From Candidatus Latescibacterota bacterium (GTDB lineage Bacteria; Latescibacterota; UBA2968; UBA8231): DNA of 64,000 bases. A program made the translations under genes and the position numbers. The notes beneath the pieces are model-generated. The model was not told the origin of the DNA. It did no database searches and saw nothing but the letters and a program-made list of their open reading frames with translations. Positions 1 to 64,000 of this stretch are shown here, piece by piece. Location of the stretch: contig CBDCXV010000001.1 in the NCBI GenBank assembly GCA_965223905.1, positions 1,312,001 to 1,376,000 of the forward strand, given 5' to 3'. The stretch's first letter is position 1, and every line of letters starts with the position of its first letter.

Positions 1-1
1 T

Positions 2-484
2 CTCGAGGAAGGTCATCCGGGGCTGATTCCGTTCGCTCCGCTGATTAGGCCGCCTGCAGGGCTGGAGGCGGCGGGGTGGTTGAGTCAGTGTATCCACGCA
101 GCCCATGCGCTGCCGATAGATCGGGCCGCCCAAGCCGACCTGCTCTCCGGCCTTTCGATTCTGAGCGGGTTGGTTTACGGGTCCGAAACCATTACTGATC
201 TTATCTCCAGGGAGGGCATCATGGATATCCTGCGCGAATCGTCTTTTGCTCAATACCTCACCCAGCAGGCCAGAGAGGAAGGCAAAGAGGAAGGCATCGA
301 GCAAGGGCTCCGGGAAAGTATCCGCGACGTGCTGGAAATTCGATTCGGTCTCGGCGCGGCGGACACTTTGGCCCCCCTCGTTGCGGCCATCAGTGACGTG
401 CAACACCTCAAACAGTTGCACCGGGCGGCGATCCAGGTGGCCAGCCTGGAGGAATTCCGAGCCCTGGTGGAGGCTGCGGAGTAG
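2..484 (+). CDS. Rpn/YhgA-like (PD-(D/E)xK transposase-like, DUF4351-type C-terminus) protein, 5'-partial
   Basis: Frame is open from position 2 (LEEGHPGLIPFAPLIRPP). The C-terminus MDILRESSFAQYL...EEGKEEGIEQGLRESIRDVLEIRFG...LKQLHRAAIQVASLEEF is typical of this family. Confidence 0.7.
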   Translation, partial: LEEGHPGLIPFAPLIRPPAGLEAAGWLSQCIHAAHALPIDRAAQADLLSGLSILSGLVYGSETITDLISREGIMDILRESSFAQYLTQQAREEGKEEGIEQGLRESIRDVLEIRFGLGAADTLAPLVAAISDVQHLKQLHRAAIQVASLEEFRALVEAAE

Positions 485-585
485 GAGGGTACCCGCCAAC
501 GGAACGGGATCTGTATTTGCGCTCCTGCCGCCTGAAGGCAGGAGGGGCGAAGTCAGGATGCTGCTGCTCGAGCAGCAGTCGCTGG

Positions 586-621
586 AAAGCCGCCGGGGTT
601 TCATGCCCGGCGGCTTTTTTT
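586..621 (+). terminator. Rho-independent terminator
   Basis: AAAGCCGCCGGG-N8-CCCGGCGGCTTT stem followed by a T-run. Confidence 0.8.
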
Positions 622-945
622 GTGGGGCAATGAATCCCGGAAACGCTCCGGGGCAACAAGGTTCTCCGAGTCGCGGACGGAAGATGTGAGGGTGTGGCAA
701 CATGGCGGGTGACTCGCAGGTAGGCGGGGCTGCGGGACAGCGGCTCGAAAGGGCTGGTATTTGCGGGTTCCAGGGTGTCCTTCACCCACCACCACAGGCA
801 GCACGGCCGATTCAGGGGTGATGGTGCGGTCCGCACCAGCGGTGCCTGTCCGGGAAAGGCCGGTACACCCGGAGCACGCGGCCCCGGTCGATGGAGCGTC
901 CGCCCGGGGCGACGGACAATCAGAAGGGAGAAGGCAGGAGGCCGT

Positions 946-1867
946 TCAGTCTGCGAACCAGCGCATTCCGCACCTGAGCTCGCGGTCGTCGAAGGCGAGG
1001 CTGTACGGGTCGCAGCGCCGGAACACGACGGCGCCGTCGGTGCGCACGACGAGCCAGCCGAAGTCCCAGTTGCCGCTCTCGTAGCGCATCGGGATCGCGG
1101 GCCGCACCCGGATCACCGGTTGGGTGCCGGCTATGAACAGGCGCCTGTCGGTGTAGTAGTAGCCGGAGTGGGTTTCGACGAAGAGCTCGTGCCGGAGGCC
1201 GTCGCCGCCGAGGTCGGCGCACAGGCCCTCGATGGCGACCTTGACGGCGCTGCCGCGCGCGAACGCGTCGGCCAGCTCGGCGACCGAGCCCCCGGTGACG
1301 CGGCCGTCGGCGCCGTGGGCGAGCAGCTGCCGCCAGCGGTCGCTGACGTTGAAGCGGAAGCGGTCGAAGTCGTAGACGAAGTTGTAGCTCGGGGCGTTGG
1401 TGTCCGTGTCCCAGCTGTCCCGGGCGTGGTACTTCGACATGGTCCCCGGCGACGGGGGCCCCGAAGGGCCGGGGGCGCCGCGCGGAGATTCGCCGTCGAG
1501 ATGGGGCCGGGCGATCGCCTGGCCGCCGTCCTGGTTGTAGAGGAAGAAGGACATCGACGGGCGCGGACCGAAGCCGTGGGGGAGATCGACTGGCTGCCTC
1601 AGGCTCATGATTCCGGCGACCCAGCGGCCGTCGACGAGGTAGGTGACGCGGAATTCGGCGACCTCCTGGACGAGCTCGTCGTCGTCGGAGGTCACGTCGA
1701 TATGCTCGTTGTGACGGAACTCGGTGTAGATGCGGAGGTCCTCGCCGGCGCCGACTGCGGCGGCCAGGGCCTGCTCGCTGCCTCCGGATAAGTTGCGGGA
1801 GGGGGGTGGTTGCGGCTGTAGCGTCGAGCTCGAGAACGCATCTCCATCTGCCGGTCGGGGTATCCAC
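946..1867 (-). pseudogene. Conserved hypothetical protein frameshifted near its N-terminus by a 19-bp insertion
   Basis: The start segment (V)DTPTGRWRCVLELDA is in one frame and the body SRNLSGGSEQALAAAVGAGEDLRIYTEFRHNEHID is in another. Removing 1802-1820 joins them in frame. Confidence 0.6.
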
Positions 1868-2122
1868 GGGGGTTCCTTTCTTTGCAGGGCTGTAGGAACC
1901 GATTCAGGACCAGCTCGTTGAGGGGGTGGTTGCGGCTGCAGTACCCCCCAGTCGCTTCGGCCGGGGTGAGTTCCTCCGGAATTCCCGCCGGTCCTGTGAG
2001 ACTCGAGATGGAAGGCGAAGACCTTCATCGGGGGCGAAATTACGAGGCTCCCGCGCGTTGCCACCACTCCGGGCCTTGGCGTTCTTTTGCCGCCGAAGTC
2101 CCATCCTACCGAGGACCCACCC

Positions 2123-3073
2123 ATGCTGAAAGCAGGATTCATCGGCGCCGGCGGCCGCGCCCGCAGCGCCCACTACCCCGCCCTCGCCCGCCTCGACGGC
2201 GTCGACATCGTCGCCGTCTGCGAGCTCGACCCGGAACGGATGCAGCTCGTCGTCGACGAGTACGGCTTCGACAGGACCTTCAGCGACCACCGCGAGATGC
2301 TCGCCGCGGTCGACCTCGACGTCGTCTACTGCGTCATGCACGAGAGATGGCTGCTGCGTCCGGCCCTCGACTGCCTCAACGCCGGCAAGCACCTGTTCAT
2401 CGAAAAGCCGCCGGGCGCCAACAGCGCCGAGACCCGGCAGATGCTCGACGCCGCGGTCGCCAACGACGTCTTCTGCATCGTCGGCCTGCAGCGCCGCTAC
2501 GCCGCGGTCAACCGCGAGGCCGTGCGCCGCGTCGCCGCCAAGGGGCCGGTCTCGGTCGCCAGCGTCACCTTCAACAAGCAGATCCTCGGCGGCGACGGCC
2601 GCGAGTTCAGCACCACCCTGTGGGAGGACGTCGTTCACGTCGTCGACCTGCTGCGCCACTTGGCCGGCGGCGAGCCGCTCGAGGTCAAGGCGTACCGCGA
2701 CTGTTTCGGCAGCCGGAGCCGCAACTGCTACACCTCGATGATCCGCTTCGACAGCGGCGCCACCGGGGTCGTGTTCGGCAACCGCGCCTCCGGGGGACGC
2801 GTGCTGCGCTCCGAGCTGCACGGCGTCGGCATCGGCTGCTACATGAAGATCCCCGGGGAGATCGAGATCCTCGAGGACGGCGAGACCACCGTCATGGGCG
2901 GCTGGGAGGTCGACGGCGTTCCCGAAGAGGACGTGCGGGCCTACGAAGGCACCCTCACCATGCACGAGCATTTTTTGGACTGTATCCGGAACGGCAACGC
3001 ACCCCTGACCGATCTGCGCGACGTGATTCACACCATCGAGCTCGTCGACCGGATCGAGGGCCCGCTGCCCTGA
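2123..3073 (+). CDS. Gfo/Idh/MocA family oxidoreductase
   Basis: Rossmann start GFIGAGGRA, HLFIEKPP motif and GAGG RBS. Confidence 0.9.
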   Translation: MLKAGFIGAGGRARSAHYPALARLDGVDIVAVCELDPERMQLVVDEYGFDRTFSDHREMLAAVDLDVVYCVMHERWLLRPALDCLNAGKHLFIEKPPGANSAETRQMLDAAVANDVFCIVGLQRRYAAVNREAVRRVAAKGPVSVASVTFNKQILGGDGREFSTTLWEDVVHVVDLLRHLAGGEPLEVKAYRDCFGSRSRNCYTSMIRFDSGATGVVFGNRASGGRVLRSELHGVGIGCYMKIPGEIEILEDGETTVMGGWEVDGVPEEDVRAYEGTLTMHEHFLDCIRNGNAPLTDLRDVIHTIELVDRIEGPLP

Positions 3074-3095
3074 CAAAGCTCGAGGAGACCACAGC

Positions 3096-4361
3096 ATGCC
3101 GGAACTGACCGGGCGCAAGCTCGACCTCTACCTGCAGCAGGGCTACCTGCTGATCGAAGACGTCTTCGACCCCTCCCTGTTCGACAACCTGAAAGGCGAG
3201 ATAGACGGGATGGTCTCCGCGGCCGCGGAACGCGCCCATGCGGAGGGGCGGCTCGACGACCTGTTCGAGAGCGAGCCGTTCTCACGCCGTCTCGCCCGCG
3301 TCGCCGAGGCCCTCGGCCATCCCGCGGAGATGCTGCGGCCGTTCCACGGCAAGCTGCGCACCCCGGGCATGTTCGAGATCGTCACCGCCCCGGCCATCCT
3401 CGACATCGTCGAGTCGGTCATCGGCCCGGAGATCCTCGCCCACCCTCAGTTCAACCTGCGCGCCAAGCTGCCCGACCAGGACGAGGGGGTCGTGCCCTGG
3501 CACCAGGACCTCGGCTACCTGCAGCCCGACGCCTCGGACACCTTCATGGTGAACTTCTGGATTCCGATGGTCGACGCGACCCGCGAGAACGGCTGCATGG
3601 AGGTAATCGCCGGCAGCCACAAGGCGCCCCTGATCCCGCACGAGCACGGCATGGGGCCGGCCGCCAACTTCAAGGGCATCCCGGACGAGCACCTGCCCCC
3701 CGGAGAGCAGGTCACGTGCGAGATCGCCGTGGGCGGCGTGCTGCTGATCATGCACAAGACCCTGCACCGCTCCATTCCCAACCGCTCCGACCACATCCGC
3801 TGGAGCCTCGATCTGCGCTACAACGACCCGGCCATGCCGACAGGACGCGACGGCGTCCCCGGCTTCATCGCCCGCAGCGCCGCCGACCCGGGCGCGGTCT
3901 GCACCGGGGTGGAGGAGTGGGACGAGATCATGGCCCCCGCCCGGTCAGCGGCTGATCCTTTTCGATTTGTACGGCGCCTGACACTGTCGTTAACGGCCGC
4001 GGTCGAGGGCGGACGGGGCCGGAAGCGCCGATTCGAGACATGGGTCCGGCAATCCTTCCGGTATCGCTGCCTTCACGGGCGCGGTCGATGGCAGTTCCAG
4101 CCGGCCCGGAAGCGGCAATCCGCACACGGGTCCGGCAATCCCTCCGGCCCCGCTGTCGATCACGGCGACGGTCGATGGCGGTTCCAGCGGGCCGGAAGCG
4201 CGATTCCATACGGGTTCGCAATGCCCTCTGCGCCGCTGCTGTTGGGGGGGCGTAAGGTTGCGGTGCCAACCGCTCAGCCGGCGCCCTGCCGAACCACCCA
4301 CCTGTACCGCTGTCCGGGTTCGTCGCTTCGTATGGGGGGTCGTTGCCTCGTGTGTAGTTGA
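3096..4361 (+). CDS. Phytanoyl-CoA dioxygenase (PhyH) family Fe/2OG dioxygenase; residues after ~3950 are a read-through into repeat DNA
   Basis: PWHQD, NFWIPMVDATRENGCMEVIAGSH and HRSIPNRSDHIRWSLDLRY motifs. Confidence 0.85.
   Translation: MPELTGRKLDLYLQQGYLLIEDVFDPSLFDNLKGEIDGMVSAAAERAHAEGRLDDLFESEPFSRRLARVAEALGHPAEMLRPFHGKLRTPGMFEIVTAPAILDIVESVIGPEILAHPQFNLRAKLPDQDEGVVPWHQDLGYLQPDASDTFMVNFWIPMVDATRENGCMEVIAGSHKAPLIPHEHGMGPAANFKGIPDEHLPPGEQVTCEIAVGGVLLIMHKTLHRSIPNRSDHIRWSLDLRYNDPAMPTGRDGVPGFIARSAADPGAVCTGVEEWDEIMAPARSAADPFRFVRRLTLSLTAAVEGGRGRKRRFETWVRQSFRYRCLHGRGRWQFQPARKRQSAHGSGNPSGPAVDHGDGRWRFQRAGSAIPYGFAMPSAPLLLGGRKVAVPTAQPAPCRTTHLYRCPGSSLRMGGRCLVCS
3999..4290. repeat. Degenerate tandem repeat, ~82-88 bp unit, 3 copies plus a partial fourth
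   Basis: CGGTCGA(T/G)GGC...GCCGGAAGCG...GGGT(C/T)C..CAAT recurs at ~4000, ~4082 and ~4169. Confidence 0.65.
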
Positions 4362-4470
4362 TCGCCCAATGGTGGCCATGGGCAGCCGGTCGATTCCACA
4401 GAAGGCACCATGCCGCCCGTGCCGAGCCGCCGGTTGCGCTGCGAGGCGGTCGGCGCACCCGGTCTCCGCC

Positions 4471-5619
4471 TCAAAACTTGATGCCCACCAGTTCCACTTT
4501 CACCTCAAGGACCGGCGCGACCATCCCGTCCCTGCGAACGGCCCCCGGGGAAGGAACCACCCCCGGCATGGGCAGGCCCGGCGCCGTCACGTACGCTCCC
4601 AAGCCCGGAGAACGGCCGGCGTCCCTCGAGGCGAAGAACTCCTGCGAAGCCTCGTAGTCCCGGGTGAACCAGGTCCCCGCCCCGAGCCCCAGGATCCCCC
4701 CTGCCAGCATCATGGCGTAGGTCGGACGGTCCCGGTGGTGGAGATCCGCCAGGACCGCGGTTCCCAGGCCGTAGAGGGAGCCGACGATCCCACCGAGATT
4801 GACCAGCCGCGCCCGTCCTCCGCTCATCCCCAGACGGGGAGCGAGAACTCCCATTTTCAACAGACCCAGGTTTCCTCCGGTCATGGCGCTGGCGAGAAGC
4901 GCGTCGCTGTCCGTCACCTCCAGGCTTTTTGCGGCGCACAGCGCGAACCAGGCGCCCCATATACCCCCGAAGTTGATCAAGGTCGCCTCGCCGGCGGTCA
5001 CGTAGGTCCGGCGCACGATGGAAGAGGCGGCCGCCAGCCCCAGGGCGCCCCCGCCCATGCTTGCCCCGACCACGGTTTTGTAGCCGCTGCCGGCCAGGAC
5101 CGCCGCTCCGATTCCCTGCCAGGTGCCCCAGGCTCCGCCGAGGGCGAGCAGGGAAGCCTGCCCGTTGCCTAGCGGTGCTCCCCGGGTCTGGACGAGAGTG
5201 GTTTTCATGCCGACCACGGGCCCGGCGATCATCCCCAGATAGACCAGTTCCTCGGACTCCGCCAGGATGCCGGTGCCGAGGCCGACCCAGGTCGCGTACA
5301 GGGTTCCGAAGACGGTCAGCCCCACTCTTGCAGGAGGGCTGATGGCGATCTCGACGCCCTTCATGCGGCGGATCTCCGCCTTTCTGTGGCGGGCGAGGCG
5401 GGAGTACATGCTCTCCTCGTAGTTGGCGGCGATCCAGTCGAAACGCCGCAGGGCTTCGTCGTACTCCCCCCGGCCCATCAGTTCGGTCGTGGCCTCGTAC
5501 ATGATCCTCGCTTCCAGGCCCTCGATCCGCCCTGCTTCCTCCCGGGCACCGAGCTGACAGGGCAGCCAGCAGACCGCCCACAGACCCGGGATCACCCACC
5601 TGATCCATATCGAGAGCAT
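4471..5619 (-). CDS. Exported glycine-rich hydrophobic protein with an N-terminal TPR/BamD-like helix pair
   Basis: Signal peptide, YEATTELMGRGEYDEALRRF helix pair, Gly-rich helices and terminal Phe. Paralog of the next gene. Confidence 0.7.
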   Translation of the reverse strand: MLSIWIRWVIPGLWAVCWLPCQLGAREEAGRIEGLEARIMYEATTELMGRGEYDEALRRFDWIAANYEESMYSRLARHRKAEIRRMKGVEIAISPPARVGLTVFGTLYATWVGLGTGILAESEELVYLGMIAGPVVGMKTTLVQTRGAPLGNGQASLLALGGAWGTWQGIGAAVLAGSGYKTVVGASMGGGALGLAAASSIVRRTYVTAGEATLINFGGIWGAWFALCAAKSLEVTDSDALLASAMTGGNLGLLKMGVLAPRLGMSGGRARLVNLGGIVGSLYGLGTAVLADLHHRDRPTYAMMLAGGILGLGAGTWFTRDYEASQEFFASRDAGRSPGLGAYVTAPGLPMPGVVPSPGAVRRDGMVAPVLEVKVELVGIKF

Positions 5620-5626
5620 GGCTCTG

Positions 5627-6847
5627 CTAAAACCTGACTTTCAACAGGACGGCGCGGATGGATGCCGAGGGATGCGACGGGCGTTCTCCGGTCAACCTGC
5701 CGGCAGCGGCGGGGACGGATATCCCGGGGGCAGGGGCCGACCAGCTCCATTCTACTTGAGCACTGCCCCGGGCGGAAGCTCCGGATGCGAGGTCGTGCTG
5801 CCTGATCGCGAAACCCGACCAGAGCCCGGCGATGCCTCCCGCCGTTACGATGCCCATGGGCACCGTGGCATTTTCGAAGCTGCCTTGCAGGGCGAGGAGG
5901 CCGACAATGCCGCTGGCCACGAAAGTGCCCGCCACTCCCCCCAGGTTGACCATGCGGGCCTGCTCCCGGCTCAGCTCAATCCGGGGGACCAGCATCGCCA
6001 TGGCGGCAAGGCCCAGGTTCCCCCCAGTCAGGGAACTCTTCAGGACCCCGTCGTCATCCGCTTCGGCCATGACCGAGAGACAGAATCCGAACCACGTTCC
6101 CCAGAGTCCCGCGTAGTCGAGAAGACTGGCGTCCCCCGTGCTGACGTCGGCAACGCGGGTGAGCGCCGCACTGCCGGCGATGCCGGCCAGTCCCCCCGCC
6201 ATCGAAAACGCGGTCAGTCGCCGGTCGGAGGGTTCGTCTCCGGAGGCGACGGTCCATCCGAACCCCTGCCAGGTTCCCCAGAGACCGCCGAGCCGGACGA
6301 GGGCTGCCTGCCCCGGACTCAGGGCCGCATCCCGGGTCAGGAGATGGGTGGTGAGCAGGCCGGCGGGGGCGCCGCTCATCATGCCCGCGGCCAGGGCCTG
6401 GTCCGAGTCCGCCCCCGCGACGATGGCCGTTCCCACCCCCAGCCAGGTTGAGTAGAGCGTGCCGTACACGAGTGCGCCGGTGCGGCCTGCCTGGTCGCCG
6501 GGTCCGCGGTCGCCCTGATGCAGACCCAGCTCGTCGAGGCGTCTTTTCCGTTCGGCAGCGAGGGCGGCGGGCAGGGTTCCGGGATACCTGTCGGTTATTT
6601 CGCCCAGGTAGTCGTAAGCCGTGCCGTACTGGCCATCGGCGAGCGCCGTGAATGCGCTCTCGTACAGCTTTTCGACCTCTGTTTCAGCCGCGGCTTTTTC
6701 CCCGGCCTGAAGCGCGTGGACCGGGACCAGGAGCAGGAGGGCGGCAACCGTGGCATGCGGTATGGGTAAACGGGCTCGGATTGTCGGCAGGAAGGGCATC
6801 TTCTGAAGCAGCCGGAGTGGGGTTCTTATCACGGGAGCGGATTTCAC
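5627..6847 (-). CDS. Paralogous glycine-rich hydrophobic protein with a TPR-like N-terminus (true start may be downstream)
   Basis: Shares GTLYxTWxGxGT, GQAxLxxLGGxWGTWQG and GGNLGL motifs with 4471..5619. Ends VLLKVRF. Confidence 0.7.
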   Translation of the reverse strand: MKSAPVIRTPLRLLQKMPFLPTIRARLPIPHATVAALLLLVPVHALQAGEKAAAETEVEKLYESAFTALADGQYGTAYDYLGEITDRYPGTLPAALAAERKRRLDELGLHQGDRGPGDQAGRTGALVYGTLYSTWLGVGTAIVAGADSDQALAAGMMSGAPAGLLTTHLLTRDAALSPGQAALVRLGGLWGTWQGFGWTVASGDEPSDRRLTAFSMAGGLAGIAGSAALTRVADVSTGDASLLDYAGLWGTWFGFCLSVMAEADDDGVLKSSLTGGNLGLAAMAMLVPRIELSREQARMVNLGGVAGTFVASGIVGLLALQGSFENATVPMGIVTAGGIAGLWSGFAIRQHDLASGASARGSAQVEWSWSAPAPGISVPAAAGRLTGERPSHPSASIRAVLLKVRF

Positions 6848-6990
6848 CTGAGTATCTTACGGTTGACCGGGCCTTGGACAAACACCCCGGATCGAGCAGA
6901 CCGGATGACCAGACGCAAGTCGCCGTCACCAGAGCGGCCGGGTACTCCGATCACTTCCTCTGCGATTTTTTTGGGATACAACTCCACATT

Positions 6991-7018
6991 TGTATTGATA
7001 ATTCTGTATTGATAATTC
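6991..7018. repeat. Perfect 14-bp tandem repeat in a divergent intergenic region
   Basis: TGTATTGATAATTC x2. Confidence 0.85.
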
Positions 7019-7158
7019 GGGAGTTGGGGTCACATTTCCCGTGGTGGCGCCAGTGTACGGGAATAGCAGGAGAACGGCGCCCGGGCAGGAATGTAACCGC
7101 GTGCCCCGGCCTTCCCCGGCCGTTGCCCGCCCCCATGTACCCTCGTTACTATTCGTCC

Positions 7159-7989
7159 ATGCTGCTGACTGATGCCCACCCCCAGATGGAACGCGACCTG
7201 CGCTTCTACCCCGCTGAAAACAGGCACCCGAAAACCCTCACCCGCGCCCAGGTCGACCAGTTCAACCGGAAGGGGTTCGTCTTTCCCCTCGACGTCTTCG
7301 ACGAGTCCGAAGCCGGGGCGAACCGCGCCTGGTTCGACGACCTGATGCAGCGGGCCGCGGCCGCGGGCCACAACAGCTATTCGATCAACGGCTGGGACAG
7401 GTACTGTTCGGCCATCTACGATCTCGCGGTCGAGCCCCGCATCCTCGATTTCGTCGAGGACCTGCTCGGCCCGGATCTCATCTGCACAATGACCCATTTC
7501 TTCTGCAAGGAACCGGGGGAGAAAAAGCAGGTCGCCTGGCACCAGGACGCCTCCTACTGGGCGATCACTCCCAGCCAGATCGTGACCGTGTGGCTGGCGA
7601 TCGACGACGTCGGCATGGACAACGGGCCGATGACGGTGATCCCCGGCTCCCACCTGCACGGCCAGATTCCCTATCAGAAAATTGGCGACATGTCGGCCAA
7701 CGTGCTCAGCCAGTCGGTGCCGAACCCCCTCGACTGGGGGGACGAGCCGGTTCCTTTCGTCATGAAGGCGGGCCAGGTGTCGCTGCACAGCGACCTGCTG
7801 CTGCACGGCTCGGTGCCGAACAACTCGGCCCGCAGGCGCTGCGGACTGACCCTGCGCTACAACCCGCCCGACGTGCGCCTGGAGCAGACCAGGGAAGCGT
7901 CCGCCATCGTCGCCCGCGGCCGCGACCTGTCCGGATACTGGCAGCACCGGAAGCGCCCCGACGGGAACGGGATTCCCGATCCCAGGTAG
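7159..7989 (+). CDS. PhyH family Fe/2OG dioxygenase
   Basis: VAWHQDASYW, VTVWLAIDD, VIPGSH and LLHGSVPNNSARRRCGLTLRY motifs. Confidence 0.9.
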   Translation: MLLTDAHPQMERDLRFYPAENRHPKTLTRAQVDQFNRKGFVFPLDVFDESEAGANRAWFDDLMQRAAAAGHNSYSINGWDRYCSAIYDLAVEPRILDFVEDLLGPDLICTMTHFFCKEPGEKKQVAWHQDASYWAITPSQIVTVWLAIDDVGMDNGPMTVIPGSHLHGQIPYQKIGDMSANVLSQSVPNPLDWGDEPVPFVMKAGQVSLHSDLLLHGSVPNNSARRRCGLTLRYNPPDVRLEQTREASAIVARGRDLSGYWQHRKRPDGNGIPDPR

Positions 7990-8232
7990 CGGCCCCGCCC
8001 GTTACCCCGCCTCGAGGTCCGGGCTCCCGCCCCGCAGCATCGACTGCCGTGGCAAGGCGGAAACCCTTCACATTCAGCCTCTTCCCGCCTTTACCGGCAG
8101 CTGTCGATGGCAGAGATTTTTCCTTCTGCATTAGAGTTCGATATCAGCCGTTTCACCACTTCCGTAAGCCAGAGGTATGTCTCATGAATCTGAATTGCAA
8201 ACGGTGTTCCGGGGCCAGGTACGGCTGCTCCC

Positions 8233-9780
8233 ATGACCGGGGATTCGCGGCGCGAACCATCCGGCCGGCGGCCTTTTTTCTCGGCGCCTTCTGGCGGTAT
8301 GGACGGCTCCCGGGGCCGCGCAGGAGAACGCCGAGTCGTGCGCAAACGGAGTTGTTGTCCCTGAACCGGAGAACAACCCCGACCTGGTGGCGGACTGCGA
8401 GGTGTTGCTGGCCCTGCGAGACCGCTATGCCGAGGACGCCGACCTGGAGTGGAGCGCGGACACCCCGATCACCGAGTGGGAAGACATTGTGGTCGAGGAT
8501 TTCGTCCTGACCGAGCTGGCTCAGCTCCCCCGGCTGAAGGTGCTGTTCCTCAAGAACAACGAGCTGACCGGGACGTTTCCGACCGAGCTGCTCGCCATGA
8601 CGAACCTCACGGACCTGAGCCTCAGCCAGAACGAGCTGACCGGCACGATCCCGCCGGAGCTGAGCCAGCTGACGAACCTCGAGGGGCTGGGTATCAGCAA
8701 CAACGAGCTGACCGGGTTGGCGAACCTCGAGTGGCTCGGCCTCCACAGGAACCAGCTGTCCGGCACGATTCCGCCGGGGCTGGGCGAGGTGACGACGCTG
8801 GAGGGGCTGGACCTCGACAACAACGAGCTTACCGGCGGGATTCCCCCCGAGCTGGGCAATCTCGAAAACCTGACGGCGCTGTTGCTCCACACCAACGAGT
8901 TGACGGGCGATATCCGGCCGAGCTCGGGCAGCTGGAAAACCTGCAGTTCCTGTGGCTGAACGACAACGACCTGTCCGGCTCCATTCCCACCGAGCTCGGC
9001 CAGTGACGAGCCTCGAACTGCTGGGCATTCACAAGAACGATTTGAGCGGACCCATTCCACCCGAGCTGGGGAAACTGGAGAACCTGGAATGGCTGGACCT
9101 CGACACCAACGAGCTGTCAGGACCTGTCCCGGCGGAGCTGGGCCGACTGGAAAACCTGGAGGGGATGATACTGCACACCAACGAGTTGTCCGGATCGATT
9201 CCGCCGGAGCTGGGACAGCTGGCCAAGCTGGAAGACCTGCGACTGCACGAAAACATGCTGAGCGGCCCGATACCGATCGAGCTGGCCCAGCTATCCAGGC
9301 TGAAGGTGCTGTGGCTCAACGACAACGAGCTGACGGGGGAGATCCCTTCCGACCTGGCCCAGCTGACCAGGCTGGAAGACCTGCGCTTCGGCGGTAACCA
9401 GTTCAGCGGGTGCGTGCCGGAGGAGCTGAAGGAATGGGCCGAGGAGATGCCGGTCTGCGGCGAGGACACCGCGGTGATAACCGAGCTGGGCGGCTTGCCC
9501 GCGGCCAGCGGCCTCGATCCCAATTACCCCAACCCCTTCAACGGCGTCACCCGGATCACCTACCGCCTCGCCGACCCCGGGCCGGTGCGGCTCGACGTCT
9601 ACAACGTGCTGGGCCAGCCGGTGCATACCCTGGTGAGCGAGGTCCAGGCCGCGGGGGTGTACCAGGTCTCCTGGGACGCCCGCGACCAGCGGGGCGCGGA
9701 GGCAGGGACGGGAGTCTACCTCGCCCGCCTGCAGTACCCCCGGCGGGGTGCAGACGAGGCAGTTGCTCTACCTCCGGTAG
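8233..9780 (+). pseudogene. Plant-type leucine-rich-repeat exported protein with a C-terminal FlgD-Ig domain; about 4 frameshifts
   Basis: Cap CANGVVVPEPENNPDLVADCEVLLALRD, LxxNxLxGxIPxELG repeats and NYPNPFN...VYNVLGQ...WDARD. Frame changes near 8285, 8914, 9003 and 9740; the restored end is YPGGVQTRQLLYLR* at 9780. Confidence 0.85.
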
Positions 9781-9799
9781 CCGCCGGAGGCGCGCGGCA

Positions 9800-10891
9800 A
9801 TGACCAGTAACCTCGGTTCCAGTGAGGACCGGCTCCTGCGCGTCGGCGTTCTCGGCTGCGGCCCGATCGCCCAGATGGCCCACCTCGAGGCCTGCCGCAA
9901 GGCGCGCAACACCGAGCTCTACGCCATCTGCGACGCCGCGGAGGACCTGGTAGAAAAAATGGCCGCGGTGCACGAGCCCGCCGTGGCCTACTGCGACTAC
10001 GCCGGCATGCTCGCCGACCCCCGGGTGGAGGCCGTCGTCATCGCCACCAGCGACCCGTTCCACGTCCCGCTGAGTCTGGAAGCGGTCGCCGCGGGCAAGC
10101 ACGTCCTCGTCGAGAAGCCGCTCGGCACCTCCGTCGAGGAGTGCGAGGAGCTGCGCGCCCGCGTCCGCGAGGCCGGGGTGACCCTTCAGGTCGGCAACAA
10201 CTGGCGCTTCGACCCCGGCTTCCGCTTCGCCGGGGACTTCATCGCCGCGGAGATGGGGGAGCGCATCGCGATCAAGGTGTGGTACTACGACTCGGCCGAC
10301 CGCTACACCATGACGGACAACCTGCTGCCCGTGATCGCCGCCAGCGAAAGTTCGCGGCGGCCCGGGGTCGATCCCAGGGCGGACCGCCGGCGCTACCTGC
10401 TGATGACGCACGGCGCCCACGCCCTCGACGCCGCCCGCTTCGCCGGGGGGGAGATCGCCGCGGTCAGCGCCCGCCATCTCCTGCGCGCCGGTTCCCATTG
10501 CTGGTTCGTCGCCATCGAGTACGCCGACGGTTGCCTCGGCCACCTCGATCTCTGCATACCGCAGCGCGGCGACGTCGAGTTCGGGTTCCGCGCCATCGGC
10601 GAGCACGGCAGCGTCCTCGCCCGGGGCGGGCTGATCTGGTATCACAAGTCGAGCTACGTCGAGTGCTTCTCGCAGAAAGACGGGGTCTACCGCCGTCCCC
10701 TCGGGGAGGACGCCTACTCGTACCGGCTGCAGCTCGAAGGGTTTGCCGGCACCATTCTCGAGGGGGAGCCGCAGCACGGCGCCGATGCCGACGACGGCAC
10801 CGCGGCCGTGCGCGCCCTCGCGGCGGTCTCGCAATCTTCCAGGCGGGGGGGAGCGCGCGTCGCCGTCGCCGACGTCGAAGGAGGCGTATGA
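9800..10891 (+). CDS. Gfo/Idh/MocA family oxidoreductase
   Basis: VGVLGCGPIA and HVLVEKPL motifs. Confidence 0.9.
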   Translation: MTSNLGSSEDRLLRVGVLGCGPIAQMAHLEACRKARNTELYAICDAAEDLVEKMAAVHEPAVAYCDYAGMLADPRVEAVVIATSDPFHVPLSLEAVAAGKHVLVEKPLGTSVEECEELRARVREAGVTLQVGNNWRFDPGFRFAGDFIAAEMGERIAIKVWYYDSADRYTMTDNLLPVIAASESSRRPGVDPRADRRRYLLMTHGAHALDAARFAGGEIAAVSARHLLRAGSHCWFVAIEYADGCLGHLDLCIPQRGDVEFGFRAIGEHGSVLARGGLIWYHKSSYVECFSQKDGVYRRPLGEDAYSYRLQLEGFAGTILEGEPQHGADADDGTAAVRALAAVSQSSRRGGARVAVADVEGGV

Positions 10892-11721
10892 TGGAGCTGG
10901 GCATCTTCTCCAAACACTTCGAGCGCTCCCTCATGGGGGAGGTGTTCGACGCCGTCCGTTTTCACGGTCTCACCTGCGTCCAGTTCAACTTCGAGACCGC
11001 GGGCATGGAGACCCTGCCGGAGAGTATCGACGATCCGCTGTGCGGCCACGTCCGCGAACAGATGGCTCTGCGGGGGGTGTCGATGGCCGCGGTCTCCGGG
11101 ACCTTCAACATGATCCACCCCGACCTCGAGGAGCGGCGGCAGGGCCTGGAGCGCCTGCGCCTGCTGATCGCCGCCTGCCCGAAGCTGGGGGCGCCGGTGA
11201 TCACCCTCTGCACCGGCACCCGCAACCCCGGGCGCATGTGGGACCCCCACCAGGACAACGGCACCCCGGAGGCCTGGGACGACCTCGTCGAGTCGCTCGC
11301 CTCGGTGCTGCCGCTGGCCGAGGAGACCGGGGTCACCCTGGCCTTCGAGCCGGAAGTCGCCAACGTCGTCGACTCCAGCCGCAAGGCGCGCCTCCTCCTC
11401 GATCAGCTCGCCTCGCCCCGGCTCGGGGTCGTCATCGACGGCGCCAACATCTACCACGAGGGGGAGCTGCCGTGCATGGGGGAGATTCTGAAGGAGGCGT
11501 TCGACCTGCTCGCCGGCGACGTCGCCCTGGCCCACGCCAAGGACCTCGACCGCGACGGCGAGGCGGGCAACCTCGCCGCCGGCACCGGGCTGCTCGACTA
11601 CGACCTCTACCTCTCCCTGCTGGGCAAGCTCGAGGAGCCGGTTCCGCTGATCCTCCACGGCCTCGACGAGGACCAGATCGCCGACAGCGTCGCCTTCCTG
11701 CGCTCCAGGCTGCCCGGCTGA
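10888..11721 (+). CDS. Sugar phosphate isomerase/epimerase (xylose-isomerase-like TIM barrel)
   Basis: LAFEPE, VVIDGAN and AHAKD motifs. ATGA overlap with the upstream gene. Confidence 0.85.
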   Translation: MMELGIFSKHFERSLMGEVFDAVRFHGLTCVQFNFETAGMETLPESIDDPLCGHVREQMALRGVSMAAVSGTFNMIHPDLEERRQGLERLRLLIAACPKLGAPVITLCTGTRNPGRMWDPHQDNGTPEAWDDLVESLASVLPLAEETGVTLAFEPEVANVVDSSRKARLLLDQLASPRLGVVIDGANIYHEGELPCMGEILKEAFDLLAGDVALAHAKDLDRDGEAGNLAAGTGLLDYDLYLSLLGKLEEPVPLILHGLDEDQIADSVAFLRSRLPG

Positions 11722-11726
11722 CGGCG

Positions 11727-12383
11727 ATGGCGCGCAGGCTCCGCTGCTCCGCTTCCCTCTGGTCCGCGGACCTGTCGCGGCTCGCCGGGGAGATTCGCCG
11801 AGTCGAGCCGTACTGCGAGCGCTTCCACCTCGACGTCGCCGACGGCCGCCTCGTCGACACCATGCTGTTCTTCCCCGATCTCGTGGCGGCGCTGCGGCCG
11901 CACACCCGGCTGCCGTTCGAGGTTCACCTGATCACCCGCGAGCCGCTGACCTGGGTCGAGCCGTTCGTCTCCGCAGGCGCCGACATCGTCATCTTCTACC
12001 CAGGAACCGGCAGCGGCAGCGCCGAAACGATCGCCGCGGTGCGTGAAGCCGGGGCCCTTCCCGGAGTCTCGCTCGCCCTCGGCGACGACCCCGGCCTGCT
12101 GGATCCGTTCTGGCCGCAGCTCGACGTCGTCACCGTCGTCGGTACGGAGATCGGCATCAAGGGTGCGGACATGGACCCGGCGGTACCCGGCCGCATCCGC
12201 CGCTGCCGCGCCGCCATCGACCGCGGCGGCCACCGGACCCTCGTCGAGGCGGACGGGGGGATCCGCCGCCACACCGTGCCGCTGATCGCCGCGGCCGGCG
12301 CCGACTTCATCGTCCCGGGATCGCTGATGTTCGGTGAGGATCCGGCGCAGATGCGCGCCTGGCTGGAGACTCTGCAGGCATGA
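11727..12383 (+). CDS. Ribulose-phosphate 3-epimerase family protein
   Basis: ASLWSAD, FHLDVADG, EVHL, EADGGI and VPGS motifs. Confidence 0.9.
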   Translation: MARRLRCSASLWSADLSRLAGEIRRVEPYCERFHLDVADGRLVDTMLFFPDLVAALRPHTRLPFEVHLITREPLTWVEPFVSAGADIVIFYPGTGSGSAETIAAVREAGALPGVSLALGDDPGLLDPFWPQLDVVTVVGTEIGIKGADMDPAVPGRIRRCRAAIDRGGHRTLVEADGGIRRHTVPLIAAAGADFIVPGSLMFGEDPAQMRAWLETLQA

Positions 12384-12658
12384 TTCACTCACCGCGGGTC
12401 GAGATCACGTACTGCGTCAAGTGCCGGTGGCTGCTGCGGGCGGCCTGGACCGCCCAGGAGCTGCTGACCACGTTCGCCGGGGAGCTCGGCGAGGTGGCGC
12501 TGGTTCCGGGGGATTCCGGGGTGTTCGAGGTGCGCGTCGGCGGCGAGCTGGTCTGGTCGCGCTCGGAACGCGGCCGCTTCCCGGAGATGAAGGAGCTCAA
12601 GCAGCTGGTTCGGGACCGCGTCAGCCCGGACAAGGACCTCGGCCACTCGGAGCGCTGA
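12380..12658 (+). CDS. SelT/SelW/SelH (Rdx) family protein
   Basis: ITYCVKCRWLLRAAWTAQELLTTF and GRFPEMKELKQLVRD...DLGHSE. Confidence 0.95.
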   Translation: MIHSPRVEITYCVKCRWLLRAAWTAQELLTTFAGELGEVALVPGDSGVFEVRVGGELVWSRSERGRFPEMKELKQLVRDRVSPDKDLGHSER

Positions 12659-12826
12659 GCGCCGGCCTGTCTTGGTATGGGAAGGGTTTCTTCACCTCCG
12701 CGGTGGCCTGAGGATCTTGGTAGCCCTGACCGATCCGGGCTCGACCCGGCATAACGAGCTTCAGGAACTTGCCCGGCAGGGTGGGTGCTTTCAGTGCCTT
12801 GATTGAGGCTCCCAAAACGGTGTCTT

Positions 12827-13120
12827 ATGTTCGAGTTCGAATGGGATCCGGCCAAGGCGGCGAGCAATCTCCGGAAGCACGAGGTCAGTTTCGAAATTGC
12901 CGCAACGGTCTTTATGGATCCGTTCATGCAGTCGATTCCCGACGAGTATCACAGCGATTTTGAAGAGCGGTGGATAACTATGGGTCTCGCTTGTAACGGT
13001 CAGTTGTTGGTGGTTTCCCACACCTACACCGAAATGGACGGCGACAAGACATTGGTGCGGATCATCTCGGCTCGCACCTCCAACCCTAACGAGCGGCGTC
13101 AATTCGAGTCAGGGGAATGA
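12827..13120 (+). CDS. brnT: BrnT family ribonuclease toxin
   Basis: FEWDPAKAASNLRKHEVSFE...EERWITMG...LLVVSHT...VRIISAR...ER..F. Confidence 0.93.
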   Translation: MFEFEWDPAKAASNLRKHEVSFEIAATVFMDPFMQSIPDEYHSDFEERWITMGLACNGQLLVVSHTYTEMDGDKTLVRIISARTSNPNERRQFESGE

Positions 13121-16100
13121 AGAGCGAATACGATTTTTCAAAAGGTGAGCGCGGCAGGTTCTACCGGGAAAACGCTAAGGTGAGCTTGCCCACTCTCGAA
13201 GAGAAGGCGGCATGGGTTGGCCCCGAAGGCCCGCTTGGTGAGTTCATTGTCAGGGAGACGAAGAAGACCCTCGATTCATATCGCGTGCAGCCACGCCTCG
13301 TAACCGAGCACTCCAACCAGGAATACGATACGGCCCACGGCGGATATGCTCGTCGGCAACTCTTCGAGCTAGTCCAGAACAGCGCGGACTCTTTGCTCGA
13401 CGCTCCTAATTTGCTCGACGCTCCTAATGGGAAGAGCATACTGATCCGCCTGACGAAACGCTTCCTCTACTGCGCCGACGATGGAAAACCCATCGCCGAG
13501 GACGGTGTGGTGGGGCTCATGTTCGACCGCATGTCGAGCAAACGGAACACCCTCGCAATCGGTAGGTTCGGGAAGGGGTTCAAATCGGTCCTGAAAGTAA
13601 CGGATGCTCCCGAGTTCTACAGCCGGTCAGGATCCTTTCGGTTCGACAGCACGCGCGCGGCACGGCAGATAGCGGAGATCGCGTCGGCTGAGCGCTACCC
13701 CGTGTTGCGTTTGCCAGAACCCATCGATCCCTGCAATGAGAGGGATGCCGACGAGGAAATGCAGGAACTGATGAGTTGGGCGACGAACATCGTCCGCCTG
13801 CCACTAGAACCCGGTGCGCATGACGACCTCGCCCAACAGATCAGGGACTTTCCGCCCGAATTTCTGCTTTTCGTCGATCACGTCCGTTATCTGACCCTTG
13901 AGGATGGAGAAGTCTCCCGGAGCTTCATCTTGCAGGATCGGCAGGGAGAGCTTCATCTCGATACCGACGAAGGGACTACGCGTTGGCGACTTTTCAAAAC
14001 AACCCATTCCCTTTCCCCGGAAGCACGGAGCGACTGGGTCTTGCACGAGGACAGCGGCAACGTGCCGATCTCGTGGGCGGCGCCGCTGGACCGCTTGGAT
14101 CGTCCCGGACATTTCTGGGCGTTCTTCCCGACCAGTACCGCGAGCCTCGTCGCCGGCATTTTGAATGCGCCGTGGAAGACTAATGAGGATCGTCAGAATC
14201 TATTGCCTGGGCTGTATAACGAAGAGTTGATCGAAGCCGCCGCGGCAATGATTGCCGAGACGCTCCCGAAACTCGCGACGAATGACGACCCGGTTCGACA
14301 TTTGGACGCACTGCCGCGCCGACGCCAAGGAGGCGATTCTGAACAGGCTGATCTCCTTCGAAAGCACCTGTTCCGGGGCCTTCACGAACGAGAAATTGTC
14401 CCTGACCAAGATGGAAATCTGAATGCCCGCAAGGATATCTCGTATCCCCCGAAGGAGCTGACCCGGAGCGACCAGATTGATGCAGCGCCCTTCGAGCGCT
14501 GGGCCGCATACCCTGGCCGCCCGCGCGATTGGCTTCACCACAGGGCGCTCACACGCAACCGGCTCGCCACCATCGACCGGCTGTATCACCCGGAAGGTGA
14601 GCCCCCTGGATGGTCATCGTCCGGCGCGCCGAGGGCCCCCGTGCACGAGTGGTTGCAGGCACTTGTAGAAGGCAAGGAAGCGGACGAGGCGATCCGAGCT
14701 TCAATGTGGGCGATCCAGACCGCCGTGCTCGTTCCGGGCGTGGCGCGCCGGGAAGTTAACTTGGCAAAAATCGTATTGACGGGGGACTGCAGCTGGCAGT
14801 CCCCCGATCCCGAACACCTTGTTCTGCCCGACGAGGCGTTTAGTGGGGGCGGCACCGAAGATCCAAAGGGGTGCGTTCACCCAAAACTGGCAGAGGACCA
14901 CGACACGCTTTCGGCGCTGAAAGAGTTGGGCCTCAAGCCGCCGTCTCCCGAGAGCAGGTTCAGACGCGTTGCAAGGAGCGTCCTTAGAAGCGGCGACGGT
15001 CAAGGGGCGGCCATTGGTCATGGCGAGTTCTGGGCCTCGGCGCGCAAGCTGTCGTTAGAGACCGTTGTGGACATTATTCGAGAACACAGAGACTTGAAAG
15101 GAGAACTCTGGCCAAGGAAACTCCGGGTTCGAACACGGGCGGGCGTTTGGAGACCGCTCCACTCCGTGCTGCTTCCAGGTGAAATCGTGCCTAGCGACGG
15201 AAGCCGGGACAACGACGTAACCGTGGATATCCGCTTCCATAAAACGGACGAAAACTTGCTGCGCGCCTTTAGAGTAACGGAGGCACTGAGTGACGGCTGC
15301 GATCTGTCGATAGAGCCATGGTTTCAGGATTTCTTGAAAGGATGCCGCAAGCGTTTCACCAGCCGCGACCTGAAAAGAAGTCCGCATTCACACCTATTGA
15401 ATTTCAAAACGAACATCGGTCACGGTCCCTTGGAAGTCCTTCGCCGTCTTTCGGGCGAAGGACGTTCGCGATACACGGATGTCCTGTTGTCCGATGATGC
15501 GACTTACAGAACGTGGACTATGCGTCACGACTCGTCGGATATTTATCCACCGCTCCCGTTCAAGTCGCCGGCGGTTTCCATGCTCCCAAAATATGGATGT
15601 ATCCAAACCACTGGCGGCATTGTTCCGCTGGCGTACGCGCTCGGACCGAACCCGAAGAGTCCGGAAGCCCTGCACGTGCTGCTTACCCATTCGAATGCTG
15701 ACAAGATCAAGGCAGTGTTTGATCTGGTGGAACCGACGCCGGTTTTCTTTGGAGAAGACGATCCTGTCCCATTGACAGATGTCTGGCCTGGACTTGGACA
15801 GCATCTTCCGGTGTATCGGAGAACCTGCAGTCTCATTCGCTGCGAGCGAATTCTCGTCATTGGAGAACCCCGCGAGTGCGTCTTTCACGCCTCCAATTTA
15901 TATCTCTCTGACTCCGTTGGTGATAACGAGTTACGAAAACTTCGGGTCGTCGTGAAGGAGCTGGAGTTGGGGCTTAACTTTCAACAGCTCGTCGCGATAC
16001 TGAACCGCAGGACACCGCAAGAGATCGAAAAGAGACGCGAGGCGATACGACAATGTTCAACCGACGCGGAACGTCTGCTGGCGACGGTGGGTGAAGAAGC

Positions 16101-17652
16101 AATACGTAAAGATCTTCCCGATTCTCTTATAGCTGTACTTGAGAGTTACGATCAAGAACTCACGGGTGCTGACCTCGCGGAGGCTGCCATAGCTACTTGG
16201 CACACTGATGCACTCAAGCAATACAGGTGGGCGTTGGATCATCTTGGCCCCCCATCACAATGGGCTGGCTCGCAGCGGGCTGTCGACTTCGTGCGGTCGC
16301 TCGGGTTCTCCCCCGAATGGGCCGGAGAGCGGGAGGAGAAACGCGATCCCTTTCTGGAAATCGAAGGCCCGTACTCCCTTCCGGGGCTTCATGCCTACCA
16401 GCGGACCATCGTCGACAAGGTCCGGAATATGCTGCGTAACGAACATGGGGACGGTGCCCAACGGCGCGGGATGATCAGCATGCCGACCGGCTCCGGTAAG
16501 ACGCGCGTCGCGGTACAGGCGATTGTCGAAGCCATCCGAGATGACGGCTTCCGTGGGGGCATCCTTTGGGTAGCGGACCGTGACGAGTTGTGCGAGCAGG
16601 CCGTGGAAGCATGGCGGCAAGTGTGGTCGAGCATCGGCACAGAAGGTGTTCAACTTCGAGTGTCTAGGATGTGGGCAGGGCAGCCCTCCCCAATGCCGAC
16701 GAACGATCTCCATGTTGTCGTCGCGACGATCCAGACGCTTAGTGCCCGACTCAACAAACAAACCAGCGATTACGAATTTCTAGCGGATTTCAATCTGGTC
16801 GTCTTCGACGAGGCGCATAGGTCGATTGCTCCGACTTTCACCTCGGTCATGAGGGAGATCGGTCTGACACGTTTCCAAAGGCCGAATGAGCCGTTTATGC
16901 TCGGGCTTACCGCCACGCCTTACCGCGGCCACGACGCGGAAGAGACAGCGTGGCTTGTTCGCCGTTACGGAAACAGGCGGCTCGATTCGGGAGCATTCGC
17001 AAGCGACGATGTCCAAGCCGTTATCCAGGAGTTGCAGGACAGGGGCGTGCTTGCCCAAGCGGACCATGAAACTATTGAGGGCGAGACGTTTCCACTCGAG
17101 GTGATTCTTGATGACTCACACGAAAAGGAAGAGTTGAAACGGATATTGGACGAATGGCAGACGCTACCTTGGCTACCGGAGAGGGTAGAGAAGCGCATCG
17201 CCCAGAGCGCCGAGCGAACCAAACGCATCATCGAAGCGTATGAAACCCATATTCATCCGGAATGGCCCACCCTTGTCTTCGCGACATCGGTCGAGCACAC
17301 CCAGACTGTGGCGGCACTCCTCAACAAGAGAGGTGTCCGGTCGCGCGCTGTCAGCGGAGAGACGGAAACTGCAACCCGCCGACATGTGGTGGAAGAGTTT
17401 CGGGGCGGCGAGGTCAGGGCGCTCGTCAACTACGGGGTATTCCGCGAGGGGTTCGACGCACCCAAGACCCGAGCCATCATTGTGGCTCGGCCAGTCTACA
17501 GCCCGAACCTCTATTTCCAGATGATAGGTAGGGGTTTGCGGGGACCATTGAACGGGGGCGACGACCGCTGCCTCATCCTCAACGTCCGAGACAACATCGA
17601 GAACTTCTACCGAAAGCTCGCTTTCTCCGAGTTGGATTGGCTTTGGGCCTGA
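13117..17652 (+). CDS. Fusion of an antitoxin-like N-terminal peptide, a sacsin-like GHKL ATPase domain and an SF2 DEAH helicase
   Basis: MKSEYDFSKGERGRFY; ELVQNSAD, ADDGKP and IGRFGKGFKSV; MPTGSGKT, DEAH, LGLTATP, EGFDAP and QMIGRGLR. Confidence 0.85.
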   Translation: MKSEYDFSKGERGRFYRENAKVSLPTLEEKAAWVGPEGPLGEFIVRETKKTLDSYRVQPRLVTEHSNQEYDTAHGGYARRQLFELVQNSADSLLDAPNLLDAPNGKSILIRLTKRFLYCADDGKPIAEDGVVGLMFDRMSSKRNTLAIGRFGKGFKSVLKVTDAPEFYSRSGSFRFDSTRAARQIAEIASAERYPVLRLPEPIDPCNERDADEEMQELMSWATNIVRLPLEPGAHDDLAQQIRDFPPEFLLFVDHVRYLTLEDGEVSRSFILQDRQGELHLDTDEGTTRWRLFKTTHSLSPEARSDWVLHEDSGNVPISWAAPLDRLDRPGHFWAFFPTSTASLVAGILNAPWKTNEDRQNLLPGLYNEELIEAAAAMIAETLPKLATNDDPVRHLDALPRRRQGGDSEQADLLRKHLFRGLHEREIVPDQDGNLNARKDISYPPKELTRSDQIDAAPFERWAAYPGRPRDWLHHRALTRNRLATIDRLYHPEGEPPGWSSSGAPRAPVHEWLQALVEGKEADEAIRASMWAIQTAVLVPGVARREVNLAKIVLTGDCSWQSPDPEHLVLPDEAFSGGGTEDPKGCVHPKLAEDHDTLSALKELGLKPPSPESRFRRVARSVLRSGDGQGAAIGHGEFWASARKLSLETVVDIIREHRDLKGELWPRKLRVRTRAGVWRPLHSVLLPGEIVPSDGSRDNDVTVDIRFHKTDENLLRAFRVTEALSDGCDLSIEPWFQDFLKGCRKRFTSRDLKRSPHSHLLNFKTNIGHGPLEVLRRLSGEGRSRYTDVLLSDDATYRTWTMRHDSSDIYPPLPFKSPAVSMLPKYGCIQTTGGIVPLAYALGPNPKSPEALHVLLTHSNADKIKAVFDLVEPTPVFFGEDDPVPLTDVWPGLGQHLPVYRRTCSLIRCERILVIGEPRECVFHASNLYLSDSVGDNELRKLRVVVKELELGLNFQQLVAILNRRTPQEIEKRREAIRQCSTDAERLLATVGEEAIRKDLPDSLIAVLESYDQELTGADLAEAAIATWHTDALKQYRWALDHLGPPSQWAGSQRAVDFVRSLGFSPEWAGEREEKRDPFLEIEGPYSLPGLHAYQRTIVDKVRNMLRNEHGDGAQRRGMISMPTGSGKTRVAVQAIVEAIRDDGFRGGILWVADRDELCEQAVEAWRQVWSSIGTEGVQLRVSRMWAGQPSPMPTNDLHVVVATIQTLSARLNKQTSDYEFLADFNLVVFDEAHRSIAPTFTSVMREIGLTRFQRPNEPFMLGLTATPYRGHDAEETAWLVRRYGNRRLDSGAFASDDVQAVIQELQDRGVLAQADHETIEGETFPLEVILDDSHEKEELKRILDEWQTLPWLPERVEKRIAQSAERTKRIIEAYETHIHPEWPTLVFATSVEHTQTVAALLNKRGVRSRAVSGETETATRRHVVEEFRGGEVRALVNYGVFREGFDAPKTRAIIVARPVYSPNLYFQMIGRGLRGPLNGGDDRCLILNVRDNIENFYRKLAFSELDWLWA

Positions 17653-17695
17653 TTCTCACAGCTTTTTCCTAAGCCCATTCCGCGGCACCGCCCGA

Positions 17696-17816
17696 TCAGC
17701 CGAGCCCCGGAAGTCCTAAGGCTGTCGCGGCGGATGATCTCCTCGAGTCTGTCCCCAGGCACGCGCGGCATTTTCGTCCCTTCGACGATGCCGTTGACAC
17801 GGCGAATGCAGTCGAC
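17696..17816 (-). repeat. Diverged copy of the 3' end of the amidohydrolase gene (18348..18467)
   Basis: Encodes RRVNGIVEGTKMPRVPGDRLEEIIRRDSL versus RRVNDIVEGTKLPRVPEDRLEEIIHRDSL in the gene. The TGA is retained. Confidence 0.9.
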
Positions 17817-18202
17817 TATCCGCCCATCTGAGCCGTGCGCCTGACCATCCACTCTACGTAGCTCTTGCGGGTCATGCCGCGGCGCTTGGCTTCGGAATTG
17901 ATTACAGTGGCCACGCCGGCATCGACCACCAGGTTGAGCCGTACAGAGCGGCTGCGAGACGGACGAACCAGCAGGATCGTGGACAACGTGCTGTCGGCAG
18001 GAACATCAATAGCCTCAAGGGGGCTCGGGTCCGGAATCTCGTACCCGATCTCCTCCATACTATCCATCCAGTCCTGGAGTGCGTCCTCTGCATTGACCAT
18101 AGCCTCGTCCAAGGTGTGACCCATTGCCACACACCCAGGCAGGTCAGGGAAGACGACCCCGTAGGCCCCATCCTCACCATCGATCAAAATCGGATATCTC
18201 AT
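17816..18202 (-). CDS. hicB: HicB family antitoxin
   Basis: MRYPILIDGEDGAYGVVFPDLPGCVAMGHTLDEA and a C-terminal RHH-like segment. Confidence 0.92.
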   Translation of the reverse strand: MRYPILIDGEDGAYGVVFPDLPGCVAMGHTLDEAMVNAEDALQDWMDSMEEIGYEIPDPSPLEAIDVPADSTLSTILLVRPSRSRSVRLNLVVDAGVATVINSEAKRRGMTRKSYVEWMVRRTAQMGG

Positions 18203-18295
18203 GCTTTTTTCCCCCAGCCGGCATTTTTCGCAATGGACCGGGCTACGCCCGGCGAAACCAGTGCGGTGCATTGGGACAACAATAACAATGGTGTA
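18199..18295 (-). pseudogene. hicA: HicA toxin remnant (truncated and frameshifted)
   Basis: IVVPMHRT then, after a frameshift, VSPGVARSIAKNAGW. The stop overlaps the hicB ATG. Confidence 0.75.
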
Positions 18296-18347
18296 GCCAA
18301 CTTTCCGCGCCAAGCACCTCCAGTCGCAACGTCCCCTGCTCCTGCAA

Positions 18348-19244
18348 TCATCCCAGCCCCAGGATGCCGAGACTGTCCCGGTGGATGATCTCCTCGAGCC
18401 TGTCTTCCGGCACGCGCGGCAGCTTCGTGCCCTCGACGATGTCGTTGACGCGGCGTACGTGATCGGCGGTCTCCCGCGCCGTGGCGATCGGGTAGTCGGA
18501 CCCGAACAGGATCTTGTCGAGCACGTTCCACTCCGTCGCCTTGATCATCTGCTCCCAGAACGAGAACGGGCGGTAGAAGTTCCCCGACAGGTCGGTGTAG
18601 ACGTTGGGGTGCTTGCGCACCACGACGCAGGTTTCGGTCTGCCACGGGTGGCCGAGGTGGGCCATGATGATCTTCAACTCCGGGTAGCGGGTGGCCAGCT
18701 CGTCAATGAGCAGCGGGTGGGCGTAGCGGATCGGGGCGTCGCGGATCGGCGAGGTCCCCTGGTGCAGCATCAGCGGCAGGCCCCGTCTCTCCGCTTCGGC
18801 GTAGATCGCCAGGGCGCGCGGGTCGAAAGGATCGAAGTTCTGGTAGTTTGCTCCCTGCTTGACGCCGGCGAGGCCGAGGTCGCTGTGGCAGCGCTCCAGC
18901 TCCTCGAGCGCTTGCGGGTCGTACGGGTGCAGGGTCATGAAACCGATCAGGCGCCCGGGGTGGGCGGCGACGAAGGCGGCGATGCCGTCGTTGAGGTTGC
19001 CCCGGTACCAGGGCTCCTGCTCCGGCGCCTCGAGTCCGGGCAGCCGCGGCTGCTCGCCCCCCGGATTGGTGGCGATGCTGAAGACGATCGACTTCTCCGC
19101 CGGCTCCTGCGCTTCGAGGTAGTCCTCCCAGCAGGTGGTCACCTTGACCGGCCGGTCGGGGCGCCAGACGTGGTTGTACTGGTCCGGCTCGCCTGTGAGG
19201 GGGTCCTTGTAGAGCGGCGGATGGGTGTGGACGTCGACGATCAT
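18348..19244 (-). CDS. Amidohydrolase_2 family protein
   Basis: IVDVHTH, MLHQG, IMAHLGHPW and LFGSDYP motifs. Confidence 0.92.
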   Translation of the reverse strand: MIVDVHTHPPLYKDPLTGEPDQYNHVWRPDRPVKVTTCWEDYLEAQEPAEKSIVFSIATNPGGEQPRLPGLEAPEQEPWYRGNLNDGIAAFVAAHPGRLIGFMTLHPYDPQALEELERCHSDLGLAGVKQGANYQNFDPFDPRALAIYAEAERRGLPLMLHQGTSPIRDAPIRYAHPLLIDELATRYPELKIIMAHLGHPWQTETCVVVRKHPNVYTDLSGNFYRPFSFWEQMIKATEWNVLDKILFGSDYPIATARETADHVRRVNDIVEGTKLPRVPEDRLEEIIHRDSLGILGLG

Positions 19245-20626
19245 GGTATCATCATCTCCTTCTGCAGGATGTCTCCCGCTATGGCGTAGGTCGTTCCGTG
19301 CATGGCGATCACCACCAGGCCGATATCCTGGGCGAGGTAGCCGCCGGCGTACAGGCCGGGGACGTCGATCGACTCGTAGCTGTGCGGGTGGGTGCGCATC
19401 TGGTGCACCTGGAACCGGTACGGGTCGTGCTTTTCGAACAGGCGCAGCCGCGGAAATCCCTGGAAAACCGAGTAATCCGGCCAGCCGCCGATCTCCTTGA
19501 CGACGTGATCGACCTCGATGCGGCGCTCGGCGCCGTTGCCGGCCAGGGTCGCCAGGATCGCTTCGCCCGACGGTTCGAATTTCGTCGCCCGCGTTTCGTA
19601 GAGCGCTTCGAACCGCCGCCGGTCCCCTTCCATGATTTCGGCGATGCGGGCGTAGTAGGGAAGGCCGCCGCGGCTGTCGCCGATGAGCCGCCAGTGCCGC
19701 TCCCGGGGCTGGCGCATCGCGTAGCAGACCTGCCTGCCGGCGTCGTGCAGCTCGGTCGCCGCCCAGTCGGCGGAGCGCCCGCCCCCGATCACGAGCACCC
19801 GCTCCCCCGGAAAATCCTTCGCCCTGTCGTAGTAGCAGTGCACGCCGGGAAGCTCTTCCCCCGGGATCCCGAGCCGCCGCAGGATGCACCGCTGCCCCGC
19901 GGCGTAGACGAGATAGCGGCAGGTGTAGCGGCGCTGCTCGCCGCCGCCGGGATCCTCGAACGGCTGCGGCACCGGGGCCGACTTGGTGCCCAGGACCTGC
20001 TGCCGGCGGTGCCAGCCGGCGACGTCCCGCGTCGTCAGCAGGAACCCCTCCTCGTGCGGCTCGATGCGCTCGACGCGCTCGTTGGTGCGCATGCGGGACT
20101 CCTGTCCGAAGCGTTCGGGAATCGCCCGGTAGTAGTCGACGAGGTGGCGCTTGAGGATCAGGTCGTTGACGTCGTCGAGGTCGACGGACCGCTCCTCGAC
20201 GTGCTGCGCCAGGGGATGGAAGGCGAGCTCCATCCACTGGCCCGGCGACAGGGTCAGCAGGTTCTGCGGGACCTTGTTCCACAGCCCGCCCACCTCCTCC
20301 TGGGTTATCAGCAGGTAGTCGAGGGCGGGGCCGCGGCGGAACTCCATGGCGATCTGCTCGAGGTTCTCGAACAGCTGTCGCGGGTGATGGAGGATGCGGA
20401 ACAGGTCGACGGGGGCCAGCTGCGAGGCAAGCCCGCGGAAGTCCATTCCCAGCAGGGTTCCCCTGGTCCGGCGCAGGAAATCGCCCAGCTGGGGATACCG
20501 CTGCCGCAGGATCGGACTCTCCCGGAAGTGCGGATGCCAGCCGCCGAGCACGACCGCAAGCGCCAGACCGGCGGGTCCGCCGCCGACGATGATGGCGGTG
20601 TGATGTTCAGGTGGCGGTGCGTTCAT
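19241..20626 (-). CDS. FAD/NAD(P)-dependent oxidoreductase, OSGIN-like
   Basis: IVGGGPAG, GGLW...LSPGQWMEL, VLVIGGGRSA and PGLYAGG motifs. Confidence 0.8.
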   Translation of the reverse strand: MNAPPPEHHTAIIVGGGPAGLALAVVLGGWHPHFRESPILRQRYPQLGDFLRRTRGTLLGMDFRGLASQLAPVDLFRILHHPRQLFENLEQIAMEFRRGPALDYLLITQEEVGGLWNKVPQNLLTLSPGQWMELAFHPLAQHVEERSVDLDDVNDLILKRHLVDYYRAIPERFGQESRMRTNERVERIEPHEEGFLLTTRDVAGWHRRQQVLGTKSAPVPQPFEDPGGGEQRRYTCRYLVYAAGQRCILRRLGIPGEELPGVHCYYDRAKDFPGERVLVIGGGRSADWAATELHDAGRQVCYAMRQPRERHWRLIGDSRGGLPYYARIAEIMEGDRRRFEALYETRATKFEPSGEAILATLAGNGAERRIEVDHVVKEIGGWPDYSVFQGFPRLRLFEKHDPYRFQVHQMRTHPHSYESIDVPGLYAGGYLAQDIGLVVIAMHGTTYAIAGDILQKEMMIP

Positions 20627-20977
20627 GGGAAAGCGGGTGCCGGCTCGGCTCCGTGGGGAGGTTGTACCGCTGTTCAAGTCTCCTTGGATAACAAATGGAG
20701 AAAACTCGCGGAACGAGACACTGGCGAGGCTTCACCCCAGACCACCGAGGCATGTCGAGGTCGTCGGAGGAAACTTGACCCAAATACAACAAAACCGCGA
20801 ACCCAAGCAGGCTAGTTGTCAGTCAATCTAGCGTTTCGGGGAAAAGGTCTATACACCTTCGTGGACATGCCGGGGCTCTTCGGGTGGCGGGCCAAAGACA
20901 TGCAGGAAACGGCCGACCAGCTTGACCTCGACACCGGGTGCGCGAACCTTCAACCGATACTGGCCACCTCGCCGGCA

Positions 20978-21231
20978 AAAAAATCGCGTTTGTGTCAGAC
21001 CGTGATGGAAACTTCGAGATAAATGTCAGTGATCTTGGTTGGGCCAACGCGGTAAGGCTGACTGACCAGGAGGGGGCGGATCGCCATCCTGAGTGGTCTC
21101 TGGACGGTAGAAGCATCTGTATCGTGTCGGACCGTCCGGAGCCGATTCAGGAACTTGAAATGGAGGTGCAGCAATGAAGGCGAAGTGGGTGCGTGTCTTG
21201 ACACTGGCATCCTGCCTGGTCTTCTCCGGTC
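20978..21231 (+). repeat. Copy 1 of a ~250-bp module: PD40/TolB gene fragment plus a signal-peptide start
   Basis: KIAFVSDRDGNFEI...HPEWSLDGR, then MKAKWVRVLTLASCLVFSG. Second copy at 22993-23057 plus 24461-24657. Confidence 0.85.
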
Positions 21232-22853
21232 CGGCCAAGATCTTCTCGCAACTGGCGGCGCCATCCGCATAACCCTTGCCAAGCCGGTGTTTCGAGCGCA
21301 GTTCATCCTCGCTATCGGACCCTGAGGCGGATACGACCGTCGATCTGTCATCATCCCACAGCGACTACTATTACCATTACGGATTCCACGCAGGATCCTT
21401 GCGGTCCGAGGTTGCGCTCCCGATTTACCATCCCGACCCGGATCATCTCTGGAATCGGTTGTTCGCGACTTTTTACATACGCAAGGTGGAGCCCCGGCGA
21501 GGGGGGCCCGGCTATTACGCTCCGATCGGGTACACTCCGAGCGAGCCGGGAATTGACCACAGGACGAATATCCCTGTGGAGCTTCCCATTTCCCACCGCG
21601 AGAAATGGGACCGGACGTACAACGACGAGGCGAATCTTCGGATCGAAGGCGGTGATGTCCTGGATCCGCCTCTCGAGCCTCATCCTGACACTCTCCTCGA
21701 GGGAGAGCATTTCACGGCGGCTCGCGAGGTCCTCGACGAGTTTCTACTCGCTGACGGGGCAGCTCTCGTGACCGACCCGGTGAAGCGGGTCATGCTGCAA
21801 CGCGATCTGTGGCACGTCTTTGATTACATGCAAAGGATCGCCTACTTGCCTGACGACGGTAGACGGAGACTCACCGCCGAGCAAAAGGGGAGGAGACAGC
21901 AGCTCGAGATCAGGATCGCGAAAGTCATGGCGTCTGTGGCCCTGACGGGTGATCAGATCGAGACACTGCCGGACACCTATGAGGATGCTGTCCGAAGTGG
22001 GCGATTCGTCTCCAGCCACGACGGCAGGCTCGGGGTTCCCTATCTGCCATCGGCTCTATTCGATTTTTCCAGCGATTGGATCGAAATCAAGACGAACCCA
22101 AGATGGGGCACACCGCCCTGGGTTTTCATCCACAGCGGGTGGCTCGGCCTCGACGGGCGGGCGTGGTTTCGCGGGTTTCTCCGATTTCCGGCAGAATTCG
22201 GTGGCCGAGCAGCCACCCGGAGCTATCTAGAGAACATTCGGTTTGAAGATCCGCCACGGCCCCCAGATGTGCCAGCCGGCACCGAGGCGGCATTGGTGCG
22301 AATCCTATTGACGATCAGCCAGGACGGGGAGATCGTGCCGACCCGTATCGTGGAACAGGTCCAGGTGCGAGTGCTGCAACACGTAGACGGAGAAAAGCAC
22401 CCCGACACGGACTCCGGATACGGTCAAAACCTATTTCAGCACGAGCTCATTCGAAGAGCCCTGTTTTCGAGCGCTGACAGTGGAGGCCTCCGCCACGTCT
22501 CCAATGAGGAGCCGCGCCACTGGTTTGGTGGGTGGCCGTTTTCGATGCTCTCGAGTCACGGGCCCGGACAACTCGTCCCCCTCCGTCAGACCTGCATTCA
22601 ATGCCACAAGCTCTGGGTTGACAAGGATACCTTCCCCGGTGGAAGCGTGAGTCATAGGCTCCAGCAATCGGGCGTAAAAAGACTGCCGGACGACTTTCCC
22701 TTCGGGAAATGGTCCCTGAGGTTTTCTCTGCAAGACGGGCCAATGCCAGTGTCGCCGGCAGAGGTTTCAGACCTCGCGGAGCTGGTCATCGCACACAAAA
22801 AATCGAGGAGAAACTTTCGGCACTTGATGGCGTACATGAAGGCTGAGGGATGA
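21174..22853 (+). pseudogene. Exported hypothetical protein with one CxxCH motif; an in-frame TAA (21270) follows the signal peptide
   Basis: ATG 21174 is in frame with ORF 21276..22853. CIQCH at 22593-22607. Confidence 0.6.
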
Positions 22854-23057
22854 ATCGAGAATGGGAGGAAATGCGTTTCTCTCACGCAATCGATAACGTG
22901 TCGAATGGCCCTAAAGACACCCAAAAAGTGGCGGTCGTCGGTCTTATAAACCGCACGACCAGGTTGCTCAGTATTCTGCGCCCCGACGGCTCAAAAATCG
23001 CATTTGTGTCAGACCGTGATGGGAACTTCGAGATATATGTCAGTGATCCTGGTGGGG

Positions 23058-24460
23058 GAGGTCACGTCAAGAGGTGTGTAAATTAAATGAGATCAGGCGG
23101 CCTTCAACCTTCTCTTGGTGGATGTTCCTTTGTTCTTGATGGGTTTCCCATCCTGGTATTGTTGTCCGGCGTAGACGAGGGGCAGTAATTCGGGCGCATT
23201 GAGTTTTCGAAAGCGTTTTTCTGCCACCATCAACACACGCCAAATCAGAGCGGTCGCTCCCTGGACGCGTTTGTAGCGTTTTCCGGCATTAGTCCTCAAG
23301 CGTACCGAAGCAAAGGGGCTCTCGACCGGATTGGTTGTGCGCAGGTGTTTCCAGTGCTCCTTGGGAAAGTCGTAGAAGGTGACCATGCGCTCCCAGTCGC
23401 GTTCGAGGGTGGCTACCGCCTGCGGATACCGGTCGCGGTAGCGGCGGGCAAACGTGGTACGTCGTTTCTCGGCCTCCTGGCGCGTCTCGGCCGAAGGGAT
23501 CTGCGTCAGCAACGCCCGAGCCTTTCCCTGAACCCGCTTCGGCAGGTCATCGAGCACGTTGAGGATCTTGTGATTCCAGCAGCGCTGGTGCGATGCCTGC
23601 GGCCACACCTGTTCGGTGGCGCTCCAAATTGGGAGGCCCCCGTCGGCCATCAACAGCAGCGGGGCCCGCAGACCCCGATCGCGCAGGTCGCGCAGGACCT
23701 TCAGCCAGGACTCCGTCGACTCGCGGTGGCCGGGCCACACGGCCAGTACCTCTTTCCGGCCATCACTCATGGCGCCGATGACGACCAGCAGGGCCGCCTT
23801 GTCCTTCTCCAACCCGGCCTTGACGTAGATGCCATCCGCCCACGCATACACCAGTTCGCGGTCGTCGAGACGTCGCTCTCGCCAAGTCTCCAGCTCCTCC
23901 TCCCACTGCGCCCGCAGCCGGCCAATGGACGAAGCCGACAGGGGAGCGCCGTTGCCCAAAAGCCCCCGCAAAGCCAGTTCGAAGTCACCCTGAGACAGCC
24001 CGTGCAGGTAGAGCTCGGGCAACATCCGGGTCACCTCGTGGGTACGGCGCATGAACAGCGGCAGAATACGACTCTCAAAGCGCTCTTCCAATCCCCGAAC
24101 GCGCGGCCGTCTCACCTCGATGGTGCCCGACATCAACGACACCTGTCGCAGTTTGCCGTGTCCGTTGCGGGAGCCGGGGGTGCCGTCTACGGCGGACCGT
24201 CGCTGGTAGCGCGTCCGCCCCAGAAACTCCGTCACCTCCTCCTCCAGAACCCGTTGCAACAGATCCTGGATCGAGGATCGGGCCCAGTTTTCCAACGTGG
24301 CGAACGTGGGCATGGCCGGGGCTACAGATTCCAGCGTAGATTCTCTCATGGCGACTCTCTCCTTCCGTGCCCGGAGGCTACCGGGCGGTTTTGGTTGGAA
24401 CTGTATAATGGAAGGTTAGGGTCGCCTTTTCTCTTTTTCCACACCTATTGAAGGTAGCTC
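23058..24460 (-). mobile_element. IS256 family insertion sequence, complete
   Basis: Imperfect terminal inverted repeats (GAGGTCACGTCAAGAGGTGTGTAAA / GAGCTACCTTCAATAGGTGTGGAAA). 8-bp target duplication TGGTGGGG at 23050-23057 and 24461-24468. Confidence 0.93.
23093..24349 (-). CDS. IS256 family transposase
   Basis: WADGIY, MADG, QRCWNHK and RTTNPVES motifs. Confidence 0.95.
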   Translation of the reverse strand: MRESTLESVAPAMPTFATLENWARSSIQDLLQRVLEEEVTEFLGRTRYQRRSAVDGTPGSRNGHGKLRQVSLMSGTIEVRRPRVRGLEERFESRILPLFMRRTHEVTRMLPELYLHGLSQGDFELALRGLLGNGAPLSASSIGRLRAQWEEELETWRERRLDDRELVYAWADGIYVKAGLEKDKAALLVVIGAMSDGRKEVLAVWPGHRESTESWLKVLRDLRDRGLRAPLLLMADGGLPIWSATEQVWPQASHQRCWNHKILNVLDDLPKRVQGKARALLTQIPSAETRQEAEKRRTTFARRYRDRYPQAVATLERDWERMVTFYDFPKEHWKHLRTTNPVESPFASVRLRTNAGKRYKRVQGATALIWRVLMVAEKRFRKLNAPELLPLVYAGQQYQDGKPIKNKGTSTKRRLKAA

Positions 24461-24599
24461 TGGTGGGGATATAACGCGGTAAGGCTGACTGACCAGGGGG
24501 GGCGGATCGCCATCCTGTCTGGTCTCCGGACGGGAGAAGCATCTGTTTCGTGTCGAACCGTCCGGAGCCGATGCAGGAACTTGAAAAGGGGGTGCAGCA

Positions 24600-25477
24600 A
24601 TGAGGGCGAAGTGGATACGTGTCTTGACGCTGGCATCCGGCCTGGTCTTCTCCGGTCAGGTGCACGGACATTTCGGCGACAGGATCTTGCCCATACTCGA
24701 AATCACCGATGGCATGCTCGCACAGATCGAGCTGGACGGATTGATCGATGAGTGGCCGGAAGTATATGGGGAGCCGACACTCACGCCATTGGATTTCTCC
24801 AGATATCATTACGATCCTGCGGATCTGGATTTCCGCGTATGGCTGGGCTTGCACGACGCCACGGATCGGATATACGTGGGGGCGGTGTTTTTGACGACTC
24901 ATATTGGACGGACTACAAGGAAGCAGATCCCCGGGGATGGTGGGATGAGGACAGTATGGAACTGGTAATCGATGGCGACCATAGCGGTGGAAATTTTTTG
25001 ATGGATGATCATGGGGATCTTACTCTGGAAACCTACAGTCTGGCGCAACCTTACGACGCCATCGCGAGCATCCCGGTTGGACCGAACGTGGGGATTCGGG
25101 GCGTAAGCCTCATGTTCGATATAAGAGAGCCGGTCTACGATTGGATGGTGAAGCCGCCGTACAGTGAGGGCAGCGGTGGGGTGTACGGCGAGAATCCGAC
25201 CGTCTCGGTCATTGAATTCTATGTCACGCCATTCGATGCCATTTCCTGGGATGATCCGCAAGAGAGCTTCGTATCGGATCTGCAGGCAGGTAAGGTGATC
25301 GGCTTGGAGGTCTGGGTATTTGATGTCGACCCGGGCAAGCGTATCCGGGACCCGCATTTGGCAAATGGAGTAGGCTTTAGATGGGCGGACGGCTTTGCCG
25401 ATGGCGTCTTGATCGGGGCCTCGGACACTGCTGTGCGCGAGGATTCCTGGGGGTGGATCAAGGACTCCTTGAGGTGA
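24600..25477 (+). pseudogene. Exported CBM9/sugar-binding-like protein with an SWGxIK tail; frameshift at the T-run 24888-24892
   Basis: Signal peptide, LDGLIDEW and DPADLDFRVWLG in one frame; DDSYW, IDGDHSGG and DTAVREDSWGWIK in the next. Paralog of 49460..50350. Confidence 0.7.
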
Positions 25478-25702
25478 GATGTACTACCCGACTCACGGAA
25501 TCCACGACACCCGGGCAGAATAGAGATGGGAGATTCAGTCCTTTATCCCTCTCCCGTAATCCCTTTGGAATGTGCTCGCGAGCGCGGGTCGCCGCTGAGA
25601 CTACAACGCAGGCAGAAGACCCAGGCACGCGCCCTCCCAACGCCGCATTCGGCCGGGGACCTGAGAAAACGGTCCCCCGTCAACTACGAGAGATGTCACC
25701 GA

Positions 25703-28648
25703 TCAGGGGGTTGATCCAAAGGGAAAACTGCCCGTGAAACCGGGGACTCCCGGGAAATTCACCACCACTCTGAAGTGCGAATCTCCCTCTTTGAAACGGT
25801 GGGCGTAACGCAGGCCCATTTCCAGCGGAATCGGCAGTGCAAAGGGAGAGAAATTGGCCGTCAGTTCGGCGCCGGCCGTTTGGTAGGTGGTGTGCCGGGA
25901 GCTGTCCTCGCCGCGGCCGTAGTCGTAAAAGAAATTGACCTTGACGCGCTGCAGGTACACCAGCGCTCCCAGGTTCCAGTCCGGGTAGAACAGCGGCAGG
26001 GCATAGTCGGCCTTCCCCTGGAAAAAGCGGCGGTGGAAGCGGTAGTCGTAGCCGCGGACAAAGGGCTGTTCGCTTGCAAAGCGGTAGGGAAGGGCATCGG
26101 CCCCGGCGGGATCCTGCCACTCGTAAGCACCCTCCAGCCGCAGGCTGTGGTGGGCCGCCAGACCGGGAAAGAGCAGTCGCAGCCGCCCCGACAGCAAGGT
26201 GCCGTGGTAGTCGCCCGCAAAGGGCGTGTGGCGGTAGGTCAACTGCAGGCTCTGACCCCAGGCCGGGGCCAGGTCGCGTGTCGCCGAGTGGCGAGCCCGC
26301 GCGAAGGCCAGCCGGTACGTCAGCGGCGCAAAGCGTCCGTTGTGGTTTCTTGTGGACACGTCTCTTGCTTCCTGGTTCCCGCTGCCTGCATCGGGCCAAT
26401 AGAGGTCGTCCTCGGGTCGATGGAGGTCGTCCCTGTCGGCGATATCGGTCCATTCCGCCTTTGCGCTCAATCGGATGGAAGACTGCCAGGGGCCGCGGGA
26501 CAGATTCAAGGGCAGCCCGACGCCGGCACTCAGGCTTTTCTCGCTCCACCTGTCCGTTTCCTCTTTCTCCTTGACCTCGAGGCTGCCGCCTTCCATTTCC
26601 CGGGTTTTGATCACGTACTCTCCGACCCTCTCGCCCCAGCTCCCCCCCACGCTGAGAATGGGATGCCATGCGGCCAGGCTGAAATTGCCCAAGGCACTGA
26701 AAGCGCTCTCGTTGCTGTTGTACTCGACCCCGCCGCTCATGCTGCTGAGATCGAGCAGATCGTTGGACTTGAGATTGAGGGCATAGCTCGGCGGCAAGGG
26801 ACGGAAAGACCAGCTGTGGACCTTGAGCAGGTTGCCCAGCGGCCGATAGCCGCTCACCGGATAGACCCGCTGCGGAATGTCCGCCAACACAGGGCCGCCC
26901 TGCTCCTGGTCGATCAGCGGTTCGAAATAGCGCACCTGGCGGTCCGCGACCTGCTCGACCGGCGTCCAGGTAGCCGGGTCCAGGGGCATGGCCGCGATGC
27001 GGTAGCCGTCAACGGTGTACTCCTGGAACAGGAGCGAATCGCCGGCCACCGCGGCGTGGGTGGCCGCCAGCGGTCGAGAGGTCACCCGGTAGCGGGTCCC
27101 GCTCGGCAGGTGGACGGCGTGGATGTTGTCGATGCCCCCAAAAGGTGCGTCGAACAGCAGGTAGGAATTCCAGAAGACCGGCCAGCCGATATCGGCGCGG
27201 GTGTGCGGCAACACGATCTGCCCGTGGCCATTTGCAGCGTCAATGCGCTCGAGGGCGTTGCCGCGTTCGTCCTGCCGCACCACGGCAATATGGCGTCCGT
27301 CCTCCGACCACGCCGGCGTGCGCCAGAAAACCCCGTCCGCTGCGGGGAACCGGGCTTGCTCGGCACCGCTGGCGGTCTCCAACAGCACGAGGTGGCAGCG
27401 CCGGTCCGGTCCGAAGTCAACGGCGGCGACGAGCGCCCCATCAGCAGAAGGAGCCGGGGCGAACAACCTGGCCTTGTGGGTGAGTTGGCGCGTCCGGCCG
27501 TTGTCGATGTCCAGTACCACCACGTCGGAGTAGTTGCGAAAGCCCCAACGCCGATCCGGGGTGGAGCGGTTCCAGGCCGCTTTGCCGCCGGCTGCGCGGA
27601 TGCTGCCGAGCGATTGGTAATAGCGCACGCGCTCCTCGCGGCCGTCGGAGTGCAGCCTCACCAGCGTCGCCGGGTCGGCCAGGCCGCTCTTGCTCGCCAG
27701 TACGCTGCCGTCGGCCAGCGGGTGCGGGTATCCGTAGTTGGTCCAGACGTCCGACCTGCTCTGCCCGGCGAGGACTCGCAGTGGCGTCGTGGCCAGGTCT
27801 TCCTGCCGGGTCTGCCACAGGGCGGTCAACTCGTCCATCGTCCGCTCGTAGGTCCGGGCGGCGCTGGCCCCGGTGTACTTCCTTAGCGCACGGCTGAAGG
27901 AAAAGGGGTGGAACCCCCACCTGACGGTGCGGCCCAGCACCTTGTCCCACGTCTCGGCACCATGGTGGCGCTTGACGTAGGTCGTCAGGAAATACCCCAG
28001 CTGGTAGTGACCGGGGTACCAATCGCGGTACGAGCCGTGGTGGACCTTGTAGTAGGAATAGCGCCTTCCCGCCAGGAGCAAGGCCCGGATGTGCAGACCG
28101 AACCGGGGTATGCGCCCGCGCCCGGTCTGGCTCAGCGCCGTCTCCACCCCTACCGCATCCCCTTCCCAGAACCACGGCGGCACCAACAGAGACGCCAAGG
28201 CTTGGCCCTGTTCGCCGAAAAAGAGCCAGGCCAGGCGCACCAGGCCCCGGCGCATGCGATCGGACTGCACCACGTGACGCATTTCGTGGACCGCCAGCAA
28301 CTGGTACCAATCGCCGCTCAACCGCCCCGCGTTCTGAGGAGGGGTGCTGAACCACACGCTGCGGCGCGGTGCCAGGGCGACAAAACCGTTGGGCTGAGCC
28401 GACTGGTTGACCAGCACCACATCCAGCGGCTTTTGCGGACCCCTCAGCGTCTTGGAGACCGGTCCGTAGATGTGTTCGAGCGTGTTGGCTACGCGCTGGG
28501 CATCGGCGGTGATCTGCGCGGGGAAGATGACGTTGAATCGCTCCGTTTGGATTCGCCGCCAGTCCAGGCCCGGGGGACTTTGCTGCGCGAACGACGGGCC
28601 GGCGATCAGCGCCGCCAGCGCGACTGCGGTCAGCATCTTCGTTGTCAT
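25703..28648 (-). CDS. Large exported protein: HExxH metallopeptidase-like domain, TolB-like propeller and beta-barrel-like C-terminus
   Basis: Signal peptide, AVHEMRHVVQ...PPWFWEGDAV, FAPAPSADG and TPAWSEDG repeats, and aromatic beta-strand C-terminus. Confidence 0.75.
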   Translation of the reverse strand: MTTKMLTAVALAALIAGPSFAQQSPPGLDWRRIQTERFNVIFPAQITADAQRVANTLEHIYGPVSKTLRGPQKPLDVVLVNQSAQPNGFVALAPRRSVWFSTPPQNAGRLSGDWYQLLAVHEMRHVVQSDRMRRGLVRLAWLFFGEQGQALASLLVPPWFWEGDAVGVETALSQTGRGRIPRFGLHIRALLLAGRRYSYYKVHHGSYRDWYPGHYQLGYFLTTYVKRHHGAETWDKVLGRTVRWGFHPFSFSRALRKYTGASAARTYERTMDELTALWQTRQEDLATTPLRVLAGQSRSDVWTNYGYPHPLADGSVLASKSGLADPATLVRLHSDGREERVRYYQSLGSIRAAGGKAAWNRSTPDRRWGFRNYSDVVVLDIDNGRTRQLTHKARLFAPAPSADGALVAAVDFGPDRRCHLVLLETASGAEQARFPAADGVFWRTPAWSEDGRHIAVVRQDERGNALERIDAANGHGQIVLPHTRADIGWPVFWNSYLLFDAPFGGIDNIHAVHLPSGTRYRVTSRPLAATHAAVAGDSLLFQEYTVDGYRIAAMPLDPATWTPVEQVADRQVRYFEPLIDQEQGGPVLADIPQRVYPVSGYRPLGNLLKVHSWSFRPLPPSYALNLKSNDLLDLSSMSGGVEYNSNESAFSALGNFSLAAWHPILSVGGSWGERVGEYVIKTREMEGGSLEVKEKEETDRWSEKSLSAGVGLPLNLSRGPWQSSIRLSAKAEWTDIADRDDLHRPEDDLYWPDAGSGNQEARDVSTRNHNGRFAPLTYRLAFARARHSATRDLAPAWGQSLQLTYRHTPFAGDYHGTLLSGRLRLLFPGLAAHHSLRLEGAYEWQDPAGADALPYRFASEQPFVRGYDYRFHRRFFQGKADYALPLFYPDWNLGALVYLQRVKVNFFYDYGRGEDSSRHTTYQTAGAELTANFSPFALPIPLEMGLRYAHRFKEGDSHFRVVVNFPGVPGFTGSFPFGSTP

Positions 28649-28701
28649 GGAATTCCCTCAGACGTTGGTGAAACTGAACGCATGTTTTTGCTTGGAGGAT
28701 C

Positions 28702-30057
28702 CTACGGGTCCGCCTCGACGGCCGGCTTTTCGAGCTGCACCTCGAGGAGCCTGAAACCCCCCGGTCCCAGGTCGAGGAGGGTGCGGCCGCCGGTTCGCGG
28801 CAGATCGGTCCCGGAGACGGCGTCGCGCGCCGGCCCCGCAAGCTTCAGGGCAACCTGCCGGCCGCGGTGGCTCTGCCTGTTGGCGACCAGCAGGTGGGTG
28901 GCGGTGGTACCGTCTCCGAAGAAGCCGAGCTCGAGGTCGGGATCGCTGGCCCTGACCAGGTCGTTGTCCGGCAGGTCGCCGGCTTCCCAGCCGCCGTGGA
29001 AGTGCAGGTCCCGCAGGTGCGCGCTCAGGCGGGCAAGCTGGTCGTTCAGCTCCTTGACGGCGCCGTAGGTCGCCGTCGGCGCGCCGTCGCGGTCGACGAT
29101 CCCCTCGTAGAAGCGCTCCTGCACCAGGTGGCCGTCCCCGTCCCGGATCCACTCCCAGCCGGAGCTGTAGAGGAAGTAGACGATGCCGGAGGCGCCCCGG
29201 GACAGGGCGAGGCCGACCTGCACGGCGACCTCGCCGGCAGTCGGCTTGCGGTAGTAGGGGCCGCTCGAGCCGAGCCCGTCCCGCGTTTCGCCGTGCACCT
29301 GGACGATGGCGTGCCAGCGCCCGTGCCGGTCCTGCAGATAGCGCGCCAGCCGTCCGTACCCCGCCACCAGGGCGTCGAGCCGTTTCCGCAGCTTCCTGCC
29401 CGAGGCCGGCACGTCGTCGCGGAAGATGTAGTGCTCGTGCTGGAAGATGTTGGCGGCCCCGCCCTCGGCGAACAGGGCGTCGAGGAAGCGGCCGACCTCG
29501 GGGAAGTGGTCGATGTTGCCGACGCTGATCGCCGGGCGCTGCGGATCCTCCTGCCCCAGTACGCGCACCGTGTTCCCCAGCGCCTTGTAGTAGCGGGCGC
29601 GGTAATCCTCGTGTCCGATCAGGTAGCCGGTGAACCCGGGGGCCGCGCCCCAGTGCTGTTTCAGCGCCTCCACGCGTTCGCGGACCGCGGCGTCGAAACC
29701 TGCTTCGACGCCTTCCATGACGGCGAAGTCGCGCAGCTTGTCATCGCGGGTGAACCCGGGGGGCGGGTAGTAGACCGGCATGCCGAGGCCGGCCTCGCCG
29801 GCGAACGACATGGCGACTTCCTCGGCGGTGGAGTCGCCGATCCGGACTTCCTGCAGCCACTCGATATGGTTGAAGCCGATGTCGGAAAGCAGCTGCCGGT
29901 CCCCGGCGTCGAAGCGGAAGCTGTCGAGGCCGGCCGGCAGCCAGGTCGACAGGGTCAGGTCCCCCACCGGCAGCCGGCTCGGTTCGTAGCGGCTCACTGC
30001 AGGATTGGTCAACTGGCAAGCGGCGAGCAGTACGGCCGCGAGCAGGCCGCACTTCAT
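28702..30057 (-). CDS. Hypothetical lipoprotein, possibly with a glycosidase-like TIM barrel
   Basis: Lipobox LAAC; GYLIGHE and ALSRGASGIVYFLY segments. Confidence 0.6.
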   Translation of the reverse strand: MKCGLLAAVLLAACQLTNPAVSRYEPSRLPVGDLTLSTWLPAGLDSFRFDAGDRQLLSDIGFNHIEWLQEVRIGDSTAEEVAMSFAGEAGLGMPVYYPPPGFTRDDKLRDFAVMEGVEAGFDAAVRERVEALKQHWGAAPGFTGYLIGHEDYRARYYKALGNTVRVLGQEDPQRPAISVGNIDHFPEVGRFLDALFAEGGAANIFQHEHYIFRDDVPASGRKLRKRLDALVAGYGRLARYLQDRHGRWHAIVQVHGETRDGLGSSGPYYRKPTAGEVAVQVGLALSRGASGIVYFLYSSGWEWIRDGDGHLVQERFYEGIVDRDGAPTATYGAVKELNDQLARLSAHLRDLHFHGGWEAGDLPDNDLVRASDPDLELGFFGDGTTATHLLVANRQSHRGRQVALKLAGPARDAVSGTDLPRTGGRTLLDLGPGGFRLLEVQLEKPAVEADP

Positions 30058-30410
30058 CGCAGTCTGGGATTGCCGGCGTGACGGTCGCGGTCGCGGCTCG
30101 TCTTCCTGTGCAGGGCCCGGTCGAAGGCTTCCTGAAGGTCGACGCCGGTCTGGTTGGCCAAGCAGATCAGCACGAACAGCACGTCCGCCATTTCCGCGCC
30201 CAGCTCGGACAACCCCGCCTCTTCCCCCGCCTTGAAACTCTGGTCCCCGTAGAGGCGGGCCATCAGCCTGCTTACCTCGCCGACTTCCTCCGCCAGTATG
30301 GCGGTGTTCGTCAGCTCGGAGTAGTAGCGTATCCCGACGGTGCGAATCCACTCGTCGACCTGCCGCTGCAGCTGTGGGAGAGTCGGACCGCTGCCGTCCT
30401 CAGGCGGCAA
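30054..30410 (-). CDS. MazG-like nucleotide pyrophosphohydrolase (YpjD-like)
   Basis: LAEEVGEVSR...EMADVLFVLICLANQTGVDL. Confidence 0.92.
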   Translation of the reverse strand: MPPEDGSGPTLPQLQRQVDEWIRTVGIRYYSELTNTAILAEEVGEVSRLMARLYGDQSFKAGEEAGLSELGAEMADVLFVLICLANQTGVDLQEAFDRALHRKTSRDRDRHAGNPRLR

Positions 30411-31518
30411 TTTCGCTCTCTCCGTCGGCGCGGCGCCGGGCGTTGATCTGGTCGATCTGCCAGGGGACCACCGAGCCGTCGGCGCGGAAGCGGTCGTAGT
30501 AGCCGGCTTCGCTGCGGCATACCGGCATCAGCGGCGGCTGCCTGCGCGCAGCCGACAGCTGCGCCTCGTCGAGGGTTGCGCCGCTGGCGAGATCGACGAC
30601 CTCGATCTCCTTCACGTCGGCGGTTCCGAGGCCGCGTTCGGCCGCTGCCCGCAGGTAGGGAGTGACCGTGGGATCGAGACCCATGAGCCAGGTCGCCACC
30701 GCGTCGACGTGCACCTCGTTGACCCCGGCCACGGTCCAGCCGAGCGGGTGGTTCTCCCCCTCGTTGAAGGCGGTGCCGTCACGGCCGATGAGGCCGTCGA
30801 CGATGCAGAGCCGCGGCATCCCCAGGCTGCGCACCGCGACTACGAGGTCGCAGAGCTTGTCGTAGAAGCGATCCTCGAAGAGGCTGAGACCGGTCTCGGT
30901 CAGGCGCCACAGATCCTCTCCGAGCGGCTCGTCGATCACCTGGGTGGCGCACAGGTGCCGCTCCGGCCTGCCGATAACCCCCATCAGGTTCTTTATCGCC
31001 AGGGTCGTGCATCCGAGGTTGTGGCACTTGGCCAAAGGGACGTTGAGAAGGAAGCTGCAGTCGGTTACGTCCGCGTAGATCGGGTAGCTGTCGTAGACTA
31101 CCCCGCCGTTTACGGGGACCGGCCGGGTCGGTTCGTCGTTGAGGCACTTCAAGCCGATCCCGCGTTCCTCCGCCAAGTCGGCGTACCCCGCCCCCTTCCA
31201 GGTGAACCCCTCGTCGGGGTTTTCACCCGACTGGCCGTCCGCCACCAGCAGGCGGTCCGCGGCGACACCCCGGTCGAGCAGGAAATCGGCGATACCGGCG
31301 AGGAACCCCGGGTGGGTGACTACGCGGACGTCGGCGGGGTAGAGCACCGTCGCGTTCGGCTTGATGGTGATGAGGCCGGAAGGTGGAATCGCCGGCTCGA
31401 GGGCATCGAGGGCATCGAGGGCATCGAAGGCGAGATCCCGGTAGGCGTCGAAGGGGGCGGTATTCCCTTCGATCCCGGTGCGCAGGAGGTAGACTTTCTC
31501 TTCGTGCAGTCCGGTCAT
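30400..31518 (-). CDS. DUF362 domain protein
   Basis: IKPN, THP, NVPLAKCH, TLAIKNLMG, IVDG and VDAVA motifs. Confidence 0.88.
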   Translation of the reverse strand: MTGLHEEKVYLLRTGIEGNTAPFDAYRDLAFDALDALDALEPAIPPSGLITIKPNATVLYPADVRVVTHPGFLAGIADFLLDRGVAADRLLVADGQSGENPDEGFTWKGAGYADLAEERGIGLKCLNDEPTRPVPVNGGVVYDSYPIYADVTDCSFLLNVPLAKCHNLGCTTLAIKNLMGVIGRPERHLCATQVIDEPLGEDLWRLTETGLSLFEDRFYDKLCDLVVAVRSLGMPRLCIVDGLIGRDGTAFNEGENHPLGWTVAGVNEVHVDAVATWLMGLDPTVTPYLRAAAERGLGTADVKEIEVVDLASGATLDEAQLSAARRQPPLMPVCRSEAGYYDRFRADGSVVPWQIDQINARRRADGESEIAA

Positions 31519-31538
31519 GGCCGCAACGTAGCAGAAAC

Positions 31539-31573
31539 AAAAAAGCAGTCAAGGAATCCCCTGACTGCTTTTT
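31539..31573. terminator. Bidirectional terminator hairpin downstream of murA
   Basis: AAAAAGCAGTCA...TGACTGCTTTTT. Confidence 0.75.
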
Positions 31574-31616
31574 CGAAGGTGCTGTCGAGCCGCGGCGAGT
31601 TACGCCTCGATCGCGG

Positions 31617-32897
31617 CTAGATACGTTCGAGCGCGGCTCCGAGTCCCCGCAGCCGCTCCGCGAGATCGGCGTGGCCGCGGTCGAGCTGGTACAGGTTCGT
31701 GATGCAGGTGCGCCCCTCGGCCGCGAGTCCGGCCAGCAGGCAGGCGCCGCCGGCGCGGATGTCTTCGGCGCGCACCCGCGCCCCGTGCAGCTTGGCCGGC
31801 CCGTGGACGATGACGAGGCGGTCCTTTTCGGGGGACAGGTTGGCGCCGAATGCGCGCAGGTTCTTGACGTGCCCGAAGCGATCCTCGAACACGGTCTCGC
31901 GGATGTAGCTGTCGCCGTCGGCGACGCAGGCGAGGGCGGTGATGCTCGGCTGCAGGTCGGTCGGAAATCCGGGATAGAAGGTCGACACGACGTTGATGGG
32001 CTGCAGGGGGTCCGGTCCGGTGACGCGAACGAGGTCTCCCTCGCCGCGCACCTCGACCCCCATCTGCACCAGCTTGGCCTCGAAGATGTCGAGGTGGTGC
32101 CTGACGACGCCGCGCAGGGCCACGTCGCCCCCGGTGATCGCGGCGGCCATCATCAACATGCCGGCATCGAGGCGGTCGTACATGACCGTGTGCTCGGCGC
32201 CGTGGAGCTTGTCGACGCCGGTGATGTGCACGGTGCGCGAGCCGACGCCCTCGACCTTGGCCCCCATCTTGGTCAGCAACGCGGCGAAGTCGGAGATGTC
32301 GGGATCGGAAGCGGCGTTGACGATGACCGAGTCCCCCTCGGCGAGACTGGCGGCCATCACGAGGTTCTCGACCCCGGTGTGGCTCGGCAGGTCGAGGTAC
32401 ATCCTGGCGCCGCGAAGATTCTCCGCCCTGACGTCGTAGCCGCCCGAGCCGGTGCCTGAACCGGTGCCTGAAATGGTGGCCCCCATGCGCGCGAACCCGC
32501 GGTAGTGGTAGTCCGTCGGCCTGGCGCCGATCGAGCAGCCGCCCACCTCTTCGATGGTGACTTCCCCGAAGCGGCTGAGAAGAGGGCCCACAAAAAGCAG
32601 CGATGCCCGCAGCCGGTGCGACAGCTCGCCGGGCAGCTCGGTAGTAGAGAGGGTGGTCGCGTCGATCACGGCGACCCCCTCGTCGGGCTCGTAGTCGACG
32701 CGGGCCCCGAGGCGGCGCAGGATCTCCAGGGCCAGGAGCACGTCCTTCACGGGCGGGACGCGGTGCAGTACGGTCTGTCCGCTTTCGGCGAGAATCGACG
32801 CGGCGATCATCGGCAGAGCGGCGTTCTTGGAACCCTGGACCAAGGCTTCCCCGGCCAGGGGGGTTCCACCTTCTATGTAAAGAGATTCGGTAGCCAT
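31617..32897 (-). CDS. murA: UDP-N-acetylglucosamine 1-carboxyvinyltransferase
   Basis: GSKNAALP, LRAS, GGCSIGARP, YPGFPTDLQP, ETVFEDRF and DIRAG motifs. Confidence 0.95.
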   Translation of the reverse strand: MATESLYIEGGTPLAGEALVQGSKNAALPMIAASILAESGQTVLHRVPPVKDVLLALEILRRLGARVDYEPDEGVAVIDATTLSTTELPGELSHRLRASLLFVGPLLSRFGEVTIEEVGGCSIGARPTDYHYRGFARMGATISGTGSGTGSGGYDVRAENLRGARMYLDLPSHTGVENLVMAASLAEGDSVIVNAASDPDISDFAALLTKMGAKVEGVGSRTVHITGVDKLHGAEHTVMYDRLDAGMLMMAAAITGGDVALRGVVRHHLDIFEAKLVQMGVEVRGEGDLVRVTGPDPLQPINVVSTFYPGFPTDLQPSITALACVADGDSYIRETVFEDRFGHVKNLRAFGANLSPEKDRLVIVHGPAKLHGARVRAEDIRAGGACLLAGLAAEGRTCITNLYQLDRGHADLAERLRGLGAALERI

Positions 32898-33041
32898 CAG
32901 CCCTCAGAAAATGGCAGGGACGGGGGGACGCGGTGAAGCGATCCTGCCGATTGCGGGGAGGGATGTGGGGGTAAGCATTTCCCAAGATACCATAACGGCC
33001 CCGTTGGAGTCAATCGGTAAAATTCGACGTAACACCTTGGG

Positions 33042-33069
33042 TTGACAAGTAGATAGGTGTGGGTATATT
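33042..33069 (+). promoter_or_regulatory. Sigma70-like promoter
   Basis: TTGACA-N16-TATATT upstream of the glutaredoxin-like gene. Confidence 0.55.
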
Positions 33070-33138
33070 TCAACACTTTCCGGCCTCGAAGGGCAGTTGG
33101 TTCGAGGCCGACGACGCCCACGAATGGAGGACAGATCG

Positions 33139-33408
33139 ATGACAGACCAACCGGAAATCACGGCGTACCTGAAGCCGGTGTGCGGCTGGAGCGCCGGAGT
33201 GCGGGGAGTATTCGCCAAGTATGGCCTGCAGTACGAGGACAAGGACATCATCAACAATCCCAACAACTACGCCGAGATGGTGCAGAAAAGCGGCCAGCCG
33301 CTTTCCCCGTGCGTCGAGGTCAACGGCGAGATGCTCGCCGACGTCAGCGGCGAAGAGGTCGAGGCCTGGATGCTGCAGAAAGGGGTTGTAGAACCGGTAA
33401 ACGCCTGA
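33139..33408 (+). CDS. Glutaredoxin-like protein (monothiol CGWS)
   Basis: YLKPVCGWS...KSGQPLSPCVEVNG; GGAGG RBS. Confidence 0.85.
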   Translation: MTDQPEITAYLKPVCGWSAGVRGVFAKYGLQYEDKDIINNPNNYAEMVQKSGQPLSPCVEVNGEMLADVSGEEVEAWMLQKGVVEPVNA

Positions 33409-33444
33409 GGCGAAACCCGGTTTCTCAAATCGGCTTCCGGCCGG

Positions 33445-34014
33445 CTACTGATCGAGCAGCCGGCCGAGAAGCCGACTCATTCCCTCGACAATATTGGGCT
33501 GCTCGTGATTGAGCGGCCCGTTTTTTTGTGAGCGGATCAGGGTCAGGGCGCCGAGCGGGCGGGCGCCGCCGCCGGCCAGGGGGAGCACATAGACGAAGCC
33601 GACGTTGCCGCTGTCGTTCCCTCCGAGGATCACCTTGCCGAGATTGGGAGGCAGAGGTCCCTCGCCATCCCCGCTGCTTTCTCCCATGATCAGCAGCGGG
33701 GTGTTTTTTGCGAAGGCAGCCGCGGCCGTCGAGCGGGCATCGGCGCCGAGCCGCGCGCCGTAGAAGCTCTCCTGCCGCAGGGTATGCTCCAGCTCTCCGG
33801 CACGGCCGTCCCCCGCATGCACCGCGTGCAGGTGCAAGGTTCCGTCGCCGGCGATCCGTTCGTACACGATCGCGTCCGCGGCGTCGATTCCCATCAACAA
33901 CTCCATGCCCTTGCAGACCGCTTCGTCGGGGTCCATGGCGGAGAGCATATCGACGATGTGGGACGGAATCTCCATCGGCGCCGGCATGTTGAACGGAATC
34001 ACGGTGAGGGCCAT
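33445..34014 (-). CDS. Stand-alone GAF-like domain protein
   Basis: VYVLPL...PLGALTLIR pattern near the C-terminus. Confidence 0.6.
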   Translation of the reverse strand: MALTVIPFNMPAPMEIPSHIVDMLSAMDPDEAVCKGMELLMGIDAADAIVYERIAGDGTLHLHAVHAGDGRAGELEHTLRQESFYGARLGADARSTAAAAFAKNTPLLIMGESSGDGEGPLPPNLGKVILGGNDSGNVGFVYVLPLAGGGARPLGALTLIRSQKNGPLNHEQPNIVEGMSRLLGRLLDQ

Positions 34015-34155
34015 CGGTTCTCCTTGACAGGGTTGGGGGGCAATCGTAAGGTTTCCCGCTTCCACAACCCGTGTGGGAGCAGGGCTGATGCAGGTTGCCT
34101 GAATGGCCGGCAGGGCGGACAGCCGGCCCTCGCTATTTATAGCGATTTTTTCGGT

Positions 34156-34231
34156 GGCTCTTTAGCTCAGTAGGTAGAGCAGGGGACTGAAAATCCCTGT
34201 GTCCGCGGTTCGATTCCGCGAGGAGCCACCA
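34156..34231 (+). tRNA. tRNA-Phe (GAA)
   Basis: GGCTCTT acceptor stem, TAGCTCAGTAGGTAGAGC D-arm, CTGAAAA anticodon loop, GGTTCGATTCC T-arm and encoded CCA; 76 nt. Confidence 0.98.
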
Positions 34232-34247
34232 TCTTTCTCTACTATAA

Positions 34248-34290
34248 ACAGGCACTTACCTGCTACAAGGTGAGTGCCTGTGATTTTTTT
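34248..34290 (+). terminator. Terminator after tRNA-Phe
   Basis: ACAGGCACTTACC...GGTGAGTGCCTGT followed by a T-run. Confidence 0.8.
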
Positions 34291-34345
34291 GAGGCGTATA
34301 ATCACATTTTGGAGCCCATATCTCATTCGCCGCGCTTTACTCCGA

Positions 34346-37237
34346 TTAACCGGCTCCCAGTCCGGCGTGAAACGTCAGGAACGTGAACGCAAGGGTCTGC
34401 GAGCGATCTCTGCCCGCGAACACCTCGATGCGGCGGCGATCCACTCTTAAACCGATCTGGACCATCAGATTGTAGCCTACATACTGAGTCGAGTTCGACA
34501 GCTGCAAGGCGACGGACGTTTCGCGGTAGTCGCCGGTCGCGTCTCCCGGGTCCAGACCTGAGGCCCGCTCCGCGGCGGAGACCTCTTCCTGTTCGAGGTC
34601 GCGGAACATCAGCCGTTCCAATCCGACCTGAATGACGGACCGCCGCAGCAGCGGGACTTCGACCCGGGTGGAAAAGATCCCCGTCCACTCTGCGCGCTCC
34701 GCCTTCGGATCTTCCAGAAGTTTTACGATGCTGTACGGCGTGTCGTCCATGAACAGCTCGTGCTTGAACCGCGGTTTGAACGCTACACGCCCGATCCGGT
34801 AGACGTATTCGAGCTTGTTGATCAGACCGAACCGCCGGGTGTTCCGCGAGATCTCACGGCCGCCTCTGTCCGTCATGCCCCTGTCCCGCTGCCGGAAGAA
34901 CTCGAACATGACCTTGTTTTCCGTGTTGATGCCCGCGTCCCCGAATCGTTCGAACCCCAGCGACACCCTGTTCGCGAAGGTATTCTGCATCACTAGCGGA
35001 TCCCGGATATCCTTCATCAACCCCGGCGAACCCGGCGGTGTGCCGAGGACGACCTGGCCCGGCACCCACTGGATGAGGTCGTCGGCGATGTCGTCTTTTA
35101 CCAGCTTCACCACATCGTAGAAGGTGATATTCCCCAGTCTGGGGAGGCTCTGCTCATAGGCTACGATGCCGTAGGTGGTTCGATTGCGCTCCCCCGTGGA
35201 CGGCCGCCGAACCCTCTCGTGGCCGGCGGTGACCCTCAGCTCGGGCGAGATCCAGGCGCGCAGGTAGGCGTTGTGTCCTCGCCGGTCTCTCTTGTACGGG
35301 TAGTCCGGTTCGTCGTCGTTTTCGAACCGGTCTCCCCAGCCGTTGTTGTTCAGGTCCAGCGCGAAGAGGTACTCAGGGCGGTCCACGCTGTAGCGCAGGA
35401 AGGGTTCCTCGAAGTCCGGCAGGAAGTTGGGGCGGTTCGGCAGGCTGTTCTGGTTGAAATCGGGGATGAAGTCGTTGTTTTCATCGAGGCCGGGAAAGAC
35501 CGCCTCGTCGGCAAACCCCTCCGGCGTTCTCCCCCTCTGCCTTTCGTCGCCGGTGCGGCCGTCGTCGAACCGACGCTTCTGATCGTTTTTCCTGTCGTTG
35601 TCGTCGTTGTCGTCCACGAAGTCATAGGTGTGCCGGGACCTGGCTGGCTCTGAATCCGAGTAGTCCACGTTGCCGGCGCCGTCGACAAACCGCGAACTCG
35701 TGTCGTAGTCGGCGTCCATGCCGAAGGCCTCCCCGAAGAAAAAGAAGGGATGGAACCGTCGCGACACATTCACCATCCAGCCGGTGGAGGTGCGGTCTCC
35801 CCCGATTCCCGAGGAGGTGCGGTGGGTGTCGCGCTTCCGGTTGGGGTACTGCGTGAACTGGTGGTTGACGTTGAATTCCCCGTTGAATCTGAACCCGGCG
35901 ATGTCGCTGGCCTCCAGGGTGAGCCCGATGACCTGCGTCGCCGTGGGCAGGCCGTAGTCGAACACCACCACTCGCTGGTTCGAGTTGTCCTTGACGTTTC
36001 CCGAGGCCCGCGCCACCGTCCTGAACTGAGGCTGCTCGCCGAGGGGGTTGTTGTCTGTTTGCTTGTTCGAGGTGACCTCCACCTTGTAGTCGTTGCCCAG
36101 AGTGAGGCGGAAGCGGACCCTCTCGATGTTGTTGACCAGATCCGCGTCCGGGATGATGCTCTCCAGGTCGACCACATCCGGGTCTTCCTCCGAGAAGATG
36201 TACTCGAGCAGGATCCGGCTCGTCTCCCCCCGGCCCTCGGCCACCAGAAAGCCGTCCCGTTCCAAGCCGCCCTCGATCCGCGGCGCGAACCCGATGTCGC
36301 TGCCGACCAGAACGGTGTCCACCTGGCCCATCTTCGTCCATATCTCGACATCACTGGCGAACAGCGTCGGTCCGCCTTTTCCGTCTTCCGGAGAGTCGCC
36401 GGACAGCCGAAGAGCGATCCGGTCGATCCGACCGTCCAGCTGAGCCGTCGTCAGCTTGCCCGTGAAGGGGTTCCCCTCGAAGCGATCCGAACCACTCCTG
36501 CCGTTGTGGACGTTGACAACCGTGCCCCCGATCTTCACGGATTCGGTCACGTCCCAGGTCGCCCTGAGACCGATGAGGTTGGTGAAATTGTCGACCCAGT
36601 GGTAGATGGGGAAGCGAGGTGTGCCGACCAAAGGCAGGCTGATCCGCGAGATGAGCATGGTGGCGGCCATCCGCTCGGACCCGTAGTTGAACATGAGACC
36701 GTTGTAGGCGGTCTTGCGGAACGTCATCGGTGTCAGGGTGGCGTGGATTTCGTCTCCGATCATGACGGAGACGTGATGCTGACCCCTTGAGTCATGGGTG
36801 ACGACGAGGTGGCCGAAGCCGCTGTAATTCTCCGCCTGCAGGATACCGGAACCGCCAAAGGTGGCCGGCTGCGTCTGCCGCCAGTCGTAGACCAGCCACC
36901 CCCTTTTCAGCTGCCTGCCATACAGATCGTAGAAGTAGATCCCCTCCTGGCTCGGGTCCAGGTAGCGCTGGTAGATCTCCTCGCGGTAGTTGGCGTACTC
37001 CCACTGCGTCTTGTATTCGGGCGCCAGTTCCTGGGGTAGGTACCACTTGCGCAGAGAAGGGTACAGGACGTCAGTGCGGATGCTGGTTCCGGCCGAGTGA
37101 AACACCGGTTGACCGAGCTCCCGCCGTCCCAGACGGGCGCCGTATTCGTTCCGTGCGGCGGCGGATCCGGCTGCCGTCAGCACCGTAGCGGCCAGCAGCA
37201 TCATCCCGGCCGCCAGTATTGTGCCCCCACCTTTCAC
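34346..37237 (-). CDS. Large exported, probable outer-membrane beta-barrel protein with Asp/Asn-rich Ca-binding-like loops (paralog A)
   Basis: Signal peptide; DDNDDNDR, DENNDFIPDFNQN and DLNNNGWGDRFEND loops; amphipathic strands to the C-terminus. Confidence 0.7.
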   Translation of the reverse strand: MKGGGTILAAGMMLLAATVLTAAGSAAARNEYGARLGRRELGQPVFHSAGTSIRTDVLYPSLRKWYLPQELAPEYKTQWEYANYREEIYQRYLDPSQEGIYFYDLYGRQLKRGWLVYDWRQTQPATFGGSGILQAENYSGFGHLVVTHDSRGQHHVSVMIGDEIHATLTPMTFRKTAYNGLMFNYGSERMAATMLISRISLPLVGTPRFPIYHWVDNFTNLIGLRATWDVTESVKIGGTVVNVHNGRSGSDRFEGNPFTGKLTTAQLDGRIDRIALRLSGDSPEDGKGGPTLFASDVEIWTKMGQVDTVLVGSDIGFAPRIEGGLERDGFLVAEGRGETSRILLEYIFSEEDPDVVDLESIIPDADLVNNIERVRFRLTLGNDYKVEVTSNKQTDNNPLGEQPQFRTVARASGNVKDNSNQRVVVFDYGLPTATQVIGLTLEASDIAGFRFNGEFNVNHQFTQYPNRKRDTHRTSSGIGGDRTSTGWMVNVSRRFHPFFFFGEAFGMDADYDTSSRFVDGAGNVDYSDSEPARSRHTYDFVDDNDDNDRKNDQKRRFDDGRTGDERQRGRTPEGFADEAVFPGLDENNDFIPDFNQNSLPNRPNFLPDFEEPFLRYSVDRPEYLFALDLNNNGWGDRFENDDEPDYPYKRDRRGHNAYLRAWISPELRVTAGHERVRRPSTGERNRTTYGIVAYEQSLPRLGNITFYDVVKLVKDDIADDLIQWVPGQVVLGTPPGSPGLMKDIRDPLVMQNTFANRVSLGFERFGDAGINTENKVMFEFFRQRDRGMTDRGGREISRNTRRFGLINKLEYVYRIGRVAFKPRFKHELFMDDTPYSIVKLLEDPKAERAEWTGIFSTRVEVPLLRRSVIQVGLERLMFRDLEQEEVSAAERASGLDPGDATGDYRETSVALQLSNSTQYVGYNLMVQIGLRVDRRRIEVFAGRDRSQTLAFTFLTFHAGLGAG

Positions 37238-40020
37238 TGCAAACCTGCGTACACGGTGATGAAGCTCGTACTGGTCGCCTGGATCTCGTTCTTCCGCTTC
37301 AACTCGTCATCCTTCTGGACGACATGCTCCTCCCACCGGCGACCGTAGCTCAACCCGAACTGGGTGGTGAGCTGGTATCCCAGATAGGCTCCTGACGTCG
37401 TCCACTGGATGGCCAGGACGAGGTTCTCGAAGTCGTTCGTCAGGCCCGCCGGCCCGATATCAAGTATCGCGTCCTCGTCCGTCGCCATGTCCCGGAAGCG
37501 GGTGAACTCTCCCCCAGCCTCGATGAAAGTCCGGCGCAAGAAGGGGTGTTTGAGCAGCAGAGTGCCCGTCCCGGTCCAGTCCTTGATGTCCGCCCTTCGT
37601 TCCACAAATGCCGCCTGTCGCCGCAGCTCGCTCTTGAATCTGGGCTGGATGACGAGCCCCCCGATCTCACGGGTGTAGTCGGCCTTGTTGATGAGCCCAA
37701 ACAGATCGGTCCGTTCCTCCAGGATGGGTCCCACGGTGCGGTTCTTGTAGGCCTGTCCCTGCTGCGCGTAGAGATCGTATTTCACCTTGTTGATGAGGTT
37801 CAACTTGCCGGTGGGCCTGAAGTCCAGCTGGAGGTAGGCGGAGTTCACCCAGGTGTTCCTCGCCGGCAGGATGTCCGGCACCAGGGCGAGGGCGCTCAGG
37901 TGCAGGTGTGGCGACATCTCCCTGCGGTCATCTGGTATGTCGTCCTCGACCCGTTTCAACATGTCGAAGAACCGCACCCGGACCCAGAGGTAGTCCCTGT
38001 CGAAGGTGACGAGCCCGTAGGTGGTGTAGTTCCTATGGTCGGAGGACTTACTGTCCTCCCGCAGGCGCCCGACCGTTACCTTGGCATCGGGCGCCACAAA
38101 CGTCCCCAAGTAGACGTTGTAGCCTTCGTGGTCGGTCTTGTAGGGAAAGTCCGGCAAGTCGTCGTTCTCGAAGCGATCGACCCAGTTGTTGTTGTTCAGG
38201 TCGATGCCGAAAAGGAACTCGGGGCGATCGGCATGGTACCTGAAGAAGGGTTCTTCGTAGTCCGGGATCCGGTTGTTCAGGACGCGATTGTCGTTCTGGT
38301 TGAAATCGGAGATGAAGTCGTTGTTTTCATCCCAGCCTGGAAAGACGATCACATCCCCGCCTGACCGGCCGCGGAACCAGTCGGGCGAGCGGTCCTGGTC
38401 GTCGTTGTCGTCGACAAATTCGTAAAGAGCGCTACGCTGGTCGTCGTAGGTAATGCCACCGGCCGAGTCGACGATGTAGGCCGAGGTGGAGTAGTCGGGA
38501 TCCAGACTGAAGGCTTCACCGAAGAAGAAAAAGGGATACGCAATCCTGGACACGTTCACCATCCAGGCTTCCGCAGTACTCGAATGGGTCATCAGCGAAC
38601 GGTCGTCCGCGAACCGGGCGGGGTTGGGATACTGGGTGTAGCTCCGGCTCACGTCGAACTCGCCATAGGCATCGAACCCGAATACGTCTTTGACATCGAT
38701 ATCAAACCCGTACACCAGGCGTGCCGACGGCAATCCGTAATCGAAGACCACCCGCGTTTGATTCGAGTTGTCCTTGACGTTTCCGGGTGCACTGGCGATG
38801 TCCAGTAACGCCGGTTCCAGCTCGTCGATCTCCTGCCCCGTCAAAGGCAGGCCGGGCATCGGGTTGAGCCCCGTCTGTCGGTCGGACCAGATCTGGAGTT
38901 TATAGTCGTTGGCCACCACCAGGTCGAAGCGGATATCGACAATTTCGGAGGGTCGGGGACCGGTGTAGGCGAGATCGGCAAAGTCGTAGTTGATGACGAT
39001 CTTTTCCTCGCCGTCAGCCGATAAGGTTCCCTCTCTCGGGGTGCCACCCGAGACGATGGGCCACTTGGCGGGATCGGAGACCACCTCCCTCAGCCGGAAC
39101 TCGTCGCGCTCTCCAGTGGCAAATTCCTCGCTGGTGATGATGATGTCGTGCGAGAACAGGGTAGCCCCGCCCCGTCCGTCTTCGGGGGAATCGTCGCTCA
39201 GGATCAGGGCCATGGCGGAAACGGCCTCACTCCCCTGGTCGACGCCCAGCGAGCCGACGAAGGGATTTCGCTGGAAGGCATCGCCGAGTGTGGTCGAGTT
39301 GTGGGCGTCCACCAGCGTTGCACCGAGTTTCACGAACTCGCCGACCTGCGCTGTGGCACGGCCGCCAATCAGATTCGTCGCATTCGTTATCGTCCTGGGA
39401 GTGTTTTGGGGCGTCACTCCGACGACCGGCTCGCTGATCCTGGACAGCAAGAGGGTCGCTTCGTACTTGTCGGTACCGAAGTCCATCTGCATGCCGTTGA
39501 ATGCCGGCTTCGAGAATGTCAAAGGGGTCAAGGTCGTCCTGATGCGGTCGCCCACGGTAATGGCGTAGAAGTATTGCGAATGCGAGTCAGAGCTGACCAG
39601 GATGGCGCTGAACCATTGGTTGAACGTCTCGTCCTTGAAGATGGACGAGCCGAACTGCGCCGGCATGTTCTGGTTCCAGTCGTAGGCGAGCCAACCCCGG
39701 GTGAGGTAGTTGCCGTAGAGATCGTAGAACGGCTCGCCCTCGATCGTGGTACTCACGTACCTTTCGTAGTAATCCCTGGCGTAGTTCGTGTACTCCCCTT
39801 GCTGCCAGCGATAGTCCTCGAACAGCTCTTGGGGCACGTACCATTTCAAAACCGCCGGATCGAGGGCGCCCATAATCACGCCCGGGCCTCGCGGCTCGTA
39901 GGTGATCTCACCTCCCCAGCGCCGACCCACCCGTCGGTCCTGGATCTGGCCATAGCCGGCGACCGCCTGGGCGATTACCAGCAGCCCTGCGACGAACGAC
40001 CACTTCAGTGTCTTGCGCAT
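37234..40020 (-). CDS. Large exported, probable outer-membrane beta-barrel protein (paralog B)
   Basis: Collinear motifs shared with paralog A: KWYxPQEL, DSPEDGxGG, GNVKDNSNQ, VVFDYGLP, FGLINK. Confidence 0.7.
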   Translation of the reverse strand: MRKTLKWSFVAGLLVIAQAVAGYGQIQDRRVGRRWGGEITYEPRGPGVIMGALDPAVLKWYVPQELFEDYRWQQGEYTNYARDYYERYVSTTIEGEPFYDLYGNYLTRGWLAYDWNQNMPAQFGSSIFKDETFNQWFSAILVSSDSHSQYFYAITVGDRIRTTLTPLTFSKPAFNGMQMDFGTDKYEATLLLSRISEPVVGVTPQNTPRTITNATNLIGGRATAQVGEFVKLGATLVDAHNSTTLGDAFQRNPFVGSLGVDQGSEAVSAMALILSDDSPEDGRGGATLFSHDIIITSEEFATGERDEFRLREVVSDPAKWPIVSGGTPREGTLSADGEEKIVINYDFADLAYTGPRPSEIVDIRFDLVVANDYKLQIWSDRQTGLNPMPGLPLTGQEIDELEPALLDIASAPGNVKDNSNQTRVVFDYGLPSARLVYGFDIDVKDVFGFDAYGEFDVSRSYTQYPNPARFADDRSLMTHSSTAEAWMVNVSRIAYPFFFFGEAFSLDPDYSTSAYIVDSAGGITYDDQRSALYEFVDDNDDQDRSPDWFRGRSGGDVIVFPGWDENNDFISDFNQNDNRVLNNRIPDYEEPFFRYHADRPEFLFGIDLNNNNWVDRFENDDLPDFPYKTDHEGYNVYLGTFVAPDAKVTVGRLREDSKSSDHRNYTTYGLVTFDRDYLWVRVRFFDMLKRVEDDIPDDRREMSPHLHLSALALVPDILPARNTWVNSAYLQLDFRPTGKLNLINKVKYDLYAQQGQAYKNRTVGPILEERTDLFGLINKADYTREIGGLVIQPRFKSELRRQAAFVERRADIKDWTGTGTLLLKHPFLRRTFIEAGGEFTRFRDMATDEDAILDIGPAGLTNDFENLVLAIQWTTSGAYLGYQLTTQFGLSYGRRWEEHVVQKDDELKRKNEIQATSTSFITVYAGLQ

Positions 40021-40084
40021 GGCCTCCAGCCCTTTCCTGCAGACCGTGTCAACGTGTGACGGGTGCTGCCAGGCAGCACCCGAA

Positions 40085-42319
40085 TCAATACACCAGCTCC
40101 ACGGTTCCGATCGACTCCTGCTCGCCCGCGTCGCTGTCCAGGCTCACGAGCAACAGGTAAATTCCGGGCGGCAGGAGATTTCCACCGTCGTCAGTGCCGG
40201 TCCAGGGCACGGAAAAGTGCCCGCCGTCCCGATCCCCCGAGAACAGGAGCTTCACCGGGCGCCCCGACAGATCGTACACTGTCACCCTTACGGGAGCGGC
40301 GCCGAGTAGGCGGCTTATGTCCAACCCGATGTCGGTCACATCATTCACGCCGTCCCCATTCGGGCTGAACGGCCTGGGATCCGCCCTCACGTCGATCAGC
40401 AGACCTTCCTTGCCCTCGATGGGCACGTCCACGGACAACCCTCGCTGGGTTTCAGTGCCCATGGGCACGATGTCGTCGTCCAGCTCGTCCAGCAGGGCTA
40501 CGTTTCCCGGGATCACCTCCTGTCCGACGGCTGCCTCCAGGCTCGACTTGGCGAAACCCGAGAATTTCGTCCCGTATCTGAGCACGCGGCACCGGAAACG
40601 GATATTCAGGACCGAGACCATCTCCGCCTCCAGATCGCTTTCCCGTATTGCCGGGAACTGCACCTCGAACCGCCTGTCCTCGAGTGCGGTGATGGCGAAT
40701 CGCTCCGTCTTGTCATATACCGGGAGCGAGCTGAGGTCAGTACCCGAGAAATCCGCCGACTCGCTGCCCCCATCCGGGAAGGTGACCTCGATTCGATCGA
40801 CCCCCTCGACCCGCACCGGGGTGACGATCACAAAACTGTCGAAGCCTGTGTCGACGCCTGGCCGAATCTTCGTCGGCATAACCGCATAGGTGAAGGTCGT
40901 GGGCGCACCGAGATCGACCTGCCTCGGGGAAATTTCCCCCAGTATCCGTTCGGCTCTGGGCGGCGAGGACAGCGTGAACGCGAAGGGACCTACTTCCGCA
41001 GCCGATTCCAACTCGTCGCTGAGGAAATCGATGCGGAATTGGAGGTATCGCCGCGGTCCCGGAGACAGGATCGGCACCCCCACCTCCTCGTCCTCGATGT
41101 TGTCCGCCGTGACCTTGACCCCTTCCAGACTGTACGGCGACGACCACTGCGTCCATGCGTCCAGATCGTCCTGAATCTCACCTTTATCCGATGATCTCAG
41201 GCGAGAGTAGCCCTCCGGGGTGAGCTCCAGCTCGCCCCGCTCTTCGCGGGGGAGAGATCGGTAAATCTGGAACGCTTCGTCGATTTCGAACTCGTCCAGG
41301 TTGACGACGCTATCTCCCGATCTGACCTCCGCGTTCTCTTTCCAGGGCACTTCCTTGACCCTCCCGGGTTCAGGCGTGTGCTTGCGGGTGAAGAGTAAGG
41401 GAGTATCGTCGGAGCCGGCATGGGTGCGGACCCGGACAGCCGAAAACCCCTCACGGCCGATGCTCTCCTCCACCCAGCGGATGTTCCCCGCCAGGGCCAG
41501 ATCCGCGCCCATGTCGAAAATATCTGACACGTAGGTCGCCGTCGGCACAAACCCGGTACCGAATACCTGAAACTCGGCGATCTCGAAACCGACTGCCGTC
41601 CTCGACGTCAGTCTGATGAAACGCACGTGTTGAGGAGGAATGCGCAGGTCCACCACCGGCTCATCGTTGGCTGGTTCCAGCGTGAATGAAAGCATGTCAG
41701 GGTATCCCGCCGTCTGCGTCTCTTCACTCCCGTCGTTGAGGAACAGCTCGTACCCCCTGATGTAATCCTCTTGAAACGGCATGTAGGGAGCCGGGAAATC
41801 GAGATGGGCGTTCCTCGGGAAGAATCGAATCCTGTCCACGCCGAAGCGAGCTCCGAGGTCAAACTGCATCGCCATCCCGCGGACGATGGTCACATTTTTC
41901 CTGTCGAGGGCTGTCGTCCCATCATTGTCGATCATCAATGCGAGCTGTTCGTCGATCCCCGACTCCAGGACATTCGGAGCTCGAACGCTGCCCCCCCTGT
42001 CGAGGATCCCCGGGGCCAGGTTCCTTTCCGGGTCTACTCGCCGGGGGGAGATCCACCCCTGTCTGCCCTCCCGTTCGAAGTCGATGACGCCCCCTGGCGT
42101 ATTGCCGCGCGCCCAATCGCGAACGCCCGTCCTTACCACAGGGTCGCCTCCTCCTCCCCCCGAGGTCCAGTCGAGTCCCGTCTCTCCACCCAGAACGATG
42201 GTGCGTGTCTCGGCCCCTCCACCGCCAGCCACCAGGCAGACGAAACCGGTATACCACAGCATCCATAGGAGACCTTTCACCACCGCGCCATACCTCCTGC
42301 TTCTCTCAGTACGCCACAT
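40085..42319 (-). CDS. Exported protein with a discoidin-like module and a C-terminal PNGDGVND/FlgD-Ig domain (start may be a GTG near 42280)
   Basis: FDLGARF, EIAEFQVFG and PFSPNGDGVND...VYDLSGR...WTGTDDGG...PGIY. Confidence 0.75.
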   Translation of the reverse strand: MWRTERSRRYGAVVKGLLWMLWYTGFVCLVAGGGGAETRTIVLGGETGLDWTSGGGGGDPVVRTGVRDWARGNTPGGVIDFEREGRQGWISPRRVDPERNLAPGILDRGGSVRAPNVLESGIDEQLALMIDNDGTTALDRKNVTIVRGMAMQFDLGARFGVDRIRFFPRNAHLDFPAPYMPFQEDYIRGYELFLNDGSEETQTAGYPDMLSFTLEPANDEPVVDLRIPPQHVRFIRLTSRTAVGFEIAEFQVFGTGFVPTATYVSDIFDMGADLALAGNIRWVEESIGREGFSAVRVRTHAGSDDTPLLFTRKHTPEPGRVKEVPWKENAEVRSGDSVVNLDEFEIDEAFQIYRSLPREERGELELTPEGYSRLRSSDKGEIQDDLDAWTQWSSPYSLEGVKVTADNIEDEEVGVPILSPGPRRYLQFRIDFLSDELESAAEVGPFAFTLSSPPRAERILGEISPRQVDLGAPTTFTYAVMPTKIRPGVDTGFDSFVIVTPVRVEGVDRIEVTFPDGGSESADFSGTDLSSLPVYDKTERFAITALEDRRFEVQFPAIRESDLEAEMVSVLNIRFRCRVLRYGTKFSGFAKSSLEAAVGQEVIPGNVALLDELDDDIVPMGTETQRGLSVDVPIEGKEGLLIDVRADPRPFSPNGDGVNDVTDIGLDISRLLGAAPVRVTVYDLSGRPVKLLFSGDRDGGHFSVPWTGTDDGGNLLPPGIYLLLVSLDSDAGEQESIGTVELVY

Positions 42320-44954
42320 TGATCACCCGGTGAGCCGTGGTGTGCCCCACACGGTTATCCCAATCCGGATCCACACTCACCGCCAGCACGTACACCCCGG
42401 GCGGAACGATCTGCCCGTCTGTACCCTCCCCCGGCCACCTGATCGAATACGCACCACTCACCTGGTCCCGCCCCTCCACGTGCTCCCATACCTGCCGGCC
42501 GCTCAGATCGTAGACCCGGACCTCCACTTCCTGAGGACCGGTCAACCGCCGCACCGAGAAACCACCCACCAGCTCGTCGTTGATGCCATCCCCGTTGGGC
42601 GTCACCACCACCGACCCCACCTCGATCGGACTCAACACCCGACTCCCACTCGAAGGACTCACCAGCACCATCCCCGACCCGGCCGCCAGCGCCGTAGCGT
42701 CACCGGCATCCACCCGCTGCCACGAATCGACAAGCGACGAAGCACCCAAATAGGCCTGCAGGAGTGCACCAGGCGTGAACAAGGTCGTGCGAAACCGCAC
42801 CTCGAGCAGATCCGCCTCACCGGGCTCGACCGGTTCGGTCAGGCGCAGCCGCAGCGAATCCGGCGTCGCCGTCGGCACCTCCCGCACCTGATCGGGACCC
42901 AGGGGCTCAATCTCACCCCGCTCCCACGCCGACTCCCGACCGATGAACAGCTGCTCAAAGCTCAGCGCCATGGTCGCCGCCGACCACAGCAGAATCTCAT
43001 CGAACTTCCCGCGCTGGGACTCCGGCTTGATGAACATCGACACGACCTGCTCCACCCCCAACTCGTCCACCGCCTTCGGCGCCACCTCTCCCACCAACCG
43101 ACGCGCCAGGGGCTCCACGAACTTGAGCCGGATCTCCCGGAGAGAGGCCGTCGCATAGGGATCCTCCGAGATCAGCTTCACCCGCATCATCAGATACTCG
43201 CGCGGGCTCGGCGAAGTGATCGCAGCCCCCGAAACAGCATACGGCAGGGACCAGGGGCTCCAGTCCGCTCCCACCACTTCCAGGGTGTCGATCGGACCTT
43301 TGGAGAAAAAGTTCAAGTTCTCGTACTGCTCACCAGTCACCTCCGCCCCTCCGCTGTTGTAGTACACGTACTCCTCCGCCGTCTCGTTGCCGGTCCGCGT
43401 CTGTATCTCCACAAAGGTGCCCGGCGGCGTCTCGGCCTCCCACTCGATCGACACCAGGTTCTTCTCCCCCCCCACGAGCCGCACCAGGTTCGAGGTCAGC
43501 ACCACCTCCGGCTGATACCCCTCCCCGAAAAACTGTATCTCGCGGGGCTTGTGCTGGCCCTGCTCCGCCGCCCCCAGCCCTTGCCACGGCAACCCTCTCT
43601 CGGTCCAGTACAGGATGCGGACGAACCTACCCCGGACGAGATCGAAGCGAAAGGAATCGTACGCCTCCATGGTAGTGTGTGTCGACGTTGGCCGGCCCCG
43701 GAACGACACCGCCGTCGTCCACACGAGGGAGCCGTCCGCTGCCAGCGTCCCGTCCGAAAACTGCACGTCGGCGCTCTGAAGACGACTCCGCTCCAAGTTG
43801 TAGTAGGCCTGGTAGGTGTCGATCCAATACATCGCACCCAGATCGAAGAAAAGCTCCCCCACCTGGACAGTACTCGGGAAATGGGCGGAGGTCTCGAACA
43901 GCCCGTCGAAGAAATAGATTGCAGAACTTCCCGCACGCTTGATGATGGCCATCCCGCGGCGCTCCGCGAGCCCCAGAGAGATGTTTTCCCCCACCGTCCA
44001 CACTTCGATCTCAACCAGGCGCGGCCGTTCCCGGCGATAATACCGCACCGGGCCCCGCAGCGCCTCATCGATCGCCTCGTGCGTCGCCCTGCTGACCTGT
44101 ACTTCGCCGTCGTTCGTCTTCTTGTAATAGGCCACATCGCCGACGTCGGGCGCGGCCAGACCCCGGTGTACCGCTTCAGAGACCTCCGTCCCTCGCGTGC
44201 TGTCCGTAGCTGTGATCACTACCTGCACGAAGCGGATCAGGTCCCCGTGCATGGTCCCGTCGATGTTGAGCCGCGTCGGCTCCAGCTCAATCTCGAAAAC
44301 CCGCTCGTCCTTGTTCGACCTGATCGTCTGGAAACCCCGGTTGTATTTCCTCTCCCCCACTCCTTTCACCCCTTCCCCGTCCGAGGTCAGCACCACGAAC
44401 TGCAAGAAGGGATCCCCTTCCCCTTCCGGCACGAACTTCAGAACGATCCGGTCGGCCGACACCAGCCGACCCAGATCGATCTCGAACCACCAATCCAACA
44501 GCGGCCGGTCCGCATTCGGCTCCCAGTAGGTGCTCTCATCTCCGTCGAGGAGGTTTTCCACCGCCGCCACGTTCGTGCCCGCCGCCACCGCGTCCAGGAG
44601 GGTCACCGCCGACGCCTCCTTATTCTTCGGCGGGTGGCGCCGCAGATGGGTCAGGATGTCACGCGTGGCATCGATATTCTTGCGCACGAAGTGCGGCTCA
44701 ACCACACCAGCCGACGAGATTTCCACTGTGCCGGCAGCGAAATCCCACGCCGACCAGTGGGCCGAACGGTTCACCACCAGCTCGTTCCCCGAAATCCGGT
44801 AGCCCTGACCCCACACCACTCCGGTAGACATCAGAGCTAAACTGAGTACTAGTGCCTGCGTGCGTAAGTCCGCGTAAGAACGAGGGCGCCGAGTCGGGAT
44901 ACATCGGCGGACAAATTCACGTGGAATTGCGTACGCAGGTACTATCTTTGACAT
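42306..44954 (-). CDS. Exported protein with two discoidin-like modules and a PNGDGIND/FlgD-Ig C-terminus
   Basis: LLDGDESTYW, FEIDLGR, SPSPREY and VTPNGDGIND...VYDLSGR. Confidence 0.75.
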   Translation of the reverse strand: MSKIVPAYAIPREFVRRCIPTRRPRSYADLRTQALVLSLALMSTGVVWGQGYRISGNELVVNRSAHWSAWDFAAGTVEISSAGVVEPHFVRKNIDATRDILTHLRRHPPKNKEASAVTLLDAVAAGTNVAAVENLLDGDESTYWEPNADRPLLDWWFEIDLGRLVSADRIVLKFVPEGEGDPFLQFVVLTSDGEGVKGVGERKYNRGFQTIRSNKDERVFEIELEPTRLNIDGTMHGDLIRFVQVVITATDSTRGTEVSEAVHRGLAAPDVGDVAYYKKTNDGEVQVSRATHEAIDEALRGPVRYYRRERPRLVEIEVWTVGENISLGLAERRGMAIIKRAGSSAIYFFDGLFETSAHFPSTVQVGELFFDLGAMYWIDTYQAYYNLERSRLQSADVQFSDGTLAADGSLVWTTAVSFRGRPTSTHTTMEAYDSFRFDLVRGRFVRILYWTERGLPWQGLGAAEQGQHKPREIQFFGEGYQPEVVLTSNLVRLVGGEKNLVSIEWEAETPPGTFVEIQTRTGNETAEEYVYYNSGGAEVTGEQYENLNFFSKGPIDTLEVVGADWSPWSLPYAVSGAAITSPSPREYLMMRVKLISEDPYATASLREIRLKFVEPLARRLVGEVAPKAVDELGVEQVVSMFIKPESQRGKFDEILLWSAATMALSFEQLFIGRESAWERGEIEPLGPDQVREVPTATPDSLRLRLTEPVEPGEADLLEVRFRTTLFTPGALLQAYLGASSLVDSWQRVDAGDATALAAGSGMVLVSPSSGSRVLSPIEVGSVVVTPNGDGINDELVGGFSVRRLTGPQEVEVRVYDLSGRQVWEHVEGRDQVSGAYSIRWPGEGTDGQIVPPGVYVLAVSVDPDWDNRVGHTTAHRVINVAY

Positions 44955-45008
44955 AGTGGACCTTTTACGAACCAGGAGCCGTTTGTCCGATGCATTTACT
45001 ACAGCCGG

Positions 45009-46961
45009 CTAGTACGCGACCGATACCACGCCTACCTGCTTCTCTACACCCTCTTCGCTTGCGACCTTCACCTCGCACAGGTACAGGCCCGGACTCGCCA
45101 GTTTTTCCCCTTCATCCAACCCGTCCCAGCTGGTCTGATGCCGGCCGATCCCCTCCTCACCCGCGCTTACTTCCCGCACCAACCGACCCCCCAGATCCCA
45201 CACCCGCACCGTCACCGGAACCGCCGCCATCACCTTCAACAGCTCGTAGGTGATCTGCACCGCGTCGTTGACCCCGTCCCCGTTCGGCGTGAACACCGCC
45301 GAGCTGAACCGCAACGACCCGAACACCTGCCCACCCGGCACCAGCGTCGCCACCGATATCCGGTTGCCGTCCAGCTCCTCCGTCGCCTCCCCGGCCCGGA
45401 TGAGCTGACCCATCTCCCCGGGCAAGGCCGTGTCGATCGCCCGCCCCTCTAACACCGCCCCGTGGCGAAACACCTCGGCCTCGACCTCCACTTCCAGCAG
45501 CTCCCCACTGCGGTTGACATCCAGGCGCTCGAAACCCACTGCCACCCCTTCCCCGGGGCGCGCCAGCAACTGGTGCTCGATCCTCTCTCCGGCGAGCCGT
45601 ACCTCTTCCACCGAGGCGATCCGACCGCCGGACAAACGCAGCTCGAGCCCGTCGAAACCCAAGTCTCCCGGCTCGATCGTCGGCAGCACCGCATACACCA
45701 ACCGGTGTAGCCGCGCCACCTCGACCCGCCACGGACCGACCTCACCCACCACATCCGTCACCAGCCGCGGCGACACCGCAAACTCCACATACCGCAACCG
45801 ACCCCCATCCGACGCCAGGGATTCGAAATCCACCCCCAACTGCACATAGCGACGCGGCTTCGACGACCGAAAAGTCACCCCCAGACTGTCGGCAAACCGA
45901 TACGGCGCCGACCACAAATCCCAGTTCGCCCCGTCCGCGGTTATCGCCCCCCGCTGCCCCAGCTCCAACCGCCCGTAGGCCTTCTTAGTCAGCGGATTTC
46001 CCGAGGCGCCGTACGGCACCTGCTCGTCGCCGCGGAAGGTCTTGCGCCAGTATACCTGCGGGTCGTCGTCGTCGCCTGCCTGGCTGCGCAGCAACACCCT
46101 CGCCTCCGCATCGTGCCGGCCGGACCAGCGCACCCAGCCCAGGGACGAAAATCCCCCCAGGTCGATCACGTCCGACCGGTACGAGGCCTGCGACACAAAC
46201 CCGTCGCTGTAGATTTCGATCTCGGCCAGCTCCCAGATCTCCTCCTGGGCCACCATCTCTATGAGGAGGTGTCGGATCGGCGTGCCGTCGAGCTCGATCT
46301 CCACCAGGGAGCTCTTGTTCTCCTGAATCTCCGCAATCGTTTTCACTTCTATGTGGAGGCCTGCGAGCGTGTTGATGTCTGAATTGACCCGCCCTGTGTT
46401 GTTGAAGATCGTCCCCTCCGGCACCTCCCCGCCGTCTGCCGCCACGAATATGTGCCTGATGAAGCTGTCCTCTTTCCCTGGCGGTCGGAACCGGATGAGC
46501 CGGACCGGAAAGGACCCGCCCAGATCGAAGTAGAAGGGCGTCCCGTAGATGTTGTCCTCGTGAAACAAAGGCCGCGTCTCCTCGTACGACGTCATGGGAT
46601 CACCGTCGGCCACCGCTTCGAGCTTTTCTTTGCGGAGAAAACCAGCTGAACTGCGGCCCAGCAGGCCCCCTCCGAGCGCCCAGATCGAAGGTGTCAAGTT
46701 TACGTCCGACGCGAAGAAATACGGCGCGATCCATCCTGGCTCGATCGCCAGGGCCTCGCTGAACCCCCCGACGTCCTCGTGCACATCCCAGCTCAGCAGC
46801 CGGAATTCGGCCTGTCCAGCCGCCACTTCCGGCGGCTCGGGTTGATCCCCTCCGCCCAACCGATAGATGGTGAGCGCCTGACTCGGACTCTGGATCGCCG
46901 TGATCGCCACGGCGACCATCACCCCTACCAAGCCTGCTGTCCGTTCGACGGTTCCGTACAT
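45009..46961 (-). CDS. Exported protein with a PNGDGVND/FlgD-Ig C-terminus (third paralog)
   Basis: ELAEIEIYSDGFVSQASYRSDVIDLG and VFTPNGDGVND...VWDLGGR...PGLY. Confidence 0.75.
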   Translation of the reverse strand: MYGTVERTAGLVGVMVAVAITAIQSPSQALTIYRLGGGDQPEPPEVAAGQAEFRLLSWDVHEDVGGFSEALAIEPGWIAPYFFASDVNLTPSIWALGGGLLGRSSAGFLRKEKLEAVADGDPMTSYEETRPLFHEDNIYGTPFYFDLGGSFPVRLIRFRPPGKEDSFIRHIFVAADGGEVPEGTIFNNTGRVNSDINTLAGLHIEVKTIAEIQENKSSLVEIELDGTPIRHLLIEMVAQEEIWELAEIEIYSDGFVSQASYRSDVIDLGGFSSLGWVRWSGRHDAEARVLLRSQAGDDDDPQVYWRKTFRGDEQVPYGASGNPLTKKAYGRLELGQRGAITADGANWDLWSAPYRFADSLGVTFRSSKPRRYVQLGVDFESLASDGGRLRYVEFAVSPRLVTDVVGEVGPWRVEVARLHRLVYAVLPTIEPGDLGFDGLELRLSGGRIASVEEVRLAGERIEHQLLARPGEGVAVGFERLDVNRSGELLEVEVEAEVFRHGAVLEGRAIDTALPGEMGQLIRAGEATEELDGNRISVATLVPGGQVFGSLRFSSAVFTPNGDGVNDAVQITYELLKVMAAVPVTVRVWDLGGRLVREVSAGEEGIGRHQTSWDGLDEGEKLASPGLYLCEVKVASEEGVEKQVGVVSVAY

Positions 46962-47060
46962 CCTTCGACCTCTCTCGAGTACCTGCAGAGATACGAAATC
47001 ACTTGCCAGGTATCAACCGAATCCCGACCTACGTCTCGTCTTCTACTCCCGCCGGGGTTT

Positions 47061-47109
47061 TTCTCCATAACCATATTCTCCATAACCGTTTATTCCAATT
47101 TATTCCAAT
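47061..47109 (-). promoter_or_regulatory. Two pairs of direct repeats upstream of the surface-protein operon
   Basis: TTCTCCATAACC at 47061 and 47076; TTATTCCAAT at 47090 and 47100. Confidence 0.45.
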
Positions 47110-47184
47110 ATTTGAAGATTACAAAGGCCCTACCGTCATATCACACGGCCTTACCGTCCCTCCCAGCCGCGTGGCCATGCCAAC

Positions 47185-49125
47185 TCACATGGCCGACACG
47201 GCATTGCCGGTCTGTCCCATCAGGGCATTGATGACCAGCCAGAACCCGCCGACCGCGGCCTCGCCGAGAATCAGCCCGAGAAAGAAGGGTTTGGCGCCGT
47301 TGTAGAGCTTGACTCCCCAGTACTTCAGGATGAGGGATTTGAGCAGCCACGCCGTGAACACGGCCAAAAAAATGTGCTCCGTCAACCATCCGCTGAGGAC
47401 GAAGCCGAGGGGGTGGAGAGGCCACCAGTAGAATCGGGACTGGGCGACGAGGAGGGACCCTTCGACGAGCCCTCCAATCCCGGTGAAGATCCAGCCTCGC
47501 AGGTCGGGCACCCGCGGGTTGACAATGAGCCGGGCCATGTTCTCGAACGTGTCCATTGGTCGCAGGCTCATGAAGGAGGAGTGCAGGTTTATCCCACCCT
47601 CCACGTAGCAGTAGCGCAGAAGGATCCAGGTTGCCGTCAGGAGGCTGCACACGAGAGCAGCCATCATCGCCCAGAACAGCCGCCTCTTCGGTCCCGGGAT
47701 GTGCTCTGCTAACTTCAGTCCATTGGCGCAAGCTATCATGGGGAACAGCCGCATCTCGGCCTGCCAGACGTAGGTGAAGGCCAGGGCCACCAGTCCCTTG
47801 ACGCCGATGATGGATGTGCCGACCCCCGAGATGACGAACCACGCCGCCACCATGGGAGCTCTCGCCGTGGCCACTCCCGCGGTCGTCACCACGCGTGTCA
47901 CCATGATAAAGAAGACGAGACAGGCGCCCAGGAAGAGCGGCAGCACGATGGGTGGAATCCCCGAGCGCCACAGCCACACGGCGACGAAGGCGAGGCTGAA
48001 GAGAAAGCCGAAGAGAGCGACTCTGTATGGCAGCAGTTCGTCGTCGTCTTCCACGTCCGCATCCGACCGCCAGGCCTTGCGCACCACGTCCCGGAGGTGT
48101 TTCCTTGCGGTCCACAGAATGAAGAGGACGAAAACGATACACGCTCCCATTTGCTGATGGATCAGGTCTGCCCCCTCCACATGATACAAGCTCAGCCGCT
48201 CGGTACTGCCGATGCCGAGGGTGTCGAATATCACTCCCTGGATCCTGCCCAGCACGAAGAAGAACCAGATGCCGAACAAGATCCCCACGTTCACCAGGAA
48301 GAAGAAGCCCGTCCACCCCAGACGGAACCAGAAGTGGATGGCGACGGTGTCCGTTAAGGAGATGGAGGCCACCACATTCGGGACATAAGGGATGGAAGGG
48401 AAGTACGCGTGCAGGCCGGTCATGCTGAGTATTGTGAACGGCACGAAGAATCCGATCCACATAACCGGATTCCGAAAAAAGGGGCCGAGCCTTTCCAGGG
48501 GCCCTTTCCCTTCCTCGATCATCTGCAGCGGTAGCTGCATCATCGGGTAGGTGAGACGCTCGTGCTGGGACCATTGCCGGTGGAGGATGGTACTCAGGCA
48601 GATCATCATGAACCCCAGCACCAGAAATAAGACGTACCAACAGGCCAGGGGGGTTACCCACGCTCCCCAGGGAATGCTCGCGCCCTTGGGCAACCCCTCG
48701 TACATGTACTGGATCGCCCTGGGGTCCTGTGGCGTGATCCAGTCGACGATGTGGGGAATGTACAGGTCCGCCCATTGGTTCTCCGGCGTCGCGTGGTATT
48801 GGATGCCGCCGATGGTGGGGATCAGGTAGACGATGAATGCCTGACCGGGCGCGGTCAGCGCCATGAGCATCATGACGTACACCATGACCAGATCCGCCTT
48901 CGTCAGGGCCAGCTGCCGCTTGACGATGGCGAAGCAGGTGTTGATGAAGAAGGTGAATACGAAAAACAGGAAGATGGCTCCGTGCGAGGAGCTGTTGACC
49001 CCCCACGCGGAATCGATCAGGATGACCGTCGTATAAGGGGCTACGAGGCCAATGACGGCAGCGAAGAAGGTGCCGACTGCAAAGCCCTTCCACGTGTACG
49101 GAGACGGCCTATGCTTGTTGTCCAT
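47185..49125 (-). CDS. Polytopic inner-membrane protein, DUF6785/DUF6784-like (putative transporter)
   Basis: Many hydrophobic segments; QWSQHERLTYP, WWPLHPLGF and KPFFLGLILGE motifs. Confidence 0.8.
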   Translation of the reverse strand: MDNKHRPSPYTWKGFAVGTFFAAVIGLVAPYTTVILIDSAWGVNSSSHGAIFLFFVFTFFINTCFAIVKRQLALTKADLVMVYVMMLMALTAPGQAFIVYLIPTIGGIQYHATPENQWADLYIPHIVDWITPQDPRAIQYMYEGLPKGASIPWGAWVTPLACWYVLFLVLGFMMICLSTILHRQWSQHERLTYPMMQLPLQMIEEGKGPLERLGPFFRNPVMWIGFFVPFTILSMTGLHAYFPSIPYVPNVVASISLTDTVAIHFWFRLGWTGFFFLVNVGILFGIWFFFVLGRIQGVIFDTLGIGSTERLSLYHVEGADLIHQQMGACIVFVLFILWTARKHLRDVVRKAWRSDADVEDDDELLPYRVALFGFLFSLAFVAVWLWRSGIPPIVLPLFLGACLVFFIMVTRVVTTAGVATARAPMVAAWFVISGVGTSIIGVKGLVALAFTYVWQAEMRLFPMIACANGLKLAEHIPGPKRRLFWAMMAALVCSLLTATWILLRYCYVEGGINLHSSFMSLRPMDTFENMARLIVNPRVPDLRGWIFTGIGGLVEGSLLVAQSRFYWWPLHPLGFVLSGWLTEHIFLAVFTAWLLKSLILKYWGVKLYNGAKPFFLGLILGEAAVGGFWLVINALMGQTGNAVSAM

Positions 49126-49288
49126 ACGGGTGGACTGCGTAGCGCGAACGATTATCTATCGCGAGTGGCGGGCGTGGCGATCCACGCCAACCGCGATTGC
49201 GACCAGCGAAAAATGCCGACCGCAGGCCAAGTATCAGGGCGATACTGGTCTCATGACCGGGCCGAATCTCGGGACCAAGATTCGGCCC

Positions 49289-49333
49289 GGTCGATCACGT
49301 CCGATTCGGTACGAGGCCTGCGACACGAACCCG
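49289..49333 (-). repeat. Relic copy of 46160-46203, a conserved motif of the FlgD-tailed paralogs
   Basis: GGTCGATCACGTCCGA..CGGTACGAGGCCTGCGACAC.AACCCG is present at both sites. Confidence 0.8.
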
Positions 49334-49362
49334 CCGTATGGCTCACCTCGACCCGCCACGAA

Positions 49363-49406
49363 CAGAAAAGGGGGGGGGGTGGAACCATCCCCTCCCCCCT
49401 TTTCTG
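49363..49406. terminator. Terminator hairpin downstream of 49460..50350
   Basis: CAGAAAAGGGGGG...CCCCCCTTTTCTG. Confidence 0.75.
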
Positions 49407-49459
49407 CTCAGGTGCGTATTGCACTTGACGTGAGTACTCTACACGCTGGAAGGCCCTCC

Positions 49460-50350
49460 CTAGTCGACGAAGGCCGACTTGATGCGGCCCCAGCTCTCCG
49501 ATTCGACCGCGGATTGGAAGTCCACCCGCGGATCGACAGGAGCCAGCAGGAAGTCGGGGTACGCGTCCGCAGTGTGCCACATATCGGTAGCTCCGAGATA
49601 CCAGAAGCTCTCGTGCTCGTAGTCCTCACCGGGGATATCACTATCCCACGCAAACCATCCTATGCCGGCGACTTCACCTTCCGCGAATTGGTGTATCGTG
49701 CTCCCCTCTGGGTCGTCAAAGAGGAGATCATCAAAACCGGTGCGCATTATTTCAAAGGTGCCCGTCCCCTCACCGTTGAGCTGGCCGTCCATGCTCCAGC
49801 CCAGGTCGGAGTAGGGCGGCGAGTCAGCCCAGGTGGCCTGGCTGGCCCAGAGCCAGGACCAGTCGCGTTGGCCGACTTCGTATGGGGGGAAGGTGTGGTA
49901 CCCCTGGGTATAGCGAGCACCTGCGCGCGCCCTTTCCTCCTCGTCCTCGATGTCGTCGGGACCAAAGTTATGGAGGCCTCCGCCGTGGTCGGCATCTATG
50001 TGCCACTCATAACCATCGTCCAATATTACATCGTCGTGATCCCAGAAGTCGTCGTATCTCTCCGACAGCCAATAGATCTTGTTGGTCCCGGGAGCCCAAC
50101 CGACTATGGCGTTGAAGTTGATTTCGCCGAAATCCGTTGGGGCTTGGCCCTCGCCGTCCGTGTGGGCGCTGTAAGGTATCACGTAGTCCTCGGGAATGAT
50201 CGACCACTCGGAGGCATCGCCATCGAGAGTCGGCTCGAGTCCGGGCGGAAACTGAAACGCGGTGAATTCCAAGCCCGGCGCGTGTGCCCCGGCCGAAGAC
50301 GCGATTCCCAGGCACAAGCACATCACCGCTAGCGCTGTAATTTTTTTCAT
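49460..50350 (-). CDS. Exported acidic CBM9/sugar-binding-like protein with an SWGRIK C-terminal tail
   Basis: Signal peptide MKKITALAV...AGA, PTLDGDASEW, IDADHGGG and SAVESESWGRIKSAF; strong RBS. Confidence 0.75.
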   Translation of the reverse strand: MKKITALAVMCLCLGIASSAGAHAPGLEFTAFQFPPGLEPTLDGDASEWSIIPEDYVIPYSAHTDGEGQAPTDFGEINFNAIVGWAPGTNKIYWLSERYDDFWDHDDVILDDGYEWHIDADHGGGLHNFGPDDIEDEEERARAGARYTQGYHTFPPYEVGQRDWSWLWASQATWADSPPYSDLGWSMDGQLNGEGTGTFEIMRTGFDDLLFDDPEGSTIHQFAEGEVAGIGWFAWDSDIPGEDYEHESFWYLGATDMWHTADAYPDFLLAPVDPRVDFQSAVESESWGRIKSAFVD

Positions 50351-50447
50351 GAGGCCACTCCTCCCTCCTGATTTGACCCCCATCGGATATTCGAGGGGAT
50401 ACTCCGCGATCAGTCCGAAAGATACGGCAGCATTTTCCAGATACCTA

Positions 50448-50538
50448 ATAACAAATTCCGGCCTCATAACAAATTTCGGCCTCCGCCCTATTTGTGCCTC
50501 CCGCAGGGGGTTCTGTATAACTATCTTGTATAACTATC
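50448..50538. repeat. Two short tandem duplications in a divergent promoter region
   Basis: ATAACAAATT(C/T)CGGCCTC x2 (50448-50483); TGTATAACTATC x2 (50514, 50527). Confidence 0.8.
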
Positions 50539-50663
50539 ATTGTTTACGGGGACTTAACACCGGTTCTCTACCGCGTGACCATGGCGATTGGCTTGAGACC
50601 GTTTATCGTACTATTCTCCTTGACATCCCATTCTCGTCAACATCGATAGGAAGGATTTCGGAC

Positions 50664-51698
50664 ATGACGGAGCCGATCAAGCTCGGAGTCGTTGGCTGTG
50701 GCTGGGCAGGAGCGCAAGCCGTACTGGCAGCAACCGCCGTTCCCCGCACGTGTGTTGTTGCCGTGGCGGATCTCGACGTGACGCGACGCGACCATGTCGT
50801 TGAGGAATTCTCCGTACCGAGGTCCTACGGCGATTACCACGACCTGCTCGATGACTCCACTGTCGAGGCCGTCTACCTCGCCACCACTCCTGAAGGCCGG
50901 CTGCAGATGGTTGTCGATATCCTCGACGCCGGCAAGCACGTGCTGGTACAGAAGCCGCATGCGATCAGGGCTCCCGAGATTCTGGAGATGGAGGCCACCT
51001 CCAAGAAGGCAGACAAGACGCTCCAGTTCTGTTACTTCATGCGTCACTACCCCGACAACCGCAAGATTCGCCAGGCTGTGCAGCGCGGAAAAATCGGCGA
51101 CGCTTATCATGCCCGCATCTTCGGGAAATACAATTCGATTCCCCCACTGACCGACAGCACGCGCTGGTTGCACGCCTACGGCCGGAAGGGCGGATCATTG
51201 GCGCAGCACTACTCGCATGAACTGGATCTGGCATGGTGGTGGATGGGCTGTCCTCGACCCGAGTGGGCGTTCGGTGCGGCACACGCGGTCTACCCGGTCT
51301 ACGATGGACCTGAGGGCCCTGCCGAGGACTATTTCACCGGGCTTGTGGGTTTCGAAGGCGGAAAAACGATTCAGATCGATTGCTCCCGCATGGTGCACAC
51401 CGATTCACCAACCACCGTCGAGCTCTACGGCAGCACGGGCGCGATCACGGGAGGAGCCATCTGCCGGCATCGGGAATCGGAGTTCATCCGCGAAGAGATC
51501 GATGAAGCGGTGGAGATCCCCCACAGCAAGCCACCGGAGAATCCGCCTACCTTCTTCTACGAGATCGAGCACTTTGCGATGGCCGTCGCCGGAGAGGTCA
51601 AACCGGACATCTCTGCCGCGGACGCGCACGCGTTCATGAAAATCCTCGATGCTCTGTATGACAGTGCGAAGGCAAAGCAAAGGATCGATATCGAATGA
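50664..51698 (+). CDS. Gfo/Idh/MocA family oxidoreductase
   Basis: LGVVGCGWAG and HVLVQKPH motifs. Confidence 0.9.
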   Translation: MTEPIKLGVVGCGWAGAQAVLAATAVPRTCVVAVADLDVTRRDHVVEEFSVPRSYGDYHDLLDDSTVEAVYLATTPEGRLQMVVDILDAGKHVLVQKPHAIRAPEILEMEATSKKADKTLQFCYFMRHYPDNRKIRQAVQRGKIGDAYHARIFGKYNSIPPLTDSTRWLHAYGRKGGSLAQHYSHELDLAWWWMGCPRPEWAFGAAHAVYPVYDGPEGPAEDYFTGLVGFEGGKTIQIDCSRMVHTDSPTTVELYGSTGAITGGAICRHRESEFIREEIDEAVEIPHSKPPENPPTFFYEIEHFAMAVAGEVKPDISAADAHAFMKILDALYDSAKAKQRIDIE

Positions 51699-51835
51699 CC
51701 AATCCCTACGGGACCTGGCCTGAGTCCTCGGAACTCCGGCACGACGGCGGCAAGCGGCTCATGGCGGGCAACCGCTTCTACGAGGTCGAGCACGACCTGC
51801 AGCGCGGCGGTCGGATCATACGCGTCGCGACTTCG
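51695..51835 (+). pseudogene. Probable truncated 5' gene fragment
   Basis: Coupled ATGA start and ~45 plausible codons (AGNRFYEVEHDLQRGGRI), after which the sequence looks non-coding. Confidence 0.35.
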
Positions 51836-52005
51836 CCAGCGACCTCGAGCGGTTTCGCAGGGCCTTTGGCAGGCGCCGAGTGGACCGCGTGGAAACCCCC
51901 TTCGCAGCCCCGATCCCGGTCGTTCTGCCCACTTACCCGCCCTTTTATCCCCCCGGGAAGCCCACGTTACAAACGTACCCGGCACGACATGGAAGGATCG
52001 CGGAT

Positions 52006-54297
52006 ATGAAAGGCACGACCAGACTCGTTCGAGCCGGTTTTTTGTTCACAGGCATTTTTATCGCGTTGGGGGTATGGCCAGCGGCAGAATGTCCAGCCGA
52101 CGTCCGCCCATGGAAGATCCGCGCCGGGACCAGCGAAGTGCACGATGGGGCCGTGCTCGAAAACAAGCTCGTGTATGTCCGGGGCAATGGCCAACCCGAC
52201 GCCGGGCGCTATCCTCAGGCGGCGGTGCTTTATTTTGAGCCTCTCGCGCAGCCGGGGCGGTATCGCGTCTCGTTGCGGGCGCGGACGGAAAAGCTCGGCG
52301 CGAGCAGGCTGACGCTTCAGGCGTGGGTCAACAAAAAGGACGGCGGCCTGGTGTTTCCGACCGGGCATGGCCCGATCCCGGTGCCGGTGGCGTCTGTTGG
52401 CATGAGCGGCTACGTCTTTGACGAACCGGGCAAGTGGCAGTCGTTTGGGTTGGAGTTCGACGTCGAGCACGACAAACGCACGCACGTGGGGCTGATGTAT
52501 GTCGGTGACGAGACCTGCAAGGCCGGCACCGTGCAGATCGAGAAATCATCGATTGAGCTTCGGAAGGTGGATCTGCCGGTATCGATCAGTTGGGCCCGGC
52601 CGGTGAAGCTGCGTTACAAGCATTCGGAGTCCGGATCACTGGAGATCCGCCTGACGAATGCGACCGAGCAAGCGCAGATAGTAGAGGTGCGTCCGGTGGT
52701 GATTGACGACACCGATAGCCGCAAGCCCGGTGAGTCGCAGCGCTTCACAGTGCCGGCTGCAGCGACGATTAGTGGCAGCGTGGCGTTCGACGTGCCTGCC
52801 GAGGACGGGGGCTACCGGGCGACTGGTGAACTCATCTCGGGCGACAAGGTGATCGACCAGCGTGGCGATGTGTTCTGCGTCACCGATAGCCCGTTCAGGT
52901 GCATGATCCAGGGCGAGAGCGGCGAGCGTGTGGTGCGCCTGCCTTACCTGCTGTCCGGTTCCTACCACCTGGGGTTGAAGGGATTCAACAAGACGGTAAT
53001 GGATCAGTGGGACAAGTACGTCCGCGACGCTTCGTTGGCGATGGAATCGCATCGCCGCGCTTACTTCACCTACTTCGAATATTTCGCCTGGGCGCGTGAA
53101 GATGCGACCGTCATGACCGAAGACTCCGATGAGCCGTATCTCAGTGGGCAAACCTTCTATCCGATCTCTCGCAAGCAGATCCTGCTGCTCAACGGCTTGA
53201 TGAAGCAGCACGGTATCGCGCCAGTGGCCTATGTGAATTCGATCCCGTTTGGTTGGCCGGGTTTTGAAGTGATTCGCCGCCGGCCGTTGTGGTTCCGCAC
53301 AGACCCGAAGACGCGTTGGGCGAGCGCGTTTTTCAACACTGCCGTTCTGGAGAAGTACCAGAATGGCGAGGCGGTAAGCGGTCCCGTCTATCCCGCCATC
53401 GAAGTGAATTTCGATACCCCCTCTGCGATCGATGGCAAGACCTACCTGGATTATCACCTGAGCCAACTGTACGCCAGCGCCAAGCTGTATGGCTGGGAGG
53501 CCTACCGCTACGATGCGGCCCCCTTGCAGACGGAACATTTTCCTGGGTTCAAGGCGGCGCTGGCCGAACTCGACCCGCCGGTGGGAATCGGCAACAACCA
53601 AGGCACCAATTCCCTGGGAAACCAGCCGAGTGGCGCGTGGCGGATCTACTGCCGGGAAGGCTCGCTTATGATGGAAGAAATTGTCAGGATGGCCTTCTAT
53701 GATCCGGCCGATGAACGCCGCCGGTGGGTGAACTATATCGCCTCCTTGCGAGAAAGCTCGCATCTGACACGTTCAAACGGCGGTCATTTCACTTACATCA
53801 ACGCCGGCGGCAACTGGTACTCCACAACGATCGGTTACGCGCTGGGCGGCCATCCGTGGGGGGTTTACAAGAGCCCTTTCGGCGATTGTGAACGGTTCAT
53901 GGTGCAGTACGGATCATATTTCTGGGACCTGCGCACGCAGATGCTGCCTGATCCGGATGAGACGCTTTCGGTCGCCAGCGAGCGCCCGTTGTGGTGGAAG
54001 CCGTTAGCCAGCCAGCGCGACCTCGATCAGAAGCACCGCCAGATCGTTGTGCCGCTATTCAACCCGCCGGCGGAAGAGGAGGTGGTCGGCACCACGACCG
54101 TCGGCCCGGCTGACGGGGTAAGGGTGAGCTTCGCGCCCAAAGCTGACGAAACGGTCACCGCCTGGCTGCTGGCGCCAGAGCCGGTACCCAGCCGCACAAC
54201 ACTGCCGACGAAGGCTCTCCCCGACGGTAGCCTGCAGGTGGAAGTACCCCGCTTCTGGGGCTGGACAAACGTCGTCTTTGACTGCCGGTCGCAATGA
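52006..54297 (+). CDS. Exported putative glycoside hydrolase (GH66-like TIM barrel) with an N-terminal beta-sandwich
   Basis: Signal peptide; FEYFAWA, HGIAPVAY and YGWEAYRYD segments. Confidence 0.55.
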   Translation: MKGTTRLVRAGFLFTGIFIALGVWPAAECPADVRPWKIRAGTSEVHDGAVLENKLVYVRGNGQPDAGRYPQAAVLYFEPLAQPGRYRVSLRARTEKLGASRLTLQAWVNKKDGGLVFPTGHGPIPVPVASVGMSGYVFDEPGKWQSFGLEFDVEHDKRTHVGLMYVGDETCKAGTVQIEKSSIELRKVDLPVSISWARPVKLRYKHSESGSLEIRLTNATEQAQIVEVRPVVIDDTDSRKPGESQRFTVPAAATISGSVAFDVPAEDGGYRATGELISGDKVIDQRGDVFCVTDSPFRCMIQGESGERVVRLPYLLSGSYHLGLKGFNKTVMDQWDKYVRDASLAMESHRRAYFTYFEYFAWAREDATVMTEDSDEPYLSGQTFYPISRKQILLLNGLMKQHGIAPVAYVNSIPFGWPGFEVIRRRPLWFRTDPKTRWASAFFNTAVLEKYQNGEAVSGPVYPAIEVNFDTPSAIDGKTYLDYHLSQLYASAKLYGWEAYRYDAAPLQTEHFPGFKAALAELDPPVGIGNNQGTNSLGNQPSGAWRIYCREGSLMMEEIVRMAFYDPADERRRWVNYIASLRESSHLTRSNGGHFTYINAGGNWYSTTIGYALGGHPWGVYKSPFGDCERFMVQYGSYFWDLRTQMLPDPDETLSVASERPLWWKPLASQRDLDQKHRQIVVPLFNPPAEEEVVGTTTVGPADGVRVSFAPKADETVTAWLLAPEPVPSRTTLPTKALPDGSLQVEVPRFWGWTNVVFDCRSQ

Positions 54298-54346
54298 CCG
54301 TAACAACCAAGTCACTTAGAGCTGCTCGTTTTTCAAGGAGCATGGC

Positions 54347-55717
54347 ATGGCTTCATATATCGCAGCGTTCATCCTGGCAGGTGGTTTTACCGTCTTTGCC
54401 GCCCCCGCGAGTGCCCAGCAGAGCAGGGCCGACGCTACCGCCGCCGACCAGCCGGTTGAACTGGTCCTGGTAGAATTTGGCACTCCGGATCGGGCGAATT
54501 GCCGGCTGTTGGCTGACACCGAGGCGCGCTCGGGCTATGCGATGGTTGCCGACCCGGCCGAAAGGCCGGGCGCGGGTCAGATCTGGAACCGCTATACTTA
54601 TACGCAGCCGCCGGGCAGTTCTCAAAAGGTGCTTTTCCATCAGACTCCGGGTAAGATCCGGTGCACTTTTCGCCTGAAAGTCGCGGATAACACCATCGAC
54701 AAGGCGGTGGCCGGAATCACGGCATCGATTGATGGGGGCGAACTCGGGGAAGATGGGTGGAAGATGTGGACAATCGTGTCCGCGTCGCGCGAGCTTAAGG
54801 GCACCGATTTCGCCGAACCCGATGTCTACCAGGAGTTTTCACTCGACCTGCTCAAAGGCGAGCTGGGCTTCGGCAACATGAGAGTGCGCACCACCGGGCT
54901 GACCAAAATCGCGTTCGATGGTATGAGTGTTCAGCAGATAACCCGCCTCGACATGGCCGAGGTGCTGGAATTGCTGGATCTTCCAGCCAAACCGACCGGG
55001 CTGACCGTTGGTAATGGACCGTTCTTGGTCCATGAGACCCACGGCCTGTACATGGAGCGGTGGGGTGTGCGACAGGCGATGGACCGTTTGCCCGAGCCCC
55101 TGCGCGCCGCGGGAAAGTGGGAGCAGTCGTACCTGAGCGTGCATCCAATAGCGAACAACCTTTCCGGCTACCCCACCAAGTGGGAGGATCTTTACCAGCG
55201 CCGGGTGGTGGTGCTCAACAACGTCCCAGCCCAGGCTGTCACCGTCACGGGCACGATGATGCTAAAGGAGTACATCCAGGACGGCGGCTGTTTGGTGCTG
55301 ATGGGCGACACGCACAGCTTGTCACTGCGCCTGGCGATGGGCGGCTGGGACACCTCGCTGCTCGCGCCGCTGCTGCCAGTGACGCTGTCGCGCGATCTAG
55401 TATACGGTGGCGGTCCGCTGGCGATGGTCCCGCAGACAGAGGCACTGCGCCAGGCCGATTTGGATTGGTCGAACCAGCCTTACACGCTGTACTATCACAA
55501 GGCGAGCGTGAATCCGGAGGCCGAGGTGTGGGTGGCGGCCGGTGACGTGCCGCTGTTGGTGCAGCGCAAGATCGGAAAAGGCCGCGTTGTGATGTTGCTT
55601 TGCGCTGTGCTCGGCGACAAAATGCCCGAGGCTACGGGCGTGCCGTTCTGGGAATGGAAGGATTGGCCGACACTGATGGCGGAGGTGCTCGCCGAAGGCC
55701 AAGCCGAAGCCAGATAA
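54347..55717 (+). CDS. Exported protein with a C-terminal GATase1-like domain
   Basis: VVVLNNVPA...LKEYIQDGGCLVLMG...LLPV...PLLVQRKIGKGRV. Confidence 0.7.
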   Translation: MASYIAAFILAGGFTVFAAPASAQQSRADATAADQPVELVLVEFGTPDRANCRLLADTEARSGYAMVADPAERPGAGQIWNRYTYTQPPGSSQKVLFHQTPGKIRCTFRLKVADNTIDKAVAGITASIDGGELGEDGWKMWTIVSASRELKGTDFAEPDVYQEFSLDLLKGELGFGNMRVRTTGLTKIAFDGMSVQQITRLDMAEVLELLDLPAKPTGLTVGNGPFLVHETHGLYMERWGVRQAMDRLPEPLRAAGKWEQSYLSVHPIANNLSGYPTKWEDLYQRRVVVLNNVPAQAVTVTGTMMLKEYIQDGGCLVLMGDTHSLSLRLAMGGWDTSLLAPLLPVTLSRDLVYGGGPLAMVPQTEALRQADLDWSNQPYTLYYHKASVNPEAEVWVAAGDVPLLVQRKIGKGRVVMLLCAVLGDKMPEATGVPFWEWKDWPTLMAEVLAEGQAEAR

Positions 55718-55841
55718 CCCATCCCGGATCGTTCAAAGCTCTAACAAGATAGCCATGCAATGCAATGACTCTTGGGACCCTGTCGTTGACGGGAGCTAAC
55801 AGTCACTGGTTGGGTGGACACGATTCTCCTCTCCTCCATCG

Positions 55842-57548
55842 TCAGCGAGCCATTGATGCGAGCGCGTCTTCGTACGTTTCGATATTGGGCCTGTACCGGT
55901 GCCGGAGTTCGAGGAGAAACTGGTGGAATGCCCGGTCCTGTTTGGCGACCCTTACCATTGCCCGCGCTCGCTGCGCCACCTTCTCGAAGGGCTCGGGGGC
56001 AGCCCCGATGGTAGATTCCAAGACCTTGTAAACCGAGTAATACCGACCTCCGACCTGAGTGGGGTCTGGATCCAGAACCTCACCCGCGTCGACGGTCACC
56101 ATCACCGGACCCACCAGATCACCCACCTCAACCCCCCGGGTTGCATCAACCAGTTCCCTGAACCTGGTTTTTTCAAAGGGATGGATGTGGAACTTCCCCT
56201 TGTTTCCCTTTCCCAGGCGCCGGAGTGTGTGCTCTGCGGCGAGCGCGCCCAGGTCCGCACCTGTCTGGATCTGCTGCAGCAGGGATGCCGCCTCGCCCTC
56301 CGTCCGCACCAGGATCTCCTGCACTGAAACCAACTCCAGGGGGGAAAACTTCCGCGGGTTCTTCTCGTAGTACTCCCGCGCCTCCTGCTCGTCGACGTAG
56401 ACCTCCGACACCGCTTCCTGCCTGATGGCCACCAGGAGCAGCGATTGCCGTTGCCGCAAGCGCCACTCCACCACCTCCCTTTCCCTGTCGATCCCGGCCC
56501 GGTAAGCGGCCGTCAGGAACAGGATACGGGGCACCACGACCTTCTCGGTGAAGGACCCGACCGCCTGCGGCCCTCCGGCGAAGCCCATGTACAGCTCGGT
56601 GGCTAAGTACCAGAAGTCCCTGATGGTGAATTTATCGTCCCCGATGTCATACAGAACCGTCTCGCTCTCCGAGTCGGTAAAGGCGTCGGTGCCCTTGGCT
56701 GCTTTCTGCAGCAGCAGTTCCAGGCCTTCCTGATTGGGTCGGAAACCCAGCTCTTCTTTCAGCCTGCTCGCCAAGTCCCGGGCCAAGCCCGGGGTTTTTT
56801 TCTTGACCAGCTCCGCCTCCAGGATGCTGCGCACTTCCCATAGCTGGACCTCTTTCTCGTCCAGGATCTGGTATACCCCGAACTGGTCGCCGTAATCGAC
56901 GATGTCGGATACCTCCCCCTTGTGCAGGGGGAAAACCATCTCCTGCAGGATCGGCGGCTCGATCTGGTCTTTGATCAGATCGACCTGGGCCAGACGGTGC
57001 TCCGGCGGCAATACCGTGTACCCGGCCAACTCGTCAAAATCCGTCCCGCTTCTCAGCGCACGGGCGATCTCATCCGCCTCCTCCCTGGTGTCGACGACGA
57101 TCTGGCCGATAACGACGGCTCGATCCCTGCCAGTGGCTCGCTGGTGCTCCAACAGCTCCTCGTCGTCGATGGCTATCTTCTCGAGCACCTCTCGCTCCAC
57201 AAAGACCTTCAAGATGCTCTCATCGAGCTCACTCCTCAGTTTGCCGACCACTTCCGGAGTCTGGTCCAGACCGAGCCTCCCGGCCTCCTGCAGCAGGATC
57301 TCCTTGTCGATCAGCGTCTGCAGGTGATCCCTAAGTCCCTCGATACCCGTTTTCTTCGTCTTCAGCCCCTCGGCCACCCGGCTCTCGAAGTACCGCAGGT
57401 GCGAGGCAGTTATCTCGCGGTCGCCCACCCGCGCCAGTAAGACCTTTTCATTCTCCATGTCATCGCAGCCGATCAGACCCCAGGCGAGAAGCCATAAAAC
57501 CGCTCCCTCCGTCCACCTTCTCCTCAGCATCCGTTCACGTGTCTCCAC
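55842..57548 (-). CDS. PpiC/SurA-like peptidyl-prolyl isomerase lipoprotein
   Basis: LIGC lipobox, LARVGDREIT, LIDKEILLQEA and two rotamase-like units (QIVVDTREEA, EILVRTEGEA). Confidence 0.85.
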   Translation of the reverse strand: METRERMLRRRWTEGAVLWLLAWGLIGCDDMENEKVLLARVGDREITASHLRYFESRVAEGLKTKKTGIEGLRDHLQTLIDKEILLQEAGRLGLDQTPEVVGKLRSELDESILKVFVEREVLEKIAIDDEELLEHQRATGRDRAVVIGQIVVDTREEADEIARALRSGTDFDELAGYTVLPPEHRLAQVDLIKDQIEPPILQEMVFPLHKGEVSDIVDYGDQFGVYQILDEKEVQLWEVRSILEAELVKKKTPGLARDLASRLKEELGFRPNQEGLELLLQKAAKGTDAFTDSESETVLYDIGDDKFTIRDFWYLATELYMGFAGGPQAVGSFTEKVVVPRILFLTAAYRAGIDREREVVEWRLRQRQSLLLVAIRQEAVSEVYVDEQEAREYYEKNPRKFSPLELVSVQEILVRTEGEAASLLQQIQTGADLGALAAEHTLRRLGKGNKGKFHIHPFEKTRFRELVDATRGVEVGDLVGPVMVTVDAGEVLDPDPTQVGGRYYSVYKVLESTIGAAPEPFEKVAQRARAMVRVAKQDRAFHQFLLELRHRYRPNIETYEDALASMAR

Positions 57549-57569
57549 AAGCCCTCCTCATTTACGTAT

Positions 57570-59093
57570 CTACCGTCTCTCCAGACGAGCGATCCCGGCT
57601 CGCGCCGAGTCGAGGAAGCTGGCCTCCCCCCGCCAGTCCCTGACGAAACCCCGGTACGCGGCCAACGCCGCGGACCCCGCTCCCCCCATCTCGTGAGCCC
57701 TCGCCAGCCGATAGGTGGCCAGGACATAGGTCGAATCGAGTGCCACGGTCCGTTCGAAAGCCTCGATCGCCGCACTGAGCGCTTGCCGCTTAAGCAGGCA
57801 CATCCCCAGACCGTAATGCGCTTCCGCCATCCCGGGCGCGTGGCGAACGGCGGCAGTATACGCCCGTTCGGCATCGGTGTGCCTCCCTCTCATGATGTGC
57901 AGGTTGCCAAGGCCGTTGTGTGCCCTGGCAAAGGTCGAGTCGATGCCCAAGGCTTTCCCGAAAGCTTGCTCCGCCGATGTGGGTCTCCCGAGTTGAGCTT
58001 CGGCATACCCGATGGTGAAATATGCGTCCCGTGCCTCTCGGCTGTCCGGGGCCACGCCGATGATCCGCCAGGCCATTCGGGATGCTTGTTTCAGGTCTGC
58101 TTGTCGCAGGTGGAGACCGCGCATGCCGCTGATGGCCTTCACATGTTCGGGCTCGACTGCCACGACCTGCCGATACGCAGTCAAGGCGTCCTGATATCGG
58201 CCCATACCGGCATAGGCTGCGGCCATGGCCATGCGGGCCTCCATATCCCGGGGGTTTTCGCGCACGATCTTCTCGAGACCGGAAATCTGTTCCTGCTCGT
58301 GTTTCAGTTCCTCGAAACGTTCCAGTATCCTTCTGGCCTCGTCGACCATGCCCTGAGCGGAGTAGACATTCCCAAGGTCGTGATAGGCTTCCGAGTAGGT
58401 CGAGTCGATCTCCAGGGCTTTCCGAAGGGCGGTCTCCGCCTCGCCGTAACGCCTCCCGTGCATGTAGATCCGCCCCAGAACCTTCCAGACTTCTTTCCGT
58501 CCCGGATCCAGCTCCGCCGCCTCCAGCAGCACCTCCTCTGCCTTACCGAACCTCCCCTGCATTCGGTACACGGAGCCGAGGGATTTAATAGCCTCCACAT
58601 CCCCGGGGTCCAGCTCAAGGGCCTTCAGCAGGGCTTCCACCGCCTGCTCATAATCGCCTTGCTCTTCGTGGAGGAGCGCGAGGAGACGGTAGGAGGCGCC
58701 GGATCCGGGTTTGATTCGCAGTGCCCTTTTCGTGGCTTCGATGGCCTGCGGATAAGCCCCGCGTTGGAGGTGGGCGGAGGCCAGGTTGTGGTACGAAGCC
58801 AGGTAGGTGGAGTCGAGCCGCAGGGCTCTCTCATACGCCTCGATGGCTTCCGGGAAGCGTTTCAGTCGCAGGTAGGCGTACCCCAGATAGAACCGGCCTT
58901 CCAGAGAGAGAGAGTCCAACTTACCGGCCTCCTGGTAGGCGGCGAGTGCGTCCTCGTACCTCTCCTGATCCAGGTAGGCGGCCCCCAATTCGCGCAGCCT
59001 ACCGGCTTCTTTCCCCGTCCTGCGGTCGTCCCCGATCCCGCAACCGAGACAGAGGAGGATGGCCGGTAGCAGGTGCCTACTCAGAACTCTCAT
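57570..59093 (-). CDS. Tetratricopeptide-repeat lipoprotein
   Basis: CLGC lipobox and many TPR repeats. Confidence 0.9.
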   Translation of the reverse strand: MRVLSRHLLPAILLCLGCGIGDDRRTGKEAGRLRELGAAYLDQERYEDALAAYQEAGKLDSLSLEGRFYLGYAYLRLKRFPEAIEAYERALRLDSTYLASYHNLASAHLQRGAYPQAIEATKRALRIKPGSGASYRLLALLHEEQGDYEQAVEALLKALELDPGDVEAIKSLGSVYRMQGRFGKAEEVLLEAAELDPGRKEVWKVLGRIYMHGRRYGEAETALRKALEIDSTYSEAYHDLGNVYSAQGMVDEARRILERFEELKHEQEQISGLEKIVRENPRDMEARMAMAAAYAGMGRYQDALTAYRQVVAVEPEHVKAISGMRGLHLRQADLKQASRMAWRIIGVAPDSREARDAYFTIGYAEAQLGRPTSAEQAFGKALGIDSTFARAHNGLGNLHIMRGRHTDAERAYTAAVRHAPGMAEAHYGLGMCLLKRQALSAAIEAFERTVALDSTYVLATYRLARAHEMGGAGSAALAAYRGFVRDWRGEASFLDSARAGIARLERR

Positions 59094-59276
59094 ACTTCAT
59101 GCCTCCGGTGGCGCCACCGGCCTCTCTGCTCCTGCCTCCGGGGTCAAACTCTCCGTCAGTTGGAAGTCTCCTCAGGATCCGCGCCCCGAACGGGAGTTCC
59201 AATTCAATATATTCCAACGTCGCCGAGCTATCATCCCGCGCCGGTAACGGACGTGTCACGCCCTCCCGTCCGGAGC

Positions 59277-60527
59277 TCACGGTTGCATGCCGCCGGGCGC
59301 CGTCGCAACCGTCGGCCGGTACCCCACACTGGCGTATTCGGCGGCACGGGGGCGGTACGAACCATCGAATTCCGGATCCGGGGCGTCGAACACATTCGCC
59401 TCGACGGACACGGTACTGCGCAGATCGTCCACTTCACCGTTGATGAAGCATCCGATGACTCTGCTCCCGTCCAGGATGTCCAGCTCGTACCGAGGTCCAT
59501 GTGAGATTCCCCCGGAACGAACATTCATCCAGAAGATGGAATTGACATAACTGTTGCCGATCCCCTTGTCGTCAACGCCGTTCCAGTTGTCTGTGAAGGT
59601 GCAGTGACGCACCGAAACCCGTGATCCCGGAAAAACCGTGAGTACCCCGGATCCGTTTTCCTTGTTGTATTCGGACCCTTCCCAACGCCCGATGTAGTCG
59701 AGTCCGGTGTTGGCGATGTTGCCGACGAACAGGCAGTTCTCGATAACGGCGGAGCTCCGTGGCAGCAGATCCACGGCCGATCCGGTGACTTGGCAGCGGT
59801 TGCCGCGGAACACGCAGTTCCTGAGCACCACCGATTCCTCCCGGGAGCCCCTGTGTTCGATTGACACGCCACCGCCGCACGGGCTGGCGAAGTTGTCGTA
59901 CACCTCCACGTTCTCGATGGTGGGGTAGGACCTGCCGAAGATCTTGATGCCGCCGCCGTCACCGTAGAAGAAGATCCCCTTTACCCACCGCACCCCGTCG
60001 GTCGAGTCCGGTTGGATGGGGCCCGGCTCCTCCACCCTAGTCGCGAAGTTGTTGGCCCCGGTGATCCCAAACCCGGACAGAACCGTTCGCGGTGAAACCC
60101 CGTCGCCGAAATAGACCACGTGGTTGACGATAGCCGGAAAGCTCGGCGCGGACCTATCGGCGACGTCCGGGTTGGCCGCAGTCAGGACGACCGCGCCTAC
60201 AGCTTCCAGCCGAATGCCGTCGTGGCGGGCGTTGAACCAGATCATCGCCTGGCCGGGCCGGCCGGGCCGGTAGGTGCCGGCGTGGACCTTGACGACCTTG
60301 TGAGCGGGGTCCAAAGCCGCCGTTTCGAGGGCCGCCTGGATGTCCTGCCCGGGGTACACGTGGAAGCTCCCGTCCGGTCCGGGAACGAATCCGGACCGGA
60401 CGTTCTCTCCACACCCCCACCCGACCACGAGCACACCGGCGGCGGCGATGGAGACTGCTCTGGCGATGAGACCCATCCTACCCGGCCCGGTGCCGGACCT
60501 CCCTACCGGTCTCGGCGCTGCGGTCAT
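59277..60527 (-). CDS. Right-handed parallel beta-helix (pectin-lyase-like) probable lipoprotein
   Basis: IQAALE...VHAGTY, GGGI, NCVFRGN and NCLFVGN repeats; GWGC. Alternative start at 60476. Confidence 0.8.
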   Translation of the reverse strand: MTAAPRPVGRSGTGPGRMGLIARAVSIAAAGVLVVGWGCGENVRSGFVPGPDGSFHVYPGQDIQAALETAALDPAHKVVKVHAGTYRPGRPGQAMIWFNARHDGIRLEAVGAVVLTAANPDVADRSAPSFPAIVNHVVYFGDGVSPRTVLSGFGITGANNFATRVEEPGPIQPDSTDGVRWVKGIFFYGDGGGIKIFGRSYPTIENVEVYDNFASPCGGGVSIEHRGSREESVVLRNCVFRGNRCQVTGSAVDLLPRSSAVIENCLFVGNIANTGLDYIGRWEGSEYNKENGSGVLTVFPGSRVSVRHCTFTDNWNGVDDKGIGNSYVNSIFWMNVRSGGISHGPRYELDILDGSRVIGCFINGEVDDLRSTVSVEANVFDAPDPEFDGSYRPRAAEYASVGYRPTVATAPGGMQP

Positions 60528-60769
60528 TGCGGACCGATGCTGAGCGCCCGTGCATCTCGTCCCTGGCTGCGTCCCAGCTTCGCTGCATGAAGACGACCAC
60601 GCCCAGTAATGTGTGTCTTCGCGCCCTGGAATCGTTTCTCCAGTCTCTCCTTGGCCTCCACGCTGCCGGCAGCGGCAGCGATATTGGTAACATAGGATAG
60701 GATGCTGTCGCATGAATAGGATATTCGACTTTGCAGCGCTGGCTGACCTTCGCTCGTTCCGGCTCTCGT

Positions 60770-61085
60770 GCGGTCGGTGAAGCTGATGAAGTTTCTCCTC
60801 CGACCACTGAATACCCGCGCAATGTGGATCGCTCTCGCCCTTCAGAAAACCGACCACCTGTACCAAGGCATACTTCGGAGGAATCGAGATCAGCACCTGC
60901 ACGTGGTCCGGCAGCAGATGACCCTCCTCTATACGACATGCCTTCTGCCGAGCCAATTCGTGGAACACCTCCCCCAATTCGCGGCGTAATTGCCCATACA
61001 GAACCTTCCGCCGACACTTGGGAATCTACACCAGGTGAAATTTGCACTCCCACACCGAATGCCGGAACCTTGAAACGTCGTTCAT
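60770..61085 (-). pseudogene. tnpA: IS200/IS605 family transposase TnpA pseudogene
   Basis: HSVWECKFHLV*IPKCRRKVLYG...DHVQVLISIPPKYA. Internal TAG at 61026, degenerate HUH motif, frameshift and truncation. Confidence 0.9.
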
Positions 61086-61158
61086 CGGAGCCTTCCTTCT
61101 CGTTGAACTTTGAGCGGTTCACAGGAGGAAGGCTCTTTGCTATTCCCGCAACTGTCTT

Positions 61159-61200
61159 ACTCTGGGAGTCCCCCGGCAGAGCCGGGCGCTTACCCAGAGT
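61159..61200. mobile_element. IS200 end hairpin
   Basis: ACTCTGGG...CCCGGC-AGA-GCCGGG...CCCAGAGT upstream of tnpA. Confidence 0.7.
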
Positions 61201-61303
61201 GGCTACGTCCTGCCGTGGAATTGACCTGCCCTACCGAGGATTGGAGCTGTGACCCTTCTCCGCCACGATTGCTGAGCAAGGATTTGTTTTGTAAGGAGAT
61301 GTC

Positions 61304-62092
61304 ATGCCTAGCGAACACAACACCGTATTAGCTCCTGTCACCGACCACGGCGCCAGAATTGCCATGTGGATCGGTAGTTGGCAAGACAATATGCCGGTAA
61401 AGGGCCACGGTTCTATGATTGAGAACCCCATATTGCGCCCCGGCGATCCCGAAAATCCTCCCGCCCCTGGAGCGGTCTTGAAGTGGGCTAGCAGATTCCA
61501 TCGGGCGCAGCTGGAACCGGGTGCCTGGACCCCTCCTATCATCCACGAGGATGAGCAGGAGGTGCTCTATGTTGTCAGAGGGCAGGGGATGTTTCGATCT
61601 GGCACTCGGAGGGAAACCATCGACCCCGGTCTGGCCATCCTCATACCTGCCGGTGTTCCTCATGAGCTAGGGAACACATCCACCACCTCTCCTCTGGAGG
61701 TCCTCTGGCTTGCCGAGCAACTCGACGAGGGGGTCTCTCCGGCGCAAGAATTGATCATAAGGGATACCCGGAAGTTGCCAATCGTAGTCGGAGCGCATTG
61801 GGTACACGTTGGAAGGACCGTCTTTTCCCAGGACGACGGTTTGACAAAGATCCACTCCGTCAATATCGCGACCATTCCCGCCATGAGCATCGCGGAACCC
61901 CATTCTCATGGGATTGATCAGGAAGAAGTCTGGTATCAGATAAACGGCACCAGTTATATGTTTCTTGGCCGCACCCTTCGGCTACAACAGGAAGGTACGG
62001 CCTTTGTGATCCCACCGGACGGGTATACTCCACACAGCACCATCAACACCAGCAACAACCCGGTGGATTTTTTCTTTTTCGCGCACTGGTGA
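61304..62092 (+). CDS. Bicupin domain protein
   Basis: HEDEQEVLYV...IPAGVPH and HSHGIDQEEVWY...IPPDGYTPH. Confidence 0.85.
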   Translation: MPSEHNTVLAPVTDHGARIAMWIGSWQDNMPVKGHGSMIENPILRPGDPENPPAPGAVLKWASRFHRAQLEPGAWTPPIIHEDEQEVLYVVRGQGMFRSGTRRETIDPGLAILIPAGVPHELGNTSTTSPLEVLWLAEQLDEGVSPAQELIIRDTRKLPIVVGAHWVHVGRTVFSQDDGLTKIHSVNIATIPAMSIAEPHSHGIDQEEVWYQINGTSYMFLGRTLRLQQEGTAFVIPPDGYTPHSTINTSNNPVDFFFFAHW

Positions 62093-62108
62093 GGCGCTGC
62101 GCTGTACT

Positions 62109-63842
62109 GTGATCATCCGTTTCCACTGGTTGGCAATGTTGTTGGGAATGGGCGTTTCCCCCGGGTTGGGCAGGGCCGCGGCCCCACCCGTGTCTTCCAC
62201 GGCGATCCGGCTCGTCGACGTGGCGGAGGAGGCCGGCATCGACTTCCGGCACGAGAACGGGGCGAGTGGCCGCAAGTACCTCCCCGAGACCATGGCCGCG
62301 GGAGTCGGGTTCTTCGACTATGACGGGGACGGCGACCTGGATGCCTACCTCCTGAACGGTGCCCCGCTGCCCGGACACGAGGAAGCAGAGGCGCCGGTCA
62401 ACGCCCTCTACCGCAATACCGACGGCGGTTTCGTCGATGCGAGCGCGGCGGCCGGAGTCGATGACACGGGGTATGGGATGGGCTGCGCTGCGGCGGACTA
62501 CGACAACGACGGTGATCTCGACCTCTACCTGACCAATTTCGGAGCCAACGTCCTGTACCGAAATGAGGGGAACGGCCGGTTTTCAGAAGTCACGAAACGG
62601 GCGGCTGTCGAGGATACAAGTTGGAGCACGGGTGTGGTCTTCCTCGACTACGACAACGACGGCGACCTCGACCTCTACGTCGTCAACTACGTGCTCTTCG
62701 ACCTCGCCTCGAGCGACACGGATCTGAAACCCTACCTCATGTCCGAAACCGAGGTCGACAGGGACATCAAGGGCTATCCCCATCCTGGCAATTACCCCGG
62801 CGCGCCGGATGGCTTCTTCCGCAACGAAGGAGATGGGCGCTTCGCCGACGCGACGGCAGCGGCTGGACTCGTCGACACCGTGGCGACGGAGGGCAGGGGG
62901 CTCGGCATCGTCGCCACCGACTATAACAGCGACGGCTATGTGGACGTGTACGTCGCCAATGACGCAGTGCGCAATTTCCTCTACCACAACAACGGGGACG
63001 GAAGCTTCGCCGAGATTGGCGCGGTTTCCGGCGTGGCTTATGGACAGGACGGCCAGAAAGAAGCGGGGATGGGTGTCGATGCCGGCGATTTCAACGCCGA
63101 CGGGAGGATAGACCTGGTCGTCACCAACTTCGACCGCGAGCCTACCGGCCTTCACGAAAACGAGGGGATCGGTTATTTCCGAAACGCGTCGTATGCCACG
63201 GGCGTGGGGTCGGCCAGCCTCAGGTACCTGTCGTTCGGGACTGGTTTTCTCGACTACGACAACGACGGGTTTGAGGATCTGTTCGTCGCCAACGGACACG
63301 TCCTCGACAATATCGGGTTGTTCGATCAATCAACAACGTATGAACAGGACCATCTCCTGCTCCACAACCTCGGCCCGGACGAAGGAGGTTGTTTCCGATT
63401 CGAGGATGTATCCCGGGTCGTCGTTGCCAGGAAAAGCCCGAGTCGTGGCTGTGCCTTCGGCGATTACGACGATGACGGCGACACCGACATCCTGGTAACG
63501 AACTGCGGGGAGCGGGCCGACCTGCTCCGCAACGACGGTGGTAATGCCGCCAACTGGCTGACCCTGAAACTGGTGGGGGTTGGGAGCAACCGGGACGGCA
63601 TCGGAGCCAGGATCACCGTCCAGGCCGGCGACCTCTCGCGGGTAAGGGAGGTCAAGGGCAGTTACAGTTATCTGTCCCAGAGCGACCTGCGGGTGAGTTT
63701 CGGACTCGGGAGTCGAACCCGGGTCGATGCAATCCAAATCGCCTGGCCAGGCGGCGACATCGAGCACATTGGCGCCGTCAAGGCCAACCAGTTTCTCGCC
63801 ATCGTCGAGGGACGCGGCGTCGCCAAGACAGGAGAGAACTGA
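62109..63842 (+). CDS. CRTAC1 / ASPIC-UnbV family FG-GAP repeat protein
   Basis: DYDNDGDLDLY repeats; SNRDGIGARI...SYLSQSD...FGLG. Confidence 0.93.
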   Translation: MIIRFHWLAMLLGMGVSPGLGRAAAPPVSSTAIRLVDVAEEAGIDFRHENGASGRKYLPETMAAGVGFFDYDGDGDLDAYLLNGAPLPGHEEAEAPVNALYRNTDGGFVDASAAAGVDDTGYGMGCAAADYDNDGDLDLYLTNFGANVLYRNEGNGRFSEVTKRAAVEDTSWSTGVVFLDYDNDGDLDLYVVNYVLFDLASSDTDLKPYLMSETEVDRDIKGYPHPGNYPGAPDGFFRNEGDGRFADATAAAGLVDTVATEGRGLGIVATDYNSDGYVDVYVANDAVRNFLYHNNGDGSFAEIGAVSGVAYGQDGQKEAGMGVDAGDFNADGRIDLVVTNFDREPTGLHENEGIGYFRNASYATGVGSASLRYLSFGTGFLDYDNDGFEDLFVANGHVLDNIGLFDQSTTYEQDHLLLHNLGPDEGGCFRFEDVSRVVVARKSPSRGCAFGDYDDDGDTDILVTNCGERADLLRNDGGNAANWLTLKLVGVGSNRDGIGARITVQAGDLSRVREVKGSYSYLSQSDLRVSFGLGSRTRVDAIQIAWPGGDIEHIGAVKANQFLAIVEGRGVAKTGEN

Positions 63843-63925
63843 ATGAACCGAACCCGGAACTGCGTCGATAGGCAGCAATCGCGATCGCACCACGAGCGTC
63901 GGGCAACGGCCGAGAGGAGTCCCGC

Positions 63926-64000
63926 ATGACCGCTGAGACTGAAGAAAACGCAGACCGTCCGGCGCGGCCGTACGCCAAGGTCACCTCGATACGGCCGGTG
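63926..64000 (+). CDS. 5' end of a gene running off the window
   Basis: GAGGAG RBS, ATG and an open frame to the edge (MTAETEENADRPARPYAKVTSIRPV). Confidence 0.55.
   Translation, partial: MTAETEENADRPARPYAKVTSIRPV

Follow-up and report, generated by a model that had tools for sequence, protein, structure and literature searches.

A BrnT toxin gene followed by a large ATPase-helicase that begins with a BrnA-type antitoxin peptide

Which protein restrains a BrnT toxin when the gene in the antitoxin position encodes an ATPase-helicase of 1511 residues? The question arises from a window of 64,000 nucleotides (the whole stretch of DNA that was analysed) from a Candidatus Latescibacterota bacterium, in which the stop codon TGA of brnT (13118–13120) shares bases with the ATG (13117–13119) of a large open reading frame (ORF) on the plus strand (13117–17652) whose first residues are MKSEYDFSKGERGRFYRENAKVSLP. 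The features of the locus are collected in Table 1.

A toxin gene and a composite large protein

The block that holds the brnT module is flanked by housekeeping genes and is less GC-rich than its surroundings, with a GC content of 0.54–0.62 across 13–18 kb versus 0.63–0.71 in the flanks. This difference and the ATGA overlap, the latter read directly in the letters, agree with the sequence-only reading that drew attention to the locus. The same reading saw no stand-alone antitoxin after brnT, which holds for the slot itself, occupied by the large ORF, but not for the wider surroundings, where a HicB-like antitoxin gene (17816–18205, minus strand) lies 164 nt downstream of that ORF. As a candidate for the missing partner, the HicB-like gene was rejected, with two weak matches at 80 loci of the family, neither placed as in the window. 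No third conserved gene was found, brnT being the only flanking gene common to the peptide-bearing loci, and a consensus scan for sigma-70-like sites over 12300–18500 returned none. A canonical brnT-brnA pair of the same peptide class is present elsewhere in the genome (L001).

The junction of brnT and the large ORF is not an assembly accident. Contigs from runs X1/X2, possibly the source sample, cover positions 12916–13262 with 0 differences, and a 4102-nt contig from run X3, which belongs to another study, spans 12600–13800 at ~93% identity, providing the support beyond the assembly that the first reading had called for.

The brnT product matches the Pfam family BrnT_toxin (PF04365) at 1.5e-24 (86.5 bits, cut-off 34.5) and the PDB entry 7vd7, named 'toxin', at E 9.3e-17. 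K17, R78, and R83 are invariant among 22 orthologues, and H18 is found in at least 90% of them. For Brucella abortus BrnT, K16, H17, and R72 are reported to be necessary for toxicity (cited in the available text of PMC13284704); the K17-H18 dyad is present here, and the counterpart of Brucella R72 was judged by pattern only.

The large protein carries a sacsin-like ATPase and an intact SF2 helicase in one ORF, as proposed from the letters and now borne out by profile matches and motifs. Specifically, residues 42–445 match the PADLOC profile TmtA (Tiamat, PDLC03964) at E 1.7e-46 and residues 80–168 match NCBIfam P_loop_sacsin (53.5 bits, cut-off 50); the motifs ELVQNSAD and GRFGKGFKS are found, and the N-box (E84/N88/D91) and the G-boxes are invariant in 29 sequences. 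The helicase matches span residues 1091–1498 (ResIII 1.6e-27, DEAD 6.6e-17, Helicase_C 2e-13), with a RadD-like model as the best in NCBIfam (1.3e-31) and UvrB at just 8.1e-05; PADLOC PbeA matches at 3.1e-23. The C-terminal PD-(D/E)xK nuclease (DUF3883) is absent, the SF2 helicase standing in its place, and TmtA profiles align only to residues 42–522. In databases these large proteins are annotated just as 'DEAD/DEAH box helicase', which leaves the brnT genes looking like orphans.

Between the ATPase and the helicase, residues 446–1085 have no Pfam family match. An AF2 model of residues 441–1090 reached a mean pLDDT of 85.5; Foldseek found no PDB entry matching it at E <= 1e-3, and a wide search with VIA-align reached a Z of at most 4.9, so that a confident fold assignment is not possible. 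For residues 879–968, VIA-align returned 3e11 (Z 4.5, rmsd 3.3, 70 aligned), 1xm5 YbeY (Z 4.0), 4qhf (Z 4.0), and also Wss1, none of which scores high enough to rule out chance, and HExxH is absent from the entire 1511-aa protein. The LLDAPN duplication that follows the ATPase N-box is present with 0 differences in the X1/X2 contigs and missing from the X3 and X5 contigs; the family consensus has a single copy.

Table 1 Features of the brnT locus, in window positions
Position	Strand	Feature	Basis
12659..12826	+	168-nt spacer separating brnT from an Rdx-family gene; presumed to hold the promoter of the two-gene operon	Function inferred from position only
12827..13120	+	brnT, 97-aa RelE/BECR-fold RNase toxin (predicted)	Pfam BrnT_toxin, PDB match
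13117..13120	+	ATGA stop/start overlap, presumed translational coupling	Direct reading
13117..17652	+	1511-aa ORF: antitoxin peptide, Tiamat-like GHL ATPase, core, SF2 helicase	
13117..13191	+	Residues 1–25, BrnA-type antitoxin N-peptide MKxEYDFSxGxRGxF...LP; proposed BrnT-binding tag	Sequence comparison
13192..13212	+	Residues 26–32, variable linker ahead of conserved W33	Low conservation of codons 26–32
13240..14451	+	Residues 42–445, sacsin/Tiamat-type GHL ATPase with transducer-like part	PADLOC TmtA, NCBIfam
13392..13427	+	Perfect 18-bp tandem duplication (LLDAPN x2) right after the ATPase N-box	Genome-specific
14452..16371	+	Residues 446–1085, conserved core; helical repeats and alpha/beta part	AF2 model
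15751..16020	+	Residues 879–968, weakly zincin-like (metalloprotease-like) sub-fold without HExxH	VIA-align
16372..17649	+	Residues 1086–1511, SF2 helicase core	Motifs I PTGSGKT, II DEAH, III TATP, VI QMIGRGLR

The N-peptide and its pairing with toxins

The antitoxin likeness of the 1511-aa protein is limited to its first 25 residues: RHH, BrnA, and CopG models do not match the ORF, and residues 1–40 and 1–68 alone gave 0 matches in Pfam and NCBIfam. Compared with the beginning of a 66-aa antitoxin encoded after brnT in a relative genome, the peptide has 19 of 26 residues identical (E 3e-14), confirming the resemblance to BrnA-type antitoxins noted earlier, and the fusion point falls exactly where the small antitoxins start their RHH DNA-binding part. 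A search of 1.84 billion representative proteins with the peptide returned 65 matches at E <= 1e-3 (best 1.2e-7), 64 of them only 34–111 aa long and the remaining one, of 443 aa, another piece of the large family. Most of the 64, whose sequences were read by eye, are small proteins made of the peptide and an RHH-like part, with sub-threshold BrnA/CopG scores, and ~7 are short pieces of the large family. Within the 7.9-Mb genome, a loose regular expression for the peptide matched 3 of 129,385 frames across the six reading frames, each time the first residues of an ORF directly after a brnT. By these three comparisons, the likeness goes well past coincidence.

Across the 32 peptide-bearing sequences, E4, Y5, D6, F7, S8, R12, G13, F15, and P25 are retained through many synonymous codons (TCA, TCG, TCC, and AGC for S8, four codons for P25). 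This synonymous variation indicates that the peptide is translated and under purifying selection. W33 is kept in 31 of the 32. Co-folding of BrnT with residues 1–40 scored 0.29/0.27 against a mark of 0.32, without controls, and so weighs on neither side of the binding question. At one locus (L070), BrnT and peptide form an in-frame read-through, and an AF2 model of it built with BrnT rows only has a pLDDT >90 for the BrnT part and of 44–54 for the peptide part.

The arrangement is not confined to this assembly, a possibility that the first reading had held against itself. The 1511-aa protein has >1500 homologues, the best 120 being 60–79% identical over the full length, and the same peptide is found at 32 of 80 family loci in at least six phyla; its clade includes Pseudomonadota, Acidobacteriota, Gemmatimonadota, Latescibacterota, Binatota, and Spirochaetota. 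A search for the brnT-plus-fusion architecture, which had been suggested as a check, recovered a brnT frame directly upstream at 28 of the 32 peptide loci, full-length in 24; three of the remaining four retain C-terminal brnT remnants and one has nothing. Where brnT is full-length, its stop overlaps the start of the large gene at 22 of 24 loci. No brnT was found at the 48 family loci that lack the peptide, and this 32-versus-48 split represents a few evolutionary events rather than 80 independent trials, the tree requiring only 1–2 origins of BrnT-linked forms. By its distribution, the brnT/large-gene module is mobile across phyla through what appears to be horizontal spread. PADLOC homology, the low-GC block, and this spread make up the defence context of the module.

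Loss is one-sided. At 10 of the 36 toxin-linked loci, the toxin is degraded or missing. The large ORF stays uninterrupted for roughly its whole length at 35 of the 36 (that of L012 runs to the contig end), and at the remaining locus, L070, the toxin frame is abnormal too. At none of the 36 does a disrupted large gene accompany an intact toxin. Toxin loss with the large gene kept is the asymmetry that would be expected of an antitoxin.

A second toxin system appears at the same place. At four Dehalococcoidia loci, the large protein starts with the N-terminal half of an HI1420-type antidote (PF21716 positions 2–54 of 90), with a Gp49/HigB-like toxin (PF05973) 9–10 nt upstream at two of these loci and a truncated one at the remaining two. 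This pair is an independent replay at the same N-terminal position, and in both toxin systems the replaced part is the DNA-binding half of the antitoxin. The pattern may also extend beyond the family: four of the five other brnT copies in this genome precede PADLOC defence-type proteins, namely two DrmD-like SNF2 helicases, a Septu PtuA (with PtuB), and an FRG-TPR protein. Three of these four partners have antitoxin-like N-segments; one DrmD-like protein shows it weakly (E 0.082). A fused HEPN_Swt1 RNase occupies the same N-terminal position in 30 of 120 homologues of the DrmD-like family. Counting the present one, five of the six brnT copies in this genome fit the pattern of an orphan toxin before a large gene.

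Proposed role and competing explanations

We favour, with somewhat better than even confidence, the reading that the large ATPase-helicase is the antitoxin of BrnT and probably also its sensor, which would bind the toxin and release it. Because the peptide corresponds to the presumed toxin-facing end of BrnT's usual antidote and the pairing is kept across many phyla, the large protein probably holds BrnT. Its placement in the antitoxin slot, the central claim of the sequence-only reading, is supported by the co-occurrence, the purifying selection, the second toxin pair, and the fusion point. Comparison with the small proteins shows that an ancestral BrnA-type antitoxin (N-peptide plus RHH) lost its RHH and that its N-peptide became residues 1–25. 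At rest, the ATGA overlap would couple the synthesis of both proteins, and the peptide would bind BrnT and keep it inactive on the ATPase N-terminus. Activation, a less certain step, would begin with recognition of foreign nucleic acid by the GHL ATPase/helicase body. In GHKL ATPases, an N-terminal strap moves on ATP-driven dimerisation; the peptide would sit at the position of this strap, and a movement driven by nucleotide or substrate may free BrnT or unmask it while tethered. Freed BrnT would cut RNA and stop translation, leading to abortive infection or dormancy. BrnT would thereby supply the nuclease effector missing from this Tiamat-like type, in which the helicase replaces the PD-(D/E)xK nuclease of Tiamat. 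Against this reading, the canonical BrnA (L001) could neutralise this BrnT in trans.

The losses described above, together with the family loci that have no toxin link, imply that the toxin is dispensable for the core function of the large protein, and BrnT may be just an add-on or a selfish passenger. We also weighed, and consider unlikely, an addiction or hitch-hiking scheme in which the peptide neutralises BrnT, the toxin-antitoxin (TA) lock merely stabilises a large, costly mobile gene, and the ATPase-helicase defends or acts alone, with no phage-triggered release. That TA modules act as stabilisers is well established; the present one moves between phyla, 44 of the 80 family loci have no toxin-linked N-terminus, and toxins are decayed or missing at 10 of the 36 linked loci with the large ORF intact, all as such a scheme would have it. 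The tag, however, lies at the extreme N-terminus, and downstream nonsense or frameshift mutants still make the peptide, so the lock would guard poorly against gene inactivation. The recruitment of two different toxin systems at one N-terminal position likewise counts against addiction, and the related helicase family with a fused RNase there (30/120) fits an effector role better. In that fused form, the HEPN_Swt1-SNF2 proteins, an RNase is covalently attached to the N-terminus of a helicase. It would also suit a stable holoenzyme, in which BrnT is a resident RNase subunit that degrades phage RNA as the SF2 motor unwinds or translocates it, and the peptide is a permanent tether rather than an inhibitor. 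The same can be said of Type III-A Tiamat-like proteins, which, in the available text of their description, lack the Tiamat nuclease domain. We nevertheless regard the holoenzyme as improbable: the antitoxin from which the tag descends is known to act as an inhibitor, one would expect BrnT to be toxic if only a short peptide held it without restraining it, and the data here do not distinguish RNA from DNA as the helicase substrate.

Least credible is a neutral relic, formed by a deletion that fused the start of brnA to a neighbouring gene, with a functionless peptide or a translation start downstream at GTG V22 or TTG L24. GTG and TTG codons do stand at residues 22 and 24, and the TmtA homology starts only at residue 42. 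Against these stand the residues conserved despite synonymous turnover in 32 sequences of 46–79% protein identity, the peptide at the start of 107 of 120 database homologues (counted by eye among the best 120 of >1500), the stop/start overlap retained at 22 of the 24 loci where brnT is full-length, and the strict co-occurrence of peptide and brnT, which leave the relic strongly disfavoured already and, in our estimate, with a very slight chance of being right. Mere capture of a TA translation start, the fallback of the sequence-only reading, is contradicted by the co-occurrence, the selection on the peptide, and the second toxin pair.

There is also a wider and more tentative idea, which we rate as possible but less likely than not. 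Type II antitoxin N-segments may serve as portable toxin-docking tags that replace the DNA-binding domain, whereby unrelated defence NTPases would gain a detachable RelE-fold RNase as a switchable effector; the tether would be interchangeable with fused RNases such as HEPN_Swt1, and the release switch in Tiamat-like proteins would be the ATP-driven movement of the GHL strap. Tiamat-like ATPase-helicases, DISARM-type DrmD SNF2 helicases, Septu PtuA, and FRG-TPR proteins may be users of such tags. If true, this would give an effector to Tiamat-like Type III-A proteins, themselves without a nuclease domain, and would describe a simple, modular recruitment of toxins by defence sensors that keeps 25–50 antitoxin residues and discards the DNA-binding domain. 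The tag is short, recognisable in sequence, and paired with a known toxin family, which makes the idea directly testable, and it is searchable, which could help to pick out large genes behind 'orphan' toxins as candidates for defence sensors.

Comparison with known systems

With BrnT/BrnA of Brucella abortus (Heaton 2012), as far as its available description goes, the locus shares the PF04365 toxin, the toxin-first order, and the overlapping stop/start, and the N-peptide typical of one BrnA subclass also starts the 1511-aa partner. Unlike BrnA, the partner has no RHH DNA-binding domain and measures 1511 aa rather than about 65–110 aa; with the RHH repressor absent, RHH autoregulation would be lost.

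The closest architecture is that of the Tiamat-like Type III-A proteins, which consist, according to the available text of their description, of a GHL/sacsin-type ATPase, a large core, and a C-terminal UvrB-like SF2 helicase replacing the PD-(D/E)xK nuclease of Tiamat (Yuan et al., bioRxiv, October 2026, 10.64898/2026.09.30.754977). The 1511-aa protein has this domain order, with RadD, ResIII, and PbeA rather than UvrB as its best helicase models; canonical Tiamat (TmtA) has the N-terminal GHL ATPase in common with it and differs by the C-terminal nuclease that is lacking here. The 'new anti-phage system' of the sequence-only reading is thus already published as far as the sacsin-ATPase/helicase fusion is concerned, and what looks new is the toxin docking, not the ATPase-helicase architecture. 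The available text of Yuan et al., supplementary neighbourhood tables aside, contains no 'BrnT' and a single 'antitoxin', in a general remark on PIN domains, and mentions no antitoxin peptide at the N-terminus and no toxin gene coupled to the proteins. In the papers open to search, we likewise found no BrnT or antitoxin peptide described on a large ATPase or helicase.

A similar gene order is known from the RtcR-associated CoCoNuT systems, where the gene of a large defence NTPase is directly preceded, in the same orientation, by one for a BrnT-like RNase; the authors who described this arrangement find it compatible with programmed cell death (Bell et al., eLife 2024, PMC11090510). The partner there belongs to a McrBC-type family, unlike the protein described here, and the available text of that work reports no antitoxin-derived peptide.

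PARIS (AriA-AriB) and Hachiman (HamB-HamA) each keep a nuclease effector in check with a large ATPase or helicase until a trigger arrives, and experiments have demonstrated the release. The logic that we propose is alike, in that an NTPase sensor would sequester a toxic nuclease and free it on infection; the proteins are unrelated, the contact in PARIS and Hachiman is not known to involve any recognisable segment of a type II antitoxin, and release, experimental there, is inferred here. CapRel SJ46 is a fused toxin-antitoxin defence protein. BrnT-BrnA single-chain fusions are listed in the available text of Gerdes 2025 (PMC11980606). These fusions and CapRel SJ46 resemble the present module in being TA modules whose antitoxin part has, by rearrangement, become attached to another element and which may act in defence. 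They differ from it in that their toxin is joined to the antitoxin, whereas here the antitoxin part is carried by a 1480-aa ATPase-helicase and the toxin remains a separate protein.

The brnT pair and its large protein

The BrnT toxin of the window, whose nearest solved relative is the 'toxin' of PDB 7vd7 (E 9.3e-17), is directly followed by the 1511-aa ORF. The sequence-only reading had placed a sacsin-like ATPase and an intact SF2 helicase in this one frame, within a block less GC-rich than its surroundings. Both points hold: every ATPase and helicase motif is intact, and GC content is 0.54–0.62 in the 13–18 kb block versus 0.63–0.71 in its flanks; ordinary metabolic genes stand on either side of it. 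The separate profile searches it proposed recognized the ATPase and the helicase; residues 1–40 matched no Pfam or NCBIfam model, and a Pfam search assigned residues 446–1085 to no family.

An AlphaFold2 model of residues 441–1090 is confident (mean pLDDT 85.5) and gave no Foldseek match among solved structures at E ≤ 1e-3. VIA-align reached a best Z of 4.9; residues 879–968 drew several weak zincin-like matches (3e11, Z 4.5; YbeY, Z 4.0), and residues 609–722 helical ones of VHS/CID type. No HExxH motif was found across the large protein. These predicted features are compatible with, but no proof of, the 'TPR-like repeats plus inactive metalloprotease-like fold' described for the Tiamat core in the text of Yuan et al. 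(bioRxiv 10.64898/2026.09.30.754977, Oct 2026).

The 18-bp duplication adds an extra LLDAPN directly behind the ATPase N-box. Contigs from X1 and X2, public sequencing runs that may be the source sample, contain it, and those of runs X3 and X5 lack it; the family consensus is single-copy. Next to the module lies an orphan HicB-like gene with no hicA seen beside it, which is not conserved across the family loci. The repeats on its two sides are 85% alike, and both are the 3' end of the neighboring amidohydrolase gene; together, gene and repeats resemble the scar left by an insertion that carried its own replacement gene end.

Features of the window and of related loci (L087, L116 and L003, brnT loci; other L-handles, loci of the large-ORF family)
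Feature	Coordinates	Strand	Evidence or remark
brnT toxin, 97 aa	12827-13120	+	Pfam PF04365, 86.5 bits (cut-off 34.5)
1511-aa ORF, Tiamat-like	13117-17652	+	ATG overlapped by brnT TGA stop
TmtA (Tiamat) match	residues 42-445		PADLOC, E 1.7e-46
Sacsin-type ATP-binding domain	residues 80-168		NCBIfam, 53.5 bits (cut-off 50)
SF2 helicase	residues 1091-1498		ResIII, DEAD, Helicase_C; RadD-like and PbeA-like
Perfect 18-bp tandem duplication	13392-13427		
86-nt direct repeats	17719-17804; 18370-18455		
HicB-like antitoxin gene	17816-18205	-	PF15919, 3.7e-20
L087 (G000:C11:2056000-2066000): brnT, 1055-aa DrmD-like SNF2 helicase, 518-aa TmtA-like ATPase, ISL3 transposase, in this order	5986-9153; 4427-5983; 3076-4374	-	PADLOC DrmD, 4.6e-116
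L116 (G000:C11:1540000-1547000), also L003: brnT, then Septu PtuA-PtuB	729-2189; 2202-2840	+	PtuA 1.4e-132; PtuB 6.4e-70
L071, peptide-bearing homologue, 1840 aa	4001-9523		
L032, L035, L042, L043, L048, L049, L054, L062, L064, L068, N-termini	near 3820-4000		Lys/Arg-rich tail, 30-60 residues, instead of toxin tag

Origin and conservation of the N-terminal peptide

By sequence, residues 1–25 of the large ORF are an antitoxin N-terminus, a resemblance that is specific on three counts: within the genome, in a relative's genome and library-wide. Six brnT copies are present in the 7.9-Mb genome, and a loose regular expression for the peptide matched only 3 of 129,385 six-frame ORFs, each time in the initial residues of the ORF directly after brnT: the large ORF, a canonical 83-aa BrnA (PF14384, 47.9 bits) and a 1055-aa SNF2 helicase. 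In the relative, the gene after brnT encodes a 66-aa protein that shares 19 of its first 26 residues with the window peptide (E 3e-14) and passes directly from them into an RHH-like segment. Searching 1.84 billion representative proteins with a 30-residue query returned 65 matches at E ≤ 1e-3 (best 1.2e-7), 64 of them 34–111 aa long. Judged by reading, most consist of 'MKxEYDFSKGERGKFYRxNAKLNLP' and then 'VYLDxEV...', about seven are short pieces of the large-ORF family, and the lone 443-aa match is another such piece. The complete small proteins have only sub-threshold CopG, BrnA and RHH scores and are therefore taken as a BrnA/CopG subclass that existing models capture poorly. In the large protein, the fusion falls at the exact position where their DNA-binding part starts.

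More than 1500 database homologues of the large protein exist; the top 120 are full length at 60–79% identity, and the peptide opens 107 of these (counted by eye). A family scan with one genome per species yielded 80 loci (46–75% identity), whose N-termini, after four labels had been corrected by hand, carry the BrnA-type peptide (32), the N-half of another antitoxin (4), a Lys/Arg-rich tail (10) or none of these (34). We searched every frame of these loci with a BrnT profile built from this genome's six copies. It found a brnT immediately upstream at 28 of the 32 loci with the peptide (24 full-length, two frameshifted, one truncated, one in-frame read-through) and at 0 of the 48 without it; at L017, L028 and L029 the BrnT C-terminus alone remains before the gene, and L071 gave nothing. 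At 22 of the 24 loci with full-length brnT, the toxin stop and the start codon of the large ORF overlap; no other flanking gene is common to the peptide loci. The same layout thus recurs in other genomes, and the reservation that it might be confined to this assembly or lack support from reads falls away: X1/X2 contigs cover 12916–13262 without a difference, and X3, from another study, spans 12600–13800 within one contig at ~93% identity. A tagged ATPase-helicase behind brnT is a conserved architecture, not an artefact.

Key peptide positions are constant as residues while their codons vary across the 32 sequences (S8: TCA, TCG, TCC, AGC; G10 and P25: four codons each; F7: TTT 15 times, TTC 17 times). 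The peptide must therefore be translated, and purifying selection acts on it. On a FastTree tree built with the N-terminal extension cut off (76 rows; L024 and L070 left out as too short, L015, L058 and L064 at trimming), peptide-bearing forms group in two clades, of 27 and 4 members, each with support 100. This distribution needs one or two changes, and the co-occurrence thus represents a few old events, not 80 independent trials. The link has persisted through long divergence and has moved among at least six phyla. Four Dehalococcoidia loci start with the N-half of an HI1420-type antidote (PF21716 positions 2–54 of 90, 26.5–27.4 bits vs cut-off 27). A Gp49/HigB-like toxin (PF05973) lies 9–10 nt upstream at L045 and L060, is truncated beside a transposase-like ORF at L059, and is only a stub at L037. 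This clade is an independent replay, the replaced part again being the antidote's DNA-binding half.

The L071 protein is ~330 residues longer than the others and has no recognizable brnT upstream. The ten Lys/Arg-tailed homologues come from Dehalococcoidia and other Chloroflexota; their tail may be a nucleic-acid-binding extension. Many family loci belong to metagenome-assembled genomes with sponge-symbiont-type names (Poriferihabitaceae, Spongiisocius, Poriferisodalis), and X3, the sole foreign run with a near-copy, carries the label sponge metagenome; this habitat may be one where the family is enriched.

Partners of the other brnT copies

A small BrnA accompanies only one of the six brnT copies of the genome (L001). 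Besides the Tiamat-like protein, the partners are the DrmD-like helicase of L087, which bears the same peptide; a second DrmD-like helicase (1137 aa), whose N-terminus bears a weak, no more than suggestive likeness to the first half of PF14384 (E 0.082); the Septu pair; and an FRG-TPR protein (PADLOC PDC-S15). L087 represents a split form related to the fused system of the window; its Tiamat-like gene may have been shortened by the IS. The first 41 residues of PtuA align at 39% identity (E 1e-8) with the CopG-type antitoxin that belongs to a relative's brnT; in L116, a 38-residue N-extension aligns with the CopG-type antitoxin start. At L006 and L114, in this and one related genome, a divergent brnT precedes the FRG-domain plus TPR protein, in which no antitoxin-like N-segment was identified. 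Large partners occur at 2 of 26 brnT loci in 20 related genomes; they are enriched in this genome, not universal.

Among the N-termini of the 120 closest DrmD-like homologues, 11 carry the peptide, 8 more start inside it (probable start mis-calls), one has the N-part of PF12441, and 30 bear an HEPN_Swt1 RNase domain (P0145–P0239; PF18731, 9.8e-19 in P0145). This domain is the covalent counterpart of a tethered RNase toxin. Its presence at the site where other proteins bear a toxin tag gives the strongest hint that a tethered toxin acts as an effector.

Proposed working and known systems

The analysis establishes that the two genes are coupled, that the tag comes from an antitoxin, is conserved and is tied exclusively to the cognate toxin, that the repressor domain has been lost, and that the catalytic motifs are intact in all three enzymes. 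We propose that the tag binds and silences BrnT and that the ATPase-helicase senses foreign nucleic acid. GHKL ATPases such as GyrB, MutL and Hsp90 have a mobile N-terminal strap; were the tag to lie in this position, the ATPase cycle would release or unmask BrnT, allowing it to cut RNA and halt translation.

The main rival is pure addiction. In its favor, the toxin is dispensable: a toxin-linked N-terminus is absent from 44 of the 80 loci, and 10 of the 36 that have one show a decayed toxin or none. In 35 of these 36, the large ORF stays open for roughly its whole length (L012 reaches the contig end), and none pairs an intact toxin with a broken large gene. Such an asymmetry would follow from an antitoxin role of the large protein; selection acting on the large gene for another reason predicts the same. 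Against addiction speak the placement of the tag at the N-terminus and the HEPN parallel in DrmD-like helicases. A third possibility is that toxin and large protein form a permanent helicase-RNase holoenzyme; that the tag, constant in residues under changing codons, is a neutral relic is barely tenable. Release or unmasking of BrnT by the ATPase cycle is the working that we favor.

The ATPase-core-helicase architecture is the 'Tiamat-like Type III-A' of Yuan et al., whose main text has no 'BrnT' and uses 'antitoxin' once, in a PIN-domain remark. The COG2929-COG5304/COG3514 pair was defined by Makarova 2009. Bell et al. 2024 (PMC11090510) report BrnT-like genes upstream of RtcR-linked CoCoNuTs, taken as consistent with cell suicide, and the proteins listed by Gerdes 2025 (PMC11980606) include BrnT-BrnA single chains and multidomain RelE-fold toxins, with no antitoxin tags on large NTPases among them. 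Our literature searches found no description of a BrnT or antitoxin-peptide link to a large ATPase or helicase. The initial observation is confirmed. Its interpretation is supported in part, for the tag derived from an antitoxin and linked to the cognate toxin; the ATPase-helicase fusion was already known. A conserved docking of the toxin by way of an N-peptide taken from an antitoxin seems not to have been described; it recurs with other toxins and other defense NTPases and is readily testable. PARIS and Hachiman are the closest systems by logic, and BrnTA and Tiamat-like III-A by descent. Unlike BrnTA, the window system has no RHH antitoxin, and unlike Tiamat, its protein has no PD-(D/E)xK nuclease; one defining feature of each parent family is missing, and we therefore file it as a variant that is a member of neither.
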